This document shows, piece by piece, positions 1-64,000 of a stretch of 64,000 bases of DNA. This stretch comes from Saprospiraceae bacterium (GTDB lineage: Bacteria > Bacteroidota > Bacteroidia > Chitinophagales > Saprospiraceae), in NCBI GenBank assembly GCA_013140975.1, contig JABFRV010000153.1, forward strand, positions 169 through 64,168, given 5' to 3'. A model generated the notes under the pieces. That model was not told the origin of the DNA, searched no databases, and was given only the letters and a program-made list of their open reading frames with translations. Made by a program: the position numbers and the translations under genes. Numbering within the stretch: the stretch's first letter is position 1; each line of letters begins with the position of its first letter.

Positions 1-44
1 TTAGAGGAAAAAGCGGGTTTTAATATTTTCAGTTAAAGAAATTT

Positions 45-938
45 TTATTGCTTTTGTTTAATATCCATTTCTATATAATCGTCGCCAAACATAGTTGTGC
101 TTGGATTATCTTGAATGCTATTTATTTTAATTGCAAAGTAGAAGATTCCACTTTTAATAACATACACTTTGTTATTGATTGCAACAACAGGAAGTGTAGC
201 AGCCGTTCCATCATTAAATGCTGTCTCTATAGATAATTCATTATTTAAGTTATCCCAGGTCTGAGTAGTCGTTCTAATTACTGTTTCAGTCGATCTTGGG
301 CTAAATGCACCTTTGTAAGAAAGATTTGCATTGTTTCCTTCATCAACCAATTCGGCTGTAGCATCCATTGATCCGGTACTTGCACCTGTGTGAAGATCAA
401 GTCCGCCTTTACCAGCCGGGCCTTGCTTATTATATAATTTAGCTGCAGAGATTAATTTAATTCTAACATCTTTGGTAGTTATTACAAAAGATGCCGCATC
501 TTTTTCACCATTTTCATCTTCAACTTCGAAGTAATACGTTATTGTGTCATTTTCAACCGGAGTAGGAAATTCAATATCATAAGTAAATGAAGATAGTTGG
601 GCTTGATTAAGAATTAATGTTGGATTCGAATTTGCTAATGCTCCATTAATTTTAAGAGTTGAAAAGTCTACTAACTTTTCAGCTGTTTCACTTGCTCTTT
701 TAGATGTCACAGTAAATAGTTTTAAATTACTATTCCCCTTCGTTGCATTAATTTTTGTCTTAATAGTAGAACCACCATCAACAGTTTCATTTGCAGTAAT
801 ATAACCACTTGTTGGCACGAAGCCAATTGTAGGAGGCACTTTAGTAGTGTCAATCGGGTCTTCAGTACAAGAGTTAATACTCACTATGAAGAGGCCAACT
901 AATAAAAGGTACATTAGATTTTTCATAATAGAATTCAT
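45..938 (-). CDS. hypothetical secreted lipoprotein
   Basis: 297-aa ORF with an N-terminal signal peptide ending in a lipobox-like ...VSINSC. No catalytic motif recognised. Lies 3 nt downstream of ORF 942-1571 on the same strand. Confidence 0.5.
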   Translation of the reverse strand: MNSIMKNLMYLLLVGLFIVSINSCTEDPIDTTKVPPTIGFVPTSGYITANETVDGGSTIKTKINATKGNSNLKLFTVTSKRASETAEKLVDFSTLKINGALANSNPTLILNQAQLSSFTYDIEFPTPVENDTITYYFEVEDENGEKDAASFVITTKDVRIKLISAAKLYNKQGPAGKGGLDLHTGASTGSMDATAELVDEGNNANLSYKGAFSPRSTETVIRTTTQTWDNLNNELSIETAFNDGTAATLPVVAINNKVYVIKSGIFYFAIKINSIQDNPSTTMFGDDYIEMDIKQKQ

Positions 939-941
939 TTT

Positions 942-1571
942 TTATTTTATAAAATTTTTTAATTTTTCAATAATTGCCATTTCATCTTTATAGATGTATT
1001 GGGAAATTTCTAGGTTTTTGTAGGGTTTTTTTTCAAACTTTAGAATTGCCTTTTGATCACAATTCTTATAGCTCTCGGTTTTTTGCGCTGCAAATATAGC
1101 TTTTTCCTGGGAAAAATAGTGTTGTTTTGCATCTAGCAAACAGTGATTTTTAACCTTAGCAGTATTGGAAGTTAGATTTTCACTATAAACCAAGAAATTA
1201 TTTAATAAGTAAAACTTGAATTCCTTTTGGATTGCACCATCTTTTATAAGTCTATCCAATCGTATAATTTCTTTAACATGGTTATAATAGACAGTGAAAT
1301 TTTCCTTTGGACCACGTTCGAATCTTTTTTGATCAATTGTGTTTTCATTAACCCAGTTAACATACGTTTGCGTTCTAGAAACGCTGTCTTTGGTTTGGGA
1401 ATCCAATCCATTTATAAGATTAGGAGAGCAAGTAAAACCCAGGCAGACTAAAAGAAAAAGAGGAAAGATGCTTTTCACAAATATTACGAGTTTCAATGGA
1501 ACAAAGCCCTTAAACCCAGATTTTTCAGTTGCCTTTCTATTACGAGCCAAAATTTCTTCAAAATCAAGCAC
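942..1571 (-). CDS. hypothetical membrane-anchored or lipoprotein
   Basis: 209-aa ORF with a hydrophobic segment IFPLFLLVCLGFTCS after a charged N-terminus. No recognisable family motif. Confidence 0.4.
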   Translation of the reverse strand: MLDFEEILARNRKATEKSGFKGFVPLKLVIFVKSIFPLFLLVCLGFTCSPNLINGLDSQTKDSVSRTQTYVNWVNENTIDQKRFERGPKENFTVYYNHVKEIIRLDRLIKDGAIQKEFKFYLLNNFLVYSENLTSNTAKVKNHCLLDAKQHYFSQEKAIFAAQKTESYKNCDQKAILKFEKKPYKNLEISQYIYKDEMAIIEKLKNFIK

Positions 1572-1824
1572 TTACTCCTATTTTTATCCTCAACATAATG
1601 GAACTATGCTTGCGGTAAAAATACTCCGTGAGTACTTTATTTTATTGAACTTTTGACTCTCACTACGAAACTCAACTGAAAAATCTGGGTTAAAATATAC
1701 CTCACAAAATTAATTCAAACCATTGAAATTAATCGTAAAGCCTTGAAAACAAATCCATTAAATTTATATATAAGTTTTATCAGAATATAATCTATTGGAT
1801 GTGTAGGGATTGTGAGCATTTCTC

Positions 1825-1832
1825 TACCTTTG
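1825..1832 (+). promoter_or_regulatory. candidate Bacteroidota sigma-A -7 box (TAnnTTTG)
   Basis: TACCTTTG lies 9 nt upstream of the ATG at 1842. It falls inside the GTG-extended ORF from the track, which argues for the 1842 start. Confidence 0.45.
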
Positions 1833-1841
1833 AGTCCTGAT

Positions 1842-2690
1842 ATGAAAACCATCGCTGAGTTACAATCCATTGCTTCACAGGTAAGGCGTGATATAATCCG
1901 ACAGACCTGGTCTGCAAAAAGTGGTCATCCCGGAGGATCACTTGGATGTGCGGATTATTTGACCTCCTTGTATTTTAATCATCTTCGTTTTAAGTTACCA
2001 TTTACGATGAATGGAAATGACGAAGATATTTTTGTTTTGTCAAATGGTCACATTTCGCCGGTTTTTTATAGTATTTTAGCAAGAACAGGGCATTTTCCTG
2101 TAGATGAACTTGCTACTTTTCGAAAATTGAACTCCAGATTACAGGGCCATCCTGCTACACAAGAACATATCCCGGGAGTTAGAATAGCAAGTGGATCATT
2201 GGGGCAAGGTCTGAGCGTTGCATTGGGTTTGGCATTGGCTAAAAAATTTCAAGCAGACACAAAGTTGGTTTTTGCTTTAACCGGAGATGGAGAATTACAA
2301 GAAGGGCAGAATTGGGAAGCCATAATGGCTGCTGCTCATTACAAAGCAGATAATCTCATAGTCACTGTGGATTGGAATGGACAGCAAATTGATGGTCCAA
2401 ATGATAAGGTAATTAGTCTTGGTGATCTTGAAGGAAAATGGAAGACATTTGGTTGGACAGTCCTTCATGCGAACGGAAATGATATGCAAGACATAGATCA
2501 AAAAATATCCGACGCTAAAAGTCATGTTGGTCAAGGTAAGCCAATCGTAATACTGATGAAAACGATCATGGGATTTGGAGTAGATTACATGATGGGAACA
2601 CATAGGTGGCATGGTGTGGCTCCCAACGATGAGCAGACTGCCAAAGCATTGGATCAATTAACTGAAACATTAGGAGACTATAAGATATGA
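1842..2690 (+). CDS. transketolase, N-terminal (TPP-binding) subunit
   Basis: Motifs SGHPGGSLG, VLSNGH and GDGELQEGQNWEA are typical of the transketolase PP domain. Split-gene arrangement with a 4-nt ATGA overlap to the next ORF. The track start 1812 is a GTG; ATG 1842 (MKTIAELQ) is preferred. Confidence 0.9.
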   Translation: MKTIAELQSIASQVRRDIIRQTWSAKSGHPGGSLGCADYLTSLYFNHLRFKLPFTMNGNDEDIFVLSNGHISPVFYSILARTGHFPVDELATFRKLNSRLQGHPATQEHIPGVRIASGSLGQGLSVALGLALAKKFQADTKLVFALTGDGELQEGQNWEAIMAAAHYKADNLIVTVDWNGQQIDGPNDKVISLGDLEGKWKTFGWTVLHANGNDMQDIDQKISDAKSHVGQGKPIVILMKTIMGFGVDYMMGTHRWHGVAPNDEQTAKALDQLTETLGDYKI

Positions 2691-3637
2691 GTTGGGATAA
2701 ATTTACAAGTACACAAAAAATTGCTACAAGAAATGGATTTGGAGACGGATTGCTTGAAGCTGCCAGATCCAACCCAAAAATAGTAGCTCTCTGTGCAGAT
2801 TTAGCAGGCTCATTGAAGATGGATCTTTTGGAAAAAGAATTTCCATCACGATATTTTCAAGTTGGAGTTGCTGAAGCCAATATGATTGGAATGGCAGCAG
2901 GAATGGCAACCAGCGGATTAATTCCATACACAGGAACATTTGCCAATTTTTCTACAGGAAGAGTTTATGATCAGATAAGACAGTCAGTTGCTTATTCTGG
3001 AAAAAATGTAAAAATATGCGCTTCACATGCGGGATTAACTTTAGGAGAAGATGGCGCAACACATCAAATTCTGGAAGATATTGGTTTGATGAAAATGCTT
3101 CCCGGTATGTGCGTCATAAATCCTGCTGATTATGCACAGACCAAAGCAGCAACGATGGCAATTGCAAATCATGAAGGACCAGTGTATTTAAGATTTGGCA
3201 GACCCGATTGGCCGGTCTTCATGCAAAATGAGAAATTCGAAATAGGAAAAGCAATTACACTTCGAGAAGGTAAAGATGTAAGTATTTTTGCTACAGGTCA
3301 CATGTTGTGGCAGGCATTAGAAGCTGTACGGTTACTTGAACAAGAAGGAATCGATTGTGAACTTATTAATATACACACAATAAAACCCCTTGACATAGAA
3401 GCTATTATTAAATCGGTCAAAAAAACAAATCGAGTTGTAAGTTGCGAGGAACATCAGCGCAACGGTGGACTCGGTGACAGCATTGCTCAAACACTAGCCC
3501 TTCATCATCCTACAAGAATGGAATATGTTGCCGTCAATGATTCATTTGGTGAAAGTGGAAAGCCTATGGAATTAATTGAAAAATATGGGCTGGGAGTTAA
3601 AGATGTGGTTGCAGCAGTGAAGAAAATTGTTTTATAA
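2687..3637 (+). CDS. transketolase, C-terminal (pyrimidine-binding) subunit
   Basis: 316 aa. VGVAEANMIGMAAGMA, THQILEDIGLMKMLPGM and a C-terminal transketolase_C-like region. Translationally coupled to the N-terminal subunit. Confidence 0.9.
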   Translation: MSWDKFTSTQKIATRNGFGDGLLEAARSNPKIVALCADLAGSLKMDLLEKEFPSRYFQVGVAEANMIGMAAGMATSGLIPYTGTFANFSTGRVYDQIRQSVAYSGKNVKICASHAGLTLGEDGATHQILEDIGLMKMLPGMCVINPADYAQTKAATMAIANHEGPVYLRFGRPDWPVFMQNEKFEIGKAITLREGKDVSIFATGHMLWQALEAVRLLEQEGIDCELINIHTIKPLDIEAIIKSVKKTNRVVSCEEHQRNGGLGDSIAQTLALHHPTRMEYVAVNDSFGESGKPMELIEKYGLGVKDVVAAVKKIVL

Positions 3638-4387
3638 TTTAGAGATCTGGATACACATTGCATCGTAAGTAGCTGCGTAATTTTCAACTTGAAATAAATA
3701 TCTTTACATTTCAGAATCCGAGAGATACGTGATTGAGTATTTCTTTGTTCTGGAATGAAAAATAAATATAATTTCCAAAGTACATCTCATTTGAATTTAA
3801 TATTAATCGTATCTACATTGGTTTTGAGTTACAATCTGATTTAACTACAAAAACCAAAATGACTTTTAATAGCAAATTATTCTTGAAAGAATGCTAATGA
3901 TTTAAGTTTTGAATTTTAATAGGCTTTTGGAAGAAGTTGTTTCTTGCATAAATTTTTAATATCAACATTCGAAAGTTTATAAAGGTGGAAAACAATTTTG
4001 AGTAATGAATAATGTATCGAGTCGAATATTGATCAATCATAAATCTGAATTAATATTAATCTTATTGAGTTAATTTTTGACTTCATTTATTCTTTTTGCA
4101 AACAATTATTGAGTCATTGTAAGCTATTAAAGAAGCCATCCATGAATATTGTTTTGAATAGGAGAATTTAATATGGAGTAGGTATGAAAGTGTTAGATGG
4201 AAGAAATATAAGCTTATTATTATTTCATCACTTATCTTTATGTTTGATTTATTGAATGAATACCAAAGATTTGAATATTTCATATTTTTTGCTCAACCAG
4301 TAATTCACAAGGCAAATAGGAAAAAATCCTTGGAAATACCAAAAAAACAAAACTTCCTGAAGATGATAAATCTTCTTACTTCACAAC

Positions 4388-5602
4388 ATGACATTTAAAG
4401 ACTTCAATCTTCACCCACAATTAGTTCAAGGTATTGAATCTTGTGGATATGAAACTCCAACGCCTGTTCAGGAAATTGTAATTCCTGCGATCTTAGCGGG
4501 TAAAGATCTGATAGTTTCGGCCCAAACCGGAACCGGTAAATCTGCATCTTTTCTACTGCCGGTTCTTAACCATATTATCTCTCATAAACATGCTCACAAG
4601 GTCAGTGCATTAGTGGTTGTACCAACAAGGGAATTGGCGAAGCAAATTTCTCAGCATATTGAAGCATTTTCATATTTTTTGGACATTAGTTTTATTGCTA
4701 TATATGGCGGAAATGACGGGAAGAATTTTGACATTGAAAAGAAAGCATTACAGATGGGTGTTGACATTGTTGTCTGCACACCTGGAAGATTAATCGCTCA
4801 TCTTAATTTGAAATACTTTGATCTTAATTCATTACAATATTTAGTACTGGATGAAGCAGACCGTATGCTTGATATGGGCTTTCAGGAAGATATTGCTAAA
4901 ATTATCAATACTCTTCCGGAAAAAAAGCAAACACTTTTATTTTCTGCAACAATGCCTGATCGAATAAGAGGATTAGCCAGAAAAATTCTGAAAAATCCGC
5001 AAGAGGTAAATATTGCAATTTCAAAACCGCCAGAAAAGATTATTCAAAAGGCTTATGTAGTTTATGAAAATCAAAAATTAAAATTGGTTAAGCATATTTT
5101 AAAACATAGCCCCTTTAAATGTGCTTTAATCTTCTGTAGTAGAAAACAAAGCGTAAAGGAATTGACTTATGATCTTTATAAAGCAAAATTCAAAGTCGCT
5201 GAAATACACAGCGATCTTGAACAGAAGCAACGCGAAGATGTCTTGCTAGGTTTTAGTAGCGGTCAAATTCCAATTCTCATTGCTACAGATATTGTAAGCC
5301 GCGGAATTGATATTGATACAATAGACCTGGTGATCAATTATGATGTTCCAAATGATGGAGAAGATTATGTTCACCGAATTGGTAGAACTGCAAGAGCAGA
5401 AGCAGAAGGAGTAGCAATAACAATAATATCACAGAAAGAACAAGCTGCATTTGCAGTCATAGAAAAATTACTGGAGAAAGTAATAACGAAGGAAAAAGTG
5501 CCAAGTGAATTAGGACCTGCTCCGGAATATAATCCAATTGAAAACAGTAAGCCAAAACCAGGTAAGCGTTTTAGCCCAAGGAGAAAACCGAAAACATATT
5601 GA
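4388..5602 (+). CDS. DEAD-box ATP-dependent RNA helicase
   Basis: Q-motif region (FKDFNL...TPTPVQ), Walker A AQTGTGKS, PTRELA, DEAD, SAT and HRIGRTAR, plus a basic C-terminal tail. Confidence 0.93.
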   Translation: MTFKDFNLHPQLVQGIESCGYETPTPVQEIVIPAILAGKDLIVSAQTGTGKSASFLLPVLNHIISHKHAHKVSALVVVPTRELAKQISQHIEAFSYFLDISFIAIYGGNDGKNFDIEKKALQMGVDIVVCTPGRLIAHLNLKYFDLNSLQYLVLDEADRMLDMGFQEDIAKIINTLPEKKQTLLFSATMPDRIRGLARKILKNPQEVNIAISKPPEKIIQKAYVVYENQKLKLVKHILKHSPFKCALIFCSRKQSVKELTYDLYKAKFKVAEIHSDLEQKQREDVLLGFSSGQIPILIATDIVSRGIDIDTIDLVINYDVPNDGEDYVHRIGRTARAEAEGVAITIISQKEQAAFAVIEKLLEKVITKEKVPSELGPAPEYNPIENSKPKPGKRFSPRRKPKTY

Positions 5603-5687
5603 TTCCTTTTTTAAGAAGGCAAGCTTGTATCAATTAAATTCAATCAAAGTAAATTGAATAATCTAATTGAAGCCAAATTCGGAAAAA

Positions 5688-6251
5688 TTATTTTTTCCTT
5701 TGCTTGATATATTCGTTTATTTTTGAAATAAACTCAGATGGAGTTGCAGTATATCCTGTCATGCCTAAGGTCTGAATATTAAACTGATTGGTAGTGGGAT
5801 TTTTATTTAAGTCAAATAACCAAACAGTGGGAAAACCTTGTACTTGAAGAACCTGTTGCAGGTTGTTGTTTTGTTGTTGAATTTTCGCAGGAATCGTTTT
5901 GCCTCTTGGGAAATCAAGTTCCAGAAGTATGACATTGTTCTTAGCCCAATTCTTAAACTCATCGTGTACAAAAACCGCTGCCGCCAATCTTTTACACCAA
6001 ATGCACCAGTCAGAACCCGTGAAGTTCGCAAGGATAGGTTTGTTGGTTTTTTCAGAAAGGGCATAGGCTTCTTCAATATCTACTAGCCAACCTTCATGTT
6101 CCGCTTTATAAGAAGCATCAGCAGATGCAGGAGTTGCTGTGGGATTAGAAGCAGGTTGTTTAGAAGGCGTCTGTCCACAAGAGAACTGAGTAAACAAAAT
6201 ACCGGAAAATACGATGTGGGAACAGTGTCTTAAGATATTAGAAATTGACAT
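5688..6251 (-). CDS. thioredoxin-fold protein (secreted, CxxC)
   Basis: Active-site-like FTGSDWCIWCKRL (CIWC) after a signal or lipoprotein-like leader (FTQFSCGQ). Internal ATG 6251 (MSISNIL) is preferred over the track start 6287. Confidence 0.75.
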   Translation of the reverse strand: MSISNILRHCSHIVFSGILFTQFSCGQTPSKQPASNPTATPASADASYKAEHEGWLVDIEEAYALSEKTNKPILANFTGSDWCIWCKRLAAAVFVHDEFKNWAKNNVILLELDFPRGKTIPAKIQQQNNNLQQVLQVQGFPTVWLFDLNKNPTTNQFNIQTLGMTGYTATPSEFISKINEYIKQRKK

Positions 6252-6602
6252 TTTTTGTAATTTACCTGCAAAATTGTGTAAAATCAATGAATTAAGGGCT
6301 TAACGAAAAGTTAAAGTGTTTTTGAGTAATGAAGAAGGATTATCAGATAGTTGAGTCCTTGATTTTGAAAGATTTATAATTTAAAGGGCAGGTTTGGCAG
6401 GTTGATTTTAATTTAAATGAAAGAGTGATAAAGGCTCTTTTCATTATGTATTGAAGTGAGTATATAAAGCACCCTGGTGACCATTTTGAAACAAATCCAT
6501 TGCTATTTATAATCTCTGTTCTTAACTGCTTGAATACTTAGTGGGAATCACGATATTTGCGGCGTATAAGAGACATATTTAAATTTTTTTAATTTCATAT
6601 TC

Positions 6603-7010
6603 ATGATTCAGTTAGATCAGATTGTTGCTGTAAATTCTAAGGATACCCTTTACAAGGCCGTTGCATCAAAATCGAATGGGCTTATTTTAGAAGACCTAAG
6701 TACAGGTATAAATGGTTTCTTTTCCGGACGATTATATCAAATTTCTCCATTGGACAGTATGGGATTGTATATTCTGGGAGGTACAATGCCATTGAAAGAA
6801 GTGTATGAAATTTTTATTTCTAAGGAAGCAGAGATTCCAATACCAATTGAAACAGCCACTGAAGAAGAAATGAAATTATTTTTTCAAACCATTATTCCTG
6901 ATTACGACCCCTACAAGGTTAAACATAGAGATATGAAAAAATGTCTTCGATGGTATCACCAGTTGAAGCAATTTAGCCTGATCAAAAAAGAGGAGAATGT
7001 TTCTGAATAA
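6603..7010 (+). CDS. small conserved hypothetical protein (DUF5606-like)
   Basis: 135 aa. The N-terminal pattern L..I.AV..K..LYK.V....NGLI.E.L resembles the Bacteroidota DUF5606 family as I recall it. Overlaps the downstream GT2 gene by 14 nt. Confidence 0.45.
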   Translation: MIQLDQIVAVNSKDTLYKAVASKSNGLILEDLSTGINGFFSGRLYQISPLDSMGLYILGGTMPLKEVYEIFISKEAEIPIPIETATEEEMKLFFQTIIPDYDPYKVKHRDMKKCLRWYHQLKQFSLIKKEENVSE

Positions 7011-7737
7011 AAAAGTAGTAGTTGTTCTTCCTGCGTATAATGCTGCTAAAACTCTTGAACGAACGATTGGAGAAATTCCATTTGATATCGTTGATGAATT
7101 GATATTGTGTGACGATGCAAGTAATGACGAAACTTTTTCTATCGCGAAAAAACTTAATATTAATCATGTTATTCGTCATGAAAGAAATACGGGATATGGT
7201 GGAAATCAAAAAACACTTTATAACAAAGCGCTTGAAATAGGATCAGACATTGTAATTATGCTCCATCCCGATTATCAATACACTCCAAAGTTAATTCCAA
7301 GTATGGTTAACCTAATTGCGAAAGACTTATATCCGGTAGTATTAGGTTCCCGAATTCTAGGGAAAGGTGCCTTGAAGGGTGGAATGCCAATTTATAAATA
7401 TGTATTCAACAGATTTCTGACTTTAACACAGAATGCACTTGTTGGTTATAAACTTTCGGAATATCATACAGGATATCGCGCATTTAGCAGAAAAGTGCTT
7501 GAATCAATTAATTATAACAGTAACTCTGACGATTTTGTATTTGACAATCAAATGTTATCTCAAATCATTTATAAAAAATTTGATATTGGAGAAATCAGTT
7601 GTCCTACGAAATATTTTGATGAAGCTTCATCAATAAATTTTTCTCGTTCTATGAAATATGGTCTAGGAGTATTGTTAACCTCTGTCAAGCATTTTTTACA
7701 ACGAATTGGAATTACCAATTTTCAAATGTACAAGTGA
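6997..7737 (+). CDS. glycosyltransferase family 2 (Dpm1/polyprenyl-phosphate sugar synthase-like)
   Basis: The N-terminal VVLPAYNAA...DDASND..., HPDYQY and GYRAF motifs are typical of GT-A fold GT2 enzymes. Confidence 0.8.
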   Translation: MFLNKKVVVVLPAYNAAKTLERTIGEIPFDIVDELILCDDASNDETFSIAKKLNINHVIRHERNTGYGGNQKTLYNKALEIGSDIVIMLHPDYQYTPKLIPSMVNLIAKDLYPVVLGSRILGKGALKGGMPIYKYVFNRFLTLTQNALVGYKLSEYHTGYRAFSRKVLESINYNSNSDDFVFDNQMLSQIIYKKFDIGEISCPTKYFDEASSINFSRSMKYGLGVLLTSVKHFLQRIGITNFQMYK

Positions 7738-7805
7738 GTGGTAATAAATAATAGATAGTAAATAATAAATAATAAATAATAAAATTTACTATTTATTATT
7801 TAACA
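7738..7805. repeat. AT-only word repeat (AATAAAT-type) forming an imperfect palindrome between convergent genes
   Basis: taaataataaataataaataataaaa is followed by tttactatttattattta; aaataataaata can pair with tatttattattt. Confidence 0.5.
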
Positions 7806-7809
7806 GTTA

Positions 7810-8541
7810 CTAGTAATAAAGTCCCCAATATGGATTTCTTTGCGCTGTAAAACTTTCTTTGATGTGTTTAGATACAAAAGCATCGAATTTTTGATTGGTT
7901 ATTTTTTTCCCTTTCTTTTTTGGGATTTTAATAGGTGTCGAGATTGAATCCTTAATAATTTTTGTAGCGGTTACAATTGCGCTGCCATTGTTTTTGTCGA
8001 TTTCAAGAATAAGACCCGGTAATCCACTAAATCCTTCTGGTCCCAAAGAGACTGGAATTTCTGAAGCAAACCAAGCAACAATTTTTTGATTTTTCACAGT
8101 ATCGATGGTTTCAGCTTTCATGCATACATAACCTGCGACTTCTTTAATCTCGTTAAGAATTTTCCATTTAAAACGAAGCATGTCATCTTCGAAGACAAAA
8201 GACTTTCCGAGCATTTCAATATTGTCCAGGCGTTTTTTGTCTTTTAGTGAGGTATGAAGAAATCTTTTTTCCCTCCTCCAATTCCATTGTTGTGGTGGCA
8301 TATTGTCTTCATCAAGATAATAAATCGCTTGTGATTCATCGTATATAAGAACATAAGGATCTGCATCGCTTTTGTTTTTTCCCCAAGTCATTGATATTCT
8401 GTCTTTTTCTTCCTTGGAAAGATGAGGGAGTGACTTTGCTATTTCTGACCATTTAACAGTACGTGCATATTCTATTTTGCTGACTTGAGATTGTAAAGGG
8501 AGCGCGAATAAAAAAAGGATAAAGAGTTTAAAGAAATACAT
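7810..8541 (-). CDS. GLPGLI family protein
   Basis: Literal family signature FSGLPGLILEI. ATG 8541 (MYFFKLFILFLFALPLQSQ) gives a clean signal peptide; the track start 8622 is probably over-extended. Confidence 0.8.
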   Translation of the reverse strand: MYFFKLFILFLFALPLQSQVSKIEYARTVKWSEIAKSLPHLSKEEKDRISMTWGKNKSDADPYVLIYDESQAIYYLDEDNMPPQQWNWRREKRFLHTSLKDKKRLDNIEMLGKSFVFEDDMLRFKWKILNEIKEVAGYVCMKAETIDTVKNQKIVAWFASEIPVSLGPEGFSGLPGLILEIDKNNGSAIVTATKIIKDSISTPIKIPKKKGKKITNQKFDAFVSKHIKESFTAQRNPYWGLYY

Positions 8542-8633
8542 AGATAAAGGTTGATAGCTAAAATCAAATGATTGTTGAGAAGTATAATTTGTGATCCGAT
8601 AATTTAAAATAAATAAGTTCATTCGTATTAATT

Positions 8634-11486
8634 TTAAAACATAAATCTTCTTCTTCCATCTTTTTCAAGTGAAGATTTAATTCCTCTCATATTGTATGTA
8701 AAACTTAATAAAAAGTATCTAGAAAGAGAAAGAGTTTGGGTCTGTGAGATACGATTTGAATTGATACTTTGTTGGACTCCCTGCGTTTTATTTAATAAAT
8801 CGTATGCACTTAATCGTATTTCTCCTTTATTATCTTTTAAAAATAATTTAGAAACTGAAACATTTAATATCGGAATAGTAGTATTGAAATCATTAATGGA
8901 ATTCGAATTATTGGTCAAGTTGAATGACGAATTAAAAAATATTAGTTTGGGAAATTTAATATTCATTTCTGTATTTAAACCCAAATTATTCACATTCGTT
9001 AAGTCGCTACTATCGGGATCTGACTTTTGTTGTTGAATTCTGTAATTGCTGCTGATAAATAGTGTAAAGACATCAGAAGGCGTAATACTAATTCGCATAT
9101 TGACGCTATTATTTTGATTTACTGGGCTATTAAAGATATTATTCACATTGGTCTTGTTCAGATTATAGCTATAGTTATAGCCAATGTTTATCATGTATTT
9201 ATTTTTTACAATCGGGAAGCCAAAATTAAAATTTGCGAATAAAGATCTTGTGTTATTAATATTGATTGGCATTGATGTGCTAACGCGACTTTCACTAATA
9301 CTAATAAGATTAATGATATCTCTTTCATTATATGTTGCACCAAAGCGTGAAAAGAAATTGATGAATGTCAATCGATCAAATTTTCTAATGGAAAAACTAA
9401 GATCATTGCTAATGCGAGGCTCAAGGTCAGGATTTCCAATTCGGATTGAAAGAGGATTGGAATTATCCACAATTGGTAGAAGATCTCGTGAATTAGGAGC
9501 GCTAACATACTTATTATACGAAACAGAAAATTCAGTTCCATTTGACATTTCGTATTCTATTTCTGCATTGGGTATCCAGTTCTGATAAACCCTATTGCTT
9601 TGTGAATCTGTTGAATCAAGACCTGTTTTAAAAATACTCTTTAGAAATATTTCCTGATATGCAACACCAGTATTAACACTAAAGCCTTTATGAATATAAC
9701 TTAAGGTTTGACCCAAACGATTATATCCGCTGGTATTGTTAAATTCACGACTCAGAAATGCATTATTGACGAGTTGTTGAACGTCATTATAGTCCCCGAC
9801 ATTTCGATCATAATCAGTGAAACTCTTACTAAAGTTATAAAACGTTTTAGCGAATATCTTCTTGCCAATTGGTTCTGACCAAAAGAAATTGGCTTTATAA
9901 GTGCTCACAGGTTGCGTGGTTACAAAGTTTTGACGCAATTCTGAAATTGAATCAAGAACTCCGGAAGTTGAATAAAAATTACTAGTCGCATCCTGATCAG
10001 TATCTCTTTCGGAATCAGTATAATTAAAAGCAGTACTTACACCCATGCTTCTGCCTTTCTTTTTAAATTTGCTTCGAAAAATAATTGAGTTTTGAGAATT
10101 AATTGTCATTCCACTTGCATCAGAGTTCGCTAACTGATCATTAATAACAATTGCACCCGGAGTATAACTGTGTGTATTGGTATTGGTTAATGTATTTCTA
10201 TTTCCTAATGAATGATTGCTCTTAATTGAGAATCCCATGAACGAATCAATTTCCTGATCATAACGCAATTCAACACGATGACTGTTACGATTGTTATCTC
10301 TAGAAGATGTATCTTGGGTATTATAAGAATTTTCAGGATAAAGTAAGTTCTGTGTTCTGAATGCATCTGAATATAGCTTGTTGATGTCATAGAAATACAT
10401 CGAACTCAGTTTCGTTTTTTTGTGATCATAATTGTAGTTAAGGCCCGCAGAAATTTTTTCAGGAAAGCCATATGAATCACCTCCGAAAAATGAACCGATT
10501 CCAGATATATCATCTTCTTCACCTCCATCATCAAAAGTTACAAATCTGAAATTTCCACCTGTGCTAAATCCAAATTCACCGTCATCACCCCAATTAAAAG
10601 AACTTGATCCTTTGAAATCCTGATAATCATTCCATGAGAGACCGTTTCTTCCAGTATTGGTTCCAGAACCAAGGATAGCAAATTGATGCTTTGTATCAAA
10701 TTTATTAAATGATCCTTTAAGTTCTTTTGTATTTTCAGTTCCAACACCAGCAATTATTTTTCCAAAACCTCCTTTTTTGAATTCATCTTTAAGCTCAAGA
10801 TTCATTGCCTTATCTGCATTCAATCTTTTTCTACCTGTGATTTTTTCTTCCTCTGTCTGATCAGTAAAAACCTGTACCTTCGATATTCCTTCCGCTGGAA
10901 GATTTTTTGTAGCTGCTTTTGGATCTCCTCCAAAAAAACTTTTACCATCTACCGTAACACGATTTACATTTTTTCCTTCTGCCGTGATATTTCCCTGAAC
11001 GTCAACTTCCATTCCGGGAAGTTTGCGAAGTAGATCTTCTACACTCGAGCCTGCGGGAACCTTAAACGTTGATGCATCATATTCAATCGTATCACCTTTA
11101 ATGGTCATAGGTGCTTTCGCAGCTTTAATTACAACTTCAAATAATTCTTTTGATATTGGGCTCATTCGTAATATGCCAAGATCTAGTTCGCGAGACTGCA
11201 GTTGAATTGGAATTTGTAAGGGTAGATAAGATACATAGTTTACTTTTAAAAGATAATTTCTGAAGCGAACTGATCGAAATTCGAATTTTCCTTCTTTATC
11301 TGCTTGTATGTATTCAAGCAATGTGCTATCGGACGGATCTAATAACATTACTGATGCCAACATAAGACTTTCACCAGTAGTGTCTTTAATAGTTCCTTTT
11401 ATGGTCCCTGTTCCGGATTGCGAAATTAATTCTGAAACAAAGCCCGCATGAATAAGAAGAATTAGGGTTAGTATATATTTTATCAT
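8634..11486 (-). CDS. outer-membrane beta-barrel protein with CarboxypepD_reg and plug-like N-terminus (TonB-dependent-receptor-like)
   Basis: 950 aa. Signal peptide; GTIKGTIKD...KEGKFEF carboxypeptidase-regulatory-like domain; plug-like DLLRKLPGMEVDVQGNI...VDGKSFFGGDP; long Ser/Asn/Tyr-rich beta-strand region ending in an aromatic residue (..RRRFMF). Confidence 0.8.
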   Translation of the reverse strand: MIKYILTLILLIHAGFVSELISQSGTGTIKGTIKDTTGESLMLASVMLLDPSDSTLLEYIQADKEGKFEFRSVRFRNYLLKVNYVSYLPLQIPIQLQSRELDLGILRMSPISKELFEVVIKAAKAPMTIKGDTIEYDASTFKVPAGSSVEDLLRKLPGMEVDVQGNITAEGKNVNRVTVDGKSFFGGDPKAATKNLPAEGISKVQVFTDQTEEEKITGRKRLNADKAMNLELKDEFKKGGFGKIIAGVGTENTKELKGSFNKFDTKHQFAILGSGTNTGRNGLSWNDYQDFKGSSSFNWGDDGEFGFSTGGNFRFVTFDDGGEEDDISGIGSFFGGDSYGFPEKISAGLNYNYDHKKTKLSSMYFYDINKLYSDAFRTQNLLYPENSYNTQDTSSRDNNRNSHRVELRYDQEIDSFMGFSIKSNHSLGNRNTLTNTNTHSYTPGAIVINDQLANSDASGMTINSQNSIIFRSKFKKKGRSMGVSTAFNYTDSERDTDQDATSNFYSTSGVLDSISELRQNFVTTQPVSTYKANFFWSEPIGKKIFAKTFYNFSKSFTDYDRNVGDYNDVQQLVNNAFLSREFNNTSGYNRLGQTLSYIHKGFSVNTGVAYQEIFLKSIFKTGLDSTDSQSNRVYQNWIPNAEIEYEMSNGTEFSVSYNKYVSAPNSRDLLPIVDNSNPLSIRIGNPDLEPRISNDLSFSIRKFDRLTFINFFSRFGATYNERDIINLISISESRVSTSMPININNTRSLFANFNFGFPIVKNKYMINIGYNYSYNLNKTNVNNIFNSPVNQNNSVNMRISITPSDVFTLFISSNYRIQQQKSDPDSSDLTNVNNLGLNTEMNIKFPKLIFFNSSFNLTNNSNSINDFNTTIPILNVSVSKLFLKDNKGEIRLSAYDLLNKTQGVQQSINSNRISQTQTLSLSRYFLLSFTYNMRGIKSSLEKDGRRRFMF

Positions 11487-11498
11487 TGAAATGAGTTC

Positions 11499-12719
11499 TT
11501 AATTAAACTGAAATTTTGAAATAATATTATGTAGCCTTTCACCGGCAAGTTGAAGAGTTTCTTCTTTTTTAGCAAAGCAAAAGCGAACAATTCCCGGATC
11601 AAATTGATCGTGATAAAAAGCAGATATAGGAACGCATGCTACCCCGCACTGTGTTGCTAATTGTCGAGCAAAATCTTCATCTGACAGATTTGTAATTTTT
11701 TTTATGCTTGTCAAAATAAAATATGAACCAGAACAAGGAAGTATTTCCAAACCTGAATTATATATTTTATTCAAAAAAGTGTCTCTTTTCTTTTGATAAA
11801 ATTCAGGAAGCTCGTTGAAGAATTGAAAATGATTTTCTATAAATTTTGCAACAGCGAACTGGCCGGGAGTATTAACAGAGAAGACAGTAAATTGATGAAG
11901 TTTTCTAATTTCAGAAGTGTAATAGGAATTAGCCACGACATAACCCATTTTCCAGCCCGTATTGTGCAAAGTTTTTCCCAAAGAAAAAACAACGATACCA
12001 CGAGTAGGCATTAGTTCATGCTGGAGTGCACTATAATGTTTTATTTGATCAAAGACTAGCAGATCATAAACTTCATCCCATAATAAGATACAATCATATT
12101 TTTCACCCAGTGAATACAGTCTGTCAACATCAGATGAAGATAAAACCGTTCCGCATGGATTGTGTGGATTGTTAATTAAAATTAATTTGATATTATGAGA
12201 ACGAAGTGTGTTTTCTAATTCTTCCCAAGGAATAGAAAACTGAGGTTCTTTTAATTTAATAAATACGGGAATACCACCATTGACAATAACAGAAGGGCCA
12301 TAAGAATCATAAGCAGGTTCGAAAATCAAAACTTTATCACCCGGCTTGATAATACTACTAATAATGGTGTATATAGCTTGAGTTGCTCCCGCAGTAATCG
12401 TTATTTCTGTTACGGGATCAGCTTCGAAATTATAGTTCAGCTGTAATCTTCTTGACAATTGCTCTCTTAGTGGAAGATAACCGGGCATAGGAGCGTATTG
12501 ATTCATGCCACTATTCACTGCTTCATTTAAGTATTCAAATAATTCAACGGGAGGCAGAAAGTCAGGAAATCCTTGTGCCAGATTCACTGCTGAATACTTT
12601 GTAGCCAATTCAGTCATTCTGGCAAAGACTGAAGTTCCGGATCCTGGCAATTTGGATTCAAATACAAAAGGACTATTAGAATTCACGTTGTAAATATCTG
12701 AATTCTGAATGAGCTTCAT
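11499..12719 (-). CDS. class I/II PLP-dependent aminotransferase (methionine aminotransferase/YbdL-like)
   Basis: LAQGFPDF, NNPHNPCG and FSLGKT (PLP lysine) motifs; 406 aa. Confidence 0.8.
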   Translation of the reverse strand: MKLIQNSDIYNVNSNSPFVFESKLPGSGTSVFARMTELATKYSAVNLAQGFPDFLPPVELFEYLNEAVNSGMNQYAPMPGYLPLREQLSRRLQLNYNFEADPVTEITITAGATQAIYTIISSIIKPGDKVLIFEPAYDSYGPSVIVNGGIPVFIKLKEPQFSIPWEELENTLRSHNIKLILINNPHNPCGTVLSSSDVDRLYSLGEKYDCILLWDEVYDLLVFDQIKHYSALQHELMPTRGIVVFSLGKTLHNTGWKMGYVVANSYYTSEIRKLHQFTVFSVNTPGQFAVAKFIENHFQFFNELPEFYQKKRDTFLNKIYNSGLEILPCSGSYFILTSIKKITNLSDEDFARQLATQCGVACVPISAFYHDQFDPGIVRFCFAKKEETLQLAGERLHNIISKFQFN

Positions 12720-12725
12720 GTGTTG

Positions 12726-13883
12726 TTAAATGTTAAGGTCTTCTAAAAGTTTTAACCAATAACTCTGATTCTTCATCGTTTTAGGTGGTTTCGTCCTTAG
12801 ATCTTCTTTCAAATGAAGGTCTATAAATTCAAAGAGCATCGATGTTGATGAAGTGCCGATTATAAAAATAAGATGGTTCTTGTATTGATGAAGAAATGAA
12901 ACTCCTGGATCTTCTTCTGAATAACAAAAATATATTATTGGGATTCCTGTGCTGCAATACTCTTCAAGTTTACTTGGCATTCCGGCATAATTCTTATTGG
13001 CTAAACTAAAAAGAATTCTTGATTTGCTATAGTGCTGTAATAATTCATCGGAATTACAATGAGGAATAAAATGAATATTAGAAGATTGAAATTTATCTAC
13101 TAAGGAAGAATTTTGCCTTCCTATTAATTGAATATCAAGATGTAGTTTATTTTTTAGCAGAAGTAATTGCACTTCGGAAAGAACTTTTAATTCCTCAATT
13201 CCTGATCGAATAGGCTCATAACTATTTCCCATATATGAGATTATGTATGGTTCCGAATTGTCAAATTCAATATCACTGAAATCAATAGATGACCCATTAT
13301 GAATTACCAAAAATTTATTTTCGCATCGTGGATATAATATCTTTAGGTGACTAAGAATTCCATTAGAATTAGTTACAATTTTTGAAGCCTTGCGAATAAC
13401 ATAACTTTCAAAGAGATTTGAAAAAAATCCAAAGATAGATTGATTGGCAGATTGAAATTGATCACCAATATCTGCAATCCAAAAGATTCTTTTTCTAAAG
13501 ATTTTTAACAAAATTCCAATACAGTGAACAGAGACGGGATTAGAAACAGTGATTACTATATCATTCGATTTGTAATACTTAAATATATATACCATGCCAT
13601 GGAATATGCTATTCAATAATAATACATCCGGCCAAATAATTTTCTTTAGAATGGAAGTGAAAATATTATTCTTAATACTATTGCCTTTCTGAGTTTGTAT
13701 TGTGAATCCATGATATTTTATGAAACTTGATCGTGAGGTTAACCCTTTTACCGGATTAGTAATGAATAGGACATCATATTCTGATTGAATTTCTTTTATA
13801 AGGTTTTGAATCCTAATACTCCTGGGATTGGCATGCGGAGAATCAAAGGGATTAAAAATAACGATTCGGGATTTATCAATCAT
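12726..13883 (-). CDS. glycosyltransferase (GT-B, GT4-like)
   Basis: 385 aa. The C-terminal GMPSKLEEYCSTGIPIIYF matches the P.K..EY...G.PI motif of GT4-type enzymes. Embedded in a GT/flippase block. Confidence 0.6.
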   Translation of the reverse strand: MIDKSRIVIFNPFDSPHANPRSIRIQNLIKEIQSEYDVLFITNPVKGLTSRSSFIKYHGFTIQTQKGNSIKNNIFTSILKKIIWPDVLLLNSIFHGMVYIFKYYKSNDIVITVSNPVSVHCIGILLKIFRKRIFWIADIGDQFQSANQSIFGFFSNLFESYVIRKASKIVTNSNGILSHLKILYPRCENKFLVIHNGSSIDFSDIEFDNSEPYIISYMGNSYEPIRSGIEELKVLSEVQLLLLKNKLHLDIQLIGRQNSSLVDKFQSSNIHFIPHCNSDELLQHYSKSRILFSLANKNYAGMPSKLEEYCSTGIPIIYFCYSEEDPGVSFLHQYKNHLIFIIGTSSTSMLFEFIDLHLKEDLRTKPPKTMKNQSYWLKLLEDLNI

Positions 13884-15000
13884 GATATGCTTTCAGTAGT
13901 GAATGTCTTGTCCAATCGTTTTCACATTTCGGTCGGGCAGTTTCATTGGCAGCTTTGCACATTGCAAGATAAGATCTCTGGTTAAGTTGAACAATCTTGG
14001 ATAAATTGTCAATTACATGATGGATGTTATTTTCTGAAGAGATAAATGAATTATAATTGTGAACTGCGATTTCCGGGATATCGCAGTGATTGGTTGTGAT
14101 CGCAGGCTTAGCAAGAGAAAACGCATCTTTTATAAAAACAGGGCATCCTCCTTCAGTATCACCTGAGTCTGCTTTATTGCTTAGGTTGACTATGAAGTGA
14201 CACTCTCGAAGCTTATTTAGATATTCCGAAATCGTTATTTTAGAGCCGAATCGAATGGATTGCAAATTGTATTTTTTAACAGATTCTTCTAATTGTTGGA
14301 AGTATAATTCACTCATTTTCTCTCCATAAAATTCCACTATAAAAAAGTTACCAAGTCCGGAATGGCCAAGCGCTTCCAAAAATTGGAGTTGACCTTTTTT
14401 TTCGGTATAGGTAGCGACTTGTAAGATTTTAATAGGATAGCTTAGTTGGACCTGATTTATTTCAACACTTCTCTTGAAGAACATTTGAACAATATGAATC
14501 TGAGAAGATGGAATTTTATATGAGTCCAATAATGCCTTGCTATAATTGCCTTCTACTATAAAATGAACATCGCGGGAAGATAAATATCTATAATCTTTTA
14601 ATGTAGATGGGTTATTGTGAACGAGGTATTCATAATCAAATCCATATAATGAAACAAACTTTTTGCATTTTATTTTGGCAATGATATTTTTAAATCGAAT
14701 GGCAATATGTCCAAAATGAAAATGAACTACATCTATATTATTCTTATTGATATAGTCTACTACATTCGATTCAAAAGTGGATTGCTTGAGTCTGGCAACT
14801 ATTTTTTTAGTAAATGATGGTGGATAAGTAGATTGCATTCCGAATCCGGGAATAATCTTAAAGCGAGTATGATTTCCTGAATTGAAAATTGCAGCGATTG
14901 AATGTTCAACATCAGATTCAGTTTGTATCAGAAGTTCTTCAAGCCAATTCATAGTTTCCTGAAGATAGTAATCTACAATATGAAGAACTTTATAAGACAT
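13876..15000 (-). CDS. glycosyltransferase family 4 / GT1-type
   Basis: 374 aa. EGGCPVFIKDAFSLAKPAITTNHCDIPEI resembles the E..G.....EA...G.P.I.T motif. Overlaps both neighbours (8 and 11 nt). Confidence 0.65.
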   Translation of the reverse strand: MSYKVLHIVDYYLQETMNWLEELLIQTESDVEHSIAAIFNSGNHTRFKIIPGFGMQSTYPPSFTKKIVARLKQSTFESNVVDYINKNNIDVVHFHFGHIAIRFKNIIAKIKCKKFVSLYGFDYEYLVHNNPSTLKDYRYLSSRDVHFIVEGNYSKALLDSYKIPSSQIHIVQMFFKRSVEINQVQLSYPIKILQVATYTEKKGQLQFLEALGHSGLGNFFIVEFYGEKMSELYFQQLEESVKKYNLQSIRFGSKITISEYLNKLRECHFIVNLSNKADSGDTEGGCPVFIKDAFSLAKPAITTNHCDIPEIAVHNYNSFISSENNIHHVIDNLSKIVQLNQRSYLAMCKAANETARPKCENDWTRHSLLKAYHD

Positions 15001-16609
15001 TGTGCGATCTTTCTTTGTTCATTTTAAGCCAAAGCAGTATGCTGATGTATCTGAATTTATTTTCGATAGTGATAGGTTTGATATTTTCTAAGAACTCAGG
15101 TTTAGATTCATTGGTTATTATTTCATTCATTTTATCTTGTAGATTATCATATTTGACAAACTGGATATTCATACCAAATTTTTGCAAAATTAATTTTAGA
15201 ACTTTATTCAATTGAAATTTTTGAATAAGGAAATTTAATTTTTGAAATTTGGACGGCAATAAAGTTCGTTGCCAAATAAAACTATTGATTTCTTTTGGCA
15301 AATTATCATTCAGAACTTCAAGAAAAAATTTGCTATAAATCTGATCTCTGTCGTCTATGGAATAATTGACTTGCATCCAATTCATATTGTAAAAAGGCAA
15401 TAAGACCGGTATTGACTTTGACATCGTATACACCTGAAGTGCGCCTAAATTTGAAATTTTTTGCCATGAAAGGTATGGATCAATACAATTGATTGAGAAA
15501 TGTTCCAGTTCAGTATATGGCGGTGATGTTAAAAAGCTAAGAAATCGATTGGCAATCTGCGAATTTATTTTTTGATTGCATTCTGTTTCGCTCGCATAAA
15601 TTCCACCACCATAAAAACCTGTTGCAATCATATCATAATGATCATTTAATTCATTATAAATAGGTCCTTCATGAAACTGATGAATTGGAATTAATCCATC
15701 GACTGACCAAAATTGATAGAGCCTTTTCTCAAACCAATTCTCAAAGCTTAATGGAAATGTATGGTGTTTAATTTTTAGAATAGAAGATATTTTCTTAGCC
15801 GTACTTTGTTCAATCGAATTATTCTGCGAAAGAGTATAAGAACTAAGTTGGGCTTTTGATTTTTGCAATTCATAGGCGACCCAGCGACTGTCAAGACCTC
15901 CACTAAGTCCTACTCCAATTTTTTGAGAAGATAAATCTATTGCTTTAAATAATTCAATAAATGAATTATAGTATTCAGTTTTCTTTTTCTCGTTAGCATT
16001 TTCTGAGCGGATTACTTTTTTCCATGTCCAGTAAAAAGATTGAGAATAAGTGCCTGTTGTAGTATTCAGAATCAGGAATGTCGAAGGTAAAACCTTATGA
16101 CAATTTTTGTACCAGGTCTTCCCGGAAATAAAGTGACCATTGTTGTAGTATTCTAATATGGCATTTGTATCTAATTCTGGATGTTCAGATAAAGAGTTCC
16201 ACAATTGTTTCAATTCACTGGTTATTACTAAAGATTCATCCGATTCATAAATGAAAATTGGAAAATAACCCAATGGATCTGTAGCAATTAGAATTGAATT
16301 ATTTTTTTTATGGATTACCAGAATGCCACAAATTCCATTTATTTGATTGAATATTTCAAATATGTTTTCAGGATGTAAAGCAAGTTCACTGATAGATATG
16401 TTTTGAATTAAAGAATTAAAATTATTTTTAAAGATTGGATTTCCCAAAATAATAAGTATTGTACTTTCATCTTCTTTTCGGTATGAATTAAAAGTACCTT
16501 TACCTGTTAATGTAATATTGTAATTAGAAGAATTAAAGGTTTGAATTTGCTCTATGGCATGATTTGGTGAGGCAACGGGAAGGTTAGAAATTAAGAAGTA
16601 TGACATCAA
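14990..16609 (-). CDS. asparagine synthetase B-like ATP-pyrophosphatase lacking the N-terminal Cys nucleophile
   Basis: PP-loop VGLSGGLDSRWVA. The N-terminus is MMSYFLISN with no Cys2, so the glutaminase domain looks degenerate. Confidence 0.7.
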   Translation of the reverse strand: MMSYFLISNLPVASPNHAIEQIQTFNSSNYNITLTGKGTFNSYRKEDESTILIILGNPIFKNNFNSLIQNISISELALHPENIFEIFNQINGICGILVIHKKNNSILIATDPLGYFPIFIYESDESLVITSELKQLWNSLSEHPELDTNAILEYYNNGHFISGKTWYKNCHKVLPSTFLILNTTTGTYSQSFYWTWKKVIRSENANEKKKTEYYNSFIELFKAIDLSSQKIGVGLSGGLDSRWVAYELQKSKAQLSSYTLSQNNSIEQSTAKKISSILKIKHHTFPLSFENWFEKRLYQFWSVDGLIPIHQFHEGPIYNELNDHYDMIATGFYGGGIYASETECNQKINSQIANRFLSFLTSPPYTELEHFSINCIDPYLSWQKISNLGALQVYTMSKSIPVLLPFYNMNWMQVNYSIDDRDQIYSKFFLEVLNDNLPKEINSFIWQRTLLPSKFQKLNFLIQKFQLNKVLKLILQKFGMNIQFVKYDNLQDKMNEIITNESKPEFLENIKPITIENKFRYISILLWLKMNKERSHNVL

Positions 16610-18033
16610 ATAATCGATAATGAAAGCCAGGATAAAAATCTTTTTCTTTCCAATATATAGAGCATTACTAAAGTAAAAATTAGGGCCATAGAAATAGCTA
16701 AGAGTGTTGAAGGAATGAATACATGAATGAAGTACAGAACTATAATAATTAGTATTATATTCATTATGGCTTTAGCTTCAATTCCTTTCCATTGAATTTC
16801 TTTTCGTTTTAATTCGCGAGATAATACATAGCTTACAATCATTGTTGAGAGTATTGTGTACAATAAGCTAAAAACTAAAAAAGTATGCAATTCGTATTTC
16901 TGAAAGAAAAATATTGCGAATACTGAATAATTGGAGACTAGCAATATTACGTTCCAGTAAAATATCTTCCTGGCTTCCCCAATCGCTAGCAAATAACTAT
17001 TCATAATATTGTTAAGAGCCTTACAAAAAGCAATCGGAAGGAGTATAGAAGCATAATATGATAGCTCGTCAACTTTTTCCGGATACGCCAATAGAAACAG
17101 ATCACTTCGAAAAATCCAGAAACCACAATAACTTAAAGCGATTAAAATGAAATAATTTGTAAAGCTTTCACTAATAATATTGTTTTCTCCGTTTTTATCG
17201 TTGATAGATTTTGAAACAACAGGAAGAATCGCTTTATTAAATAATGGATTGACCTTTGAAAAAATAACAAAGCTGATTTCAGTTGTAAGAATATATCCTC
17301 CAAGAGTGCTTAAGCCAAATAATGAAATAATAATAAAAGTATCATATTGACCTTGCAAATAGCTTAGTATCTGTGAAGCAATGTTGTAGTGATTCTGTTG
17401 CAGATGATCCTTTGTGGATGTTTTTTGAATTTCAGTGTTAGAACTTTTTGCCAGAAAGTAATAATAAATTAAACACATTCCATAGAATACAAGATATCTT
17501 ACTATAATGCCGTAGCTAAATACCAGTAAAGGGTTATAAAAACTGCATAATCCAATCACAAGAATGAGTTCAAACAGATATGCGATAATTTGTGAAATTG
17601 CAATTTCTTTTTGCTTAAATTGTTGGATTAACTTTGAATGTAAAAATGATCCCGATCCAATAAGGATTAATATAACGAAACAATTCACTAAAAGCACTCC
17701 ATGTACTTCCTTGAAAGTTTCAGAGTATAAAGACAAGAATACAAGAACTATGCAAGAAGAAAGCAGATAAACAAATTGCCATGAAAACAATTTTCGAATG
17801 AGACTTGAATTGCTTTCATGTTTTTGTATAATACTAAAGAACATTCCCGGCTCTAAGCAATACAATGCAAAGCGAAAAATAATTTGAAAAAGAGCAAAAG
17901 CACCTAATTCCTTATATTCTAAAAGTCTTCCGAGAAGGACAATCGTTATGAGTTGAATGACAGTAATGATTACTGTTGAAAGGAATTGCCATCTAAAAAT
18001 GGTATTGAAACTCTGGTTATAGTCTGATGCCAT
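16606..18033 (-). CDS. polysaccharide/oligosaccharide flippase (Wzx/MOP-family-like)
   Basis: 475 aa, about 12-14 hydrophobic helices. First gene of the minus-strand GT block. Confidence 0.7.
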   Translation of the reverse strand: MASDYNQSFNTIFRWQFLSTVIITVIQLITIVLLGRLLEYKELGAFALFQIIFRFALYCLEPGMFFSIIQKHESNSSLIRKLFSWQFVYLLSSCIVLVFLSLYSETFKEVHGVLLVNCFVILILIGSGSFLHSKLIQQFKQKEIAISQIIAYLFELILVIGLCSFYNPLLVFSYGIIVRYLVFYGMCLIYYYFLAKSSNTEIQKTSTKDHLQQNHYNIASQILSYLQGQYDTFIIISLFGLSTLGGYILTTEISFVIFSKVNPLFNKAILPVVSKSINDKNGENNIISESFTNYFILIALSYCGFWIFRSDLFLLAYPEKVDELSYYASILLPIAFCKALNNIMNSYLLAIGEARKIFYWNVILLVSNYSVFAIFFFQKYELHTFLVFSLLYTILSTMIVSYVLSRELKRKEIQWKGIEAKAIMNIILIIIVLYFIHVFIPSTLLAISMALIFTLVMLYILERKRFLSWLSLSII

Positions 18034-18049
18034 GATCCGTCACCCAAGG

Positions 18050-18057
18050 CAAAACTA
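18050..18057 (-). promoter_or_regulatory. candidate -7 box (TAGTTTTG on minus strand) for the flippase-led operon
   Basis: Plus strand reads caaaacta, 16 nt upstream of the flippase start at 18033. Confidence 0.45.
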
Positions 18058-18089
18058 TGAATTTATTAGGGAAAAACTTAATATATTTT

Positions 18090-18097
18090 TACTTTTG
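18090..18097 (+). promoter_or_regulatory. candidate -7 box (TACTTTTG) for the divergent FemAB-like gene
   Basis: 16 nt upstream of ATG 18114. Lies inside the longer track ORF that starts at 18057. Confidence 0.45.
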
Positions 18098-18113
18098 CCT
18101 ATTCTTACCTTTT

Positions 18114-18998
18114 ATGCAATCCGAAGAAATATTCTTTTCAAATGAATGGCTTGAAACATTTGCTCCTCAACGGAAAGAAATTAATATACAATTTGATTGC
18201 TCGCATCTTCAATGTGTATTTGTAGAAAAGAGAAAGTTTGGAATAAAGTATTATAAGAGCCTACCATATACTCCTTTCAACGCGGTAATTGAGCATCATA
18301 ACTCTGATATGAAAGAGTATACAAAATTTAGTTCAGAGTTGCAACTGTATCACGCATTAATGAAGGCATTGAAGGGTGTAAGTGCTGCGCATTTGAAATT
18401 TAATATTCCAAATCTAAGCTTGCCAAGGATTAGTGATAAGAGAATTGTGAGTAATTTAGCATATACGGAAATTGTCAGAAACCCAATTGATATGAGTTTG
18501 CTTTGGGAGAAAATGACTACTGATAACAAGAAAAAGATTCTTAACGTAAATGGAATAGAAACGATCACAGACGTAACTAAGGTTCATGAGATTGTCGATT
18601 TTTTACTTAACAACAAGTATTATGTTTCTGCGATTGAAAACAAAGAGAGATTGGTTGCACTCATTCGCAAAGCTCTAGCTGCTAATCATGTTCGAATAGT
18701 TGGAGTAAATAGAAATGATAGTTGGAGTGCTGTTTCATTATTTGTCAGATCAAAGAATACAGTTTATTATTGGATGAATTATGTTGATAAATCTGAAAAA
18801 CCTAAGGGTGGGCAAAGAGCATTAGTATGGAAAGGTATAGAGTGGGCTAATGAATCGGGCTGCGATTTTAATTTTGATGGATCGACAATTGAAGATATTG
18901 CACGAGTAAATAAAATTTTTGGAACTGAAACCATAATTTTTCCTAGCATATATTATATTGATAATCCTTTATTGAGAATGATAAAGAAAATAATGTAG
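18114..18998 (+). CDS. FemAB/BioF2-like GNAT-fold acyltransferase
   Basis: N-terminal ..FFSNEWLETF.. and C-terminal YYWMNYVDK....GGQRALVWKGIEWANESGCDFNFDGS resemble the FemAB-like acetyltransferase_6 family. Start 18114 (MQSEE) is preferred over 18057. Confidence 0.55.
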   Translation: MQSEEIFFSNEWLETFAPQRKEINIQFDCSHLQCVFVEKRKFGIKYYKSLPYTPFNAVIEHHNSDMKEYTKFSSELQLYHALMKALKGVSAAHLKFNIPNLSLPRISDKRIVSNLAYTEIVRNPIDMSLLWEKMTTDNKKKILNVNGIETITDVTKVHEIVDFLLNNKYYVSAIENKERLVALIRKALAANHVRIVGVNRNDSWSAVSLFVRSKNTVYYWMNYVDKSEKPKGGQRALVWKGIEWANESGCDFNFDGSTIEDIARVNKIFGTETIIFPSIYYIDNPLLRMIKKIM

Positions 18999-18999
18999 A

Positions 19000-20061
19000 A
19001 TGTCAATTGATGTGAAAATCAATGAAGCGGAAGAAGCAGCGTTATCTTGGTTGAGAGAATCTTTTTTAAAAGCCAATCGAAAAGGATTTGCCCATAGCAG
19101 GCGCAATTATTTGCCTTCAATTTTTGCCTGGCGTACACCATATCCTGAAACGAGTGGATATATAATTGAGAACTTTATAAAATTGAATACAGGAATTCTT
19201 CATGATACAGAAGAAATAGGTATCGAGGTAGCTTACTGGTTGTGTGACATGCAACATGAAGAAGGCTATTATATTTCAGGAATCAGTGGAAATTCACCAT
19301 CTTTTTTTAATACGGCACAAGTTCTTTTTGGATTGCGGGAAGCAAATCTTTTCAAGCCAAACGAAATATATACAAAAGCTATTTCTAAGGCTCTTCAGTG
19401 GTTGTTATCATGTATTAATGATGAAGGAATGTGTAAGCAAGGTTTATATAAACCAAATTATTTTGCCAGCTATTATTCGAGAGCTCTTTGGCCAATATTG
19501 CTTTGTTTGGATAAAAACAACAATGAGAAGGTCAAGAATTCTTTGATGTTGTTGTATGATAATAGAAATGAGTATTCCGGGTTTAATCAAATGGGATTTA
19601 TGCCTGACAAGCCTGCTTTAACACATACAATTGCATACAGCTGGGAAGGATTTTTTGAAAGTGGTTTATTGCTTCATGATAAGAGCATTCTCGAATATTG
19701 TATTAAAATGTCTTATAAGCTACTGGAAGTTATTAAAAGAGATAAAAAGCTTTATGGAATTTACAGCAGAGACTGGAAACCCGGTTCTAATTTTCAATGT
19801 GTTACCGGGCAAGCTCAATGTATTTCGAACTTCTGTAAGGCCTATGAATATTCTAATGATAAAAATTTTCTCGACATAGCTGAAATTTTACTATCTGAAA
19901 TGATGCAATGGCAGGTGTTAAGCAAAAACCCTGAACATCATGGTGCGTTTCCGGCGAGTGTTCCAGTATTTGGATCTTACTTTCCGTTTCAGTATGTCAA
20001 CTGGACGAATAAGTTTTTTCTGGATGCATGTTATCAGTTTAAAAGAAATAAAAAAGCCTGA
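19000..20061 (+). CDS. hypothetical alpha/alpha-toroid protein with prenyltransferase/terpene-cyclase-like repeats
   Basis: 353 aa. Repeated A..WL...Q..EG.Y-type motifs (VAYWLCDMQHEEGYY, ALQWLLSCINDEGMC). 1-nt gap after the upstream FemAB-like gene. Confidence 0.35.
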   Translation: MSIDVKINEAEEAALSWLRESFLKANRKGFAHSRRNYLPSIFAWRTPYPETSGYIIENFIKLNTGILHDTEEIGIEVAYWLCDMQHEEGYYISGISGNSPSFFNTAQVLFGLREANLFKPNEIYTKAISKALQWLLSCINDEGMCKQGLYKPNYFASYYSRALWPILLCLDKNNNEKVKNSLMLLYDNRNEYSGFNQMGFMPDKPALTHTIAYSWEGFFESGLLLHDKSILEYCIKMSYKLLEVIKRDKKLYGIYSRDWKPGSNFQCVTGQAQCISNFCKAYEYSNDKNFLDIAEILLSEMMQWQVLSKNPEHHGAFPASVPVFGSYFPFQYVNWTNKFFLDACYQFKRNKKA

Positions 20062-20104
20062 CAAAATTTCTCTTATCAGGCATTAGATTTATTCTTTTAT
20101 CTTT

Positions 20105-23100
20105 TTATCGAAGGATGACCATTTTTCCAAGATTGTTTTTGAAGAATGAGTCCGTTCCAGTTTCGTATTTCTTTATTTCTTTTCCTTCTGAATCTTTAAA
20201 GATAGCTTTATAAAGGTAAACGCCATTGGCTAACTTATCACCAAATTCATCAGTTCCATCATATTCGTATTCCGTCAAGTGAGTGCCGATACGCATTTGT
20301 CCTAAATCTGATTCGTTAAGTTCGCGAACGACCTTGCCGGAAATAGTCATAATCTGAATCTTATAGAAATCAGGTATTGTAGATCCGGTTAGAGTATATA
20401 CGAATCGGGTTTTGGTAGAAAATGGGTTTGGATAGTTAAATACATTCGAAATACTGCTTTCATTGATGACTCTAAATTCAATGACTTCTTCAGTTTCCGA
20501 AGTATAATTGCCGTTGCCATCTTTCGCTCTGACATAAAGTTTGTATAGGCCTTCTTGATTTAAACCTCCGTCAATTACTATACTTGCTTCATTGACGCTT
20601 GAATTTACATTGGTTGGATTAAATCTGACATTTTGTAGAGTATTTGGATCGATTGATACAAGTGCCTGATCAGGATATTCTAATTTGATTTTGAAGTGAT
20701 CCGGGTTTTCCATCGGAATACTGTTGTCTTCATCGTGAAGTAATACAGCAATCTGACTGGAAGGCGATACTATATCTCCATTATTTATAACATCACCATC
20801 AAATGATACTCTGATATATGGTTTTCTTCTATCCTTTCTGACAAAATAATCAATAACCGCAGTATTATTAAATGTAATAAGTTCAGGTTGATCTTGTTTA
20901 GGATTTAATTCTACAATTAACTTGTAAGGACCAAATTGACGCGTGGTTTTTATTACATAAAAGAATTTTAGATCTTCAAAGGCTTTTACCGGAACATATC
21001 TTTGCTCTGTAGCAATTGGATTGTTGCTCTGATCAATTACTGTAAATTTTATAAGCAGACTATCCATGTCATAGGTACTTACATTTTGAGCAGTTAAGTC
21101 TACTCTGAATACTTTGCCTTGATTAAGCGTATCAAAATTTTTCTTATAAGATAAGGCTGGATTGAAAGCAATGTCCGGACCTCCTTTAAAATATATTCTC
21201 CAATAATCAAGGTTCGCAGAAGTTTTGTTCTTTGAATCTTTTGAATTCCAATTCAAGCGTAAATATGGATAAGTCTTTGCATCAACAGAAGAAAGATCAA
21301 CTTCTCCAACATCTAATGGTCCAAATAGCAGTTTCTCATTACCTGCAGCTTCGATGCCATATATCTCCACATTAATTGTATCTGTATTGGCATCAAATAA
21401 ATTATAGTTCCATAGAAACTTATTATACGAAGTAGCAGGTCCTATTATTTTTGATTTAACGTTTCCTTTACTTGCTCTTACTTTAAAAGAGTGACCAATA
21501 TTAAGTTCATCAGTAAGATTTCCAATTCTGTCTTTTGTTTCATAATCAGGTCTGTTATGACCATAAATTAAGTTATAAGGTACATTGCCTGCAGATATAA
21601 GTTGTTCAATATTTTGAGCACCCTTAGATTTAAAGAATGAGATTAAATTTTCAGGACCATCTGAAGCCCAATCCGAAAGATATAGTGAGTGATTGAATTG
21701 GACCATGGTTTGAACTATTACCACAGCTTTGTCATGAATATTATTTTTTAAGAAGTCTAGTAATTTAGTTCTTTCTTCTTTAGAGTTCGTAGCAAATAAA
21801 TAATAAGCACTACCAGCAAGTTTTGAGCCACCTACGCTATTAAAGTCAGAGCCTGTAATATTTTTTGAAATAGTTCCTGTAATCGGGTCAAGGAAAGCCA
21901 CAACAATACCTGATAGGTCGCTTCTTTGTTCCCAATAATTAAAATCAGCAACAACATCAGAACCGACAAATATTTTTGGTCTTATAAAAGTTGGTAATTC
22001 AATATAACCATTATAAACTCTAAATTCACGTACCTCATTGACATATTCATACTTTCTTTCTGTTTCAAGAATTTCCATTTTTGTTAAATCATTCTTCGCA
22101 TGCTGGAAATAATGCGATTGATTCCAGCCAATCTCAGGACCCGGGATATAAATAAATGAACTATTTTTCCAAGCTAAAACATTCGTACCTGCGCTATCCG
22201 GTCTGACGCGCCAGTAATACACAGTATTAGGCAATAAGGATTCAGTTAATGGCCAAGAGATAACACCTCCTAATTGTTCCATGTTATTGCTGCGCTTAAG
22301 ACTGGAATTAAAATTTTCAGTCGTATCCAGTTCCATGAAATATTTCGTTTTACCAAACAAAAATCCATTGTAGGCTACAAGCCTCGGTTTGTCTTGATTA
22401 ATTATAGCAAATTCTGACGGATACAGAATTTTAGCATTGTTCGCAACTACCACATAATCAAAACCCGTTTGATTCATTCCGGTGATTAAGGTATTATTGT
22501 TTTCTGCATAAGGATCCGGACCTTCTTTAATTTTATTTTCCGGATCTATCGTCAATATCAATTTATTGTATCCCCCGGATTTGTTTTCGTCAACAGGAAT
22601 TTTAAATTCTACATTAGATCTTGAAAGAGGTATAAGAATTTTGTCATTAAAAACTATAGATGTTGATCCATCAGGATAAACGTTTTCTAATTTAACAGTT
22701 ACACTATCTTCTGTACCGTAACCAAGATTTAAAAGATCAACATTAAAAGTAAATTCTTTTTGATCAGCAAAAATAAATTTGTCTTTGTGTTTGGCAGTTG
22801 TGCCATCAACGGTTACATCTATTTCAGCATTGTTATTTAACCTTAGCGCTGGATCTCCATTGAAGCTAGTTGACAGTGCCTGATATAATTGGGCTTCATT
22901 TTTGGATGCAATCAAATTATTTATTACAAGTTTAACTGCATCACCTACTGGTTTGTTATAGTATGCGCCACCCAATTGAGAATAAAAGTCAGTTCCAAAA
23001 GTATATAAGATTCCCGGAAGACCTGCGGTTGTATTTGAAATGAATATGATTGAGCCTTTGTCCGCGGCTAGGTTTTGTGTTTCACTTATACTTCGGTTAT

Positions 23101-25108
23101 TAATATACATTTGTCCTGCATAACATCCTAAAGCAAGAAAAACATGATATTTCCCTTTGTTCAAATATTCATCTATTCCAGCCAGACTAAAATCCAGTTT
23201 ATATGAATTGGAGTGACCTAAGAAAGATATAATCGAAACTCCTTCGTTGATCAAATTTTGAAGAGCATCAGAATTAATGACTTCAATATTGCTGGTACTT
23301 TCTTTATAGAAAGTTGTAACATTTCCTCCGTATGCATTTTGTTCTATTTCATTTTCCATACCTGCAAGCTGAGAACGTAAAACAGCATAGAGAGTTGGAT
23401 CTCCTCCTGCAAGGTGAATGATTCTCTTTAACCATTCTCTGGTTTTGATAGAGTATTCAGATGATTGAATATATGATTCATGTTCTTTTAATTTAGTAAG
23501 GTAATCCTTAATCTCTGATGATTTTACAACCGGCAATCTTCCAATTGTGTAAAATGGGATTCTATTCTCATCACTAACAAGCATATAATCTGATGCAGGC
23601 TCACTGTACGTAGGAACAAAATCGAATTCTGTGTATTGATTCGTATTATTTCTGTAGACTATATATTCCAATCCTTTTCCTACAATTAATACATAATGCA
23701 TATCAGACCAAATAGTCCTGGAATATTGGAAGAAATTTCTTAAAGCAATATTATGTCCTTTAATTCCAAATCCAAACTGATCTTCAATATCTTCGATATA
23801 AACAGTTTTAACTTTATACTCACCTCCTGCTTTACTGCTTCTATACGCTTCGTATTCTGAAATTTCATCATTGTTTCCTGAGCGCAATCTTTTAGAAGTT
23901 ACAATGAGAAAGTCATAATTATTTTTTTCGTATTCTGCCATTTTAACATTCTGAACCTGACCAACAGATTTGAATTGAGAAGAAGGATTTAAAATTATTA
24001 TCTCTCTTTCAAAGTCAGAAGGAGGTAAATCTATTGAATAAATACCATTTGGATCTTTTTGAGATTTAATAAAATAATTATTGGTTATATCATATAACAT
24101 CATTTCCGCTCCACCATCAAAATTTTCAATTTCAATTGTTTTTCTGGTTAAAGAAGGCCTTATAATTAATGTTGAATATGTTGCGTTGTCAAATTTATAA
24201 AATGCATCATATCGATATTCAATTGTTGACAGATGTACTTTATCTTCAGGATTCCCATTGCATAAAATTTTTAATACCATCTGTTCATTTACTCTATCTG
24301 AAGTAAGTTTTATATTTTCTTCTCTTACCTTGAATCCTGAAAATTGTAGTGTTGATTCCTGATTACCATCGATGAAAAAATTGCATTTATGTAAAGTATT
24401 GTCTCCGGATCCTGTACCCCAGACTGTTGTTTTAATTTCTGCATCTTCAGCAGATGAATTAAAATTTTTAAAATTAAGGTTAAATGTTCTTTCTTTAAAT
24501 GATGCAGTACCATAACCCTGTCCTTCATCAAAGTCAGGGAGTTTTAAAGTATTTTTTGGGCCATGAGCTCTTTTGGTGTGAACTTCAGAAAAATACAAGA
24601 CATTTCTTTTTACGTAACTGATTTCTTTTGCCAGAGGATTGGAATTGTCATTTGGTTTTTCGATCATTCTTGCACCGACAGACTGGTTATCCCAGGTTAG
24701 AAAATAGGCAGCATTGTCAGAAAACATGCTAAATTCTTTATTGAAATGTATGGAGCTAGTCGAAAATAAAGGCTTATCAAGCTCTGCTCTATTCCTGGTT
24801 CCATAAAACTCAATAAAGTCAGTCTCTGTCATAAGACCTTCTGTTGATGTCCTAAGGCTTAGCTCTGTGCCATTTTTATAAATTTTTATGAACTTAAGTT
24901 CTATGCTTTGTATTGGCACTCCGGCTTTGATTAAGTCTTGATAACCAATACGATAAAACCCATCTTCCCGTGTATAGAACTTATAGTAGGATTGATTATA
25001 ACGGATCCATTCGTTTCCGAATAGGGCTTGCCCATTGAACTGCATTTGAGCCCGGCTATTTAATGAAAGGATTAAAGCCAGAAGCGTTAATATTGAGTAG
25101 TTTTTCAT
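20105..25108 (-). CDS. C25-family (gingipain/PorU-like) cysteine peptidase with T9SS C-terminal domain
   Basis: 1667 aa. Signal peptide; PorU-like N-terminal W.RYNQSYYKFYTREDGFYRI; candidate catalytic His in SFLGHSNS (His632, nt 23213-23215) and Cys in LALGCYAG (Cys662, nt 23123-23125); C-terminal NYPNPFS...GVYLYKA...MVILR Por-type sorting domain. Confidence 0.7.
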   Translation of the reverse strand: MKNYSILTLLALILSLNSRAQMQFNGQALFGNEWIRYNQSYYKFYTREDGFYRIGYQDLIKAGVPIQSIELKFIKIYKNGTELSLRTSTEGLMTETDFIEFYGTRNRAELDKPLFSTSSIHFNKEFSMFSDNAAYFLTWDNQSVGARMIEKPNDNSNPLAKEISYVKRNVLYFSEVHTKRAHGPKNTLKLPDFDEGQGYGTASFKERTFNLNFKNFNSSAEDAEIKTTVWGTGSGDNTLHKCNFFIDGNQESTLQFSGFKVREENIKLTSDRVNEQMVLKILCNGNPEDKVHLSTIEYRYDAFYKFDNATYSTLIIRPSLTRKTIEIENFDGGAEMMLYDITNNYFIKSQKDPNGIYSIDLPPSDFEREIIILNPSSQFKSVGQVQNVKMAEYEKNNYDFLIVTSKRLRSGNNDEISEYEAYRSSKAGGEYKVKTVYIEDIEDQFGFGIKGHNIALRNFFQYSRTIWSDMHYVLIVGKGLEYIVYRNNTNQYTEFDFVPTYSEPASDYMLVSDENRIPFYTIGRLPVVKSSEIKDYLTKLKEHESYIQSSEYSIKTREWLKRIIHLAGGDPTLYAVLRSQLAGMENEIEQNAYGGNVTTFYKESTSNIEVINSDALQNLINEGVSIISFLGHSNSYKLDFSLAGIDEYLNKGKYHVFLALGCYAGQMYINNRSISETQNLAADKGSIIFISNTTAGLPGILYTFGTDFYSQLGGAYYNKPVGDAVKLVINNLIASKNEAQLYQALSTSFNGDPALRLNNNAEIDVTVDGTTAKHKDKFIFADQKEFTFNVDLLNLGYGTEDSVTVKLENVYPDGSTSIVFNDKILIPLSRSNVEFKIPVDENKSGGYNKLILTIDPENKIKEGPDPYAENNNTLITGMNQTGFDYVVVANNAKILYPSEFAIINQDKPRLVAYNGFLFGKTKYFMELDTTENFNSSLKRSNNMEQLGGVISWPLTESLLPNTVYYWRVRPDSAGTNVLAWKNSSFIYIPGPEIGWNQSHYFQHAKNDLTKMEILETERKYEYVNEVREFRVYNGYIELPTFIRPKIFVGSDVVADFNYWEQRSDLSGIVVAFLDPITGTISKNITGSDFNSVGGSKLAGSAYYLFATNSKEERTKLLDFLKNNIHDKAVVIVQTMVQFNHSLYLSDWASDGPENLISFFKSKGAQNIEQLISAGNVPYNLIYGHNRPDYETKDRIGNLTDELNIGHSFKVRASKGNVKSKIIGPATSYNKFLWNYNLFDANTDTINVEIYGIEAAGNEKLLFGPLDVGEVDLSSVDAKTYPYLRLNWNSKDSKNKTSANLDYWRIYFKGGPDIAFNPALSYKKNFDTLNQGKVFRVDLTAQNVSTYDMDSLLIKFTVIDQSNNPIATEQRYVPVKAFEDLKFFYVIKTTRQFGPYKLIVELNPKQDQPELITFNNTAVIDYFVRKDRRKPYIRVSFDGDVINNGDIVSPSSQIAVLLHDEDNSIPMENPDHFKIKLEYPDQALVSIDPNTLQNVRFNPTNVNSSVNEASIVIDGGLNQEGLYKLYVRAKDGNGNYTSETEEVIEFRVINESSISNVFNYPNPFSTKTRFVYTLTGSTIPDFYKIQIMTISGKVVRELNESDLGQMRIGTHLTEYEYDGTDEFGDKLANGVYLYKAIFKDSEGKEIKKYETGTDSFFKNNLGKMVILR

Positions 25109-25130
25109 AAGACCTATATTTTTTCGAATG

Positions 25131-25138
25131 CAAACATA
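25131..25138 (-). promoter_or_regulatory. candidate -7 box (TATGTTTG on minus strand) for the C25 peptidase gene
   Basis: Plus strand reads caaacata, 22 nt upstream of the start at 25108. Confidence 0.45.
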
Positions 25139-25191
25139 TTAAAAATATATCTAATATATAAGAATTTCATTATAAAATATTTAAAACAGCA

Positions 25192-26274
25192 TTGATAACG
25201 ACAGGATTAGAGATTTTAGTATTCCTTTTTACACTTTACCAGTGTTTTTTATGGATTTTAATCTATTCCCGTGCAACCCAGACGGACAAGAGAACAAGCC
25301 CGGAAATTCAATTTGAACCTGTAACTGTAGTTATCTGCGCACACAAAGTTGCTGAAAATATGAGCCAGAATCTGTATTCAGTTCTTACTCAGCAATATCC
25401 TCATTATGAGGCAGTTATCATAAATGATGGGCCTGATCCGGATTTACAACAACTGCTTCGCGGAATTCAGGAAAAGTTTGCGAATATACAAGTTATTGAC
25501 CATATTAAAACGAGTGAAGGTAAAAAAGCAGCCTTAACAAAAGGGATTAAATCCGCAAAATATGAGTGGATTCTGTTGACTGATTCAGATTGTCGTCCGA
25601 GTTCAAATCGTTGGATACACGAGATGATGACAAAAACACAAAACGAAAAGAACATAATTATAGGTTTTTCTCCTTATGACAAAAAGGAAAACCTATTGAA
25701 TCAATTTATACGGTTTGAAGCGGTTATTAATGCCATTCAGTATTTCTCAATGGCTAGAATTGGAATGCCGTATATGGCAGTGGGAAGAAATATGATGTAT
25801 CATAAATCTATATTTAAAGAGGAGAAATTAAGAACAGAATTAACTGCAGGAGATGATGATCTGTTAATCAATTCGCAGGCGAATTCTTCCAACACTGGTA
25901 TTTGTTTGAATCCAGATTCTTTCGTTTTTACCGAAGCGAAAAATTCATGGAAAGAATATTTTTTTCAAAGAATGAGACATTATAATGTTTCGAATTATTA
26001 TAAATTCAGCTCGCAAGTATTTTTACTGAGTCATTTTATAAGTTTTTTTGGTTTGTGGCTGTGTGCAATTCTTCTTTTTATAAACGGAAAGATATTAATA
26101 CCTTTGGGTTGTCTAATATTTTACATTGGAATTAGTTCTGCAATATTTGCTAAAAATGCAATTCGGCTTAGTGCTAAAGATTTAGTTATTCGATATGCTT
26201 ATTTAAATGTACTGTATTTATTATTTCTTATCTTGCAGGCTCCATTCTTATTGATACAAAGAAAAAGCTGGTAG
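25192..26274 (+). CDS. membrane-bound glycosyltransferase family 2
   Basis: 360 aa. N-terminal TM helix; VTVVICAH...NDGPD, LLTDSDC (DxD-like) and QRMRH (QxxRW-like) motifs; C-terminal TM helices. The track start is a TTG. Confidence 0.7.
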   Translation: MITTGLEILVFLFTLYQCFLWILIYSRATQTDKRTSPEIQFEPVTVVICAHKVAENMSQNLYSVLTQQYPHYEAVIINDGPDPDLQQLLRGIQEKFANIQVIDHIKTSEGKKAALTKGIKSAKYEWILLTDSDCRPSSNRWIHEMMTKTQNEKNIIIGFSPYDKKENLLNQFIRFEAVINAIQYFSMARIGMPYMAVGRNMMYHKSIFKEEKLRTELTAGDDDLLINSQANSSNTGICLNPDSFVFTEAKNSWKEYFFQRMRHYNVSNYYKFSSQVFLLSHFISFFGLWLCAILLFINGKILIPLGCLIFYIGISSAIFAKNAIRLSAKDLVIRYAYLNVLYLLFLILQAPFLLIQRKSW

Positions 26275-26900
26275 TGGAATTAATAGAAAAGTATTTTAAT
26301 TATATTACAGATGATCAGAGAAATAAATTTTCTGAATTAATGAATTTGTATTCTGATTGGAATTCTAAGATCAATGTAATTTCAAGAAAAGATATGGATC
26401 AGTTCTATCTTCATCATGTAGTTCACTCTTTAACCTTGACAAAGTTTGTTACATTTTCTAAAGGAACAAAGATTATGGATTTAGGAACAGGTGGAGGTTT
26501 TCCGGGAATTCCTTTAGCGATTTATTATCCTGAAGTGGAATTTGTATTATTGGATTCTATTGGGAAAAAAATAAAAGTTGTTCAAGAAGTAGCAAATTCT
26601 TTACAATTGCAAAATCTTAGAGCCTATCATGTGCGCGCCGAAGAACATCATGAAAAATTTCATTATGTGGTTTCTAGAGCAGTTTCAACCTTAAAGGAAT
26701 TGATACAGTGGACGAAATATTCGTTTGAAAAAAAAGAACTCAATCCACTACCGAATGGAATTATTGCATACAAGGGTGGTAATTTAACCGAAGAATTAAA
26801 AGAAATAAAAAAGTCAAACCCGTTTGAACAATGGACGATTTCCGATCATTTCTCGGAAGACTATTTCAAGCAAAAATACCTTATTTATGTTCAGAAATAA
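26274..26900 (+). CDS. rsmG: 16S rRNA (guanine527-N7)-methyltransferase RsmG
   Basis: 208 aa. SAM motif DLGTGGGFPGIPLAI and an overall GidB-like layout. Confidence 0.85.
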   Translation: MELIEKYFNYITDDQRNKFSELMNLYSDWNSKINVISRKDMDQFYLHHVVHSLTLTKFVTFSKGTKIMDLGTGGGFPGIPLAIYYPEVEFVLLDSIGKKIKVVQEVANSLQLQNLRAYHVRAEEHHEKFHYVVSRAVSTLKELIQWTKYSFEKKELNPLPNGIIAYKGGNLTEELKEIKKSNPFEQWTISDHFSEDYFKQKYLIYVQK

Positions 26901-28008
26901 AGGATTGTTGATTGTTGTTTATGTGTTTCTTTTTTCGCAAATAAATGCACAAATAAATGTAAAGGAATTATGCACACTTCATTCAAGTATTAACGAAGCT
27001 TCCGGAATCATTTCAATAAATTCTGGTAAAACGTATTGGATAATTAATGATAGTGGTACAAAGCCAAACCTTTATGAAGTTGATACATTGTGCAATATTC
27101 TTCGCACAGTAGAAATTATAAATGCGAATAATGTTGATTGGGAAGATGTTTGTGCAGACAAGAACGGAAACTTATATATCGGCGACTTTGGAAATAATTC
27201 CAATAACAGAAAAGATCAAAGAATTATTAAAGTCTTGAAAACTGATCTGGATACTACTCAACAAGTTGGAGCACAAACCATTCGATTTAATTATTCAGAA
27301 CAAGTTGATTTTCCTCCTTCAGCCAACATGTTAAATTTTGATATGGAAGCTATGGTGTGGATGGAGAACCAACTGCACTTATTTTCAAAAAACCGAACCT
27401 CCCCATTCTCAGGATACACATATCATTATGTTGTACCGGATTCTGTTGGTACTTACACAGTATCGCGAGTTGATAGTTTTAAAACTGGGCCCGGACCTTC
27501 GATTTTATTTTGGGTAACAGGAGCGGCAATAAGTCCGGATGAATCACAATTGTGCCTGTTAAGTCATGACAAGATCTGGTTGTTTCATCCATTGAATAAA
27601 AAGAATCTATTTCAATCACCGGTGAAAACAATTTCTTTGAGCCATTTTAGCCAAAAAGAAGCCATCGCCTATGCAGATAATGGATCATTGATCATCGCCG
27701 ATGAGATTAACCTGACATTAAATAACGGAGGAAATTTATACAGCCTGTCCATTGATAAAATTTTGAATACAGATAAGCTATCCTTTTTTCAAAAGCCATC
27801 AGTCGTTTATTATATAAAAGAATTTATAGATTTGGAATTAGGGCCAAAAGACGTTGTCGAGATTTTTAGCATTGAAGGCAAAAGAGTTCAAAGCGAGAAT
27901 GGTTCAGATTCAGGAAGATTGAATGTTGGTAATTTGGGAAGGGGATTGTATTATTTTACAATTCGAAGTGGACAGCTTTTGAAAAGGAATATGTTTTTCA
28001 AAGAATAA
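26887..28008 (+). CDS. T9SS-sorted beta-propeller-like protein (SdiA-regulated/phytase-like region)
   Basis: Start at MFRNKGLLIVV.. gives a signal peptide. INEASGI, DWEDVCADKNGNLYIGDFGNN, and a C-terminal VEIFSIEGKRV...GLYYFTI Por-type tail. Confidence 0.6.
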   Translation: MFRNKGLLIVVYVFLFSQINAQINVKELCTLHSSINEASGIISINSGKTYWIINDSGTKPNLYEVDTLCNILRTVEIINANNVDWEDVCADKNGNLYIGDFGNNSNNRKDQRIIKVLKTDLDTTQQVGAQTIRFNYSEQVDFPPSANMLNFDMEAMVWMENQLHLFSKNRTSPFSGYTYHYVVPDSVGTYTVSRVDSFKTGPGPSILFWVTGAAISPDESQLCLLSHDKIWLFHPLNKKNLFQSPVKTISLSHFSQKEAIAYADNGSLIIADEINLTLNNGGNLYSLSIDKILNTDKLSFFQKPSVVYYIKEFIDLELGPKDVVEIFSIEGKRVQSENGSDSGRLNVGNLGRGLYYFTIRSGQLLKRNMFFKE

Positions 28009-28087
28009 TAGTCGAAGTCTAAATTATTTTATATATAACTTTTTATAATTCGTTTAAGAACTCTATCTTCGCACGTTCTCCGAATAT

Positions 28088-30229
28088 ATGCAAGAATTCC
28101 AACGTCATTTAATTACCGCCGCATTGCCATATGCTAATGGTCCTTTGCATATTGGACATCTTACCGGAGCATATTTACCAGCGGATGTATATGTTCGATT
28201 TCTGAGAATGATGGACAAGGATGTTGTTTTCATCTGTGGATCCGATGAGCATGGTGCAGCGATCACCATGAGAGCAATGAAGGAAAATTTGTCTCCACAA
28301 GAAATTATTGATAAATACCATACACAGTTCAAGGATACCTTTTCAAGAATTGGAATTTCATTTGATCATTACGACAGAACCTCATCAAAACGTCATCACA
28401 ATACTTCACAGGATATTTTCAGGACACTGTACAAAAACGGGAAATTTACTGAGATTGAGAGCAATCAGTATTATGATGAAAAATTTAATCAATTTCTTGC
28501 TGACAGATATATCACCGGTACCTGTCCAAAATGTGGATACGAATCAGCTTATGGTGATCAATGTGAGAAATGTGGCAGTTCTTTAAACCCAACTGATTTA
28601 ATCAATCCGAAATCCGTATTAAGTAATGAGACGCCAATTTTAAAATCTACAAGGCACTGGTATTTTCCTTTAGATCAACATGCGTCCTGGTTGAGTGATT
28701 ATATAGTCAATGGAAAAGTTGATGGAGTTGAGCATCATGACCCCGGACTTTGGAAGAATCATGTTATAGGTCAATGCAAGTCATGGATCGATAATGGATT
28801 ACAGGCTCGCGCTATGACAAGAGATCTTGATTGGGGAGTTGATGTTCCTCAGGAAATTCCCGGAAGCAAGGGAAAAAAACTTTATGTGTGGTTAGATGCG
28901 CCGATTGGATACATTAGTGCTACACAGGAATGGGCTGAAAAAAACGATAAAAACTGGAAAGACTACTGGCAAAGTTCAGATTCCCAATTGATACATTTTA
29001 TTGGAAAAGATAATATTGTTTTTCATTGTGTAATTTTTCCGGCAATTTTGAAAGCACACGGTGATTATATTCTACCACATGTAGTACCTGCGAATCAATT
29101 TATGAATCTTGAAGGAGATAAAATTTCAACTTCGAGAAACTGGGCTGTCTGGGTTCACGAATATCTTGATGAGCTTCCCGGTTATGAAGACGCGCTTCGG
29201 TATTATTTGATAAAGAACATGCCTGAGCAAAAAGACAGCGAATTTACATGGAAAAGTTTTCAGGAAGCGTATAACAATGAACTGGTAAATAACCTTTCTA
29301 ACTTTATCCATCGGGTTCTGGTATTGGTTCATAAATTCTATGATGGCAATGTTCCTAACTTTGATCCGGACGTTCCAATCAACAGTGTTGAAGACTCAGA
29401 CCTTGGTGGATTTCATGATAGCGAATGCATTTATCTGTTTGATCAATTGCATGTCATGTGTGATTCATTGAGAAATTTTGACTTTAGGAATGCGCTTAAA
29501 ATAATCATGGATATTTCTGCATCCGGAAATTTATTATTGCAAAAGAATGAACCCTGGAAGATGATTAAGGAAGATCCTGATGCAGTAGAAGTCGTGATGA
29601 ACCTCAGTCTTCATTATGTAACTGCATTAAGTGTTGCAATTCAACCATTTCTTCCTTTTACTTCAGATAAAATCAGAAAATTATTAAATCTTCCGGTGCT
29701 AAAAGATGGAGCCGAACTCGTGCGTATGTTAGATCAACTGGCAGAGGGAGAATTGTTACTTCAGCCCGGACATAAATTAAGTGAAGCTTCCTATATTTTT
29801 ACAAAAATTGAAGATTCAGTTATTGATAAACAAATACAAAAGTTATCAGGCTCTAAAGTTCAAACTGCTAAAACATCAAATATGAATTATCCGGTCCCCA
29901 AATCTGAAATTAGTTATGATGAATTCATGAAAATGGATATTCGCACTGCGAGGATTCTGCATGCAGAAAGAGTTCCTAAGGCTGATAAATTATTAAAATT
30001 AGAGTTGGATTTAGGATATGAGACACGTACAGTAGTTAGCGGAATAGCTGAACATTATGAACCTGAGAAAATTATTGGACAGGAAGTTTCCTTATTAGCA
30101 AATTTGGCTCCAAGAGTTATTCGTGGCGTTGAATCTAAAGGCATGATCCTTATGGCGGAAGATGAGAATGGTAAGTTATCATTTGTATCTCCTTCAAAAA
30201 ACTGGTCTGTAGGATTTACCATTAAATAA
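28088..30229 (+). CDS. metG: methionine--tRNA ligase
   Basis: HIGH-type PLHIGHL, zinc knuckle CPKCG...CEKCG, KMSKS-equivalent KISTSRN, and a C-terminal Trbp111/EMAP-like tRNA-binding domain (MDIRTARIL...KLLKLELDLG). Confidence 0.95.
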   Translation: MQEFQRHLITAALPYANGPLHIGHLTGAYLPADVYVRFLRMMDKDVVFICGSDEHGAAITMRAMKENLSPQEIIDKYHTQFKDTFSRIGISFDHYDRTSSKRHHNTSQDIFRTLYKNGKFTEIESNQYYDEKFNQFLADRYITGTCPKCGYESAYGDQCEKCGSSLNPTDLINPKSVLSNETPILKSTRHWYFPLDQHASWLSDYIVNGKVDGVEHHDPGLWKNHVIGQCKSWIDNGLQARAMTRDLDWGVDVPQEIPGSKGKKLYVWLDAPIGYISATQEWAEKNDKNWKDYWQSSDSQLIHFIGKDNIVFHCVIFPAILKAHGDYILPHVVPANQFMNLEGDKISTSRNWAVWVHEYLDELPGYEDALRYYLIKNMPEQKDSEFTWKSFQEAYNNELVNNLSNFIHRVLVLVHKFYDGNVPNFDPDVPINSVEDSDLGGFHDSECIYLFDQLHVMCDSLRNFDFRNALKIIMDISASGNLLLQKNEPWKMIKEDPDAVEVVMNLSLHYVTALSVAIQPFLPFTSDKIRKLLNLPVLKDGAELVRMLDQLAEGELLLQPGHKLSEASYIFTKIEDSVIDKQIQKLSGSKVQTAKTSNMNYPVPKSEISYDEFMKMDIRTARILHAERVPKADKLLKLELDLGYETRTVVSGIAEHYEPEKIIGQEVSLLANLAPRVIRGVESKGMILMAEDENGKLSFVSPSKNWSVGFTIK

Positions 30230-30904
30230 TTGAGTTTGCACTTTCCCTGGTATAAGCGTTTTCTTAGTTATTTTAAAGACGTTTCAATAGAGGAGTTAGA
30301 ATCACAATTTAGTGATAAGCTTTTAGTTTCTCTGTGTAATGAAAGATTGAAACTCACCGCAGGAACTGCGATTTATTCAGAAGAAGACAACTATTATAAT
30401 TTTACTGAGGTTTTTAAAAAAATAATGATCAAAGAAAAACAGATCCAGAATGTTCTTGTCTTAGGTCTGGGATTAGGAAGTATCCCACAGATGTTGGAGA
30501 AAAATTTCCAAAGAAACTATTCTTTTGATGCGGTAGAAATAGATCCGGCAATCATACACTTATTCAATAAATATATTAAATCAAGCCTCAATTCAGAAAT
30601 AAATGTATTGCAGCAAGATGCGACCGAATTCATAAGTATCAATGACAAACGTTATGATCTGATTTGTGTTGATCTTTTTATTAACAAAGATATTCCGGAA
30701 CAATTTATTGCAAAAGAATTTTTAGAGAACTTGCATAATTCTTTAGAGAAAGGAGGATTCTTAATTTATAATCGATTGGAACCTGAAAGCGATATTGAAG
30801 CAACTCAGAAAAAGTTTTTTGAATCGAATTTCTCAGAAGTATTTCCGAATCTGAAAATTTATTCGATAGTTAGAAATGAGATGTATGTTTCAATTAAGAA
30901 TTAA
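30230..30904 (+). CDS. spermidine-synthase-like class I SAM-dependent methyltransferase
   Basis: VLVLGLGLGSIP (motif I), VEIDP, and DLICVDLF. TTG start abuts the metG stop, so the start is uncertain. Confidence 0.55.
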   Translation: MSLHFPWYKRFLSYFKDVSIEELESQFSDKLLVSLCNERLKLTAGTAIYSEEDNYYNFTEVFKKIMIKEKQIQNVLVLGLGLGSIPQMLEKNFQRNYSFDAVEIDPAIIHLFNKYIKSSLNSEINVLQQDATEFISINDKRYDLICVDLFINKDIPEQFIAKEFLENLHNSLEKGGFLIYNRLEPESDIEATQKKFFESNFSEVFPNLKIYSIVRNEMYVSIKN

Positions 30905-30993
30905 AAAATAAATTTTATTCGGAGTTGTAAGTTTAGAATCGAATAAATTGGTTAATTATCTGATTTGTCAATTGAATAATTGATAAAATTTTG

Positions 30994-31001
30994 TAAGTTT
31001 G
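30994..31001 (+). promoter_or_regulatory. candidate -7 box (TAAGTTTG)
   Basis: 15 nt upstream of ATG 31017. Confidence 0.45.
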
Positions 31002-31016
31002 CAGTAGTTACGGCGT

Positions 31017-32069
31017 ATGTTTCATTTGATCTTGTGTTTTATTACTTCTTTTATGATCACCTACATTGCAATTCCGTCAATAATAACGATTGCAAAGGTG
31101 AAGAAGTTGGTTGATGAACCTGACGAACGAAGAGCGCATAGCAAATCGATACCCACGCTGGGAGGAATTGCAATTTTTGCGGGGGTTATTTTTAGTATTA
31201 TACTCTGGACACCTTTTGAGGTTTTTGGAAATTTGCAGTATATACTTTGTGCGATCGTAATCCTGTTTTTAATTGGAGCGAAAGACGACATAATTCCATT
31301 GGATCCTTATAAGAAGTTTATGGGACAGATATTTGCTGCTTTTATTCTTGTATTTAAAGCCAATATTAAAATAACCAGCTTCTATGGTATACTTGGAATT
31401 AATGGACTTCCTGACTGGCTTAGTGTCATTGTTTCAATTTTTACAATTCTGGTTATTATTAATTCAATGAATCTTATCGATGGAGTGAACGCATTATGTG
31501 CGAGTGTTGGCTTAATAATCTGTGTCACCTTAGGATTTTGGTTTAAGACAGCAGATCAGATTGTATTTGCAATTATTGCTGCAGCGCTTGTAGGATCGTT
31601 GGTTGCATTTATGAAGTTCAATATTTCTCCTGCAAAGATTTTTATGGGAGATACTGGTTCGATGCTGGTTGGCGTTATTTGCAGTATTCTTGCAATTAGT
31701 TTTATTGAGGCCAATAAGAACGGTGTTAGTGAGGACTTGCAGGTGTCAGCTGCTCCTGCATTAGCAATTGCAGTATTGTTCATCCCATTATTTGACACCT
31801 TGCGGGTGTTCTTTATAAGAGTGATGAAAGGAAGGTCTCCATTTGCAGCAGATAAACAGCATCTTCATCATCTATTGTTAGAATTAAATTTATCACATCT
31901 GCAAGTAACTACAATACTCATTCTTCTGAATACTTTAATAATTGGTGTGGTTTTTAAACTGCAGTTTTTAGGCAACATAACTTTATTGTGGTTAATTATG
32001 ATTACCGGAATCGGATTTACAGTCGTATTAAACACTTTAAGAAGCAGAAGAAACTTAAATAAGGCATGA
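31017..32069 (+). CDS. undecaprenyl-phosphate sugar-1-phosphate transferase (GT4 MraY/WecA family)
   Basis: 350 aa polytopic protein with GAKDD, NLIDGVN, MGDTGS and HLHH motifs. Confidence 0.85.
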   Translation: MFHLILCFITSFMITYIAIPSIITIAKVKKLVDEPDERRAHSKSIPTLGGIAIFAGVIFSIILWTPFEVFGNLQYILCAIVILFLIGAKDDIIPLDPYKKFMGQIFAAFILVFKANIKITSFYGILGINGLPDWLSVIVSIFTILVIINSMNLIDGVNALCASVGLIICVTLGFWFKTADQIVFAIIAAALVGSLVAFMKFNISPAKIFMGDTGSMLVGVICSILAISFIEANKNGVSEDLQVSAAPALAIAVLFIPLFDTLRVFFIRVMKGRSPFAADKQHLHHLLLELNLSHLQVTTILILLNTLIIGVVFKLQFLGNITLLWLIMITGIGFTVVLNTLRSRRNLNKA

Positions 32070-32437
32070 GTTTTCAATCGTTAATATTAGTTTTTATTGG
32101 CGGAGGAATCGGAAGTGTGTTGAGATACATGATGAGCCAATGGATTAATTCAAATCGATTCATTTATGTTAGCACCTTGGTTGTAAATATTTTGGCTTCT
32201 TTTTTATTAGGAATCTTCTTACAGAAACTGAATCAGATGAATGACCAGGAATGGATCAGATTTTTATTGATTGTTGGTTTTTGTGGAGGCTTGAGTACGT
32301 TTTCAACTTTTTCAAGTGAGAATTTGATAATGATTCAACAGGGAAGAATTGTTGAAGCAATTTCTTATAGTTTGATGAGTATTTTGATTTGTGTAATTTC
32401 CGTTTGGCTAGGATTTAAAATTCTGAAGTTCACCTAG
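32066..32437 (+). CDS. crcB: fluoride ion channel CrcB/FluC
   Basis: 123 aa, 4 TM helices, GGGIGSVLRY and FCGGLSTFSTF motifs. ATGA overlap with the upstream gene. Confidence 0.9.
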   Translation: MSFQSLILVFIGGGIGSVLRYMMSQWINSNRFIYVSTLVVNILASFLLGIFLQKLNQMNDQEWIRFLLIVGFCGGLSTFSTFSSENLIMIQQGRIVEAISYSLMSILICVISVWLGFKILKFT

Positions 32438-32612
32438 TATTATTTTAAACAAGAGTAATTAGAAGTTTAATACATGTAAAGAGTATTATCGTTTTCGTGA
32501 TATAAACTTCCTTTAGAGTAATTTAATGTGATTTATCCATCGTGAATAATAAACACATAAATAATTGAATATGCCTAATGGAATTTTGTGCACTAAAACC
32601 ATAAATCTTTTT

Positions 32613-32620
32613 TATGTTTG
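32613..32620 (+). promoter_or_regulatory. candidate -7 box (TATGTTTG) inside the track-extended N-terminus of the regulator gene
   Basis: 7 nt upstream of ATG 32628 (MIKTARIFLFILCACILAHSQ). This would imply a very short or absent leader. Confidence 0.3.
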
Positions 32621-32627
32621 TACTTTA

Positions 32628-35600
32628 ATGATTAAAACGGCAAGAATCTTTTTATTTATTTTATGTGCTTGCATTTTAGCGCATTCTCAGGACAATCTAG
32701 TCTCCTATAACCATATTTCTACTCCGCAAGGCTTAGCCCACAAAAGAGTTTATTGTGGTGCCCAGGATAATAATGGATTTATTTGGTTTGGAACTGAACG
32801 TGGCTTGCAACGATATGATGGAAAGAATTTTCGACTATTTAATAAGCATAATAATGGCTTATTGGATGATGTAGTTACCAGAACGGTTATAGACAATCAT
32901 CAACATTTGTGGCTTATGTATAAAACTTCCGCTGGTTATTCGTTACCACAAGAAGGGTTCATTCAGATTCTTGATTTGAAGGATTATAAGCTTAAAAGTC
33001 CAAATGAAATTGGCCTTAATTTTCCATTTGATTATAAAAAAATATTTGAGATTGCAACGAATGAAAAAAAAGAAATTCTCTTTATTGTTAGGAGCAATGA
33101 GGATAATAGATCCAATTATGTATATCTTTTGAAGTTGGATCAAACATTTCAAAAAATTGATATAAAACTTCAAATTGATTGGCTCGATTCCGAATCAATT
33201 TTATTCAAGGATAATATTATTATATATCCTTACGATAGTTGGGGTTACAGTTACAACTTAACAACAAACAAAATAGAAAAATTATCAATTGTAAGCTCCC
33301 AAAACAAACCGGCTTGTATAGAGCAAAATGGAAAAGTTAATTTCATGACCGGCGTTTTTCAATTTGATCCTATAACAGGGACATCGGCTGCCTATGTAGC
33401 AAATGGTAACTTGCAATTATATCAAAATAATGACTTCATTGATGTTGTTGATAAATTACAATGGAAGGGTGAAACTAAATTTGAGTTAAATAATTATTTT
33501 ACAACAAGTAATGGAGATAAATGGATTTGTACAAACAATGGAGTGTATCAGATATTATTGAAGTCCAATCGATTTAAGTCCATATTGAGTTCATATGACC
33601 TAATGATGGAAGGCAATGCAGATTATCAATGTCGCAATATCTTCACTGATGAAAATGAAAATCTTTACATCAATAGTTGGGGTGGAATATATAAACTTAG
33701 ACCTGATAACAACGGAAAGAATAGTAAACCCTTATTCAAAATTACATCCTGGTATTATACAGATGGTATGTATTTTGATAATCAAAATATTTGGATTGGT
33801 TACGATGGCTTTAATCTCGCAAAGTTTAGTAAAAGTGGCAAACTAGAGAAAACCTATATACTGGAAAAAACAAACAATAAGGATAAAAATTTTTGGACAG
33901 CTATCAAAACTCAAAACGGGGCACTTATCATTGCAACTTATGAAGAAATAATCCTCGAAAAAAACGACCAATTTGTGCCACTCAAATATGCCAATGGAGA
34001 AGCCTTACCAAAATGTGCCGTCCAACAATTTTACTATACAAAAGATGGAACACTATGGGCAGTTAGCAATCAAGGCTTATTTGCAATAAATGCCAATAAT
34101 GTTCCCATTGCACATTATCACGAAGGCCAAAAGAACAATAATCTTTATATACCAGCCACAGATATAAGGGCAATAGTAGAAGATAGCCAAGGTATAATTT
34201 GGCTTTGTGCTTATGGCATAGGATTGATAAAATGGGATAGAATCAAACAAACTTTTAATACATTTAGTACAAAAGAAGGACTTTCAAATAATTATGTTAG
34301 CAGCATTTTAGAAGATGATTTAGGCTATCTCTGGATAGGAAGTGATAATGGACTCATTAGGTTCAATAAACAAACCACAAAGTCGCATACATATACGATA
34401 GATGATGGCCTTACACACAATGAGTTCAATCGATGTGCATTTCATAAAGACAGAGACGGTACTTTGTATTTTGGAGGACTCAATGGAGTGAATGCATTTA
34501 ATCCGCATGATTTTGTTGCGGATACTTTAGTTTATCAAGCTCCATTGTACATCACCAACTATACCAAACACAATGGTGAAACAAAAAAAATCGAAGACCT
34601 GACGGATAATTTTAACATCGACCCTAAAATAGAATTAGGACCGGACGACAAATTTTTTAGTATTGATTTTAGGTTGTTGGATTTTACAAAAAAAAATCAT
34701 GCCTATGCCTACCAAATTGAAGATTTCAGCGACGATTGGGTAAATACAAATGAATCAACCCTGCGATTAAGTGGAATGCCTTATGGAAAATACAGATTGA
34801 ATTTAAAAAGTTTGGATGTAAGCTATAACGCATCATCAGATTATATTTCTGTACCACTCATTGTCCATGCTCCATTTTATGCAACATGGTGGTTTAAGTT
34901 ACTGGCATTTTTGGCTATAATTGGATTGGCTTATTATATCATAAAAGATTATTTGCATCGCCAAAAGATTTTGGCAGAAGGCAATCGACTGAAAGAATTG
35001 GATACTTTCAAGACAAGGTTTTTTACGAATATCAGTCATGAATTCAGAACACCGCTTACAGTCATTTTAGGCTCGAGTGATCTTTTATTAGAGCAAAAAA
35101 ATAAAATCTCAGAAGAAGACCACGACCGCAAAGTAAATTTGATCAAACGCAACGGCAACAATCTTTTGAGGTTGATAAATCAAATATTGGATTTGGCAAA
35201 GCTCGAAAGTAAAACACTCAAGCTTAATTATATTCTGGGTGATGCAGTGGCATACATTAAATACCTAAGTGAGAGTTTCCTTTCCTTAGCAGAAGTAAAT
35301 GACATAAAGATAATTGTCGATAGCGAAGTCGATAGTGTCATCATGGATTATGATCCTGATCGCTTGATGCAGATTGTACACAATTTAATGTCCAATGCCA
35401 TAAAATTTTCACCCAATGGCAGTCAAATCACTGTCCATATTAGTCAGGAAAATGGTGAACTAATATTTGCATTATCCGATCAGGGAATTGGTATTCCTGC
35501 ATCTGAAATTGACTATGTTTTTGAACGTTTTTTTCAAGCCAAAAATCAAACATATGCCCGATCAGGTGGTTCAGGTATCGGTTTAGCATTTACCAAAGAG

Positions 35601-36584
35601 TTGGTTCAAATGATGGGCGGGACCATTAAAGTAGAAAGTCCAATCAATGGGCAAAATGGTACAAGATTTACATTTCTATTGCCTATAAAACAAGATGCAG
35701 AGATCAAAGCCGACGAAGCTCGTAATCTTTTTGAAATGCCTAGTATTGATAGACAAATCGATTACCAACCATCAGACGAAATCAAAGAGACTCATATATT
35801 ACTGATAGAAGATAATGCAGATGTATTGGAATATTTGATTGCTTGTTTCAAAGATGAATACAATATCAGTTTTGCATTGAATGGTCAATTGGGCATTGAA
35901 AAAGCAATTGAGACCATACCTGATTTGATCATCAGTGACATTATGATGCCTGTAAAAGATGGTTATGATGTGTTGGATGAACTCAAAAACGACGAACGCA
36001 CGAGTCATATCCCAATTATTATATTATCTGCTAAAGCAGGTACTGAAAGTCGCATCAAAGGTATTCGAAGTGGTGCCGATGCATATTTATCCAAACCATT
36101 TCATAAAGATGAATTGATGACTTGGGTTCAGGCATTAATCTCAAGAAAAGAAAAATGGCAAGCCCGATATGGCAGTCAGGCCGTTTTAGCAGAAATTTTA
36201 CCTGATAATAAAAAGTCACCAACAGAAAGCAAAAGCAAAACCCCAAAAGAAAAAAACCAGTTTGACTTTGAACTAGAAGATGCTTTCATTCAAAAAGTCA
36301 ATACCTATTTAGAAAAAAATTACAGAGAAAGTGAATACACTGTCGACCAACTTTGCCAAAATATGAATCTCAGCAGATCACAACTCTACCGCAAACTCAA
36401 AACACTCACTGACTTACCAATCATAGAATACATCAATCTATTCCGCTTGAAAAAAGCCTATGTTATGTTGCAACATAAGACCATGAATGTATCAGAAGTC
36501 GCATACGCATGTGGTTACAACGATCCTAAATATTTCAGCAGATTATTTTCTGCACAATTCGGAATTAGCCCAAGCGAACTTTAG
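32628..36584 (+). CDS. hybrid two-component system: periplasmic propeller/Y_Y_Y sensor + histidine kinase + receiver + AraC HTH
   Basis: Propeller repeats (GFIWFGTERGLQRYDG, YLWIGSDNGLIRF); TM helix; H-box ISHEFRTPLT; N/G boxes (MSNAIKF, DQGIGIP, GSGIGL); receiver LLIEDN...ISDIMMP...SAK; AraC HTH ..GYNDPKYFSRLFSAQFGISPSE. The track ORF starts at 32565 (TTG). Confidence 0.9.
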   Translation: MIKTARIFLFILCACILAHSQDNLVSYNHISTPQGLAHKRVYCGAQDNNGFIWFGTERGLQRYDGKNFRLFNKHNNGLLDDVVTRTVIDNHQHLWLMYKTSAGYSLPQEGFIQILDLKDYKLKSPNEIGLNFPFDYKKIFEIATNEKKEILFIVRSNEDNRSNYVYLLKLDQTFQKIDIKLQIDWLDSESILFKDNIIIYPYDSWGYSYNLTTNKIEKLSIVSSQNKPACIEQNGKVNFMTGVFQFDPITGTSAAYVANGNLQLYQNNDFIDVVDKLQWKGETKFELNNYFTTSNGDKWICTNNGVYQILLKSNRFKSILSSYDLMMEGNADYQCRNIFTDENENLYINSWGGIYKLRPDNNGKNSKPLFKITSWYYTDGMYFDNQNIWIGYDGFNLAKFSKSGKLEKTYILEKTNNKDKNFWTAIKTQNGALIIATYEEIILEKNDQFVPLKYANGEALPKCAVQQFYYTKDGTLWAVSNQGLFAINANNVPIAHYHEGQKNNNLYIPATDIRAIVEDSQGIIWLCAYGIGLIKWDRIKQTFNTFSTKEGLSNNYVSSILEDDLGYLWIGSDNGLIRFNKQTTKSHTYTIDDGLTHNEFNRCAFHKDRDGTLYFGGLNGVNAFNPHDFVADTLVYQAPLYITNYTKHNGETKKIEDLTDNFNIDPKIELGPDDKFFSIDFRLLDFTKKNHAYAYQIEDFSDDWVNTNESTLRLSGMPYGKYRLNLKSLDVSYNASSDYISVPLIVHAPFYATWWFKLLAFLAIIGLAYYIIKDYLHRQKILAEGNRLKELDTFKTRFFTNISHEFRTPLTVILGSSDLLLEQKNKISEEDHDRKVNLIKRNGNNLLRLINQILDLAKLESKTLKLNYILGDAVAYIKYLSESFLSLAEVNDIKIIVDSEVDSVIMDYDPDRLMQIVHNLMSNAIKFSPNGSQITVHISQENGELIFALSDQGIGIPASEIDYVFERFFQAKNQTYARSGGSGIGLAFTKELVQMMGGTIKVESPINGQNGTRFTFLLPIKQDAEIKADEARNLFEMPSIDRQIDYQPSDEIKETHILLIEDNADVLEYLIACFKDEYNISFALNGQLGIEKAIETIPDLIISDIMMPVKDGYDVLDELKNDERTSHIPIIILSAKAGTESRIKGIRSGADAYLSKPFHKDELMTWVQALISRKEKWQARYGSQAVLAEILPDNKKSPTESKSKTPKEKNQFDFELEDAFIQKVNTYLEKNYRESEYTVDQLCQNMNLSRSQLYRKLKTLTDLPIIEYINLFRLKKAYVMLQHKTMNVSEVAYACGYNDPKYFSRLFSAQFGISPSEL

Positions 36585-36666
36585 CCACCAAATCCAATTG
36601 CCAACTATTCAATAGTCATTAGTCAAATGCAAACTGGCTACTGCTTATTGTCAACTTCATTCCTCA

Positions 36667-36903
36667 TTGACATTTGCCAAATTGCCGCGAAGCGAATTGC
36701 AAAATTGCCAAATTGCCCCGCAGGGAATCGCCCATTGCCCATTGCAAAATTGCCAAATTGCCCCGCAGGGAATCGCCAAATTGCCGCGAAGCGAATTGCC
36801 AAATTGCGGCGTAGCTAATTGCTCTCGTTGCCAGACGAGAATTGCGTCCGCAGGACAATTGCCCATTGCCCATTGCCCATTGCCAAATTGCCAAATTGCC
36901 CAA
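36667..36903. repeat. tandem word repeat (A/C)ATTGCC interspersed with short GC hairpins
   Basis: aaattgcc and cattgcc units are interrupted by gcGAAgc, cccGCAggg, ctcgtTGCCAGacgag and gtccGCAggac. Open in several frames on both strands, which produces the overlapping track ORFs. Confidence 0.85.
36784..36861. repeat. left copy of the 78-bp direct repeat bracketing the four-helix-bundle gene
   Basis: Aligns by eye with 37343-37420 at a constant offset of 559 bp with 4 mismatches in 78. Confidence 0.85.
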
Positions 36904-37269
36904 TCAATACATCCCAGGATTCATCAAAGCATGCCCAAGCAATTTTCCAATGTCTTTATTTTGACTTTCCAATTCTTTAAACATATCATCCTTAATATAA
37001 TTGCACTTCAATGCAAAATCCAACCATACCAATGTCTCAGAATTTTCTGCATCACAATCCGTCAGCTTCAAAATAAAATTAGCTGGATACCTTTTCTTCC
37101 TTTGAGCCTCTGCATAGTTTGCACACACACTTCTCGAACTCCTTCTAATTTGATCAGTTAAAGAGTAAGTCTCTTCTTTAGGAAATGACTTAGTCATCTC
37201 AAAAACATCCTTAGCTTGCTTAAAAGCTTTTTTATACAATGTAGTTTCCTGAAAAGTATATTCTGCCAT
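36904..37269 (-). CDS. four-helix-bundle protein (23S rRNA intervening-sequence protein family)
   Basis: YKKAFKQAKDVFEMTKSFPKEETYSLTDQIRRSSRSVCANYAEA..R....F..KL..C..E..ET..WL is the classic signature of this family. Start at MAEY (37269) fits the -7 box better than 37278. Confidence 0.85.
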   Translation of the reverse strand: MAEYTFQETTLYKKAFKQAKDVFEMTKSFPKEETYSLTDQIRRSSRSVCANYAEAQRKKRYPANFILKLTDCDAENSETLVWLDFALKCNYIKDDMFKELESQNKDIGKLLGHALMNPGMY

Positions 37270-37285
37270 AAATTTCAATTTTCAA

Positions 37286-37293
37286 CAAACCTA
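37286..37293 (-). promoter_or_regulatory. candidate -7 box (TAGGTTTG on minus strand) for the four-helix-bundle gene
   Basis: Plus strand reads caaaccta, 16 nt upstream of ATG 37269. Confidence 0.4.
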
Positions 37294-37342
37294 ATAAGTT
37301 TTACAAAACCACCAAATAGCCCATCACAAAATTACCAAATAG

Positions 37343-37420
37343 CCCCGAAGCGAATTGCCAAATTGCGGCGAAGCCAATTGCTCTCGTCGCCAGACGAGAA
37401 TTGCGTCCGCAGGACAATTG
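37343..37420. repeat. right copy of the 78-bp direct repeat
   Basis: See 36784-36861. Preceded by degenerate words (aaaattaccaaatagcc). Confidence 0.85.
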
Positions 37421-37596
37421 TCCAAAAAATCCACCTTTTTGCACGATTTGTCCACCTCCTCACCGCCCCCATGCCCGCATCTTTGCTATCGAAATTCAAC
37501 CTAAGAATTTAGAGGTAGGCGAGCTTATGCTTAAGACACCAATACGACTTATGGTTTGAAGAAAACAAATTTTATAATTTTTAAAATAAACGAATT

Positions 37597-39423
37597 ATGA
37601 ACAATTTTATCAAATCATGTCTCTTTGCTTTTTTAAGCATGCTTACACTAACTGTAGTAGCACAAAACCGAACCATCAGTATCCAGAGCACATTTAAAGA
37701 CATCTCCGGTAAACCTATACCGGATGGCGACCAAGAAGTAACTTTTAGGTTATATAAAGAAGATGGTAGCCCAATGTGGGATGAAACTACTATGGTTGAC
37801 GTACAATCGGGTGTTTTTAGTCACTTGCTAGGTAGTGCCAATCCCTTCAATGATCTAGGCATTTTTAGTAACAAACTTTTCTTGGGAATCAAACCTTTGG
37901 GACAACCTGAACTTGTTCCTCGAACAGAACTAACCTACGCACCTTATGCCATGGCAGTTAATTCAATTGCAGGTCTGGATAAATCAGCATCGTTTGAGAA
38001 TATAGGTGGACACCCAGCTTTGAAAGTAACTTCGACTCTTACTCCTAAAGACATTAGAAGTTCAGCTAATAATTATGGTGATAATGACACAGGGATAAAC
38101 TTCCCAGATGATGGTGAGATGGATTTAATTTGCAATGGTATACCAGTAATGAAGACTTTTCACAATACACAAAACTTTGGAGTTCATTTTCCACAACATG
38201 TGGGTTTTGGACCAGATGCTAATAACTCTTCATTACTTATTGGAATTGGCGATAATAATACAGGAATTAGTCATCCTGCAGAAGATGATCTGCGTATAGT
38301 AACAAATGGCGCTGATAGGATTACAATTAAACCTGATGGAAAAGTCGGTATAGGGACTAGCAGCCCTAATATCAGTTTAGCAATAGGTGATCATGATACA
38401 GGGATTAAACATCTAGCTGATGGAGCTTTAGCTTTTCAAACAAATGGGACTGAAAGACTAAGAATATTTGATAATGGTAGAATAAAAATAGGAGGCGATT
38501 CAGGAAATAATGGAGCAGTTGCGCCTTTAGAGGTTGACATTGAAGGTAATACTACTAATTCATCATATAGATCAGTTGTTAACAATACCGCTGATTGGAA
38601 ACAAATGTGGCATGGAACTCCAGGATGTAATGCCTTTGGTTTTATTGAAACTAAATGTGGAGCGTCAGGTGGTAACTTTGGAAATGTCGCAATTGGTGTC
38701 AAAGGCGATGTAGTGGTAAATGGATCTGTTGTATCTGCTACTGGAATTTCTTGGTCAGATAAGAGGATAAAAAATATATTAGGCATATCAAATGCAAAAA
38801 ATGATTTAGATCTAATAAAGAAAATTGAAATCACAGATTATGAGCATATTGATAAGGTATTTAATGATCGAAGAGTGATAAAGAAAGTTATTGCTCAGCA
38901 AGTAGAGTCTTTACTTCCAAATGTTGTATCTTCCACTAGAAGAGTGATCCCAAGTGTTTATGAAAATGCAACGAGAGTAGATTTTGAGAAAGGAATACTT
39001 ACAATAAGCACTAACAAAAAACATGAATTTATTGCAGGCGACATGGTAGAACTAAAATGTTTTGAAGGTCGTAACTATAGAGAGATAGAAGTGATAGAAG
39101 TTAAAGATGAATATACATTTACCGTCAAAGCGGAAACTGATCCTAAAGAAGTGTTTGTCTATGGCAAGTATGTAGATGACTTCAGAGCTGTGGATTACGA
39201 TGCAATTGCCATGCTCAATGTATCAGCTACACAAGAACTCATCCGCAAAGTGGAAGCACTTGAAGCTGCTAATGCTTTACTTAATAAATCAAATGACTCC
39301 TTACTCAAGGAAAATAAAATGTTGAAAGATGCTACTTCTAGCATCGAAGCGAGATTACAAAAATTAGAAAGTTTGTCTGTAAAATCTGAAGCTTCGAATT
39401 CAGTATCAGCTGTAGTAAAATAG
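37597..39423 (+). CDS. secreted tail-fibre-domain protein with Peptidase_S74 intramolecular chaperone domain and C-terminal coiled coil
   Basis: Signal peptide MNNFIKSCLFAFLSMLTLTVVAQ. Three GD..TGI......L...TNG..R..I...G.(V/I).IG repeats (about nt 38075-38500). WSDKRIKN (Ser387, nt 38755-38757) matches the S-D-x-R-x-K autoprocessing motif. Heptad-like tail EALEAANALLNKSNDSLLKENKMLKD. Confidence 0.75.
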   Translation: MNNFIKSCLFAFLSMLTLTVVAQNRTISIQSTFKDISGKPIPDGDQEVTFRLYKEDGSPMWDETTMVDVQSGVFSHLLGSANPFNDLGIFSNKLFLGIKPLGQPELVPRTELTYAPYAMAVNSIAGLDKSASFENIGGHPALKVTSTLTPKDIRSSANNYGDNDTGINFPDDGEMDLICNGIPVMKTFHNTQNFGVHFPQHVGFGPDANNSSLLIGIGDNNTGISHPAEDDLRIVTNGADRITIKPDGKVGIGTSSPNISLAIGDHDTGIKHLADGALAFQTNGTERLRIFDNGRIKIGGDSGNNGAVAPLEVDIEGNTTNSSYRSVVNNTADWKQMWHGTPGCNAFGFIETKCGASGGNFGNVAIGVKGDVVVNGSVVSATGISWSDKRIKNILGISNAKNDLDLIKKIEITDYEHIDKVFNDRRVIKKVIAQQVESLLPNVVSSTRRVIPSVYENATRVDFEKGILTISTNKKHEFIAGDMVELKCFEGRNYREIEVIEVKDEYTFTVKAETDPKEVFVYGKYVDDFRAVDYDAIAMLNVSATQELIRKVEALEAANALLNKSNDSLLKENKMLKDATSSIEARLQKLESLSVKSEASNSVSAVVK

Positions 39424-39465
39424 GATTTAGTTTTTATTATTTCATCTTCATAAGACATTTTTATC

Positions 39466-42400
39466 ATGAATAAATGTATAAAATATCTATTCGCATGCTA
39501 TATGTGTATGGTAGTCATAAATACAGTTAGGGCTCAAGATTGTGTTCCTGTACCTGGTGCACCTTCTTCCATTGTTGGTGATAGAGTAGTAATGGCATAT
39601 GGTGTAACTACCAAGGCTGTAAACTCTAGGCGATTATCAAGAGTAATCATTGGCCAGCCGGCATTAGGACAAAGCAACAACGGTAAACGTAATATTGATT
39701 TAGGTTATTATGGACAGTTTTTATTACCGCCTCTTCCACCTACGATTTCCGCAACGCAAGGAGAATTATTTGACAGAATTCAACTCAATTGGACACCAAA
39801 CCCACTGGGATCTCAAGCAACAGGTGGCTATAAGATTTATAGAGATAGCGTTTTTCTTACAACTGTTGATGCCAAAACTAATAGCTATAATGACTTCAAT
39901 ATCATAGCAGGAAGGCCATATTCGTATGAAGTGGTGGGTGTCAATGACTTTGGTGAAGCTTTCTCAGGAAAAGCATTAGGTTTTCTAGTTCCAAATGGTG
40001 TGGTCACTGGTTTGGTAGAAACCATAAATGGTCAAGCAGTACCTGGGGCAATGGTAACCCTTGATCCAATGCAAGGCTTTGCAGCAAAATTTGGAGATCA
40101 AGATGGTGCAGGTGTTATAGGTGATAACACCAACAATTTTCTTCCTAATTCTGAATTTTCATGGTCCATCTCATTTTGGATAAAAACAGAGTCTATTCCC
40201 GGTCAAGCGAGTTTATTGAAACTTGGTGGCACGGATATCGACATTAGAGCCCAATATAATCTTGGTGAGGGTATAGCTTTTATCTCAAATAATGAAGGTA
40301 CAATGACAATCGACACCCTTGGATACAAATTTCCAGATTCAACCAAAAATAAATGGCACCATATTACTCTCACCAATGTAGCGAGTCCATCCGATCTTAA
40401 GAGTCTTTATGTTGATGGAGTTTTGGTTGCCCAGAAAAACTTCTGGTCACTCACAACTAATGCAAATTCTCTGGATTTAGGCAGTAGAGCAGGCAATGGT
40501 GGTTGGGTAGGATCAATAGATGAGCTTCGATTTTATAAAAGAGAAATAAAAGAATTTGAAATCCCAGAAATAATGAATGGCACAGCTGGATCCTCCACTC
40601 CTGATCTTACCCACTACTGGAAGATGGATGAAGAGTTGGGCACAAAATCATTTGACATCGTAAAAAGGCAGGTCTTATATTTTTGTGGAGCAAAATTTGA
40701 TGCGGATAGACCACCGGTAGCTACGTCTGGAGTAACAAATGCACGAGGATATTACAAGATAGAAGGGGTCAACTATGGTGACGGTACTACTTTTATTGCT
40801 ACCCCACATAAATCACACAATAACCATGTGTCTTTAGAATTTAAGTCAGCGGAACAAGACAGAGTAATACTAGATACTATCCGTACCGGCTCTAGAGGTA
40901 CCATCGAAACTTGGGTAAGGAGCAGCTCTATTCCCAATTCAGGATATCAATCAATATTGTTCAGACCTAATAATGTCAATATTGTTGTCCGAAACAATAA
41001 TGGTGTAAAAGAATGGGGTGTGCAGTATTTTGCCGAACATTGGTTTGGTACTTTGCCAATCGGATTTAATCATCTAGCTATAACAATAGACAGTTCTGGT
41101 CCTAATGAATCTACAATCAAGGGGTTTCTTAATGGAAATTATTTATCCGGTAGAGACAAAGTTTTCAATTTTAATTATGCTGATCAGAATGCAACTAAAT
41201 GGTATTTAGGTGCTCAAGATAATATTAACTATTTCAATGGCTTCATAGACGAAGTAGCCATTTATGACAGAATTCTCGATCCAAGTGAGATTCTGTCTCA
41301 TGCATCGAGTGATAGGAGTGTTGCAGTGCTAGGTTTGATAGCATATTTTCCATTGGATGAGATTGGTGATATGTTCGTTAATAATATAGGCTCTTTAAGA
41401 ACCCCGCAAGTTAACATCCAAGGAGCAAGTTGGTCAAACATGGCGCCACCACAGTCAAAGATTGATCATGTATTTATACCATCAACCAGACAAGTGACAC
41501 TAAATCCTAGCAATACTTCGGTAGATAGGATTGACTTTACAGACAGAAGCACAATTGCAGTATCAGGTTTTGTTAGATTTGAGGGTACAGATTGTTTTCA
41601 GGATCAGGTGGAGATACTTGTGAATGGCAAATCATTTGAACCCCAAATATTTACTAAACAAGATGGTAGATTTGTTATAGATTTTAATCCTGGTACATCG
41701 GCGATTCTTACACCCAATTACAAAGATCACACATTCGTACCCGCTAACTATACCATTAGTAATATTCTAATACCCAAAGCAGGTGTTTTATTTAATAATA
41801 CAGTTGAGAGAAGAGTCAAAGGAGTGTTACGTGGTGGCAATGCTAAATGCAAAGGTGTAATAACCGATTCCTCGACTACCGCAATGGTGCGACTGCGTAC
41901 AGCAAATGGCTGCTTTGATAAAACTTATACTGTTAACACAGATGATGGGTATTATGAATTCGAAGGCGTGCCGCCAATTAATTCTTTGACGGTAAGTGTA
42001 TTCGAACACGATATTCCATTTATTTACGATCAGTTTCAAGCAAAGGGTGGGTCAACCATCGATTTGTCTGAAAGAGACACGGTAATAAATTTTGAGTACC
42101 ACCCTGAACCACAAGTTAGATTTGATAATATTGCCGATTTTCAAATTGATGGGTGTCAAACTTTAGTATTAAAAAAAGGCGATACTGAAACTTTTAAATT
42201 TTCATTAAATGAGGTTTACAATTTCATTCAAGGTAATACTAAATATTGCTCTCTTGATACCGCAAATTTTAGAATTATTAATGGTTTTGCTGACACTACA
42301 ATCGATCTTACATTGAGGGATACAAACATATTGGAATATAAATTCAAAGTAGGTGATCCAAATCCATCAGCTCCGCATACTAAAGCTTTTCAAATAATAG

Positions 42401-45400
42401 CTACAACTGTTGATAATAATAGAAGTGAATTTTTTTCCAGTGGGGTTGTAACTGGAAAAAGATCGAAAGATGCAGCTTTTACTACGGTTACACCAGACAT
42501 ACCTATGCATATATTGCACGACCCTCCAGGAGATGGTAGTTATTCATATCTGGAAAAAAATGAGACAATATGCAATAACATATCATTTTCGACTGATAGT
42601 TCATTTGCTATAGGAACTAGAATCTATTTTGATTTCGCTCCAGATTACGAATATAATACATTTGCTGGCTTACCTCAGATATATTTGGTTTCAACTGCAG
42701 GACCCGATTTAACAGCTACTGCAGACTATCACAAAACATCTGATAATGGTTTTGAATATTGCTTGACAGTAAACCAACGATTATCAACAAGCGATAATGA
42801 CCTCATTGTGGGATCTCAGGGTGGGGACATCTTTATGGGCGGCGCATTAAATATAATTTATGGGCTTGTAGATATAGTAACTTTCGACAGCTGTAATGCA
42901 AAATCAGAACAAGTTACACTTGTCACTCCTGGTAATTTTGCGACCACTTTTATTTATTCAGAATGGCATATATTAAATTCTGTTTTACCAGGTATAGAAC
43001 TTGTGTTGAAAGATACAACACTCGTAGATTCTCTAAAAACCAAATATAGAGCATCCATTACTTCTTGGAAAAAAATTCTTGAGAATAATAATATACGTAA
43101 GAAAAAAGCAACGCCTCTAAAAAATATATCTTTTTCAGCGGGAACAGAATATGAATATTCAATGACTAGTGATACTACAACTTATTCTTCGAGTTCAAAA
43201 GACACAACTATATCACATGGAGAAGATATTGCTTTTGATATATTTATTGGAGGTGTTGGATTTGGCACACATTTGATTACGGGTCAAGATAAATATAGGT
43301 CAACAGCTAATGGGAAAGACACTATAAGGAGTGTAACTACTGGCTATGTGCTTAAGGATGATGATGAATTAGATGCATTTTCAGTTGATATAGGTATCGA
43401 CACTGTATACAAGACTCCAACTTTTAATACAAAGATTGGCCAGTCGAGTTGCCCTTGGGAACCGAATACTGCCAAAAGAGAAGGGGTTTTCCTTGAATCT
43501 GTCAATGGTCCTATTAGAACTGATGTTCCAGCTAATGAAGCTGCTACATATACTTTCAGGATGCACAACATAAGTGCAACCAATGAGACATGGACTTATG
43601 CTTTTACTGCAGGACCGGAAAGCAATGCATATGGAGCAAAAATATATTGCAACGGAGCACCAATGAATCAGATACAGTGGTATGCCATTCCGTGGGGAGA
43701 GAACATAGAAGTCACCGTAGAGGTAGAGAAAGGTGCAAAAGAATACGACTATGATAGTTTGGAAATTGTTCTATATTCTGCATGTGAAGATCAAAGAGCC
43801 AATGACCTTGGTATATTGCCAGATACAGCAAAGAACTTATATTCTGCTGTCTATATTTCGGCACACTTTATAAGACCTTGCAGCGAAGTAAATATTACAA
43901 GTCCGCGAGAAGGATGGGTGCTTAATGGATTGGACAGCGATACAATTGATGTTACTCTTTCAGGATATAATCGCGAATCTAATTTCAAATCTATCCAATT
44001 GCAATATAGAAATGTCAATGGAGATGGATCTTGGATAAGTATTGGACCTGAAATGTTTAATACAATGAAGAGTGATACAACTCCTCCTAAATCACCGGGC
44101 GATACTTTGAGACCATTATTCACAAGAGTTATGTGGATAGTCCCATCAGATTTAGAAGATGGAGAATATGAGTTGAGAGCAGTGGCCAATTGTTCCGGCG
44201 ATGCTGCGAATAAACCTGGATTCTCGCAACTCATAAAAGGCCGCATTGATCGTCAACCTCCTACTATTATGGGTGTACCACAACCATCTGATGGAGTATA
44301 TCATGTAGGAGATGAAATTTCATTTACTTTCAATCAACACATCAAATGTAATAAGCTTATCCAGGCGGCAGGAGAACCGGGTGCAAGACCTCCGTTTAAC
44401 GTAGGTTTATTTGATGCAGTTACTGGCACACTGATAGATGTTGATATCACGTGTTATGAAAACAAAATCATCATCGATCCTAACTTCCAAAATGAATACT
44501 TCGAAAATAGAATTCTCAAAGCTGAACTTCATAACATCGAGGACCTCGTAGGAAATAAGATGGACGAAACAAAATGGGAATTCTATGTAGATCGTAATGA
44601 ATTAGCATGGCTATCGGATTCTATTTCCTTGACAAAATATGATGATGAAACAAAGTCAATCACTGCTAAAATTCATAATCGCGGTGGTTATCCTGTCCCT
44701 TATACCTTAATAGATATTCCTTCATGGATACATGCAGTACCTAGTTCCGGTACCTTGGTAGCTAATGAAATAGAAGAAGTCACCTTCACTGTAAAAGATG
44801 ACATACCTATTGGTACTTATTTTGATTCTATCAAATTGCAAACAGTTACAGGCGCTAATCCATTCTTTATGGGAGGAACGGAAGCAATAATAATGAAGAC
44901 AAGAATTATTTGTCGTCCTCCGGCATGGGTAATAGATCCTGAGGCTTTTGATCCATCCGCGTTTGAATACTCTATGAACTTCATCGTAGAATTAGACATT
45001 GAAGGTGATCTTTCGGCCGATGTGGAAGACATAGTTGGAGCTTATGTTGGTGGTGAATTGAGAGGAGTTGCCAAGCTGAAATACAAACCAGGTATTGGAT
45101 ATCTAGCTTTCCTTACCGTATATAGCGATAGCGCAGATCTAGATACTATAGAATTCCAAATTTGGGATGCCTCTACATGTCAATTATATTCTGATATACT
45201 TGAATCCTTCAAGTTTGAAGACAATACGATAATAGGAAGTACGGATAGTCTTATGACTTTACATACAAGTGGTAAAATATTGAGAAAGATATATATCCAA
45301 CCAGGATGGAACTGGATATCTATGAATCTCAATTTGATAGATTCGAGTGTAAACGGTGCATTAGAAAGCTTAACTAATCCTCAAGGTGCAACAATTAAAA

Positions 45401-46503
45401 GTCAAGTTCCCTTTAGTCAATATTTTACTAATCTGAATCAATGGTTCGGTAGCCTGGACACTTTAGGTCCGCAGCATATGTACCAATACTTCAGCCAGGA
45501 ATATGACTCGATATCTATGGTGGGCCATCATATCGACAGTCTTGCAATACCAATTAAAGTTGGTTGGAATTGGATTGGTTATATTCCTAATCATAAGCTT
45601 CCGGTTGGAACTGCATTGGCAACTCTGAATCCACAACACGGAGACCTGATTAAAGGAAGACTCACATTTGCCGTATATGACAATAGCATTGGTTGGGTTG
45701 GGAATCTTACTTATATGAATGAACCACACGGGTACTTGTATAAAAGCTCTGTCTTGGATACTTTAATGTATCCACCTTCTGGTTCTAATTTTACTGGAAG
45801 TACGCAATCAGCATTGACGAGTAAAGAAAAGACAAAGCACCAGTTAGAGATGTCAAAAATGATGACTGAAGTTCAGCAATCTTTATGGAAGGTTGATCCT
45901 TCAAAGTTTGAACATACAATGAATTTCATAGCCTTTGTAAAAGATAAGGATGACAATCATCTTTTGCAAAAAGAGGATGAAATAGGAGTATTCTCAAATG
46001 GTGAATTGCGGGGTAGCAGTCACCCTATATTAATTCCGCAATTGGGGCAATACATTTTATTTATGACAGTGTATAGTAATGTTCAGAATGAAAAACTTCA
46101 GTTAAAGTATCATAGTGTTAAAGATGATAAAATCTATGACGTCTTAGAAGAATATAGTTTTAGGATAAATCAGATTATTGGTACTGCTGATCAACCGGAA
46201 GATTTCCACATTGAAAATAAATCTACGATAGTAGAAGATGTGTTGACTCATCAATTAGTCATCTATCCTAATCCATTCAGCGAAGGCATTTATCTTAAAA
46301 ACACCAAGGGTGTACTGAGAGATGTAAACATGAATATTCGCAATGCTGATGGGCAATTGGTGTATAGCAAAACGATTGATTATCTTTCTAATGGAATGCA
46401 ACTCTTGTGGAAACCGGATTCCGGAATACCAAGTGGTTCTTATATCATAGAAATGGTAACAGACGAAACTGTTTTACATAAAAATGTAATTTACATTAAA
46501 TAG
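39466..46503 (+). CDS. giant (2345 aa) T9SS-sorted surface protein with FN3, CarboxypepD_reg-like and two LamG/ConA-like domains
   Basis: Signal peptide; FN3-like LNWTPNP...YKIYRD...YSYEVVGVN. LamG_3-like WSISFWIKTE..WHHITLT..LYVDGVLVA..GSIDELRFYKR, and a second copy IETWVRSS..NHLAITID..GFIDEVAIYDRIL. Two copies of a roughly 110-aa module near the C-terminus. Por-type tail VIYPNPFSEG...GSYIIEMV...VIYIK. Confidence 0.8.
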   Translation: MNKCIKYLFACYMCMVVINTVRAQDCVPVPGAPSSIVGDRVVMAYGVTTKAVNSRRLSRVIIGQPALGQSNNGKRNIDLGYYGQFLLPPLPPTISATQGELFDRIQLNWTPNPLGSQATGGYKIYRDSVFLTTVDAKTNSYNDFNIIAGRPYSYEVVGVNDFGEAFSGKALGFLVPNGVVTGLVETINGQAVPGAMVTLDPMQGFAAKFGDQDGAGVIGDNTNNFLPNSEFSWSISFWIKTESIPGQASLLKLGGTDIDIRAQYNLGEGIAFISNNEGTMTIDTLGYKFPDSTKNKWHHITLTNVASPSDLKSLYVDGVLVAQKNFWSLTTNANSLDLGSRAGNGGWVGSIDELRFYKREIKEFEIPEIMNGTAGSSTPDLTHYWKMDEELGTKSFDIVKRQVLYFCGAKFDADRPPVATSGVTNARGYYKIEGVNYGDGTTFIATPHKSHNNHVSLEFKSAEQDRVILDTIRTGSRGTIETWVRSSSIPNSGYQSILFRPNNVNIVVRNNNGVKEWGVQYFAEHWFGTLPIGFNHLAITIDSSGPNESTIKGFLNGNYLSGRDKVFNFNYADQNATKWYLGAQDNINYFNGFIDEVAIYDRILDPSEILSHASSDRSVAVLGLIAYFPLDEIGDMFVNNIGSLRTPQVNIQGASWSNMAPPQSKIDHVFIPSTRQVTLNPSNTSVDRIDFTDRSTIAVSGFVRFEGTDCFQDQVEILVNGKSFEPQIFTKQDGRFVIDFNPGTSAILTPNYKDHTFVPANYTISNILIPKAGVLFNNTVERRVKGVLRGGNAKCKGVITDSSTTAMVRLRTANGCFDKTYTVNTDDGYYEFEGVPPINSLTVSVFEHDIPFIYDQFQAKGGSTIDLSERDTVINFEYHPEPQVRFDNIADFQIDGCQTLVLKKGDTETFKFSLNEVYNFIQGNTKYCSLDTANFRIINGFADTTIDLTLRDTNILEYKFKVGDPNPSAPHTKAFQIIATTVDNNRSEFFSSGVVTGKRSKDAAFTTVTPDIPMHILHDPPGDGSYSYLEKNETICNNISFSTDSSFAIGTRIYFDFAPDYEYNTFAGLPQIYLVSTAGPDLTATADYHKTSDNGFEYCLTVNQRLSTSDNDLIVGSQGGDIFMGGALNIIYGLVDIVTFDSCNAKSEQVTLVTPGNFATTFIYSEWHILNSVLPGIELVLKDTTLVDSLKTKYRASITSWKKILENNNIRKKKATPLKNISFSAGTEYEYSMTSDTTTYSSSSKDTTISHGEDIAFDIFIGGVGFGTHLITGQDKYRSTANGKDTIRSVTTGYVLKDDDELDAFSVDIGIDTVYKTPTFNTKIGQSSCPWEPNTAKREGVFLESVNGPIRTDVPANEAATYTFRMHNISATNETWTYAFTAGPESNAYGAKIYCNGAPMNQIQWYAIPWGENIEVTVEVEKGAKEYDYDSLEIVLYSACEDQRANDLGILPDTAKNLYSAVYISAHFIRPCSEVNITSPREGWVLNGLDSDTIDVTLSGYNRESNFKSIQLQYRNVNGDGSWISIGPEMFNTMKSDTTPPKSPGDTLRPLFTRVMWIVPSDLEDGEYELRAVANCSGDAANKPGFSQLIKGRIDRQPPTIMGVPQPSDGVYHVGDEISFTFNQHIKCNKLIQAAGEPGARPPFNVGLFDAVTGTLIDVDITCYENKIIIDPNFQNEYFENRILKAELHNIEDLVGNKMDETKWEFYVDRNELAWLSDSISLTKYDDETKSITAKIHNRGGYPVPYTLIDIPSWIHAVPSSGTLVANEIEEVTFTVKDDIPIGTYFDSIKLQTVTGANPFFMGGTEAIIMKTRIICRPPAWVIDPEAFDPSAFEYSMNFIVELDIEGDLSADVEDIVGAYVGGELRGVAKLKYKPGIGYLAFLTVYSDSADLDTIEFQIWDASTCQLYSDILESFKFEDNTIIGSTDSLMTLHTSGKILRKIYIQPGWNWISMNLNLIDSSVNGALESLTNPQGATIKSQVPFSQYFTNLNQWFGSLDTLGPQHMYQYFSQEYDSISMVGHHIDSLAIPIKVGWNWIGYIPNHKLPVGTALATLNPQHGDLIKGRLTFAVYDNSIGWVGNLTYMNEPHGYLYKSSVLDTLMYPPSGSNFTGSTQSALTSKEKTKHQLEMSKMMTEVQQSLWKVDPSKFEHTMNFIAFVKDKDDNHLLQKEDEIGVFSNGELRGSSHPILIPQLGQYILFMTVYSNVQNEKLQLKYHSVKDDKIYDVLEEYSFRINQIIGTADQPEDFHIENKSTIVEDVLTHQLVIYPNPFSEGIYLKNTKGVLRDVNMNIRNADGQLVYSKTIDYLSNGMQLLWKPDSGIPSGSYIIEMVTDETVLHKNVIYIK

Positions 46504-46506
46504 GAT

Positions 46507-47592
46507 ATGAAAATGTCTGTACAACTCATATCAAACATTATATCTGCGCCAAGAAATTGGGGCAGATATAATGCCTTTTTTATTATAAATTTATTGTTTT
46601 TGTTAAAACTGCTGGGTCAGGGATCAGGATGGTCTGCACCAATTTCCGCACAGTATGGAAGATGTGCGACAATGACCGCATTGGTCTATTTTGAAGATAC
46701 CTTAATTACAGATGAAAATGATCAAGTAGCTATTTTTGCCGGCACAGAATTACGGGGATTGGCTTCTAGAGTAATGATTGCTGGAGATCCTTATTACTTT
46801 ATGAGCATTTATAGCAATAATACTTCAGAATATATGACCTTGAAGTATTACAATTCCAATTTGGATTTGATTTTCATTTCTAGTATTCCATTTTTAGTTA
46901 AATCCGGGCGGATCTATGGTAATATTGAAAATCCACATGAGTTATTTTTTTATGAAGACAATGTAACACCCATTAAACTGGGGCCAATACCAAATCAAAT
47001 GGGTTTGGAGAATTGTCTTATGTCGCCAATCTACCTATCTGATTATCTTAAACAACAAGATACTTTTGGTACGAATTGGTATTATTTTAATAATCCCAAC
47101 CTGCAAGTAACATTGGTCGGCGACACACTTTCCATAACAGGTGTTCCCAACTTTAGCGGTACAACCAATCTAACTGTATCGGCAACATCACAAGCACCAG
47201 GAAATCCAACTGATACAACTGAAATAATAATTACTCTGAATCCTCAAATTGCAGCACCGTTATTTGGAATTATTCCGGATCAAGGTATTCAGAAAGGAGA
47301 TACATTTGAGTTATTCGATTTGAGTCTTTTAGAAGTTGGATATAGCGGTAACCATTTAGGTTTTAACTATCTGCCAATTGTAGAAGAAAGCGATAATCCA
47401 ATCAGTCCGCCTTCATGGTCTCCGGGAACTTCTTACAACTACAACATGACGATCACTGCCAAGGTAAATTTTACACCGAACTATCAGTTTAACCATGTAG
47501 ATGACATACTTGGCGCATTTATAAATGGACAGCTAACAGGAACTGCTACTCAGAATGCATCGACAGGTTTGTACCTTTTTGTCATTGGGTAG
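46507..47592 (+). CDS. N-terminal part of a frameshift-split surface protein (module copies C and D, He_PIG/cadherin-like Ig repeats)
   Basis: Starts 3 nt after the giant gene's stop. Hydrophobic leader; P.IPNQ.. and IIPDQGIQKGDTFELFDL Ig-like motifs. Ends at TAG 47590-47592 in the middle of a conserved module. Confidence 0.6.
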   Translation: MKMSVQLISNIISAPRNWGRYNAFFIINLLFLLKLLGQGSGWSAPISAQYGRCATMTALVYFEDTLITDENDQVAIFAGTELRGLASRVMIAGDPYYFMSIYSNNTSEYMTLKYYNSNLDLIFISSIPFLVKSGRIYGNIENPHELFFYEDNVTPIKLGPIPNQMGLENCLMSPIYLSDYLKQQDTFGTNWYYFNNPNLQVTLVGDTLSITGVPNFSGTTNLTVSATSQAPGNPTDTTEIIITLNPQIAAPLFGIIPDQGIQKGDTFELFDLSLLEVGYSGNHLGFNYLPIVEESDNPISPPSWSPGTSYNYNMTITAKVNFTPNYQFNHVDDILGAFINGQLTGTATQNASTGLYLFVIG

Positions 47593-50530
47593 TAATGTAG
47601 TGAAAGAAACAGTTGAATTAAGATTTTATAGCGGAGAAAAAAAAGAAATACTTATCTGCCAAGCCAAAATTCCATTCTTGCCATCTCAAATATTTGGCAA
47701 GATTGAAAATCCTTACCAAGTTGAACTTTCACCTGTAGTACCTAAATTTTTACTCAATGATACTATTAAGTATGATATCAAAGACACCTCATTTATTGGA
47801 GAGTTAGAATATATTTTTGTTGCCTATGATTCTATTTATCCGCATTGTCTTTCGGATAGCTTTACAACTAAGATCTGTATCGTAGATGACGCTGCAAATC
47901 TAGATACTTTCTATTTAGATGCTGATGGAGATGGATTTGGCGATCTAGCTAATAGTGTCAGATCTTGTACTCTGCCAATTGGTTATGTAACCAATAGCGA
48001 TGATATATGTCCTAATGCAGATCAAGAGACGATTAGTAATTTTGATGAGAATACCTGCAACTGTGATTTAGGGTATTTTCAAAATACAACTTCAACTTAT
48101 GGTCAAACAATAATTACAAGTTGTTCTCCTTGTCCTGCTGGATCTTATTGTCCTAATGGTATATCGCCAATATTATGTCCACCCGGCAATTACTCAGAAG
48201 TTGAAGGATCAATTTCTTGTTTAAGTTGCCCTGCTGGTACTTCTAATCCAAATTCAGGAGCCGTATCTTGTGACTCATGCGATATCAATTCTTATACTTC
48301 AACTACAGGTTCTGTTTTCTGCGATCAATGTCCTGAAGGCTTTTATACAGTGTCAGTAGGATCTACTTCGTGTTTAGAATGTCCTGTGATTACTTTTACT
48401 CATATTGCTTATATGCCATGTGAAGAGTTTGGATATATTAACTTAAGCAATATTTCCGGAGGTAATGGCCCATATATGTATTCCATAAATAACGGTACCA
48501 ATTATTATAGCAGCACTTCTTTTGTAAACCTTTTAGCAGGTGTTTATCAAGTAATAGTAAAGGATAAATACGGATGTAAAAGCATTCCTGTTATAGTAAA
48601 TCTAAATGACGTTCAAGATCCAACAATAGCATGCCCAGCGGATATTATTGTAAATTCGGATCCGAATCTATGTAGCAAGACCGTCACTTATACTACACCC
48701 GTTGGAACTGATAACTGTCCTGGTTCTAGTACTGTACAACTTAATGGTCTGCCTTCCGGATCTACATTCAATACAGGAATTACTACGAATATATTTAAAG
48801 TTACGGACGGTTCAGGAAGTACGAATACTTGTAGTTTTACAATTCTGGTAAAAGAATCAGTCTTGCCGGAATTAACTTGTCCATCTAACATAGAATTAGA
48901 ATCTGACTCTGCTCAGTGTTCAACAATTATAAATTATGAAGTGATTGCATCGGACAACTGCCCCGGATTGATTGTTGGTTATTCTCAATTAAGTGGGTCA
49001 GCATTTCCGGTAGGAACTACAACAGTGTCTGTATTGGCTACTGATGCAAGTGATAATTCTTCATCTTGTTCTTTCACAATTACGATTAATGATTCTGAAG
49101 ATCCGGTAGTTAGCTGTCCTGATATTAATAAGATATTGGACATTGGTGCTGACACAGCGATTGTAAATTTAAGCATTAATGCAACGGACAATTGCAGCAA
49201 TATAACAACTACTTATATTCCTGTCAGTGGTTCTACATTCTTATTTGGAACTACTGCTGTAGAAGCAATCGTTACAGATGATGCAGGAAATAGCACAACT
49301 TGTAATTTTAATGTTCATGTGATTGATCTGGAACCACCAGTAGCACTCTGTCCAACGGAAGATGTTGAGTTAGATGCAATTGAAGGTCAATGCTTTGGTG
49401 AAGCGGAATATTCTACTTCACATTCAGATAATGTTGAAGTTGATCATTCTTATTTTGAGCCTTTTACTTCAAATTCAAGATATGATGTTGGAACAACCTT
49501 AGTCACTTTTACGGTAGTAGATATTAGCGGCAATAGTTCTTCATGTACATTTAATGTTGTAGTTTATGACACTCAGGATCCAACTTTAAATTGTCCCGAT
49601 ACAATGAAGATTCAATTAGATTCAGGTACTTGTAATAAAACAATATGGTATACTTCTACTGCGAGTGATAATTGTAGTGATCCAACAGTTGTTTACAGTC
49701 CTGTGAATGGAAGTATACTTGGAATTGGCAATACTGTTGTTAACGGAACAGTTACTGATAGTTCCGGTAATACTGCGACATGTATTTTTGTCGTAAGTAT
49801 AAAGGCTGCGGCAGAAATCTGTAACAATAATATTGATGATGACTGTGATGGCCAGACAGACGAAGGATGTAACGACACTGATGGAGATGGTATTGATAAC
49901 TCTGTAGATAATTGCAAGACAGTTCATAATCCAGGTCAGGAAGATTCTGATTGTGATGGAGTAGGGAATGTTTGCGATGTTTGCCCGGGAGGAGATGATA
50001 AGATAGACAATGATAATAATGGATTGCCGGATTGCAAAAACAAACCAGCTAACTATTCCAGTCTGCCAGCAAGTTGGAAATGTGGAACTAATAAAGCTTA
50101 TGTATGTCATATTGTTGGTAATTACAAATCACTTTGTATAAATTGGAGTACAGTTCAAGCACATTTAAATCATGGAGATTATCTAGGGCTTTGTAATCAA
50201 GCGAAGTGTGGTAATTTGTCAAAAGGCGAAACTGAAATTCCAGTTATGGAATTACTGAGCGAGAATTATGAAGAAGAATTATCTATTGAAATTACTCCCA
50301 ATCCAAATGATGGAAATTTTGTTCTGCACCTGGATGGACTTCAACAATATAATGGAATTCTAGAGATAATAAATATTGCAGGCAAGGTAATTTATTATTC
50401 TGAAGTAAATGAAGCTGAAAATCATGTACACCTCAATATTGATTTAAGAAACTTGGTAGATGGCAATTACTTTTTAAAGTATAAGGACAAAGAATATGTT
50501 TTTAATAAGTTGATTGTGATTAAGAAATAG
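47555..50530 (+). CDS. C-terminal part of the split protein: metal-binding-like repeat, ephrin-receptor-like Cys-rich repeats, 5 HYR repeats, TSP3-like Ca-binding repeats, T9SS tail
   Basis: DADGDGFGD...C..P.GYV.N.DDIC. CSPCPAGSYCPNG/CLSCPAGTSNP/CDQCPEGFY (about 48058-48390). Five C-P-x-(D/N)-I...C...V.Y..P...DNC....V......SG..F..G.T.V...A.D..GN...C.F.I.V units (about 48617-49805). DTDGDGIDNSVDNC...NPGQEDSDCDGVGNVCDVC (about 49835-50035). Tail ITPNPNDGNF...GNYFLKY...LIVIKK. The ATG at 47555 is probably not a real start. Confidence 0.75.
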   Translation: MHRQVCTFLSLGSNVVKETVELRFYSGEKKEILICQAKIPFLPSQIFGKIENPYQVELSPVVPKFLLNDTIKYDIKDTSFIGELEYIFVAYDSIYPHCLSDSFTTKICIVDDAANLDTFYLDADGDGFGDLANSVRSCTLPIGYVTNSDDICPNADQETISNFDENTCNCDLGYFQNTTSTYGQTIITSCSPCPAGSYCPNGISPILCPPGNYSEVEGSISCLSCPAGTSNPNSGAVSCDSCDINSYTSTTGSVFCDQCPEGFYTVSVGSTSCLECPVITFTHIAYMPCEEFGYINLSNISGGNGPYMYSINNGTNYYSSTSFVNLLAGVYQVIVKDKYGCKSIPVIVNLNDVQDPTIACPADIIVNSDPNLCSKTVTYTTPVGTDNCPGSSTVQLNGLPSGSTFNTGITTNIFKVTDGSGSTNTCSFTILVKESVLPELTCPSNIELESDSAQCSTIINYEVIASDNCPGLIVGYSQLSGSAFPVGTTTVSVLATDASDNSSSCSFTITINDSEDPVVSCPDINKILDIGADTAIVNLSINATDNCSNITTTYIPVSGSTFLFGTTAVEAIVTDDAGNSTTCNFNVHVIDLEPPVALCPTEDVELDAIEGQCFGEAEYSTSHSDNVEVDHSYFEPFTSNSRYDVGTTLVTFTVVDISGNSSSCTFNVVVYDTQDPTLNCPDTMKIQLDSGTCNKTIWYTSTASDNCSDPTVVYSPVNGSILGIGNTVVNGTVTDSSGNTATCIFVVSIKAAAEICNNNIDDDCDGQTDEGCNDTDGDGIDNSVDNCKTVHNPGQEDSDCDGVGNVCDVCPGGDDKIDNDNNGLPDCKNKPANYSSLPASWKCGTNKAYVCHIVGNYKSLCINWSTVQAHLNHGDYLGLCNQAKCGNLSKGETEIPVMELLSENYEEELSIEITPNPNDGNFVLHLDGLQQYNGILEIINIAGKVIYYSEVNEAENHVHLNIDLRNLVDGNYFLKYKDKEYVFNKLIVIKK
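47587..47592 (+). other. frame-change site GGG-TAG (1 extra nt relative to an intact reading frame)
   Basis: gtc att ggg tag in frame 1. Reading ggt agt aat gta gtg from 47588 continues the module as ..VIGSNVV... Confidence 0.7.
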
Positions 50531-50895
50531 TCATAAACTTGTAATTAAGGCACAAATAGTAAGCTTCCCAGCACAATCAATTGATCATGGCAGTTTAGTA
50601 TTTAGCTGAAAATTGTTGGACCATTATTGTCAACAATACATATACAAATCATGAATTATGTCCTTCACTTTTATGTCAAATAGTTTCATGAAGAAATATA
50701 AATTTATCCTTTATCTTATCAAGGTATAGCTTAAATCAAGATTTATACTTTTTCCACTATATTTTTAAGAATCAATTTATCAGAATAGATAGACTTTGAA
50801 TTTTATTCATGAATGGTTGGTTAAGTTCATAAAGTTTATATCATAACAATTTGTAAATCCCCTTTATTATCGCATAAAAATGAACCATCTAATTA

Positions 50896-50903
50896 TATCT
50901 TTG
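50896..50903 (+). promoter_or_regulatory. candidate -7 box (TATCTTTG)
   Basis: 22 nt upstream of the ahcY ATG at 50926. Confidence 0.45.
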
Positions 50904-50925
50904 TATTAAATATATATTAAATCAT

Positions 50926-52239
50926 ATGGAATTAGTTGCGAATCAACTTAAATACAAAGTAAAAGATATATCACTGGCTGATTGGGGTCGTAAAGAGATC
51001 GAATTGGCAGAGGCAGAAATGCCGGGACTTATGAGTCTTAGAGAAGAATATGGTAAATCCAAGCCACTCGCTGGCGCAAGAGTTGCTGGTTGTCTTCACA
51101 TGACCATCCAGACTGCGGTACTTATTGAGACATTGATAGAATTAGGGGCTGAAGTGAGCTGGTCTTCATGTAATATTTTCTCTACACAAGATCATGCAGC
51201 GTCTGCAATTGCAGCAGCCGGTATTCCGGTTTTTGCCTGGAAAGGAATGAATAATGAAGAGTTTGACTGGTGTATCGAGCAGACTCTGTTCGCGTTTAAA
51301 GATGGAAAACCGTTGAATATGATTCTGGATGATGGCGGGGATCTTACCAACATGGTTTTAGACAAATATCCTGAATTGGTCCAAGGTATACGTGGTATTT
51401 CAGAGGAAACAACAACAGGCGTTCATCGTCTTTATGAAAGAGTAAACAAAGGAACGCTTCCACTTCCTGTAATCAATATTAATGATTCAGTTACAAAGTC
51501 AAAATTTGATAACAAGTACGGATGTAAAGAATCTTGCGTAGATGCAATACGTCGTGCCACTGATATTATGATGGCTGGTAAAGTAGCCGTTGTTGCAGGA
51601 TATGGTGATGTTGGTAAAGGATCAGCCGCTTCTCTGCGAGGAGCAGGTTGCAGAGTAATCGTAACTGAGATTGATCCTATCTGTGCTTTACAAGCCGCAA
51701 TGGATGGATTTCAGGTAATGAAGATGGAGAATGCGGCAAAACTTGCAAATATTATTGTTACAGCTACCGGAAATAAAGACATTATTTCTGCCAAGCATTT
51801 CAAGTCAATGAAAGATAAGGCTATTGTATGCAATATTGGTCACTTTGACAATGAGATTGACGTAGCCTGGTTAAATAATAATCATGGAAACTCAAAAGTA
51901 GAAATTAAACCTCAGGTTGATAAATACACCATCGATGGAAAAGATATTCTTCTTCTTGCTGAAGGAAGATTAGTAAATCTTGGTTGCGCTACCGGTCATC
52001 CTTCTTTCGTGATGTCTAATTCTTTTACCAATCAAGTGTTGGCACAATTGGAGTTATGGAAGAATGCCGACAAGTACGAAAATAAAGTATATATGCTTCC
52101 TAAGCATCTAGATGAAAAAGTTGCAAGATTGCATCTTTCAAAAATTGGTGTTGAACTTGAAGAGCTAACTCATGATCAAGCGGTATACATTGGTGTTACA
52201 ACCACAGGCCCATTCAAGCCAGACTATTACAGATATTAA
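50926..52239 (+). CDS. ahcY: adenosylhomocysteinase
   Basis: 437 aa. [34 protein letters not shown] site [16 protein letters not shown] and a C-terminal ..[10 protein letters not shown]. Confidence 0.95.
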
Positions 52240-52264
52240 TTCAAACCATTCAAACATAATACTG

Positions 52265-52299
52265 AACCGCAACTTTGAAAAAACTTGCGGTTTTTTTTT
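52265..52299 (+). terminator. rho-independent terminator after ahcY
   Basis: aaccgcaa(c)ttt-gaaa-aaa(c)ttgcggtt hairpin followed by a 9-T run (52291-52299), 26 nt after the stop codon. Confidence 0.75.
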
Positions 52300-52378
52300 G
52301 AAAACCACATAAATCCTCCATGTGTTTAGGGAATTAACTGAAATTCATGTAAATCTTGAGCGGAAGAATAATAATATG

Positions 52379-52386
52379 TAAGTTTG
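52379..52386 (+). promoter_or_regulatory. candidate -7 box (TAAGTTTG)
   Basis: 10 nt upstream of ATG 52397. Confidence 0.4.
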
Positions 52387-52396
52387 CACAATAAGG

Positions 52397-53356
52397 ATGT
52401 TGATTAGAAAATGTGTATTATTTCTTGTGTTAACTGTTGTTGTGACATGTTATAACTATAGTCAATCTCATTTTTTCAAGCCCTCAGATAGTTTTAATAA
52501 AAAAAGATTTTACCTGGCTTCTGGATTTAGTGCTGTAAGTTATTCTGCATTTGCATCGGGATTGTATTTTGCCTGGTATAATAAAAATAAACAGATAGGT
52601 TTTCACACTTTTGATGATAAAGCGGAATGGAAGTATATGGATAAGATTGGACACTCTTATACTTCATACTTGCAAACTTCACTTGTTTATAACGGTGCGC
52701 AATGGGTGGGAATGAAAGACAGGAATTCTTTGTATTGGGCCTTAGGTCTAAGTAATTTATTTCAAACTACGATTGAAGTCATGGATGGATTTAGTGATCG
52801 GTGGGGATTTTCATGGACAGATATTGGAGCCAATCTTGGAGGAAATGCATTTTTTCTTTCGCAACATTTTCTTTGGAAAGAACAGAAGTTTCTGCTTAAA
52901 TTCAGCTCACATAAAATATCATATTCTTCAAATGATCCTGAAATTATTACACGTGTGTCAGAGCTTTATTCTGAAAGATTAGCAGAACGATTATTGAAAG
53001 ATTACAATGGGCAGACCTATTGGTTGAGTTTTAATCCAGTTCATTTATTTACAAAGGAAAAAACCTTTTGGCCGGAATATCTCAATGTTGCTTTTGGGTA
53101 TGGAGTAGATGGATTGTTAGGCGCAAGAGCCAATTCATGGACAAATGATGAGGGAAAAGAAATTAGAATTGATCCCTCAGTTTTCCCAAGAAGAAATCAG
53201 TATTATCTTTCTCTAGATATAAATCTCAGCAAGATTCCTGTGAAGAATCATTTCCTTAAATCAATTTTCAGTGTAATTAATATTATTAAAATTCCCGCTC
53301 CCACTTTAGAACTTAATTCAATGAACAATTTAAAGTTCCATTTCTTTTATTTTTAA
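52397..53356 (+). CDS. DUF2279-like secreted/outer-membrane protein
   Basis: 319 aa. Signal peptide; the W.YMDKIGHSYTSY motif resembles the DK.GH signature I associate with DUF2279. Confidence 0.45.
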   Translation: MLIRKCVLFLVLTVVVTCYNYSQSHFFKPSDSFNKKRFYLASGFSAVSYSAFASGLYFAWYNKNKQIGFHTFDDKAEWKYMDKIGHSYTSYLQTSLVYNGAQWVGMKDRNSLYWALGLSNLFQTTIEVMDGFSDRWGFSWTDIGANLGGNAFFLSQHFLWKEQKFLLKFSSHKISYSSNDPEIITRVSELYSERLAERLLKDYNGQTYWLSFNPVHLFTKEKTFWPEYLNVAFGYGVDGLLGARANSWTNDEGKEIRIDPSVFPRRNQYYLSLDINLSKIPVKNHFLKSIFSVINIIKIPAPTLELNSMNNLKFHFFYF

Positions 53357-53375
53357 ACTTATAATTCCTTAATTG

Positions 53376-54905
53376 ATGAAACGATTTATTATTTTAATTC
53401 CCTTGCTTTTCTTAGCATGTTCTGTAAGCAAGAAAACAAACTTGAAAAATCAGGTAAATTTTACGGTACTTCAATTTAATGATTTTTATGAGATATCCGG
53501 AATTGAGAACGGAACTGCTGGTGGTGCTGCCAGAATGTCGACATTAAGAACAAAGTTAATACAAGAAAATCCGAATCTGTTGACTGTATTAGCCGGAGAT
53601 TTTTTAAGTCCTTCGTTAATTGGAACACTTGTACATGATGGTGAAAAGATAAGAGGCCGTCAGATGATAGAAGCGTTAAATGAAATAGGTATAGACCTTG
53701 TTGGATTTGGCAATCATGAATTTGATTATGATCAAAGCACCTTGCAAAAAAGATTAAACGAATCAAAGTTTGACTGGGTTTCCAGCAACATCAATGAAAT
53801 AAAGAACAATCAAAAAGCAAGATTTAAGATCAGTAATAATGGAATTGACACTGAAATTCCAACGAATAGAGTATATAATTATTCGAATCCTAATGGAACA
53901 AAGGTTCGGGTTGGAATTGTTTCTCCCTGTCTTGATGCCAATAAGGTCAAATATGTATCCTATGAAGATATTTTTGAAAGCACGCAAAGAGAATTAGAAA
54001 ACCTTAAAGGAAAAGTTGATTTTGTTATTTGCCTTAGCCATTTAAATAAGGAACAAGATCTTAAGCTTGGAAAAAGATTTCCGGAAATCAATTTAATTCT
54101 TGGAGGGCATGAGCACGAGAATATGTTATTCGATATTGGAAAAACACGAATGACGAAAGCAGATGCCAATGCCAAATCAGCTTATGTTCATAGAATACAG
54201 TATGATGGTAAGACTAAAGATTATTCTCTTCGATCGGAATTGGTAGAAATAAATTCTTCCATTGCTCAAGATGAAAGGATTCTAAAAATTGTAAACAGAT
54301 GGAAAGAAATTGAGAATAGAATTATCAGGAATCTGGGATTTGATCCAGAAGAGATAATTCCAGGTGATGTAGTGCAATACAATTCAGCAGAGACGTCGAT
54401 GCGTAATGTACCTTCTAACTTTGGTGAAATGATCTGTAAAGCTATGATTAAAACTTGCAATGGATGTGATGCCGCAATCATTAATTCAGGAATCTCTCGA
54501 TTGGAAGATGATATAAAAGGAACAATTTCACAGTATGACATATTAAAGGTTTTTCCTTATGCAGGATCAGTTGGTGAAGTTGAATTGAATGGTTCCATAT
54601 TGATCAAAATCTTAAATGTTGGTCTTGACAATAAAGGAAAAGGAGGCTATTTGCAATGGTCAGGAATTTCTAAATTGAAAGAAGGAAATTGGTTAATAAA
54701 TGGAAAAAATATTGAACCCGATAAATCCTATAAAATAATGTTAAACGAATATCTTATGACCGGGCAAGAAAGGGGCTTGGATTTTATCAATAAGTCAAAT
54801 CCTGAATTGCGCAATATCAATTTTCCGGATCCAAAGGATTCGAATAATATAAGAAAAGATATTCGGATGGTGATTATTGATTACCTGAAGAAAGGAGGAA
54901 GGTAG
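53376..54905 (+). CDS. bifunctional metallophosphatase/5'-nucleotidase (UshA-like lipoprotein)
   Basis: Lipoprotein leader MKRFIILIPLLFLACS; GDFLSPS, GNHEFDY and GGHEH metallophosphoesterase motifs; C-terminal 5'-nucleotidase-like domain. The track start 53373 is a TTG one codon upstream. Confidence 0.85.
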   Translation: MKRFIILIPLLFLACSVSKKTNLKNQVNFTVLQFNDFYEISGIENGTAGGAARMSTLRTKLIQENPNLLTVLAGDFLSPSLIGTLVHDGEKIRGRQMIEALNEIGIDLVGFGNHEFDYDQSTLQKRLNESKFDWVSSNINEIKNNQKARFKISNNGIDTEIPTNRVYNYSNPNGTKVRVGIVSPCLDANKVKYVSYEDIFESTQRELENLKGKVDFVICLSHLNKEQDLKLGKRFPEINLILGGHEHENMLFDIGKTRMTKADANAKSAYVHRIQYDGKTKDYSLRSELVEINSSIAQDERILKIVNRWKEIENRIIRNLGFDPEEIIPGDVVQYNSAETSMRNVPSNFGEMICKAMIKTCNGCDAAIINSGISRLEDDIKGTISQYDILKVFPYAGSVGEVELNGSILIKILNVGLDNKGKGGYLQWSGISKLKEGNWLINGKNIEPDKSYKIMLNEYLMTGQERGLDFINKSNPELRNINFPDPKDSNNIRKDIRMVIIDYLKKGGR

Positions 54906-54963
54906 TCAATTATGAATTATGAATTAATTTTTTGGGAACACATAATAAAATACATGAGTATTT

Positions 54964-54994
54964 TTTCATAATTTTTTTTAAAAAAATTATGAAA
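54964..54994. repeat. AT-only near-perfect palindrome between convergent genes (possible bidirectional terminator)
   Basis: tttcataa + T8 / A7 + ttatgaaa. Confidence 0.5.
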
Positions 54995-55084
54995 GAAACC
55001 TTAAATTTTTTTAGTTAAGAGAACAACGAAATTATAAAAACAATAATTATAAATTTCTTCAGAGCTTCAGAGCATCAGAGCTTT

Positions 55085-57631
55085 TTACTGTATTCCTACA
55101 GAACTTGAATACTCTTTATAGGCTTTTAATCCGCATTCCAGAAAAGTTCTGTACTCCTCAATATCTGGATGATAACCTCGAGGCTTTGTAATTATCTTTT
55201 CATCGGGTGACATTACAACATAAAGAGGCTGTGAATTCTGATTGAAGTTTACGATTTGAAAGTCAGCCCATTTATTTCCAACATTTCGAATCGGATTTTT
55301 TGTATGAACAGAAATGTACTGTTCATTAAGCATTTCTTTGTCATCAACATAAAGAGACACAAGAACAAAATCTTTCATTAGGCTATTTCTTATTTTATCG
55401 TTCACCCAGATATGTTCTTCCGTTTTTCTGCAATTTACACAAGCATAGCCGGTAAAGTCAATAAAGATTGGCAAACCTTTTTCTTTAGCGTATGTCAGAC
55501 CCTCATAATAGTCGTGGAAGCAATCGATATTGTTGGCACATTTAGTGAATGAAGGAAATCTGGCTTTGATTTCAGGATCTACATCCGGTTTTTTAAGAAA
55601 ATAATTATACGTAGAAGGAGGAGCTAATCCGCTCATAAGACTTAAGGAAGTATAAGATTGATATTTTTCAGAATATCTGAATCCAAAACCAAGATAAACT
55701 GCAATACCTAAGAATAATAATGCAAATGAAAATCTTGGAATGGATAATTTTTTAATTGGGCTGTCGTGCGGAAATTTTATCCAACCCAATAAATAGATTC
55801 CGGTTAATGCAAACAGGATCAACCAGAGACCCATAAATATTTCATAACCCAATATTCCCCAATGCTTGGTCATATCTGCTGTGCTTAAGAATTTTAAAGC
55901 AAGTGCTAATTCAATAAATCCCAATACAACTTTAACATTGGTCATCCATCCACCTGATTTAGGAAGAGTGTTTAACAACGCAGGAAACGCAGCAAATAAT
56001 CCAAATGGAAGTGCGAGAGCCAATGAAAAACCACACATTACTATGACGGGTCCTAAGGATGAGCTTCTTGCAGATTCAACAATGGCAGATCCAATAATGG
56101 GTCCTGTACAGGAAAATGAAACTATTGCAAGTGTAAATGCCATAAAGAATATTCCTATAACTCCGCCTTTATCAGCCATAGCATCAGATTTATTAGACCA
56201 GCTACTTGGAAGCGTAATTTCAAAAAATCCAAAGAACGATAATGCGAAGACTATGAAAATAATAAAAAAGATGACATTGGCAATCCAATTGGTTGACAGA
56301 TCATTCAGCGCAGTAGGTCCGGCTATAATATTAATAAGCGTTCCAAGAACGACATAAATAAGTATTATTGAAAGCCCATAAAGTATTCCATTCTTTATTC
56401 CTGATTTTTTGTCTTTGCTGCCTTTTAAAAAAAATGAAACAGTAAGAGGAATCATCGGAAAAACACAAGGAGTTAAAAGAGCAACTAGTCCACCCAGAAA
56501 CCCAAAAAGAAAAGTCCAAAAATGATTCGCACCTTTAATATTTTCTTCGCCACAATTTCCAACCGGACTAACAAGACTTTCTTTAATCTGAGGGATAACC
56601 TGATCTAATTTATTTCCATCTATTTTTAAACCTGTTCCTCCCGCTGGAGAGTTGCCTTCCAACAAGATTGTATTTTTATCAGCCAGTATTTCAAATGCGA
56701 GATTTTTAGGAGGGAGGCATTTGGATGCATCGCAAGTCTGATAGGTAAAGAATCCTTTAACGGGTTTGGTTATATCAACAATATTTATTTTTTGTGTGAA
56801 GCTTGCTTTTTCTTTAAATTTGGTAACGTTCATTTCAAAAATATCATCGTAACCAGACCATTTATGCTCGCATATTTCTTCAACTTTACCATCTAAAGAA
56901 AAATTATCATCTTTGGTAAATTCAATTCCGGATCCACGGGGTCCATCATCTGATGGTAGATCACTTGAATAAATATGCCATCCTTTTTCTATTGTTGTTT
57001 CGAATTGAACAGCAAACTGTTTTTCAGATATTTTTTTTAAACTTGCCTGAACTTTGATTGGATCGAATATTGTTTGCGATTCAGGATTAATATCCGCTGA
57101 AATTACTGGATCAATATTCATTGGCATTCCACCACCACCTGTTTTTTTTATTTCTTCATTCTGAGCTGGTGATGATTGATTATTTAATGAAAGAGTAAAT
57201 TCTTTGGTAGTTGGCGGAATACATGTTTCAGAATTGCACGCCATAAAGTATGTGCTGGCTTTTAAGGTATTTAGTGGACCAGCTGCTTTGAATTTTTGAA
57301 CAAAATCAACATGATCATAATATTTTGCAAGAATTGCATTTTCGAATAGAGGCTCTGGTGCTTTTTTAAGTTTGCCGCGTTCTTCAACCTTTCCTAACAA
57401 CTCAATACTGGAATTTTTCTCGATAGTAACTTCAGTAGGAATAGCTCCATTTGGATCAGAAGTCTGACTGTAGATGCACCATCCTTTGTCCATTGTTGCA
57501 GAAATAATGAGTTCATATTCCTGATTGCCTATAGAATTGATTTTTGATTCCCAGTGAACAGGATCAAGAATCTGTGCTGCGAGCCGGGAGGAAATAAAAA
57601 AGATAAGAATTAGATTATAGGCAAACTTCAT
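55085..57631 (-). CDS. DsbD-family thiol:disulfide reductase with tandem N-terminal DsbD-alpha-like domains
   Basis: 848 aa. Two similar N-domains (aa 21-148 with C132/C137; aa 188-315 with C300/C305). TM core with LTPCVFPMIPL and SFSCTGPIIG. C-terminal thioredoxin domain with FTGYACVNCRK. Confidence 0.85.
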   Translation of the reverse strand: MKFAYNLILIFFISSRLAAQILDPVHWESKINSIGNQEYELIISATMDKGWCIYSQTSDPNGAIPTEVTIEKNSSIELLGKVEERGKLKKAPEPLFENAILAKYYDHVDFVQKFKAAGPLNTLKASTYFMACNSETCIPPTTKEFTLSLNNQSSPAQNEEIKKTGGGGMPMNIDPVISADINPESQTIFDPIKVQASLKKISEKQFAVQFETTIEKGWHIYSSDLPSDDGPRGSGIEFTKDDNFSLDGKVEEICEHKWSGYDDIFEMNVTKFKEKASFTQKINIVDITKPVKGFFTYQTCDASKCLPPKNLAFEILADKNTILLEGNSPAGGTGLKIDGNKLDQVIPQIKESLVSPVGNCGEENIKGANHFWTFLFGFLGGLVALLTPCVFPMIPLTVSFFLKGSKDKKSGIKNGILYGLSIILIYVVLGTLINIIAGPTALNDLSTNWIANVIFFIIFIVFALSFFGFFEITLPSSWSNKSDAMADKGGVIGIFFMAFTLAIVSFSCTGPIIGSAIVESARSSSLGPVIVMCGFSLALALPFGLFAAFPALLNTLPKSGGWMTNVKVVLGFIELALALKFLSTADMTKHWGILGYEIFMGLWLILFALTGIYLLGWIKFPHDSPIKKLSIPRFSFALLFLGIAVYLGFGFRYSEKYQSYTSLSLMSGLAPPSTYNYFLKKPDVDPEIKARFPSFTKCANNIDCFHDYYEGLTYAKEKGLPIFIDFTGYACVNCRKTEEHIWVNDKIRNSLMKDFVLVSLYVDDKEMLNEQYISVHTKNPIRNVGNKWADFQIVNFNQNSQPLYVVMSPDEKIITKPRGYHPDIEEYRTFLECGLKAYKEYSSSVGIQ

Positions 57632-57652
57632 AAGACAATACTTTGAATACTA

Positions 57653-57660
57653 CAAAAGTA
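57653..57660 (-). promoter_or_regulatory. candidate -7 box (TACTTTTG on minus strand) for the dsbD-like gene
   Basis: Plus strand reads caaaagta, 21 nt upstream of the start at 57631. Confidence 0.45.
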
Positions 57661-57719
57661 AATTATAATTAACCATAATAGCTGGCACCAAATCGTATTA
57701 ACTTGATTTTAACCCGATT

Positions 57720-58439
57720 TTAAGCCAATAGTAACTGATGTTCCTTGATCCAGGAAAATAAGGACATAAATAAAGCTTTGCCATCTGTATTACCAAGCTC
57801 GGATTCAGAAGCCCGTTCAGGATGAGGCATCATTGCGCAAACATTTTTAGTAGCATTACAGATACCGGCAATATTCATCACAGAGCCGTTTACATTGCTC
57901 TCCGGGCTTACTACGCCTTTAGAATCACAATATTGGAACATGATTTGATTATTCTTGATTAATTCTTGTAATGTCGAATCATCGCAAAAATATCTTCCAT
58001 CTGCGTGAGCGATTGGAATCATATATGGTTTATTCAAATCAAGATCATAAGTAAGTGGCGTTTCCTTGCAATAGGGTTTTAAATAAATATTCCTGCAAAT
58101 AAATTTTTGAGATTCATTAACCAATAGCTGACCGGGGAGCAAACCGGCTTCACATAGAATTTGAAATCCATTACAAATTCCGATTACAATCCCACCTTTT
58201 TCAGCAAATTTTACGACCGCATTCATGATAGGTGAAAATCTGGCTATAGCTCCGCAACGTAAATAATCCCCATATGAAAAGCCTCCTGGAACGAACAATA
58301 TGTCTCCAGGGTTATAATGATCCAGATTCGTATCCTTATGCCAAAGTTTTTCGACCTTACAGTGAATAACCTCCTTCATTACATAAAGCATATCATCATC
58401 ACAATTGGATCCGGGAAAGGTAATTACTCCACATTTCAT
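57720..58439 (-). CDS. purQ: phosphoribosylformylglycinamidine synthase subunit PurQ (glutaminase)
   Basis: 239 aa. FPGSNCD, GGFSYGDYLR, nucleophile GICNGFQIL, and HPER. Confidence 0.9.
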   Translation of the reverse strand: MKCGVITFPGSNCDDDMLYVMKEVIHCKVEKLWHKDTNLDHYNPGDILFVPGGFSYGDYLRCGAIARFSPIMNAVVKFAEKGGIVIGICNGFQILCEAGLLPGQLLVNESQKFICRNIYLKPYCKETPLTYDLDLNKPYMIPIAHADGRYFCDDSTLQELIKNNQIMFQYCDSKGVVSPESNVNGSVMNIAGICNATKNVCAMMPHPERASESELGNTDGKALFMSLFSWIKEHQLLLA

Positions 58440-58444
58440 TGATT

Positions 58445-59422
58445 CTACCAGTTTTGAAGCTGCAAAAATAAGCCAAGTAGGACAAAGATGAGATGAATAG
58501 TTTCTACCAAAAGCTCATTTTTTACTTTTGAAACAATTACTCCTAAAAGTATGCTTAATGGAGTGATTAAGAAAATAATATGTGAAAATGAATCTATTTT
58601 AAAAAATAATATGCTAAAGAAACTTATTAAAGAAGTCCAGAACATAAAATCAAAAAATTTCTGGGCTGCGATCTGTGTTTTTATTTGAAACAAATTAAAC
58701 TTCACAAATGCCAGGATAAATAGTAAAATTATAATACTAAATGCTATTAATCCTTTAGATGTAAATATCATCGACAAAATATAAGGACTGAAAAATTCCT
58801 TCACCTGATTGTTCCAATAAATATCTAAGCTATTATTGATATAGAATAAAGAAAAAAGTAAAAATATCGGTGTAAAAAACCCGGATAAAGTCTGAAGGAA
58901 TTCTTTCAAATTAAAACCCCTAAAAACAGTAAGGCCAAAAATACCAAGTACTAAAAACCAACTTGCCGGAAGATAAAATACGCATGCTATTCCTAGGAAA
59001 AAACCAAAATTATAAAGTTGAAGTATTGCATTTTTGTTGAGATAAATTGAACAGATTGAATGCAAGGCAAGAACAAAGAAAAGATTTGAAATCAAAACGG
59101 GACCTACTCCAAAAATTGAAGTATGTAATCCTGTCAAAATAATAAAAACAAGTCCTGGAAACAATTGCCCTTCTGGAACAATTTTTACTCGATTGGCTAT
59201 TACATTTAGAATATAAGCCTGCAGAAATATAAGTATATGAGAAAAGTAAAAATAATTTTGGTCGGAAACAGAGAGGCTTTGTGTTATTTTTTGAAAGAGC
59301 CATGAATGGCTGTATTCAGCTTGATCATAATTTACAAAAAATCTTCCACTGTGAACTACAAATATGTAAGGTAGCAACAATAAAGTATTCAAAAGTATAT
59401 TGCGCCTGAAAAGTTTCAGCAT
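58445..59422 (-). CDS. polytopic membrane protein of unknown function
   Basis: 325 aa, about 9 hydrophobic helices. 5-nt gap to purQ. Confidence 0.55.
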   Translation of the reverse strand: MLKLFRRNILLNTLLLLPYIFVVHSGRFFVNYDQAEYSHSWLFQKITQSLSVSDQNYFYFSHILIFLQAYILNVIANRVKIVPEGQLFPGLVFIILTGLHTSIFGVGPVLISNLFFVLALHSICSIYLNKNAILQLYNFGFFLGIACVFYLPASWFLVLGIFGLTVFRGFNLKEFLQTLSGFFTPIFLLFSLFYINNSLDIYWNNQVKEFFSPYILSMIFTSKGLIAFSIIILLFILAFVKFNLFQIKTQIAAQKFFDFMFWTSLISFFSILFFKIDSFSHIIFLITPLSILLGVIVSKVKNELLVETIHLIFVLLGLFLQLQNW

Positions 59423-59495
59423 GGAATAGAATCTGAGGCTAAGATACAGATGTATTGGAAATTGGATAAAACTTATGGAAGAAATGATTGTTTGT

Positions 59496-59503
59496 TACCT
59501 TTG
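59496..59503 (+). promoter_or_regulatory. candidate -7 box (TACCTTTG)
   Basis: 16 nt upstream of ATG 59520. Confidence 0.45.
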
Positions 59504-59519
59504 AGACGCTTTACCCGGA

Positions 59520-60497
59520 ATGAGCTATAATCTAAAGGAAATAAGGTCTGTTATTCTTCCAGAGTTGGAACAATTTGAAGAACACTTTAAGTTGGCGATA
59601 AAAAGCAGGATTCCACTTCTTGACAAAATTAGCCTGTATATAATTAAAAGTAAGGGTAAACAATTCAGACCAATGCTATCCATGCTCTGTTCTAAAATGT
59701 GTGGAGAAATTAATAAAAACAGTTTTACTGCGGCGACAATGGTTGAGCTTTTGCATACAGCAACCTTGGTTCATGATGATGTTGTCGATGACTCAGATCA
59801 AAGAAGAGGTTTTTTTTCAATTAATGCATTGTGGAAAAATAAGATCGCTGTTCTGGTAGGAGATTATTTATTGTCAAAAGGCTTGTTAATTGCATTGCAA
59901 GACAATCAATTCGAAATGCTTAAAATTCTCTCACAGGCTGTTAGTGATATGAGCGAAGGTGAATTGTTGCAATTGGAGAAAGCACGAAGACTTGATATAA
60001 CAAAAGATATTTACTACCAGATCATAAGGCAAAAAACCGCCTCACTCATTGCTGTTTCTTGTCAATGTGGCGGCATAAGTGTAACGAATGATCAAAATGT
60101 ATTGATGAATCTACAAGAATTCGGAATCAATTTGGGAATAGCATTTCAGATTAAAGATGATTTGATGGATTTAGGAACTTCAACATTTCTTGGCAAACCC
60201 AAGATTCAGGATATACGGGAAAAGAAAATGACACTTCCACTTATTTTGGCTCTGCAAAATGCTCCACCTTCTATAAGTAAAGATATAATTGGGGGAATAC
60301 GAAATGATTCAGAAAATGAGAAAATCATTCGTACAACAGTTGAATTCATACATAAGTACAACGGAGTAAGTCAGGCAACGGAAGAAATGAATCAGTATCG
60401 TGATAAAGCGCTTGAACAACTGCATAATTTTCCGGAGAATGAAGCAAGAGAAAGTTTGAGAAAACTATGTTATTTTGTTACGGAAAGAGAAAATTAA
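59520..60497 (+). CDS. polyprenyl diphosphate synthase (IspB/octaprenyl-type)
   Basis: First DDxxD in LVHDDVVDDSDQRRG, second in FQIKDDLMD, and GKQFRP. Confidence 0.85.
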   Translation: MSYNLKEIRSVILPELEQFEEHFKLAIKSRIPLLDKISLYIIKSKGKQFRPMLSMLCSKMCGEINKNSFTAATMVELLHTATLVHDDVVDDSDQRRGFFSINALWKNKIAVLVGDYLLSKGLLIALQDNQFEMLKILSQAVSDMSEGELLQLEKARRLDITKDIYYQIIRQKTASLIAVSCQCGGISVTNDQNVLMNLQEFGINLGIAFQIKDDLMDLGTSTFLGKPKIQDIREKKMTLPLILALQNAPPSISKDIIGGIRNDSENEKIIRTTVEFIHKYNGVSQATEEMNQYRDKALEQLHNFPENEARESLRKLCYFVTEREN

Positions 60498-60550
60498 TGA
60501 AGCTCTGAAGCTCTAATGCTCTAAAGCTCCAATGAAGAAATTGAAAATTG

Positions 60551-60569
60551 TCCCGACATGAAGTCGGGA
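60551..60569. repeat. 7-bp-stem hairpin tcccgac-atgaa-gtcggga (copy 1)
   Basis: Perfect inverted repeat, flanked on both sides by gaaaattg words. Confidence 0.8.
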
Positions 60570-60671
60570 TGAAAATTGAAAATGAAGATCTTTCGGATTA
60601 ATGTTGGACCACTTCGTTTAGTGCTCTGAAGCTCTAATGCTCTGAAGCTCCAATGAATAAATTGAAAATTG

Positions 60672-60690
60672 TCCCGACATGAAGTCGGGA
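60672..60690. repeat. 7-bp-stem hairpin tcccgac-atgaa-gtcggga (copy 2)
   Basis: Identical to 60551-60569, 121 bp downstream. Confidence 0.8.
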
Positions 60691-60914
60691 TGAAAATTGA
60701 AAATGAAGATCTTTCGGATTAATGTTGGACCACTTCGTTTAGTGCTCTGAAACTCTAATGCTCCAATGACTTAATTGAATATTGAAGATTGAAAATGAAG
60801 CTCTGAAGCTTGATTGCTTTGATGAATTAATAAGCGTAAATAAATTATTTAGGATACGATTAATGAGTTTCAATCACTTTAATTTGCAAATTCACTCATT
60901 TGCAAATTTTCAAA

Positions 60915-62837
60915 TTAACTCATTTCATTTTTCATCATTTCGACAAATTCCCCGATTCCCATTGAGCCCTGTTCAGCAGATCCTTGTTTTCTGAATGAAA
61001 GATTTTTTTCATTGGTTTCTTTTTCACCAATGATAAGCATATAAGGAATTTTTTTGAGTTCGTTGTCACGAATTTTTTTGCCAATAGATTCCAGGCGATC
61101 GTCAATGTCACCGCGAAGACCTGCTTCAGTTAACTGTTGATGAACATGATGAGCGTGCTCATTGTATTTATCACTGATAGTAAGAATCATAAATTGGTCT
61201 GGAGTTAACCACAAAGGAAATTTTCCTGCACAATGTTCAGTTAACACACCAATAAATCTTTCCATAGATCCAAAAGGTGCACGATGAATCATAACGGGAC
61301 GATGCTTGGCATTATCAGAACCAATATACTCCAATTGAAATCTTTCCGGAAGATTATAATCAACTTGGATGGTACCCAATTGCCATGATCTTCCCAAGGC
61401 ATCTTTGACCATGAAATCTAACTTAGGTCCATAAAAAGCAGCCTCACCAAGCACAGTTACAGTCTCTAATCCAGCTTCCAGAGTAGCATCAATAATGGCT
61501 TGTTCAGCCTTTGCCCAGTTCTCGTCAGATCCAATATATTTTGTTTTGTTTTCCGGATCACGCAATGAAATTTGAGCAGTAAATGATTCAAATCCTAGTT
61601 TTTTAATAACATGCATTGTCAGATCCAATACATTTAGAAATTCTGCCTTTACCTGATCAGGTGTACAAAAAATATGCGCGTCATCCTGCGTAAAACTACG
61701 CACTCTTGTTAAGCCATGTAATTCTCCACTTTGTTCGTATCGGTATACAGTTCCAAATTCAGCGATTCGTAGTGGAAGATCACGATATGATCTGGGTTTA
61801 TGTCCATAAATTTCGCAATGATGAGGACAATTCATTGGCTTCAACATAAATTCTTCTCCTTCACGTGGAGTTTTTATAGGCTGAAATGAATCTGCGCCAT
61901 ATTTATCCCAATGACCACTCGTTTGGTATAGGTTTTTATGTCCTATATGTGGGGTTATAACAGGTGTGTATCCACGTTTTATTTGTTCGTGTTTTAAAAA
62001 ATCTTCTAATCTCTGTCTTAATGCAGCGCCTTTGGGTAACCATATCGGTAGACCCATGCCAACTCTTTCGCTAAACATAAAGAGTTCTAATTCCTGGCCC
62101 AACTTGCGATGATCTCTTTTCTTTGCTTCTTCGAGCATTAAAAGATATTCGTCTAATTCTTTTTGTTTGGGAAAGGTAATGCCATATATACGTGTCATTT
62201 GTTGACGTGATTCATCACCACGCCAATACGCTCCTGCAAGAGCAGTTAATTTTATAGCCTTAATGATTCCGGTGTTGGGTAAATGCGGACCTTTACAGAG
62301 ATCGGTAAAATTTCCCTGCGTATAAAATGTTATGTTACCGTCTTGTAGATCTTGTAATAATTCTAACTTATATTCATCGCCTTTAGACGTAAAAAATTCG
62401 ATTGCATCTTTTTTGGAAATTTCCTTGCGTACATAATTGGAATTTAATTTTGCAAGTTCCTGCATTTTTTTTTCTACAGCCTGAAGATCGTTTATTGATA
62501 ATACTCTTCCACCTGTATCTATATCATAATAAAATCCATTATCAACAGAAGGACCAATTCCGAACTTGGTTCCCGGATAAATAGCTTCCAATGCTTCTGC
62601 CATCAAGTGAGCAGAAGAATGCCAAAATGTAGATTTGCCTTCTTTGTCATTCCAAGTAAGAAGTTGAATTTTAGCATCAGATTGAATGGGTCTGTTGATT
62701 TCAACAACCTGATCATTAACTTTTGCGGCAATTATATTTCTGGCTAATCCTTCACTAATAGATTGCGCTACTTCAAATGCAGTTACTCCCGAATTGTATT
62801 CCTGAATTCGCCCATCCGGAAAACTAATGTTTATCAT
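60915..62837 (-). CDS. thrS: threonine--tRNA ligase
   Basis: 640 aa. N-terminal TGS domain, editing-domain HSSAHLMA, class II core ([26 protein letters not shown]) and a C-terminal anticodon-binding domain. Confidence 0.95.
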
Positions 62838-62863
62838 ATATAAAAAATGTAAATAATATGCTG

Positions 62864-62871
62864 CAAAAATA
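62864..62871 (-). promoter_or_regulatory. candidate -7 box (TATTTTTG on minus strand) for thrS
   Basis: Plus strand reads caaaaata, 26 nt upstream of the start at 62837. Confidence 0.4.
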
Positions 62872-63005
62872 ATGAAAAAAATAGACTATGGCTTTAAAAG
62901 TATAAGGGATGAAACTGACTGGGTTGACTGTTGACAAGTTGATGGCTTACAAGGTTTCAAGAAAACCTATGCTTGTGATAGATAATTTTATAAATGCAAC
63001 AATTC

Positions 63006-63026
63006 ATCCTGACATAAAGTCGGGAT
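63006..63026. repeat. hairpin atcctgac-ataaa-gtcgggat, related to the 60.5-kb hairpins
   Basis: 8-bp stem with one G-U pair. Flanked by the 9-bp direct repeat aattcatcc (63001-63009 and 63027-63035). Confidence 0.7.
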
Positions 63027-63095
63027 AATTCATCCAACAAGCGTGCGGGATATGGTTACACTCAATAATTCATAATTCATAACTCATCATTCATT

Positions 63096-63845
63096 CTATT
63101 TCTTCCAATTAAAACTTGAAATAAAGTTCACTGCCGGATAATAAATGCTACGGACGTCTTTCTTATCATTTCGGATTAACCATTCATGCCCAAGTCCAAT
63201 ATCCAACTTATATTTTTTATTGAATTGAATTCCCATGCCCAGATAGGCCCAATATTCACTGTATGTTTGAAATCTCAAAGGTCCTGACAATGTTACATAT
63301 TCTTCACTATATCCTGTAAAGTATATATTGCTGTTTTCTTTAGAGAAATGCTTTGCTATAAATTTTATTTGTGTTTTATATTGAAGGGTAAGCGAAAGCG
63401 GAAAAGTCTGCAATGATTTATTTTCAGCAAATCTCTGATTGAATCTAAGCATATGTGTAACTTTAATTTTTCGCCAGTTATGATCATATTCCAATTGCTG
63501 GAAGGGACGATATTCAGTACTGAATCTGGAATCAAAAGGAAAGTTGCGTTGATAATGAAATCCGATAGCGGATCTCCAATTATTTAAAAACCTGTAATGT
63601 AAAATATTAACAATCTGGAGTCTGATATTACTTGCTCTATATTCCAATTGATCAAATTGAAGATCCTTGGGATTTAGTATATTGGAGAAGTTGAAAACCC
63701 AATCAAATTTTTTAAAGTAATTATGTTGCGAATAGGATTGAAATATTCCTGTAAAACGAATGTCCTGAGAATAAGCTCGGGATAATAAAGTTATAGCTGT
63801 GAAGAAAATAAAGGCAAGTAAAACTTTCACCGTTTCAAAGATCAA
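63096..63845 (-). CDS. secreted beta-rich protein, DUF2490-like
   Basis: 249 aa. Signal peptide ..LLSRAYSQ; alternating aromatic/polar pattern; ends in ..SSFNWKK. Confidence 0.4.
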   Translation of the reverse strand: MIFETVKVLLAFIFFTAITLLSRAYSQDIRFTGIFQSYSQHNYFKKFDWVFNFSNILNPKDLQFDQLEYRASNIRLQIVNILHYRFLNNWRSAIGFHYQRNFPFDSRFSTEYRPFQQLEYDHNWRKIKVTHMLRFNQRFAENKSLQTFPLSLTLQYKTQIKFIAKHFSKENSNIYFTGYSEEYVTLSGPLRFQTYSEYWAYLGMGIQFNKKYKLDIGLGHEWLIRNDKKDVRSIYYPAVNFISSFNWKK

Positions 63846-63881
63846 ATGTAAATAATTTACTTAATTTTACAGGAATATTTT

Positions 63882-64000
63882 ATGAAAAACGAATCAATGT
63901 ATTATGGAGTAGGTATTATTATTTTGCTTATTGGTCTATTCGCGTACGGAAAGTTTATGCAAACAAATAATGAAATAGATAAAATCTATGGAATAACTGT
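63882..64000 (+). CDS. 5' end of an ORF running off the window (small TM segment)
   Basis: The ATG at 63882 opens MKNESMYYGVGIIILLIGLFAYGKFMQTNNEIDKIYGIT.. with no stop before the window end. Confidence 0.25.
   Translation, partial: MKNESMYYGVGIIILLIGLFAYGKFMQTNNEIDKIYGIT

Follow-up and report, generated by a model that had tools for sequence, protein, structure and literature searches.

A conserved, multi-copy Saprospirales cassette pairing a phage-like fibre with a giant T9SS protein, probably a sensor-controlled cell-surface adhesion device

Members of the Saprospiraceae abound in wastewater sludge, in lakes and in the sea, and they are found attached to other microbes or preying on them; to our knowledge, their surface machinery is uncharacterised, with the exception of the grappling hook. 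Among described systems, the fibre analysed here is closest to the MAT fibres of Bdellovibrio bacteriovorus (Caulton et al. 2024, Nat Microbiol, PMC10769870; structures 8ond, 8ojn, 8onc and 8oml), and Supplementary Table S3 of that work already includes a Saprospiraceae member. The two have much in common: a phage-like fibre that is encoded by the cell, carries a Sec signal peptide and forms trimers (by prediction in our case), a conserved beta-rich N-terminal domain of ~100-130 aa, shaft repeats of the G-x-V-G-I-G-T-x-x-P type, a C-terminus with either S74 autoprocessing (SDxxxK) or an alternative non-S74 tip, and numerous paralogues per genome among which tips are swapped. In Bdellovibrio, the surface element bound by the MAT N-terminal domain is stated to be unidentified (PMC10769870) and no giant partner is reported, whereas each fibre gene examined here directly precedes the gene of a giant T9SS substrate, often together with a sensor and a module-bearing protein. 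The fibres also differ in size, the mature product of our fibre gene (~364 aa) being much shorter than those of Bdellovibrio (~1,000 aa).

For the giant, the nearest comparisons are SprB, the gliding adhesin, and GhpA, the Aureispira grappling hook, which are likewise very large Sec and T9SS substrates built mainly of beta-sandwich domains and ending in a C-terminal sorting domain; GhpA comes from the same family, Saprospiraceae. GhpA is a protein of 5,898 aa with 52 Ig repeats, which assembles into heptamers and whose gene is associated with PorP/PorE-like genes. Our giant, by contrast, has 2,345 aa, LamG domains, a unique central domain and a paired fibre gene, and lacks PorP/PorE neighbours. 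Its size and architecture, with gene 3 and then ahcY downstream, rule it out as GhpA or a grappling hook.

The region of interest lies in a 64-kb window (the whole stretch of DNA that was analysed) and contains four ORFs, all on the plus strand: ORF1 (37597-39423, 608 aa), ORF2 (39466-46503, 2,345 aa), ORF3 (46507-47592) and ORF4 (47555-50530). The first-pass annotation, made from the sequence alone, had described them as closely packed on one strand, and they are, with gaps of 42 nt (ORF1/ORF2) and 3 nt (ORF2/ORF3) and an overlap of 38 nt (ORF3/ORF4). It had also seen a signal-peptide-like leader on every ORF; there are three genes rather than four, since ORF3 and ORF4 are parts of a single one, and a Sec signal peptide is present in each of the three proteins while the apparent leader of ORF4 is internal sequence. 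Overall, its observations were partly confirmed and its interpretation is partly supported. The flanks consist of housekeeping genes (MetRS, CrcB, a glycosyltransferase, AhcY, DsbD and similar), with ahcY coming next after gene 3 on the downstream side. A 164-aa plus-strand ORF at 36667-37161 was considered as a further cassette gene and discarded as spurious, its site being occupied by a minus-strand four-helix-bundle protein. A promoter and terminator scan of 36400-51000, based on the sigma-70 consensus, which is unsuited to Bacteroidota, gave site counts at the level of shuffled sequence and nothing usable between genes.

Gene 1 (37597..39423, plus strand) encodes a trimeric fibre protein of MAT type and S74 subtype, as judged from profile, motif and model evidence; an identical protein is listed at NCBI as 'tail fiber domain-containing protein'. 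Its Sec signal peptide covers aa 1-22, with cleavage between VVA and QN, and the leader, MNNFIKSCLFAFLSMLTLTVVA followed by QN, is visible in the sequence itself. Scans with Pfam and NCBIfam found no T9SS CTD in ORF1. The beta-rich N-terminal domain follows (aa 23-125; 37663..37971, plus strand), and the monomer model shows it as a beta domain at pLDDT >90. Its sole family match is NF053851 (Bdello_MAT_N), at E 0.004 for ORF1 itself and in 10/19 and 20/30 family members, with a best E of 1.5e-11. All these scores stay below the NCBI curated cut-off (at most ~40 bits, against 60), so that we regard the ORF1 family as a remote relative rather than a member of the Bdellovibrio subfamily. This domain is also homologous to the N-termini of the non-S74 genes found upstream of the giant in other cassettes.

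The first-pass annotation had noted three fibre-like repeats, an S-D-x-R-x-K motif and a coiled coil in ORF1, and the corresponding features were found. Three shaft repeats of the form D/N-T-G-I ... G-[KR]-[VI]-x-I-G (aa 164-181, 221-254 and 267-300; 38086..38496, plus strand) fall in a variable shaft and tip region at aa ~130-386, and a long C-terminal helix is predicted at aa 534-600. When the family profile was compared with the PDB, it matched the Bdellovibrio fibres 8ond/Bd2133 (2.6e-15, in three stretches), 8ojn (2e-8) and 8oml in alignments covering G-R-V-G-I-G-T-x-x-P-x-x-x-L-H-V repeats; members of the ORF1 family thus carry shaft repeats with the MAT-type capping motif V-G-x-G-x-x-P-x-x-x-L.

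The C-terminal part of ORF1 (aa 387-608; 38755..39420, plus strand) is a putative S74 intramolecular chaperone and autoprotease domain, identified by motif, Pfam, profile and Foldseek comparisons. It opens with S387-D-K-R-I-K392 (38755-38772, plus strand), read directly from the sequence, in which S387, D388, R390 and K392 are invariant across 19 and across 94 aligned homologues. The match of ORF1 to Pfam Peptidase_S74 (E 6.5e-4, 20.4 bits) falls just under the gathering score of 22, and most ORF1 homologues carry PF13884 according to a precomputed table. The Ser-Lys motif and the long C-terminal helix are shared with the chaperones of endosialidase and of the T5 L-shaped tail fibre (3gw6, 4uw8) and with MyRF ICA (7dc3). 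The family profile matches 7dc3 at 6e-11, and a Foldseek search with the predicted S74 model recovered 7dc3 (target-normalised TM 0.69-0.73) and 3gw6 (probability 1.0), suggesting that the ORF1 C-terminus folds like the MyRF and endosialidase intramolecular chaperones. ORF1 differs from the phage chaperones in being cellular, with a signal peptide, and in a small extra beta-barrel insertion within the S74 domain (aa ~465-514) that weakly matches E1_FCCH.

Gene 2 (39466..46503, plus strand), the giant, forms the conserved core of the cassette. More than 300 homologues, all from MAGs, have a nearly constant length (2,313-2,477 aa, about 2,350) at 41-50% identity, and 392 positions are at least 98% conserved among 60 sequences. 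At least 437 matches were found in GTDB species genomes, and the family is almost limited to Saprospiraceae and Lewinellaceae MAGs, with several copies per genome. The N-terminal part (39727..41310, plus strand), which would be distal to the cell, consists of an FN3-like domain (aa 88-170) and two LamG/concanavalin-like domains (aa ~217-366 and ~450-615), recognised by Pfam (two Laminin_G_3 stretches, E 2.7e-25), by the family profile (LamG-like PDB chains 5hon and 4qvs, and weakly pentraxin 9lad at E 0.062, above 1e-3) and by PHROG 1696 (aa 88-166, the FN3-like stretch). Matches of the whole-giant profile to PDB sequences were confined to the LamG parts.

The central region of the giant (aa ~985-1480; 42418..43905, plus strand) has no family match but contains the invariant motifs D-P-P-G-D-G (42520-42537) and G-Q-S-S-C-P-W-E (43438-43461). 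An AlphaFold model of aa 940-1600 (pLDDT 79.7, pTM 0.72) predicts a 20-residue beta-hairpin, two long helices and two disordered loops in this region. Foldseek searches of the PDB and BFVD for a fold relative returned generic Ig/FN3 strings only (query-normalised TM at most 0.21), and although strings from complement, alpha-2-macroglobulin and integrin were among them, we did not accept homology to alpha-2-macroglobulin because the thioester domain is absent. The C-terminal part, presumably proximal to the cell (44899..46221, plus strand), comprises two copies of a 110-aa module (44899-45279 and 45877-46221) on either side of two G-W-N-W-I repeats (45283-45765), all on the plus strand, and is followed by a T9SS type A CTD (46261..46491, plus strand), which scores 25.2 bits with TIGR04183, whose cut-off is 23, and 25.6 bits with Pfam Por_Secre_tail.

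Gene 3 (46507..50530, plus strand) encodes a single T9SS mosaic protein of 1,340 aa, which orthologue alignment shows to be split here into a 5' portion (ORF3) and a 3' portion (ORF4). Alignment places one and the same orthologous protein on both ORF3 aa 20-361 and ORF4 aa 8-150, and the break maps to a run of five T (47576-47580) followed by G (47576..47581, plus strand), one base longer than in intact orthologues. Deleting one base from this run yields the 1,340-aa ORF, whose repaired reading matches the orthologues. A programmed frameshift was rejected because orthologues are uninterrupted at this point; the extra base is either a sequencing error or a real mutation, indistinguishable here, and in the latter case this copy of gene 3 may be partly defective. 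As the NCBI annotation holds ORF4 only (NOT38309.1), the single-gene reading corrects the public record. Only the N-terminal ~500 aa are conserved among orthologues, the remainder being specific to this locus.

Two copies of the 110-aa module lie in gene 3 (46627..46956 and, across the frameshift, 47419..47752, both on the plus strand) in addition to the two in the giant. The first-pass annotation had called this module shared and private: the sharing is real, but with matches in 5,041 protein-cluster representatives (E<=1e-3) the module is not private. Against Pfam and the PDB it gave nothing better than chance. Further downstream, the locus-specific, adhesin-like part (48056..50023, plus strand, by Pfam matches) contains three Cys-rich Ephrin_rec_like repeats (~48056-48388), five HYR domains (~48608-49822; 3e-47) and thrombospondin-type Ca-binding repeats (49847-50023), all on the plus strand, so that the LamG, FN3, HYR and Ca-binding repeats first read from the downstream ORFs were recovered by Pfam and profile matches in ORF2 and ORF4. 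A T9SS type A CTD closes gene 3 (50291..50521, plus strand; TIGR04183 30.9 bits, Pfam 34.9 bits). The two sorting tails proposed at the outset, on ORF2 and ORF4, were both recovered, and ORF2 and gene 3 each combine a Sec signal peptide with a CTD at or above the TIGR04183 cut-off, as T9SS type A cargo does.

Upstream of gene 1, a hybrid two-component sensor-regulator (HTCS; 32565..36584, plus strand) is a candidate regulator of the cassette. It had been recognised in the first reading, and Pfam retrieves the full hybrid set above its cut-offs (all six of Reg_prop beta-propellers, Y_Y_Y, HisKA, HATPase_c, Response_reg and AraC HTH), in the order known from the HTCS of Bacteroidota polysaccharide utilisation loci. 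Neither a SusC/SusD pair nor a glycoside hydrolase was found among the genes scanned with Pfam and NCBIfam, which are a subset of the window ORFs. A Reg_prop/Y_Y_Y sensor gene lies at most 3 kb upstream of the first fibre gene at 18/35 related loci (downstream, 1/18), coupled in other cassettes to LytTR or GerE regulators. This placement, just upstream at about half of the loci and almost never downstream, fits the proposed control of the cassette by the HTCS.

As gene neighbourhoods in other genomes show, this region is a single representative of a Saprospirales-specific cassette that is conserved and multi-copy. A GTDB survey recovered 79 loci with 64 testable 5' ends of the giant, and at 62 of these 64 a co-directional gene with a MAT-like N-domain lies immediately upstream of the giant (one such gene at 50 loci, two at seven and three at five). 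Of the remaining two, one has a split giant and the other a gap of 523 nt. Where contexts were found via ORF1 homologues, the giant is directly downstream in 4/4 cases, while a Flavobacteriales fibre without the N-domain is not accompanied by a giant. A single MAG can contain as many as eight cassettes or more, and a divergent copy sits on a contig bearing plasmid-type Rep3 and ParA genes. Co-occurrence of fibre, giant and HYR genes, raised as a check in the first reading, holds for fibre and giant, but the HYR domains are specific to this locus and S74 is a minority tip (12 S74 versus 67 non-S74 tips among cassettes). Because most cassettes have non-S74 tips, the conserved partner of the giant is the fibre N-domain, the only fibre part common to all cassettes, and not S74. 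A module-bearing gene 3 follows the giant at 28/48 loci, or ~60% of cassettes. N-domain and giant co-diverge in a mirror-tree analysis of 67 cassettes (r = 0.56, against a permutation maximum of 0.19), as would be expected anyway for genes that duplicate together.

A phage-like fibre and a T9SS-anchored giant had been suggested to form one surface system, and among the findings named as speaking against it were homologues that are never adjacent and an S74-like motif that does not fold as a chaperone; these checks fail to refute the suggestion, as adjacency is conserved and the S74 chaperone fold is predicted. We consider the cassette to be probably a sensor-controlled cell-surface adhesion device. 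Direct analysis gave the gene content, the homologies, the conserved order of genes, the T9SS signals and the S74 fold, the last as a prediction; from there, we infer that the fibre trimerises and is cleaved, how the device is anchored on the surface, how the fibre docks on the giant, what it targets and how it is regulated. The fibre is exported by Sec, and its S74 chaperone is predicted to bring about trimer formation and thereafter to release itself by cleavage ahead of S387, leaving a mature fibre (aa 23-386) made of the conserved N-terminal domain and the variable shaft and tip. By analogy with other type A CTD cargo, the giant would be held on the cell surface via its C-terminus, and its FN3/LamG end would point outward since the C-terminus would be fixed. 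The conserved fibre N-domain may then dock on the giant, which would serve as its anchor. The giant may also ferry the fibre across the outer membrane. Gene 3 would add an accessory T9SS mosaic adhesin, having its module in common with the putatively cell-proximal end of the giant. The outcome would be a composite appendage with a tip exchangeable between S74 and non-S74 types, probably expressed under the adjacent Reg_prop/Y_Y_Y sensor, and the cassette copies within a genome may represent a repertoire for different targets (prey, host filaments or particles).

We give a probability of roughly 0.5 to this reading, by which the cassette builds a regulated appendage on the cell surface and the giant is anchor or partner of the fibre in a physical complex. 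Counting against it, ~40% of cassettes lack gene 3 and about half lack the sensor, the fibre has no T9SS CTD to account for its passage through the outer membrane, and the central 500 aa of the giant, without fold relative, could have a function other than scaffolding. The more specific proposal that the giant is a dedicated dock, and perhaps export carrier, for MAT-type fibres, defining a new class of composite T9SS-anchored appendages, we put forward only tentatively.

The alternative that survives best is that the proteins never form a physical complex: they would be independent adhesins, each with its own ligands, kept together as a co-regulated island by co-expression and block duplication. 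Each protein does have a separate export signal, gene 3 and the sensor are optional, and the mirror-tree correlation can be produced by co-duplication alone; nor does sharing of the module imply contact, because thousands of otherwise unrelated T9SS proteins carry it. However, adjacency at 62/64 loci in fixed order and with short gaps, among paralogues of 41-50% identity, is much tighter than is usual for such islands. Moreover, the retention of the N-domain alone while tips are swapped is the pattern expected of an attachment domain, and the fibre-then-giant order appears again with an unrelated giant. We therefore regard independent adhesins as a credible but rather doubtful explanation.

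That recurrence comes from a second cassette type, found in an Akkermansiaceae MAG and two related contigs, in which fibres with a MAT-like N-domain and S74 precede a giant of ~2,900 aa. The latter showed no homology to ORF2, with no BLASTP match and an hhalign probability of 0.2.

Less favoured is the possibility that the giant is no passive anchor but either an effector, for instance a membrane-inserting or enzymatic protein delivered to a target cell that the fibre selects, or a dedicated factor for export and assembly of the fibre, which would make the cassette a contact-dependent attack or secretion module and not an adhesin. The conservation of the giant is indeed enzyme- or machine-like (the 392 near-invariant positions, a length that hardly varies, and motifs with invariant Cys, Asp and Pro), its central domain is predicted to have a hairpin, helices and loops without fold relative, the fibre has no outer-membrane export signal of its own, and contact-dependent predators exist among Saprospiraceae (bioRxiv 10.1101/2024.01.29.577165). 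Yet searches of Pfam, NCBIfam and the PDB matched the giant to no catalytic family and to no toxin family, it is predicted largely as strings of beta-sandwiches, which are typical of stalks, and the cassette has no conserved immunity-like gene; we consider this reading unlikely. A prophage remnant, tailocin or gene-transfer-agent fibre module is highly improbable: ORF1 matches 11 PHROG tail-fibre families and one virion-structural-protein family (best 4.6e-16) and has an S74 chaperone typical of phage spikes, but PHROG matches are limited to ORF1 and the FN3-like stretch of ORF2, no further phage gene occurs in the window with its housekeeping flanks (as first noted), capsid, terminase, sheath and baseplate neighbours are lacking, each of the three proteins starts with a Sec signal peptide and two of them end in a T9SS CTD, and the multiple copies lie in cellular contexts, none beside phage structural genes.

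The composition had first been thought to lack a described precedent. We found no description of the cassette as a unit in open-access papers and bioRxiv, while the fibre itself belongs to the described MAT family. The cassette, a phage-like fibre with a giant T9SS protein and a sensor kinase at about half of the loci, is very widespread without being annotated as a unit, and the giant provides a testable candidate for the anchor of MAT-type fibres, suggesting a way in which trimeric fibres devoid of a T9SS signal might come to be displayed by Bacteroidota. If the dock reading is true, the cassette reveals the kind of surface partner used by the MAT N-terminal domain, the appendages with exchangeable tips, encoded many times per genome, would give Saprospiraceae a repertoire for target recognition, and an analogous device would exist on the unrelated giant of the Akkermansiaceae MAG and its related contigs. 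Cassettes might also build a Saprospiraceae structure that has been imaged but not assigned to a protein, such as the 'antennae' above the Aureispira type VI secretion system. The analysis also delineates three large families, those of the giants of the two cassette types and that of the 110-aa module, whose Pfam and PDB matches are confined to the LamG, FN3-like and CTD parts of ORF2. Finally, the window that holds the two T9SS substrates also encodes a PorU2-type sortase paralogue (20105-25108).

Four open reading frames from an ORF scan, all on the + strand of a contig from a Saprospiraceae metagenome-assembled genome (MAG), make up the locus: ORF1 (37597-39423), encoding a 608-aa fibre, ORF2 (39466-46503), encoding a giant protein of 2,345 aa, ORF3 (46507-47592), and ORF4 (47555-50530). 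The first-pass annotation had placed them correctly, with gaps of 42 nt and 3 nt and an overlap (38 nt, ORF3/ORF4), and its domain calls for ORF1, ORF2, ORF4, and the complete hybrid two-component system sensor (HTCS) at 32565-36584 are matched by Pfam and NCBIfam. However, ORF3 and ORF4, which it had treated as separate genes, are a single gene (gene 3). At three related loci, one protein of 698-728 aa runs through the junction, aligning to ORF3 aa 20-361 and then to ORF4 aa 8-150. Omitting one base in the T5-G run at 47576-47581 gives back a 1,340-aa reading frame, and the repaired junction (..GLYLF-SLGS..) agrees with orthologous ones (..GLFFL-SVGS.. and ..GLFNL-SLGS..). The extra base is either a sequencing error or a real mutation; a conserved programmed frameshift was ruled out, as orthologues are read through as a single protein.

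The fibre and giant genes recur together in other genomes as a cassette. Starting from ORF1 homologues, an ORF2 homologue was found 31-56 nt downstream in all four contexts. Starting from ORF2 homologues, all three contexts showed an upstream gene of 430-487 aa, which has the N-terminal domain alone in common with ORF1, a downstream gene 3 orthologue of ~700 aa, and a Reg_prop/Y_Y_Y sensor in the vicinity. A scan of GTDB species genomes for the giant gave at least 437 hits, and neighbourhoods were counted at 79 of these loci using purpose-built profiles. A gene carrying the fibre N-domain lies immediately 5' of the giant, on the same strand, at 62 of 64 giant 5' ends (the exceptions being a split giant and a 523-nt gap); there is one fibre gene at 50 loci, two in tandem at seven, and three at five. 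Fibre tips are of the S74 type in 12 cases and non-S74 in 67. Downstream, a gene of 646-2,481 aa bearing a 110-aa module common to the giant and gene 3 follows 28 of 48 giant 3' ends (a count which leaves out one 459-aa frameshift fragment of a giant), and several of the remaining 3' ends run straight into the next fibre-giant cassette. The fibre-giant pairing within the gene grouping suggested by the first-pass annotation is thus conserved among related genomes. Sensor-domain genes occur within 3 kb upstream in 18 of 35 cases (13 co-oriented) and within 3 kb downstream in one of 18. N-domain identity correlates with giant identity (r = 0.56; permutation maximum 0.19).

Several cassettes may coexist in a genome: one MAG carries at least eight, each on its own contig, and a MAG labelled Aureispira at least three. 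At seven loci (L021, L033, L034, L044, L049, L051, and L063), a second cassette directly follows the first in the same orientation, gene 3 being absent between them. One of the four ORF1-homologue contexts (L005, 262-17631) has two tandem S74 fibre genes and a giant 30% identical to ORF2 on a plasmid-like contig with Rep3 replication and ParA partition genes, suggesting that cassettes may also move on plasmids. Cassette contigs assigned to MAGs labelled 'Thermoanaerobaculia' and 'Halioglobus' (L038, L043, L081, and L071) are probably binning contaminants, since cassettes of this kind are typical of Saprospiraceae.

At the core of the cassette lies ORF2, which carries two Laminin_G_3 domains (2.7e-25) and a type IX secretion system (T9SS) type A sorting domain (CTD) according to Pfam and NCBIfam, and has more than 300 homologues, of which nearly all named ones come from Saprospiraceae or Lewinellaceae MAGs. 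The best 120 of these homologues are 41-50% identical and 2,271-2,477 aa long, all but three falling within 2,313-2,383 aa. An alignment of 60 shows 392 positions conserved at 98% or more and hardly any gaps, a pattern which fits a machine part or an enzyme rather than a mosaic adhesin. When searched against PDB sequences, the ORF2-family profile found relatives for the LamG domains only. In a model of aa 940-1600 (pLDDT 79.7, pTM 0.72), beta-sandwiches surround a distinctive central domain, in which a 20-residue hairpin and a pair of long helices are accompanied by two loops that are disordered and poorly conserved; searched with Foldseek, this model gave only generic matches. Two motifs of the central domain, D-P-P-G-D-G (42520-42537) and G-Q-S-S-C-P-W-E (43438-43461), are invariant throughout the giant family and may take part in processing or cross-linking chemistry. 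Between the two module copies of the giant lie two repeats of ~85 aa (45283-45765), each with an invariant G-W-N-W-I (aa 1947-1951 and 2033-2037) and without a family assignment. Identity with GhpA, the Aureispira grappling-hook protein, was ruled out.

The fibre is named 'tail fiber domain-containing protein' by NCBI, and Pfam detects Peptidase_S74 at E 6.5e-4, slightly short of the cut-off. S74 domains help trimers to fold and are then released by self-cleavage before a Ser; S387, D388, R390, and K392 are invariant across 94 sequences. Among 19 aligned full-length relatives, aa 23-125 and aa 387-608 are conserved, with a hypervariable region between. The profile built from this alignment matches solved structures of Bdellovibrio fibres (8ond/Bd2133, 2.6e-15; 8ojn; 8oml), the MyRF ICA domain (7dc3, 6e-11), and a phage long-tail-fibre tip (6f45). 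Bdello_MAT_N, the sole NCBIfam match, was detected in 10 of the 19 relatives and 20 of 30 cassette N-domains, always below its curated cut-off. The AlphaFold model (mean pLDDT 76; >90 in the N-domain, 84-98 in the S74 region) matches MyRF ICA (target-normalised TM 0.69-0.73 at an rmsd of 3.5-4.5 A) and, with probability 1.0, the endosialidase chaperone 3gw6, so that the motif is predicted to fold as the intramolecular chaperone which the first-pass annotation had read in it. Judging from its sequence, ORF1 is a mosaic adhesive trimer (MAT)-type fibre and, as a protein, joins an already known group. Bdellovibrio has 21 MAT fibres, in S74 and non-S74 groups, all sharing a beta domain at the N-terminus that binds an unknown surface partner; trimer-folding aid and self-cleavage before Ser were demonstrated for the S74 domain of Bd3182, and Supplementary Table S3 of that study includes a Saprospiraceae member (Caulton et al. 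2024, PMC10769870). ORF1 resembles these fibres in its N-domain family, its shaft-structure matches, and its S74 group.

The 110-aa module, thought to be private to this locus, is real, with two copies in ORF2 (44899-45279 and 45877-46221) and two in gene 3 (46627-46956 and 47419-47752, the latter crossing the frameshift site), but is not private. A profile built from three window copies retrieved 5,041 cluster representatives with E<=1e-3 (2,542 with E<=1e-10), from proteins of 330-4,500 aa with 2-9 copies apiece (4 of 6 examined having a T9SS tail). The module, with the motif ..E/D-x-[IV]-[GA]-x-[FY]-x-x-x-E-[LIV]-R-G .. Y-x-x-F-x-T-[VI]-Y-[SGA]-N .., has no match in Pfam or PDB sequences and, on these profile matches, is a widespread domain family lacking annotation. 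Public annotation of gene 3 covers solely the 991-aa ORF4, as HYR domain protein NOT38309.1; in ORF4, Pfam and NCBIfam detect five HYR domains (3e-47) along with three Ephrin_rec_like repeats, Ca-binding repeats of thrombospondin type, and a sorting domain for the T9SS. A Lewinellaceae MAG orthologue (L009, 17059-19227) matches Cohesin (2.8e-6), Dockerin_1 (1.8e-4), HYR, and Cadherin, a mix indicating high variability in the distal portion of gene 3.

Fibres outside the family provide controls. A Flavobacteriales fibre which has the shaft and S74 in common with ORF1 and lacks the N-domain has no giant among its neighbours. A more distant fibre with the N-domain again precedes a LamG/T9SS giant, 30% identical to ORF2, after which comes a T9SS mosaic protein. 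A second type of cassette, devoid of any annotation, is found in an Akkermansiaceae MAG and on two related contigs (L090, 3628-18421; L092, 5927-21313; L093, 7425-21421). It comprises two conserved unknown genes (encoding a ~285-aa protein, 80-91% identical between loci, and a 560-1,160-aa protein), an N-domain/S74 fibre, and a giant of 2,650-2,935 aa that lacks both Pfam domains and a T9SS tail and shows no detectable similarity to ORF2; a His_kinase/LytTR pair lies upstream at L092. The fibre-then-giant order is thus, at the sequence level, recurrent with unrelated giants.

Comparative genomics and structure prediction lead us to favour, with a probability of about 0.5, a composite appendage encoded by the cassette. 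The T9SS exports type A CTD cargo in folded form; the CTD is then removed and the cargo usually attached to surface lipopolysaccharide, as known from P. gingivalis and F. johnsoniae. By analogy, the module-rich C-terminus of the giant would lie at the membrane, with the LamG end pointing outward. The giant would be bound by the fibre N-domain and would anchor, and possibly export, the fibre, which lacks a CTD; fibre tips and cassette copy number would provide target diversity, and the sensor would control expression. Fibre and giant could also be independent, co-regulated adhesins, which we consider rather unlikely, the recurrence of their order with unrelated giants being the strongest indirect argument for cooperation. 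That the giant is instead an effector or export factor seems improbable, although its 392 near-invariant positions would suit such a role. A phage remnant is very hard to credit, as the flanks consist of housekeeping genes and, as the first-pass annotation had noticed, include none of phage type.

All component types of the composite appendage (MAT/S74 fibres, T9SS giants, and HTCS sensors) are already known. In the searchable literature, we found no description of the cassette as a unit, that is, of the near-obligate pairing of fibre with giant, its organisation in multiple, sensor-linked copies, and the families to which giant and module belong. The cassette supplies a candidate, amenable to testing, for the still unknown partner that MAT fibres bind, and gives access to the surface biology of an abundant family of bacteria, as yet uncharacterised.

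In the window, sensor and cassette are separated by ~1 kb occupied by what looks like a small inserted element. A 164-aa + strand ORF in this interval is spurious, the real gene (36904-37278) being on the minus strand and encoding a four-helix-bundle protein of the 23S rRNA intervening-sequence protein/Avd-like family (PF05635, 3e-28; TIGR02436, 3e-27). Repeats surround it (36660-36900 and 37300-37424), including many short AAATTGCC-type repeats and a 124-nt direct repeat with 85% identity (36742-36865 and 37301-37424). Finally, a T9SS sortase paralogue of 1,667 aa is encoded on the minus strand at 20105-25108, 12 kb upstream of the two T9SS cargo genes; it matches NF052324, 'putative type IX secretion system sortase PorU2' (620 bits, cut-off 450), and Peptidase_C25.
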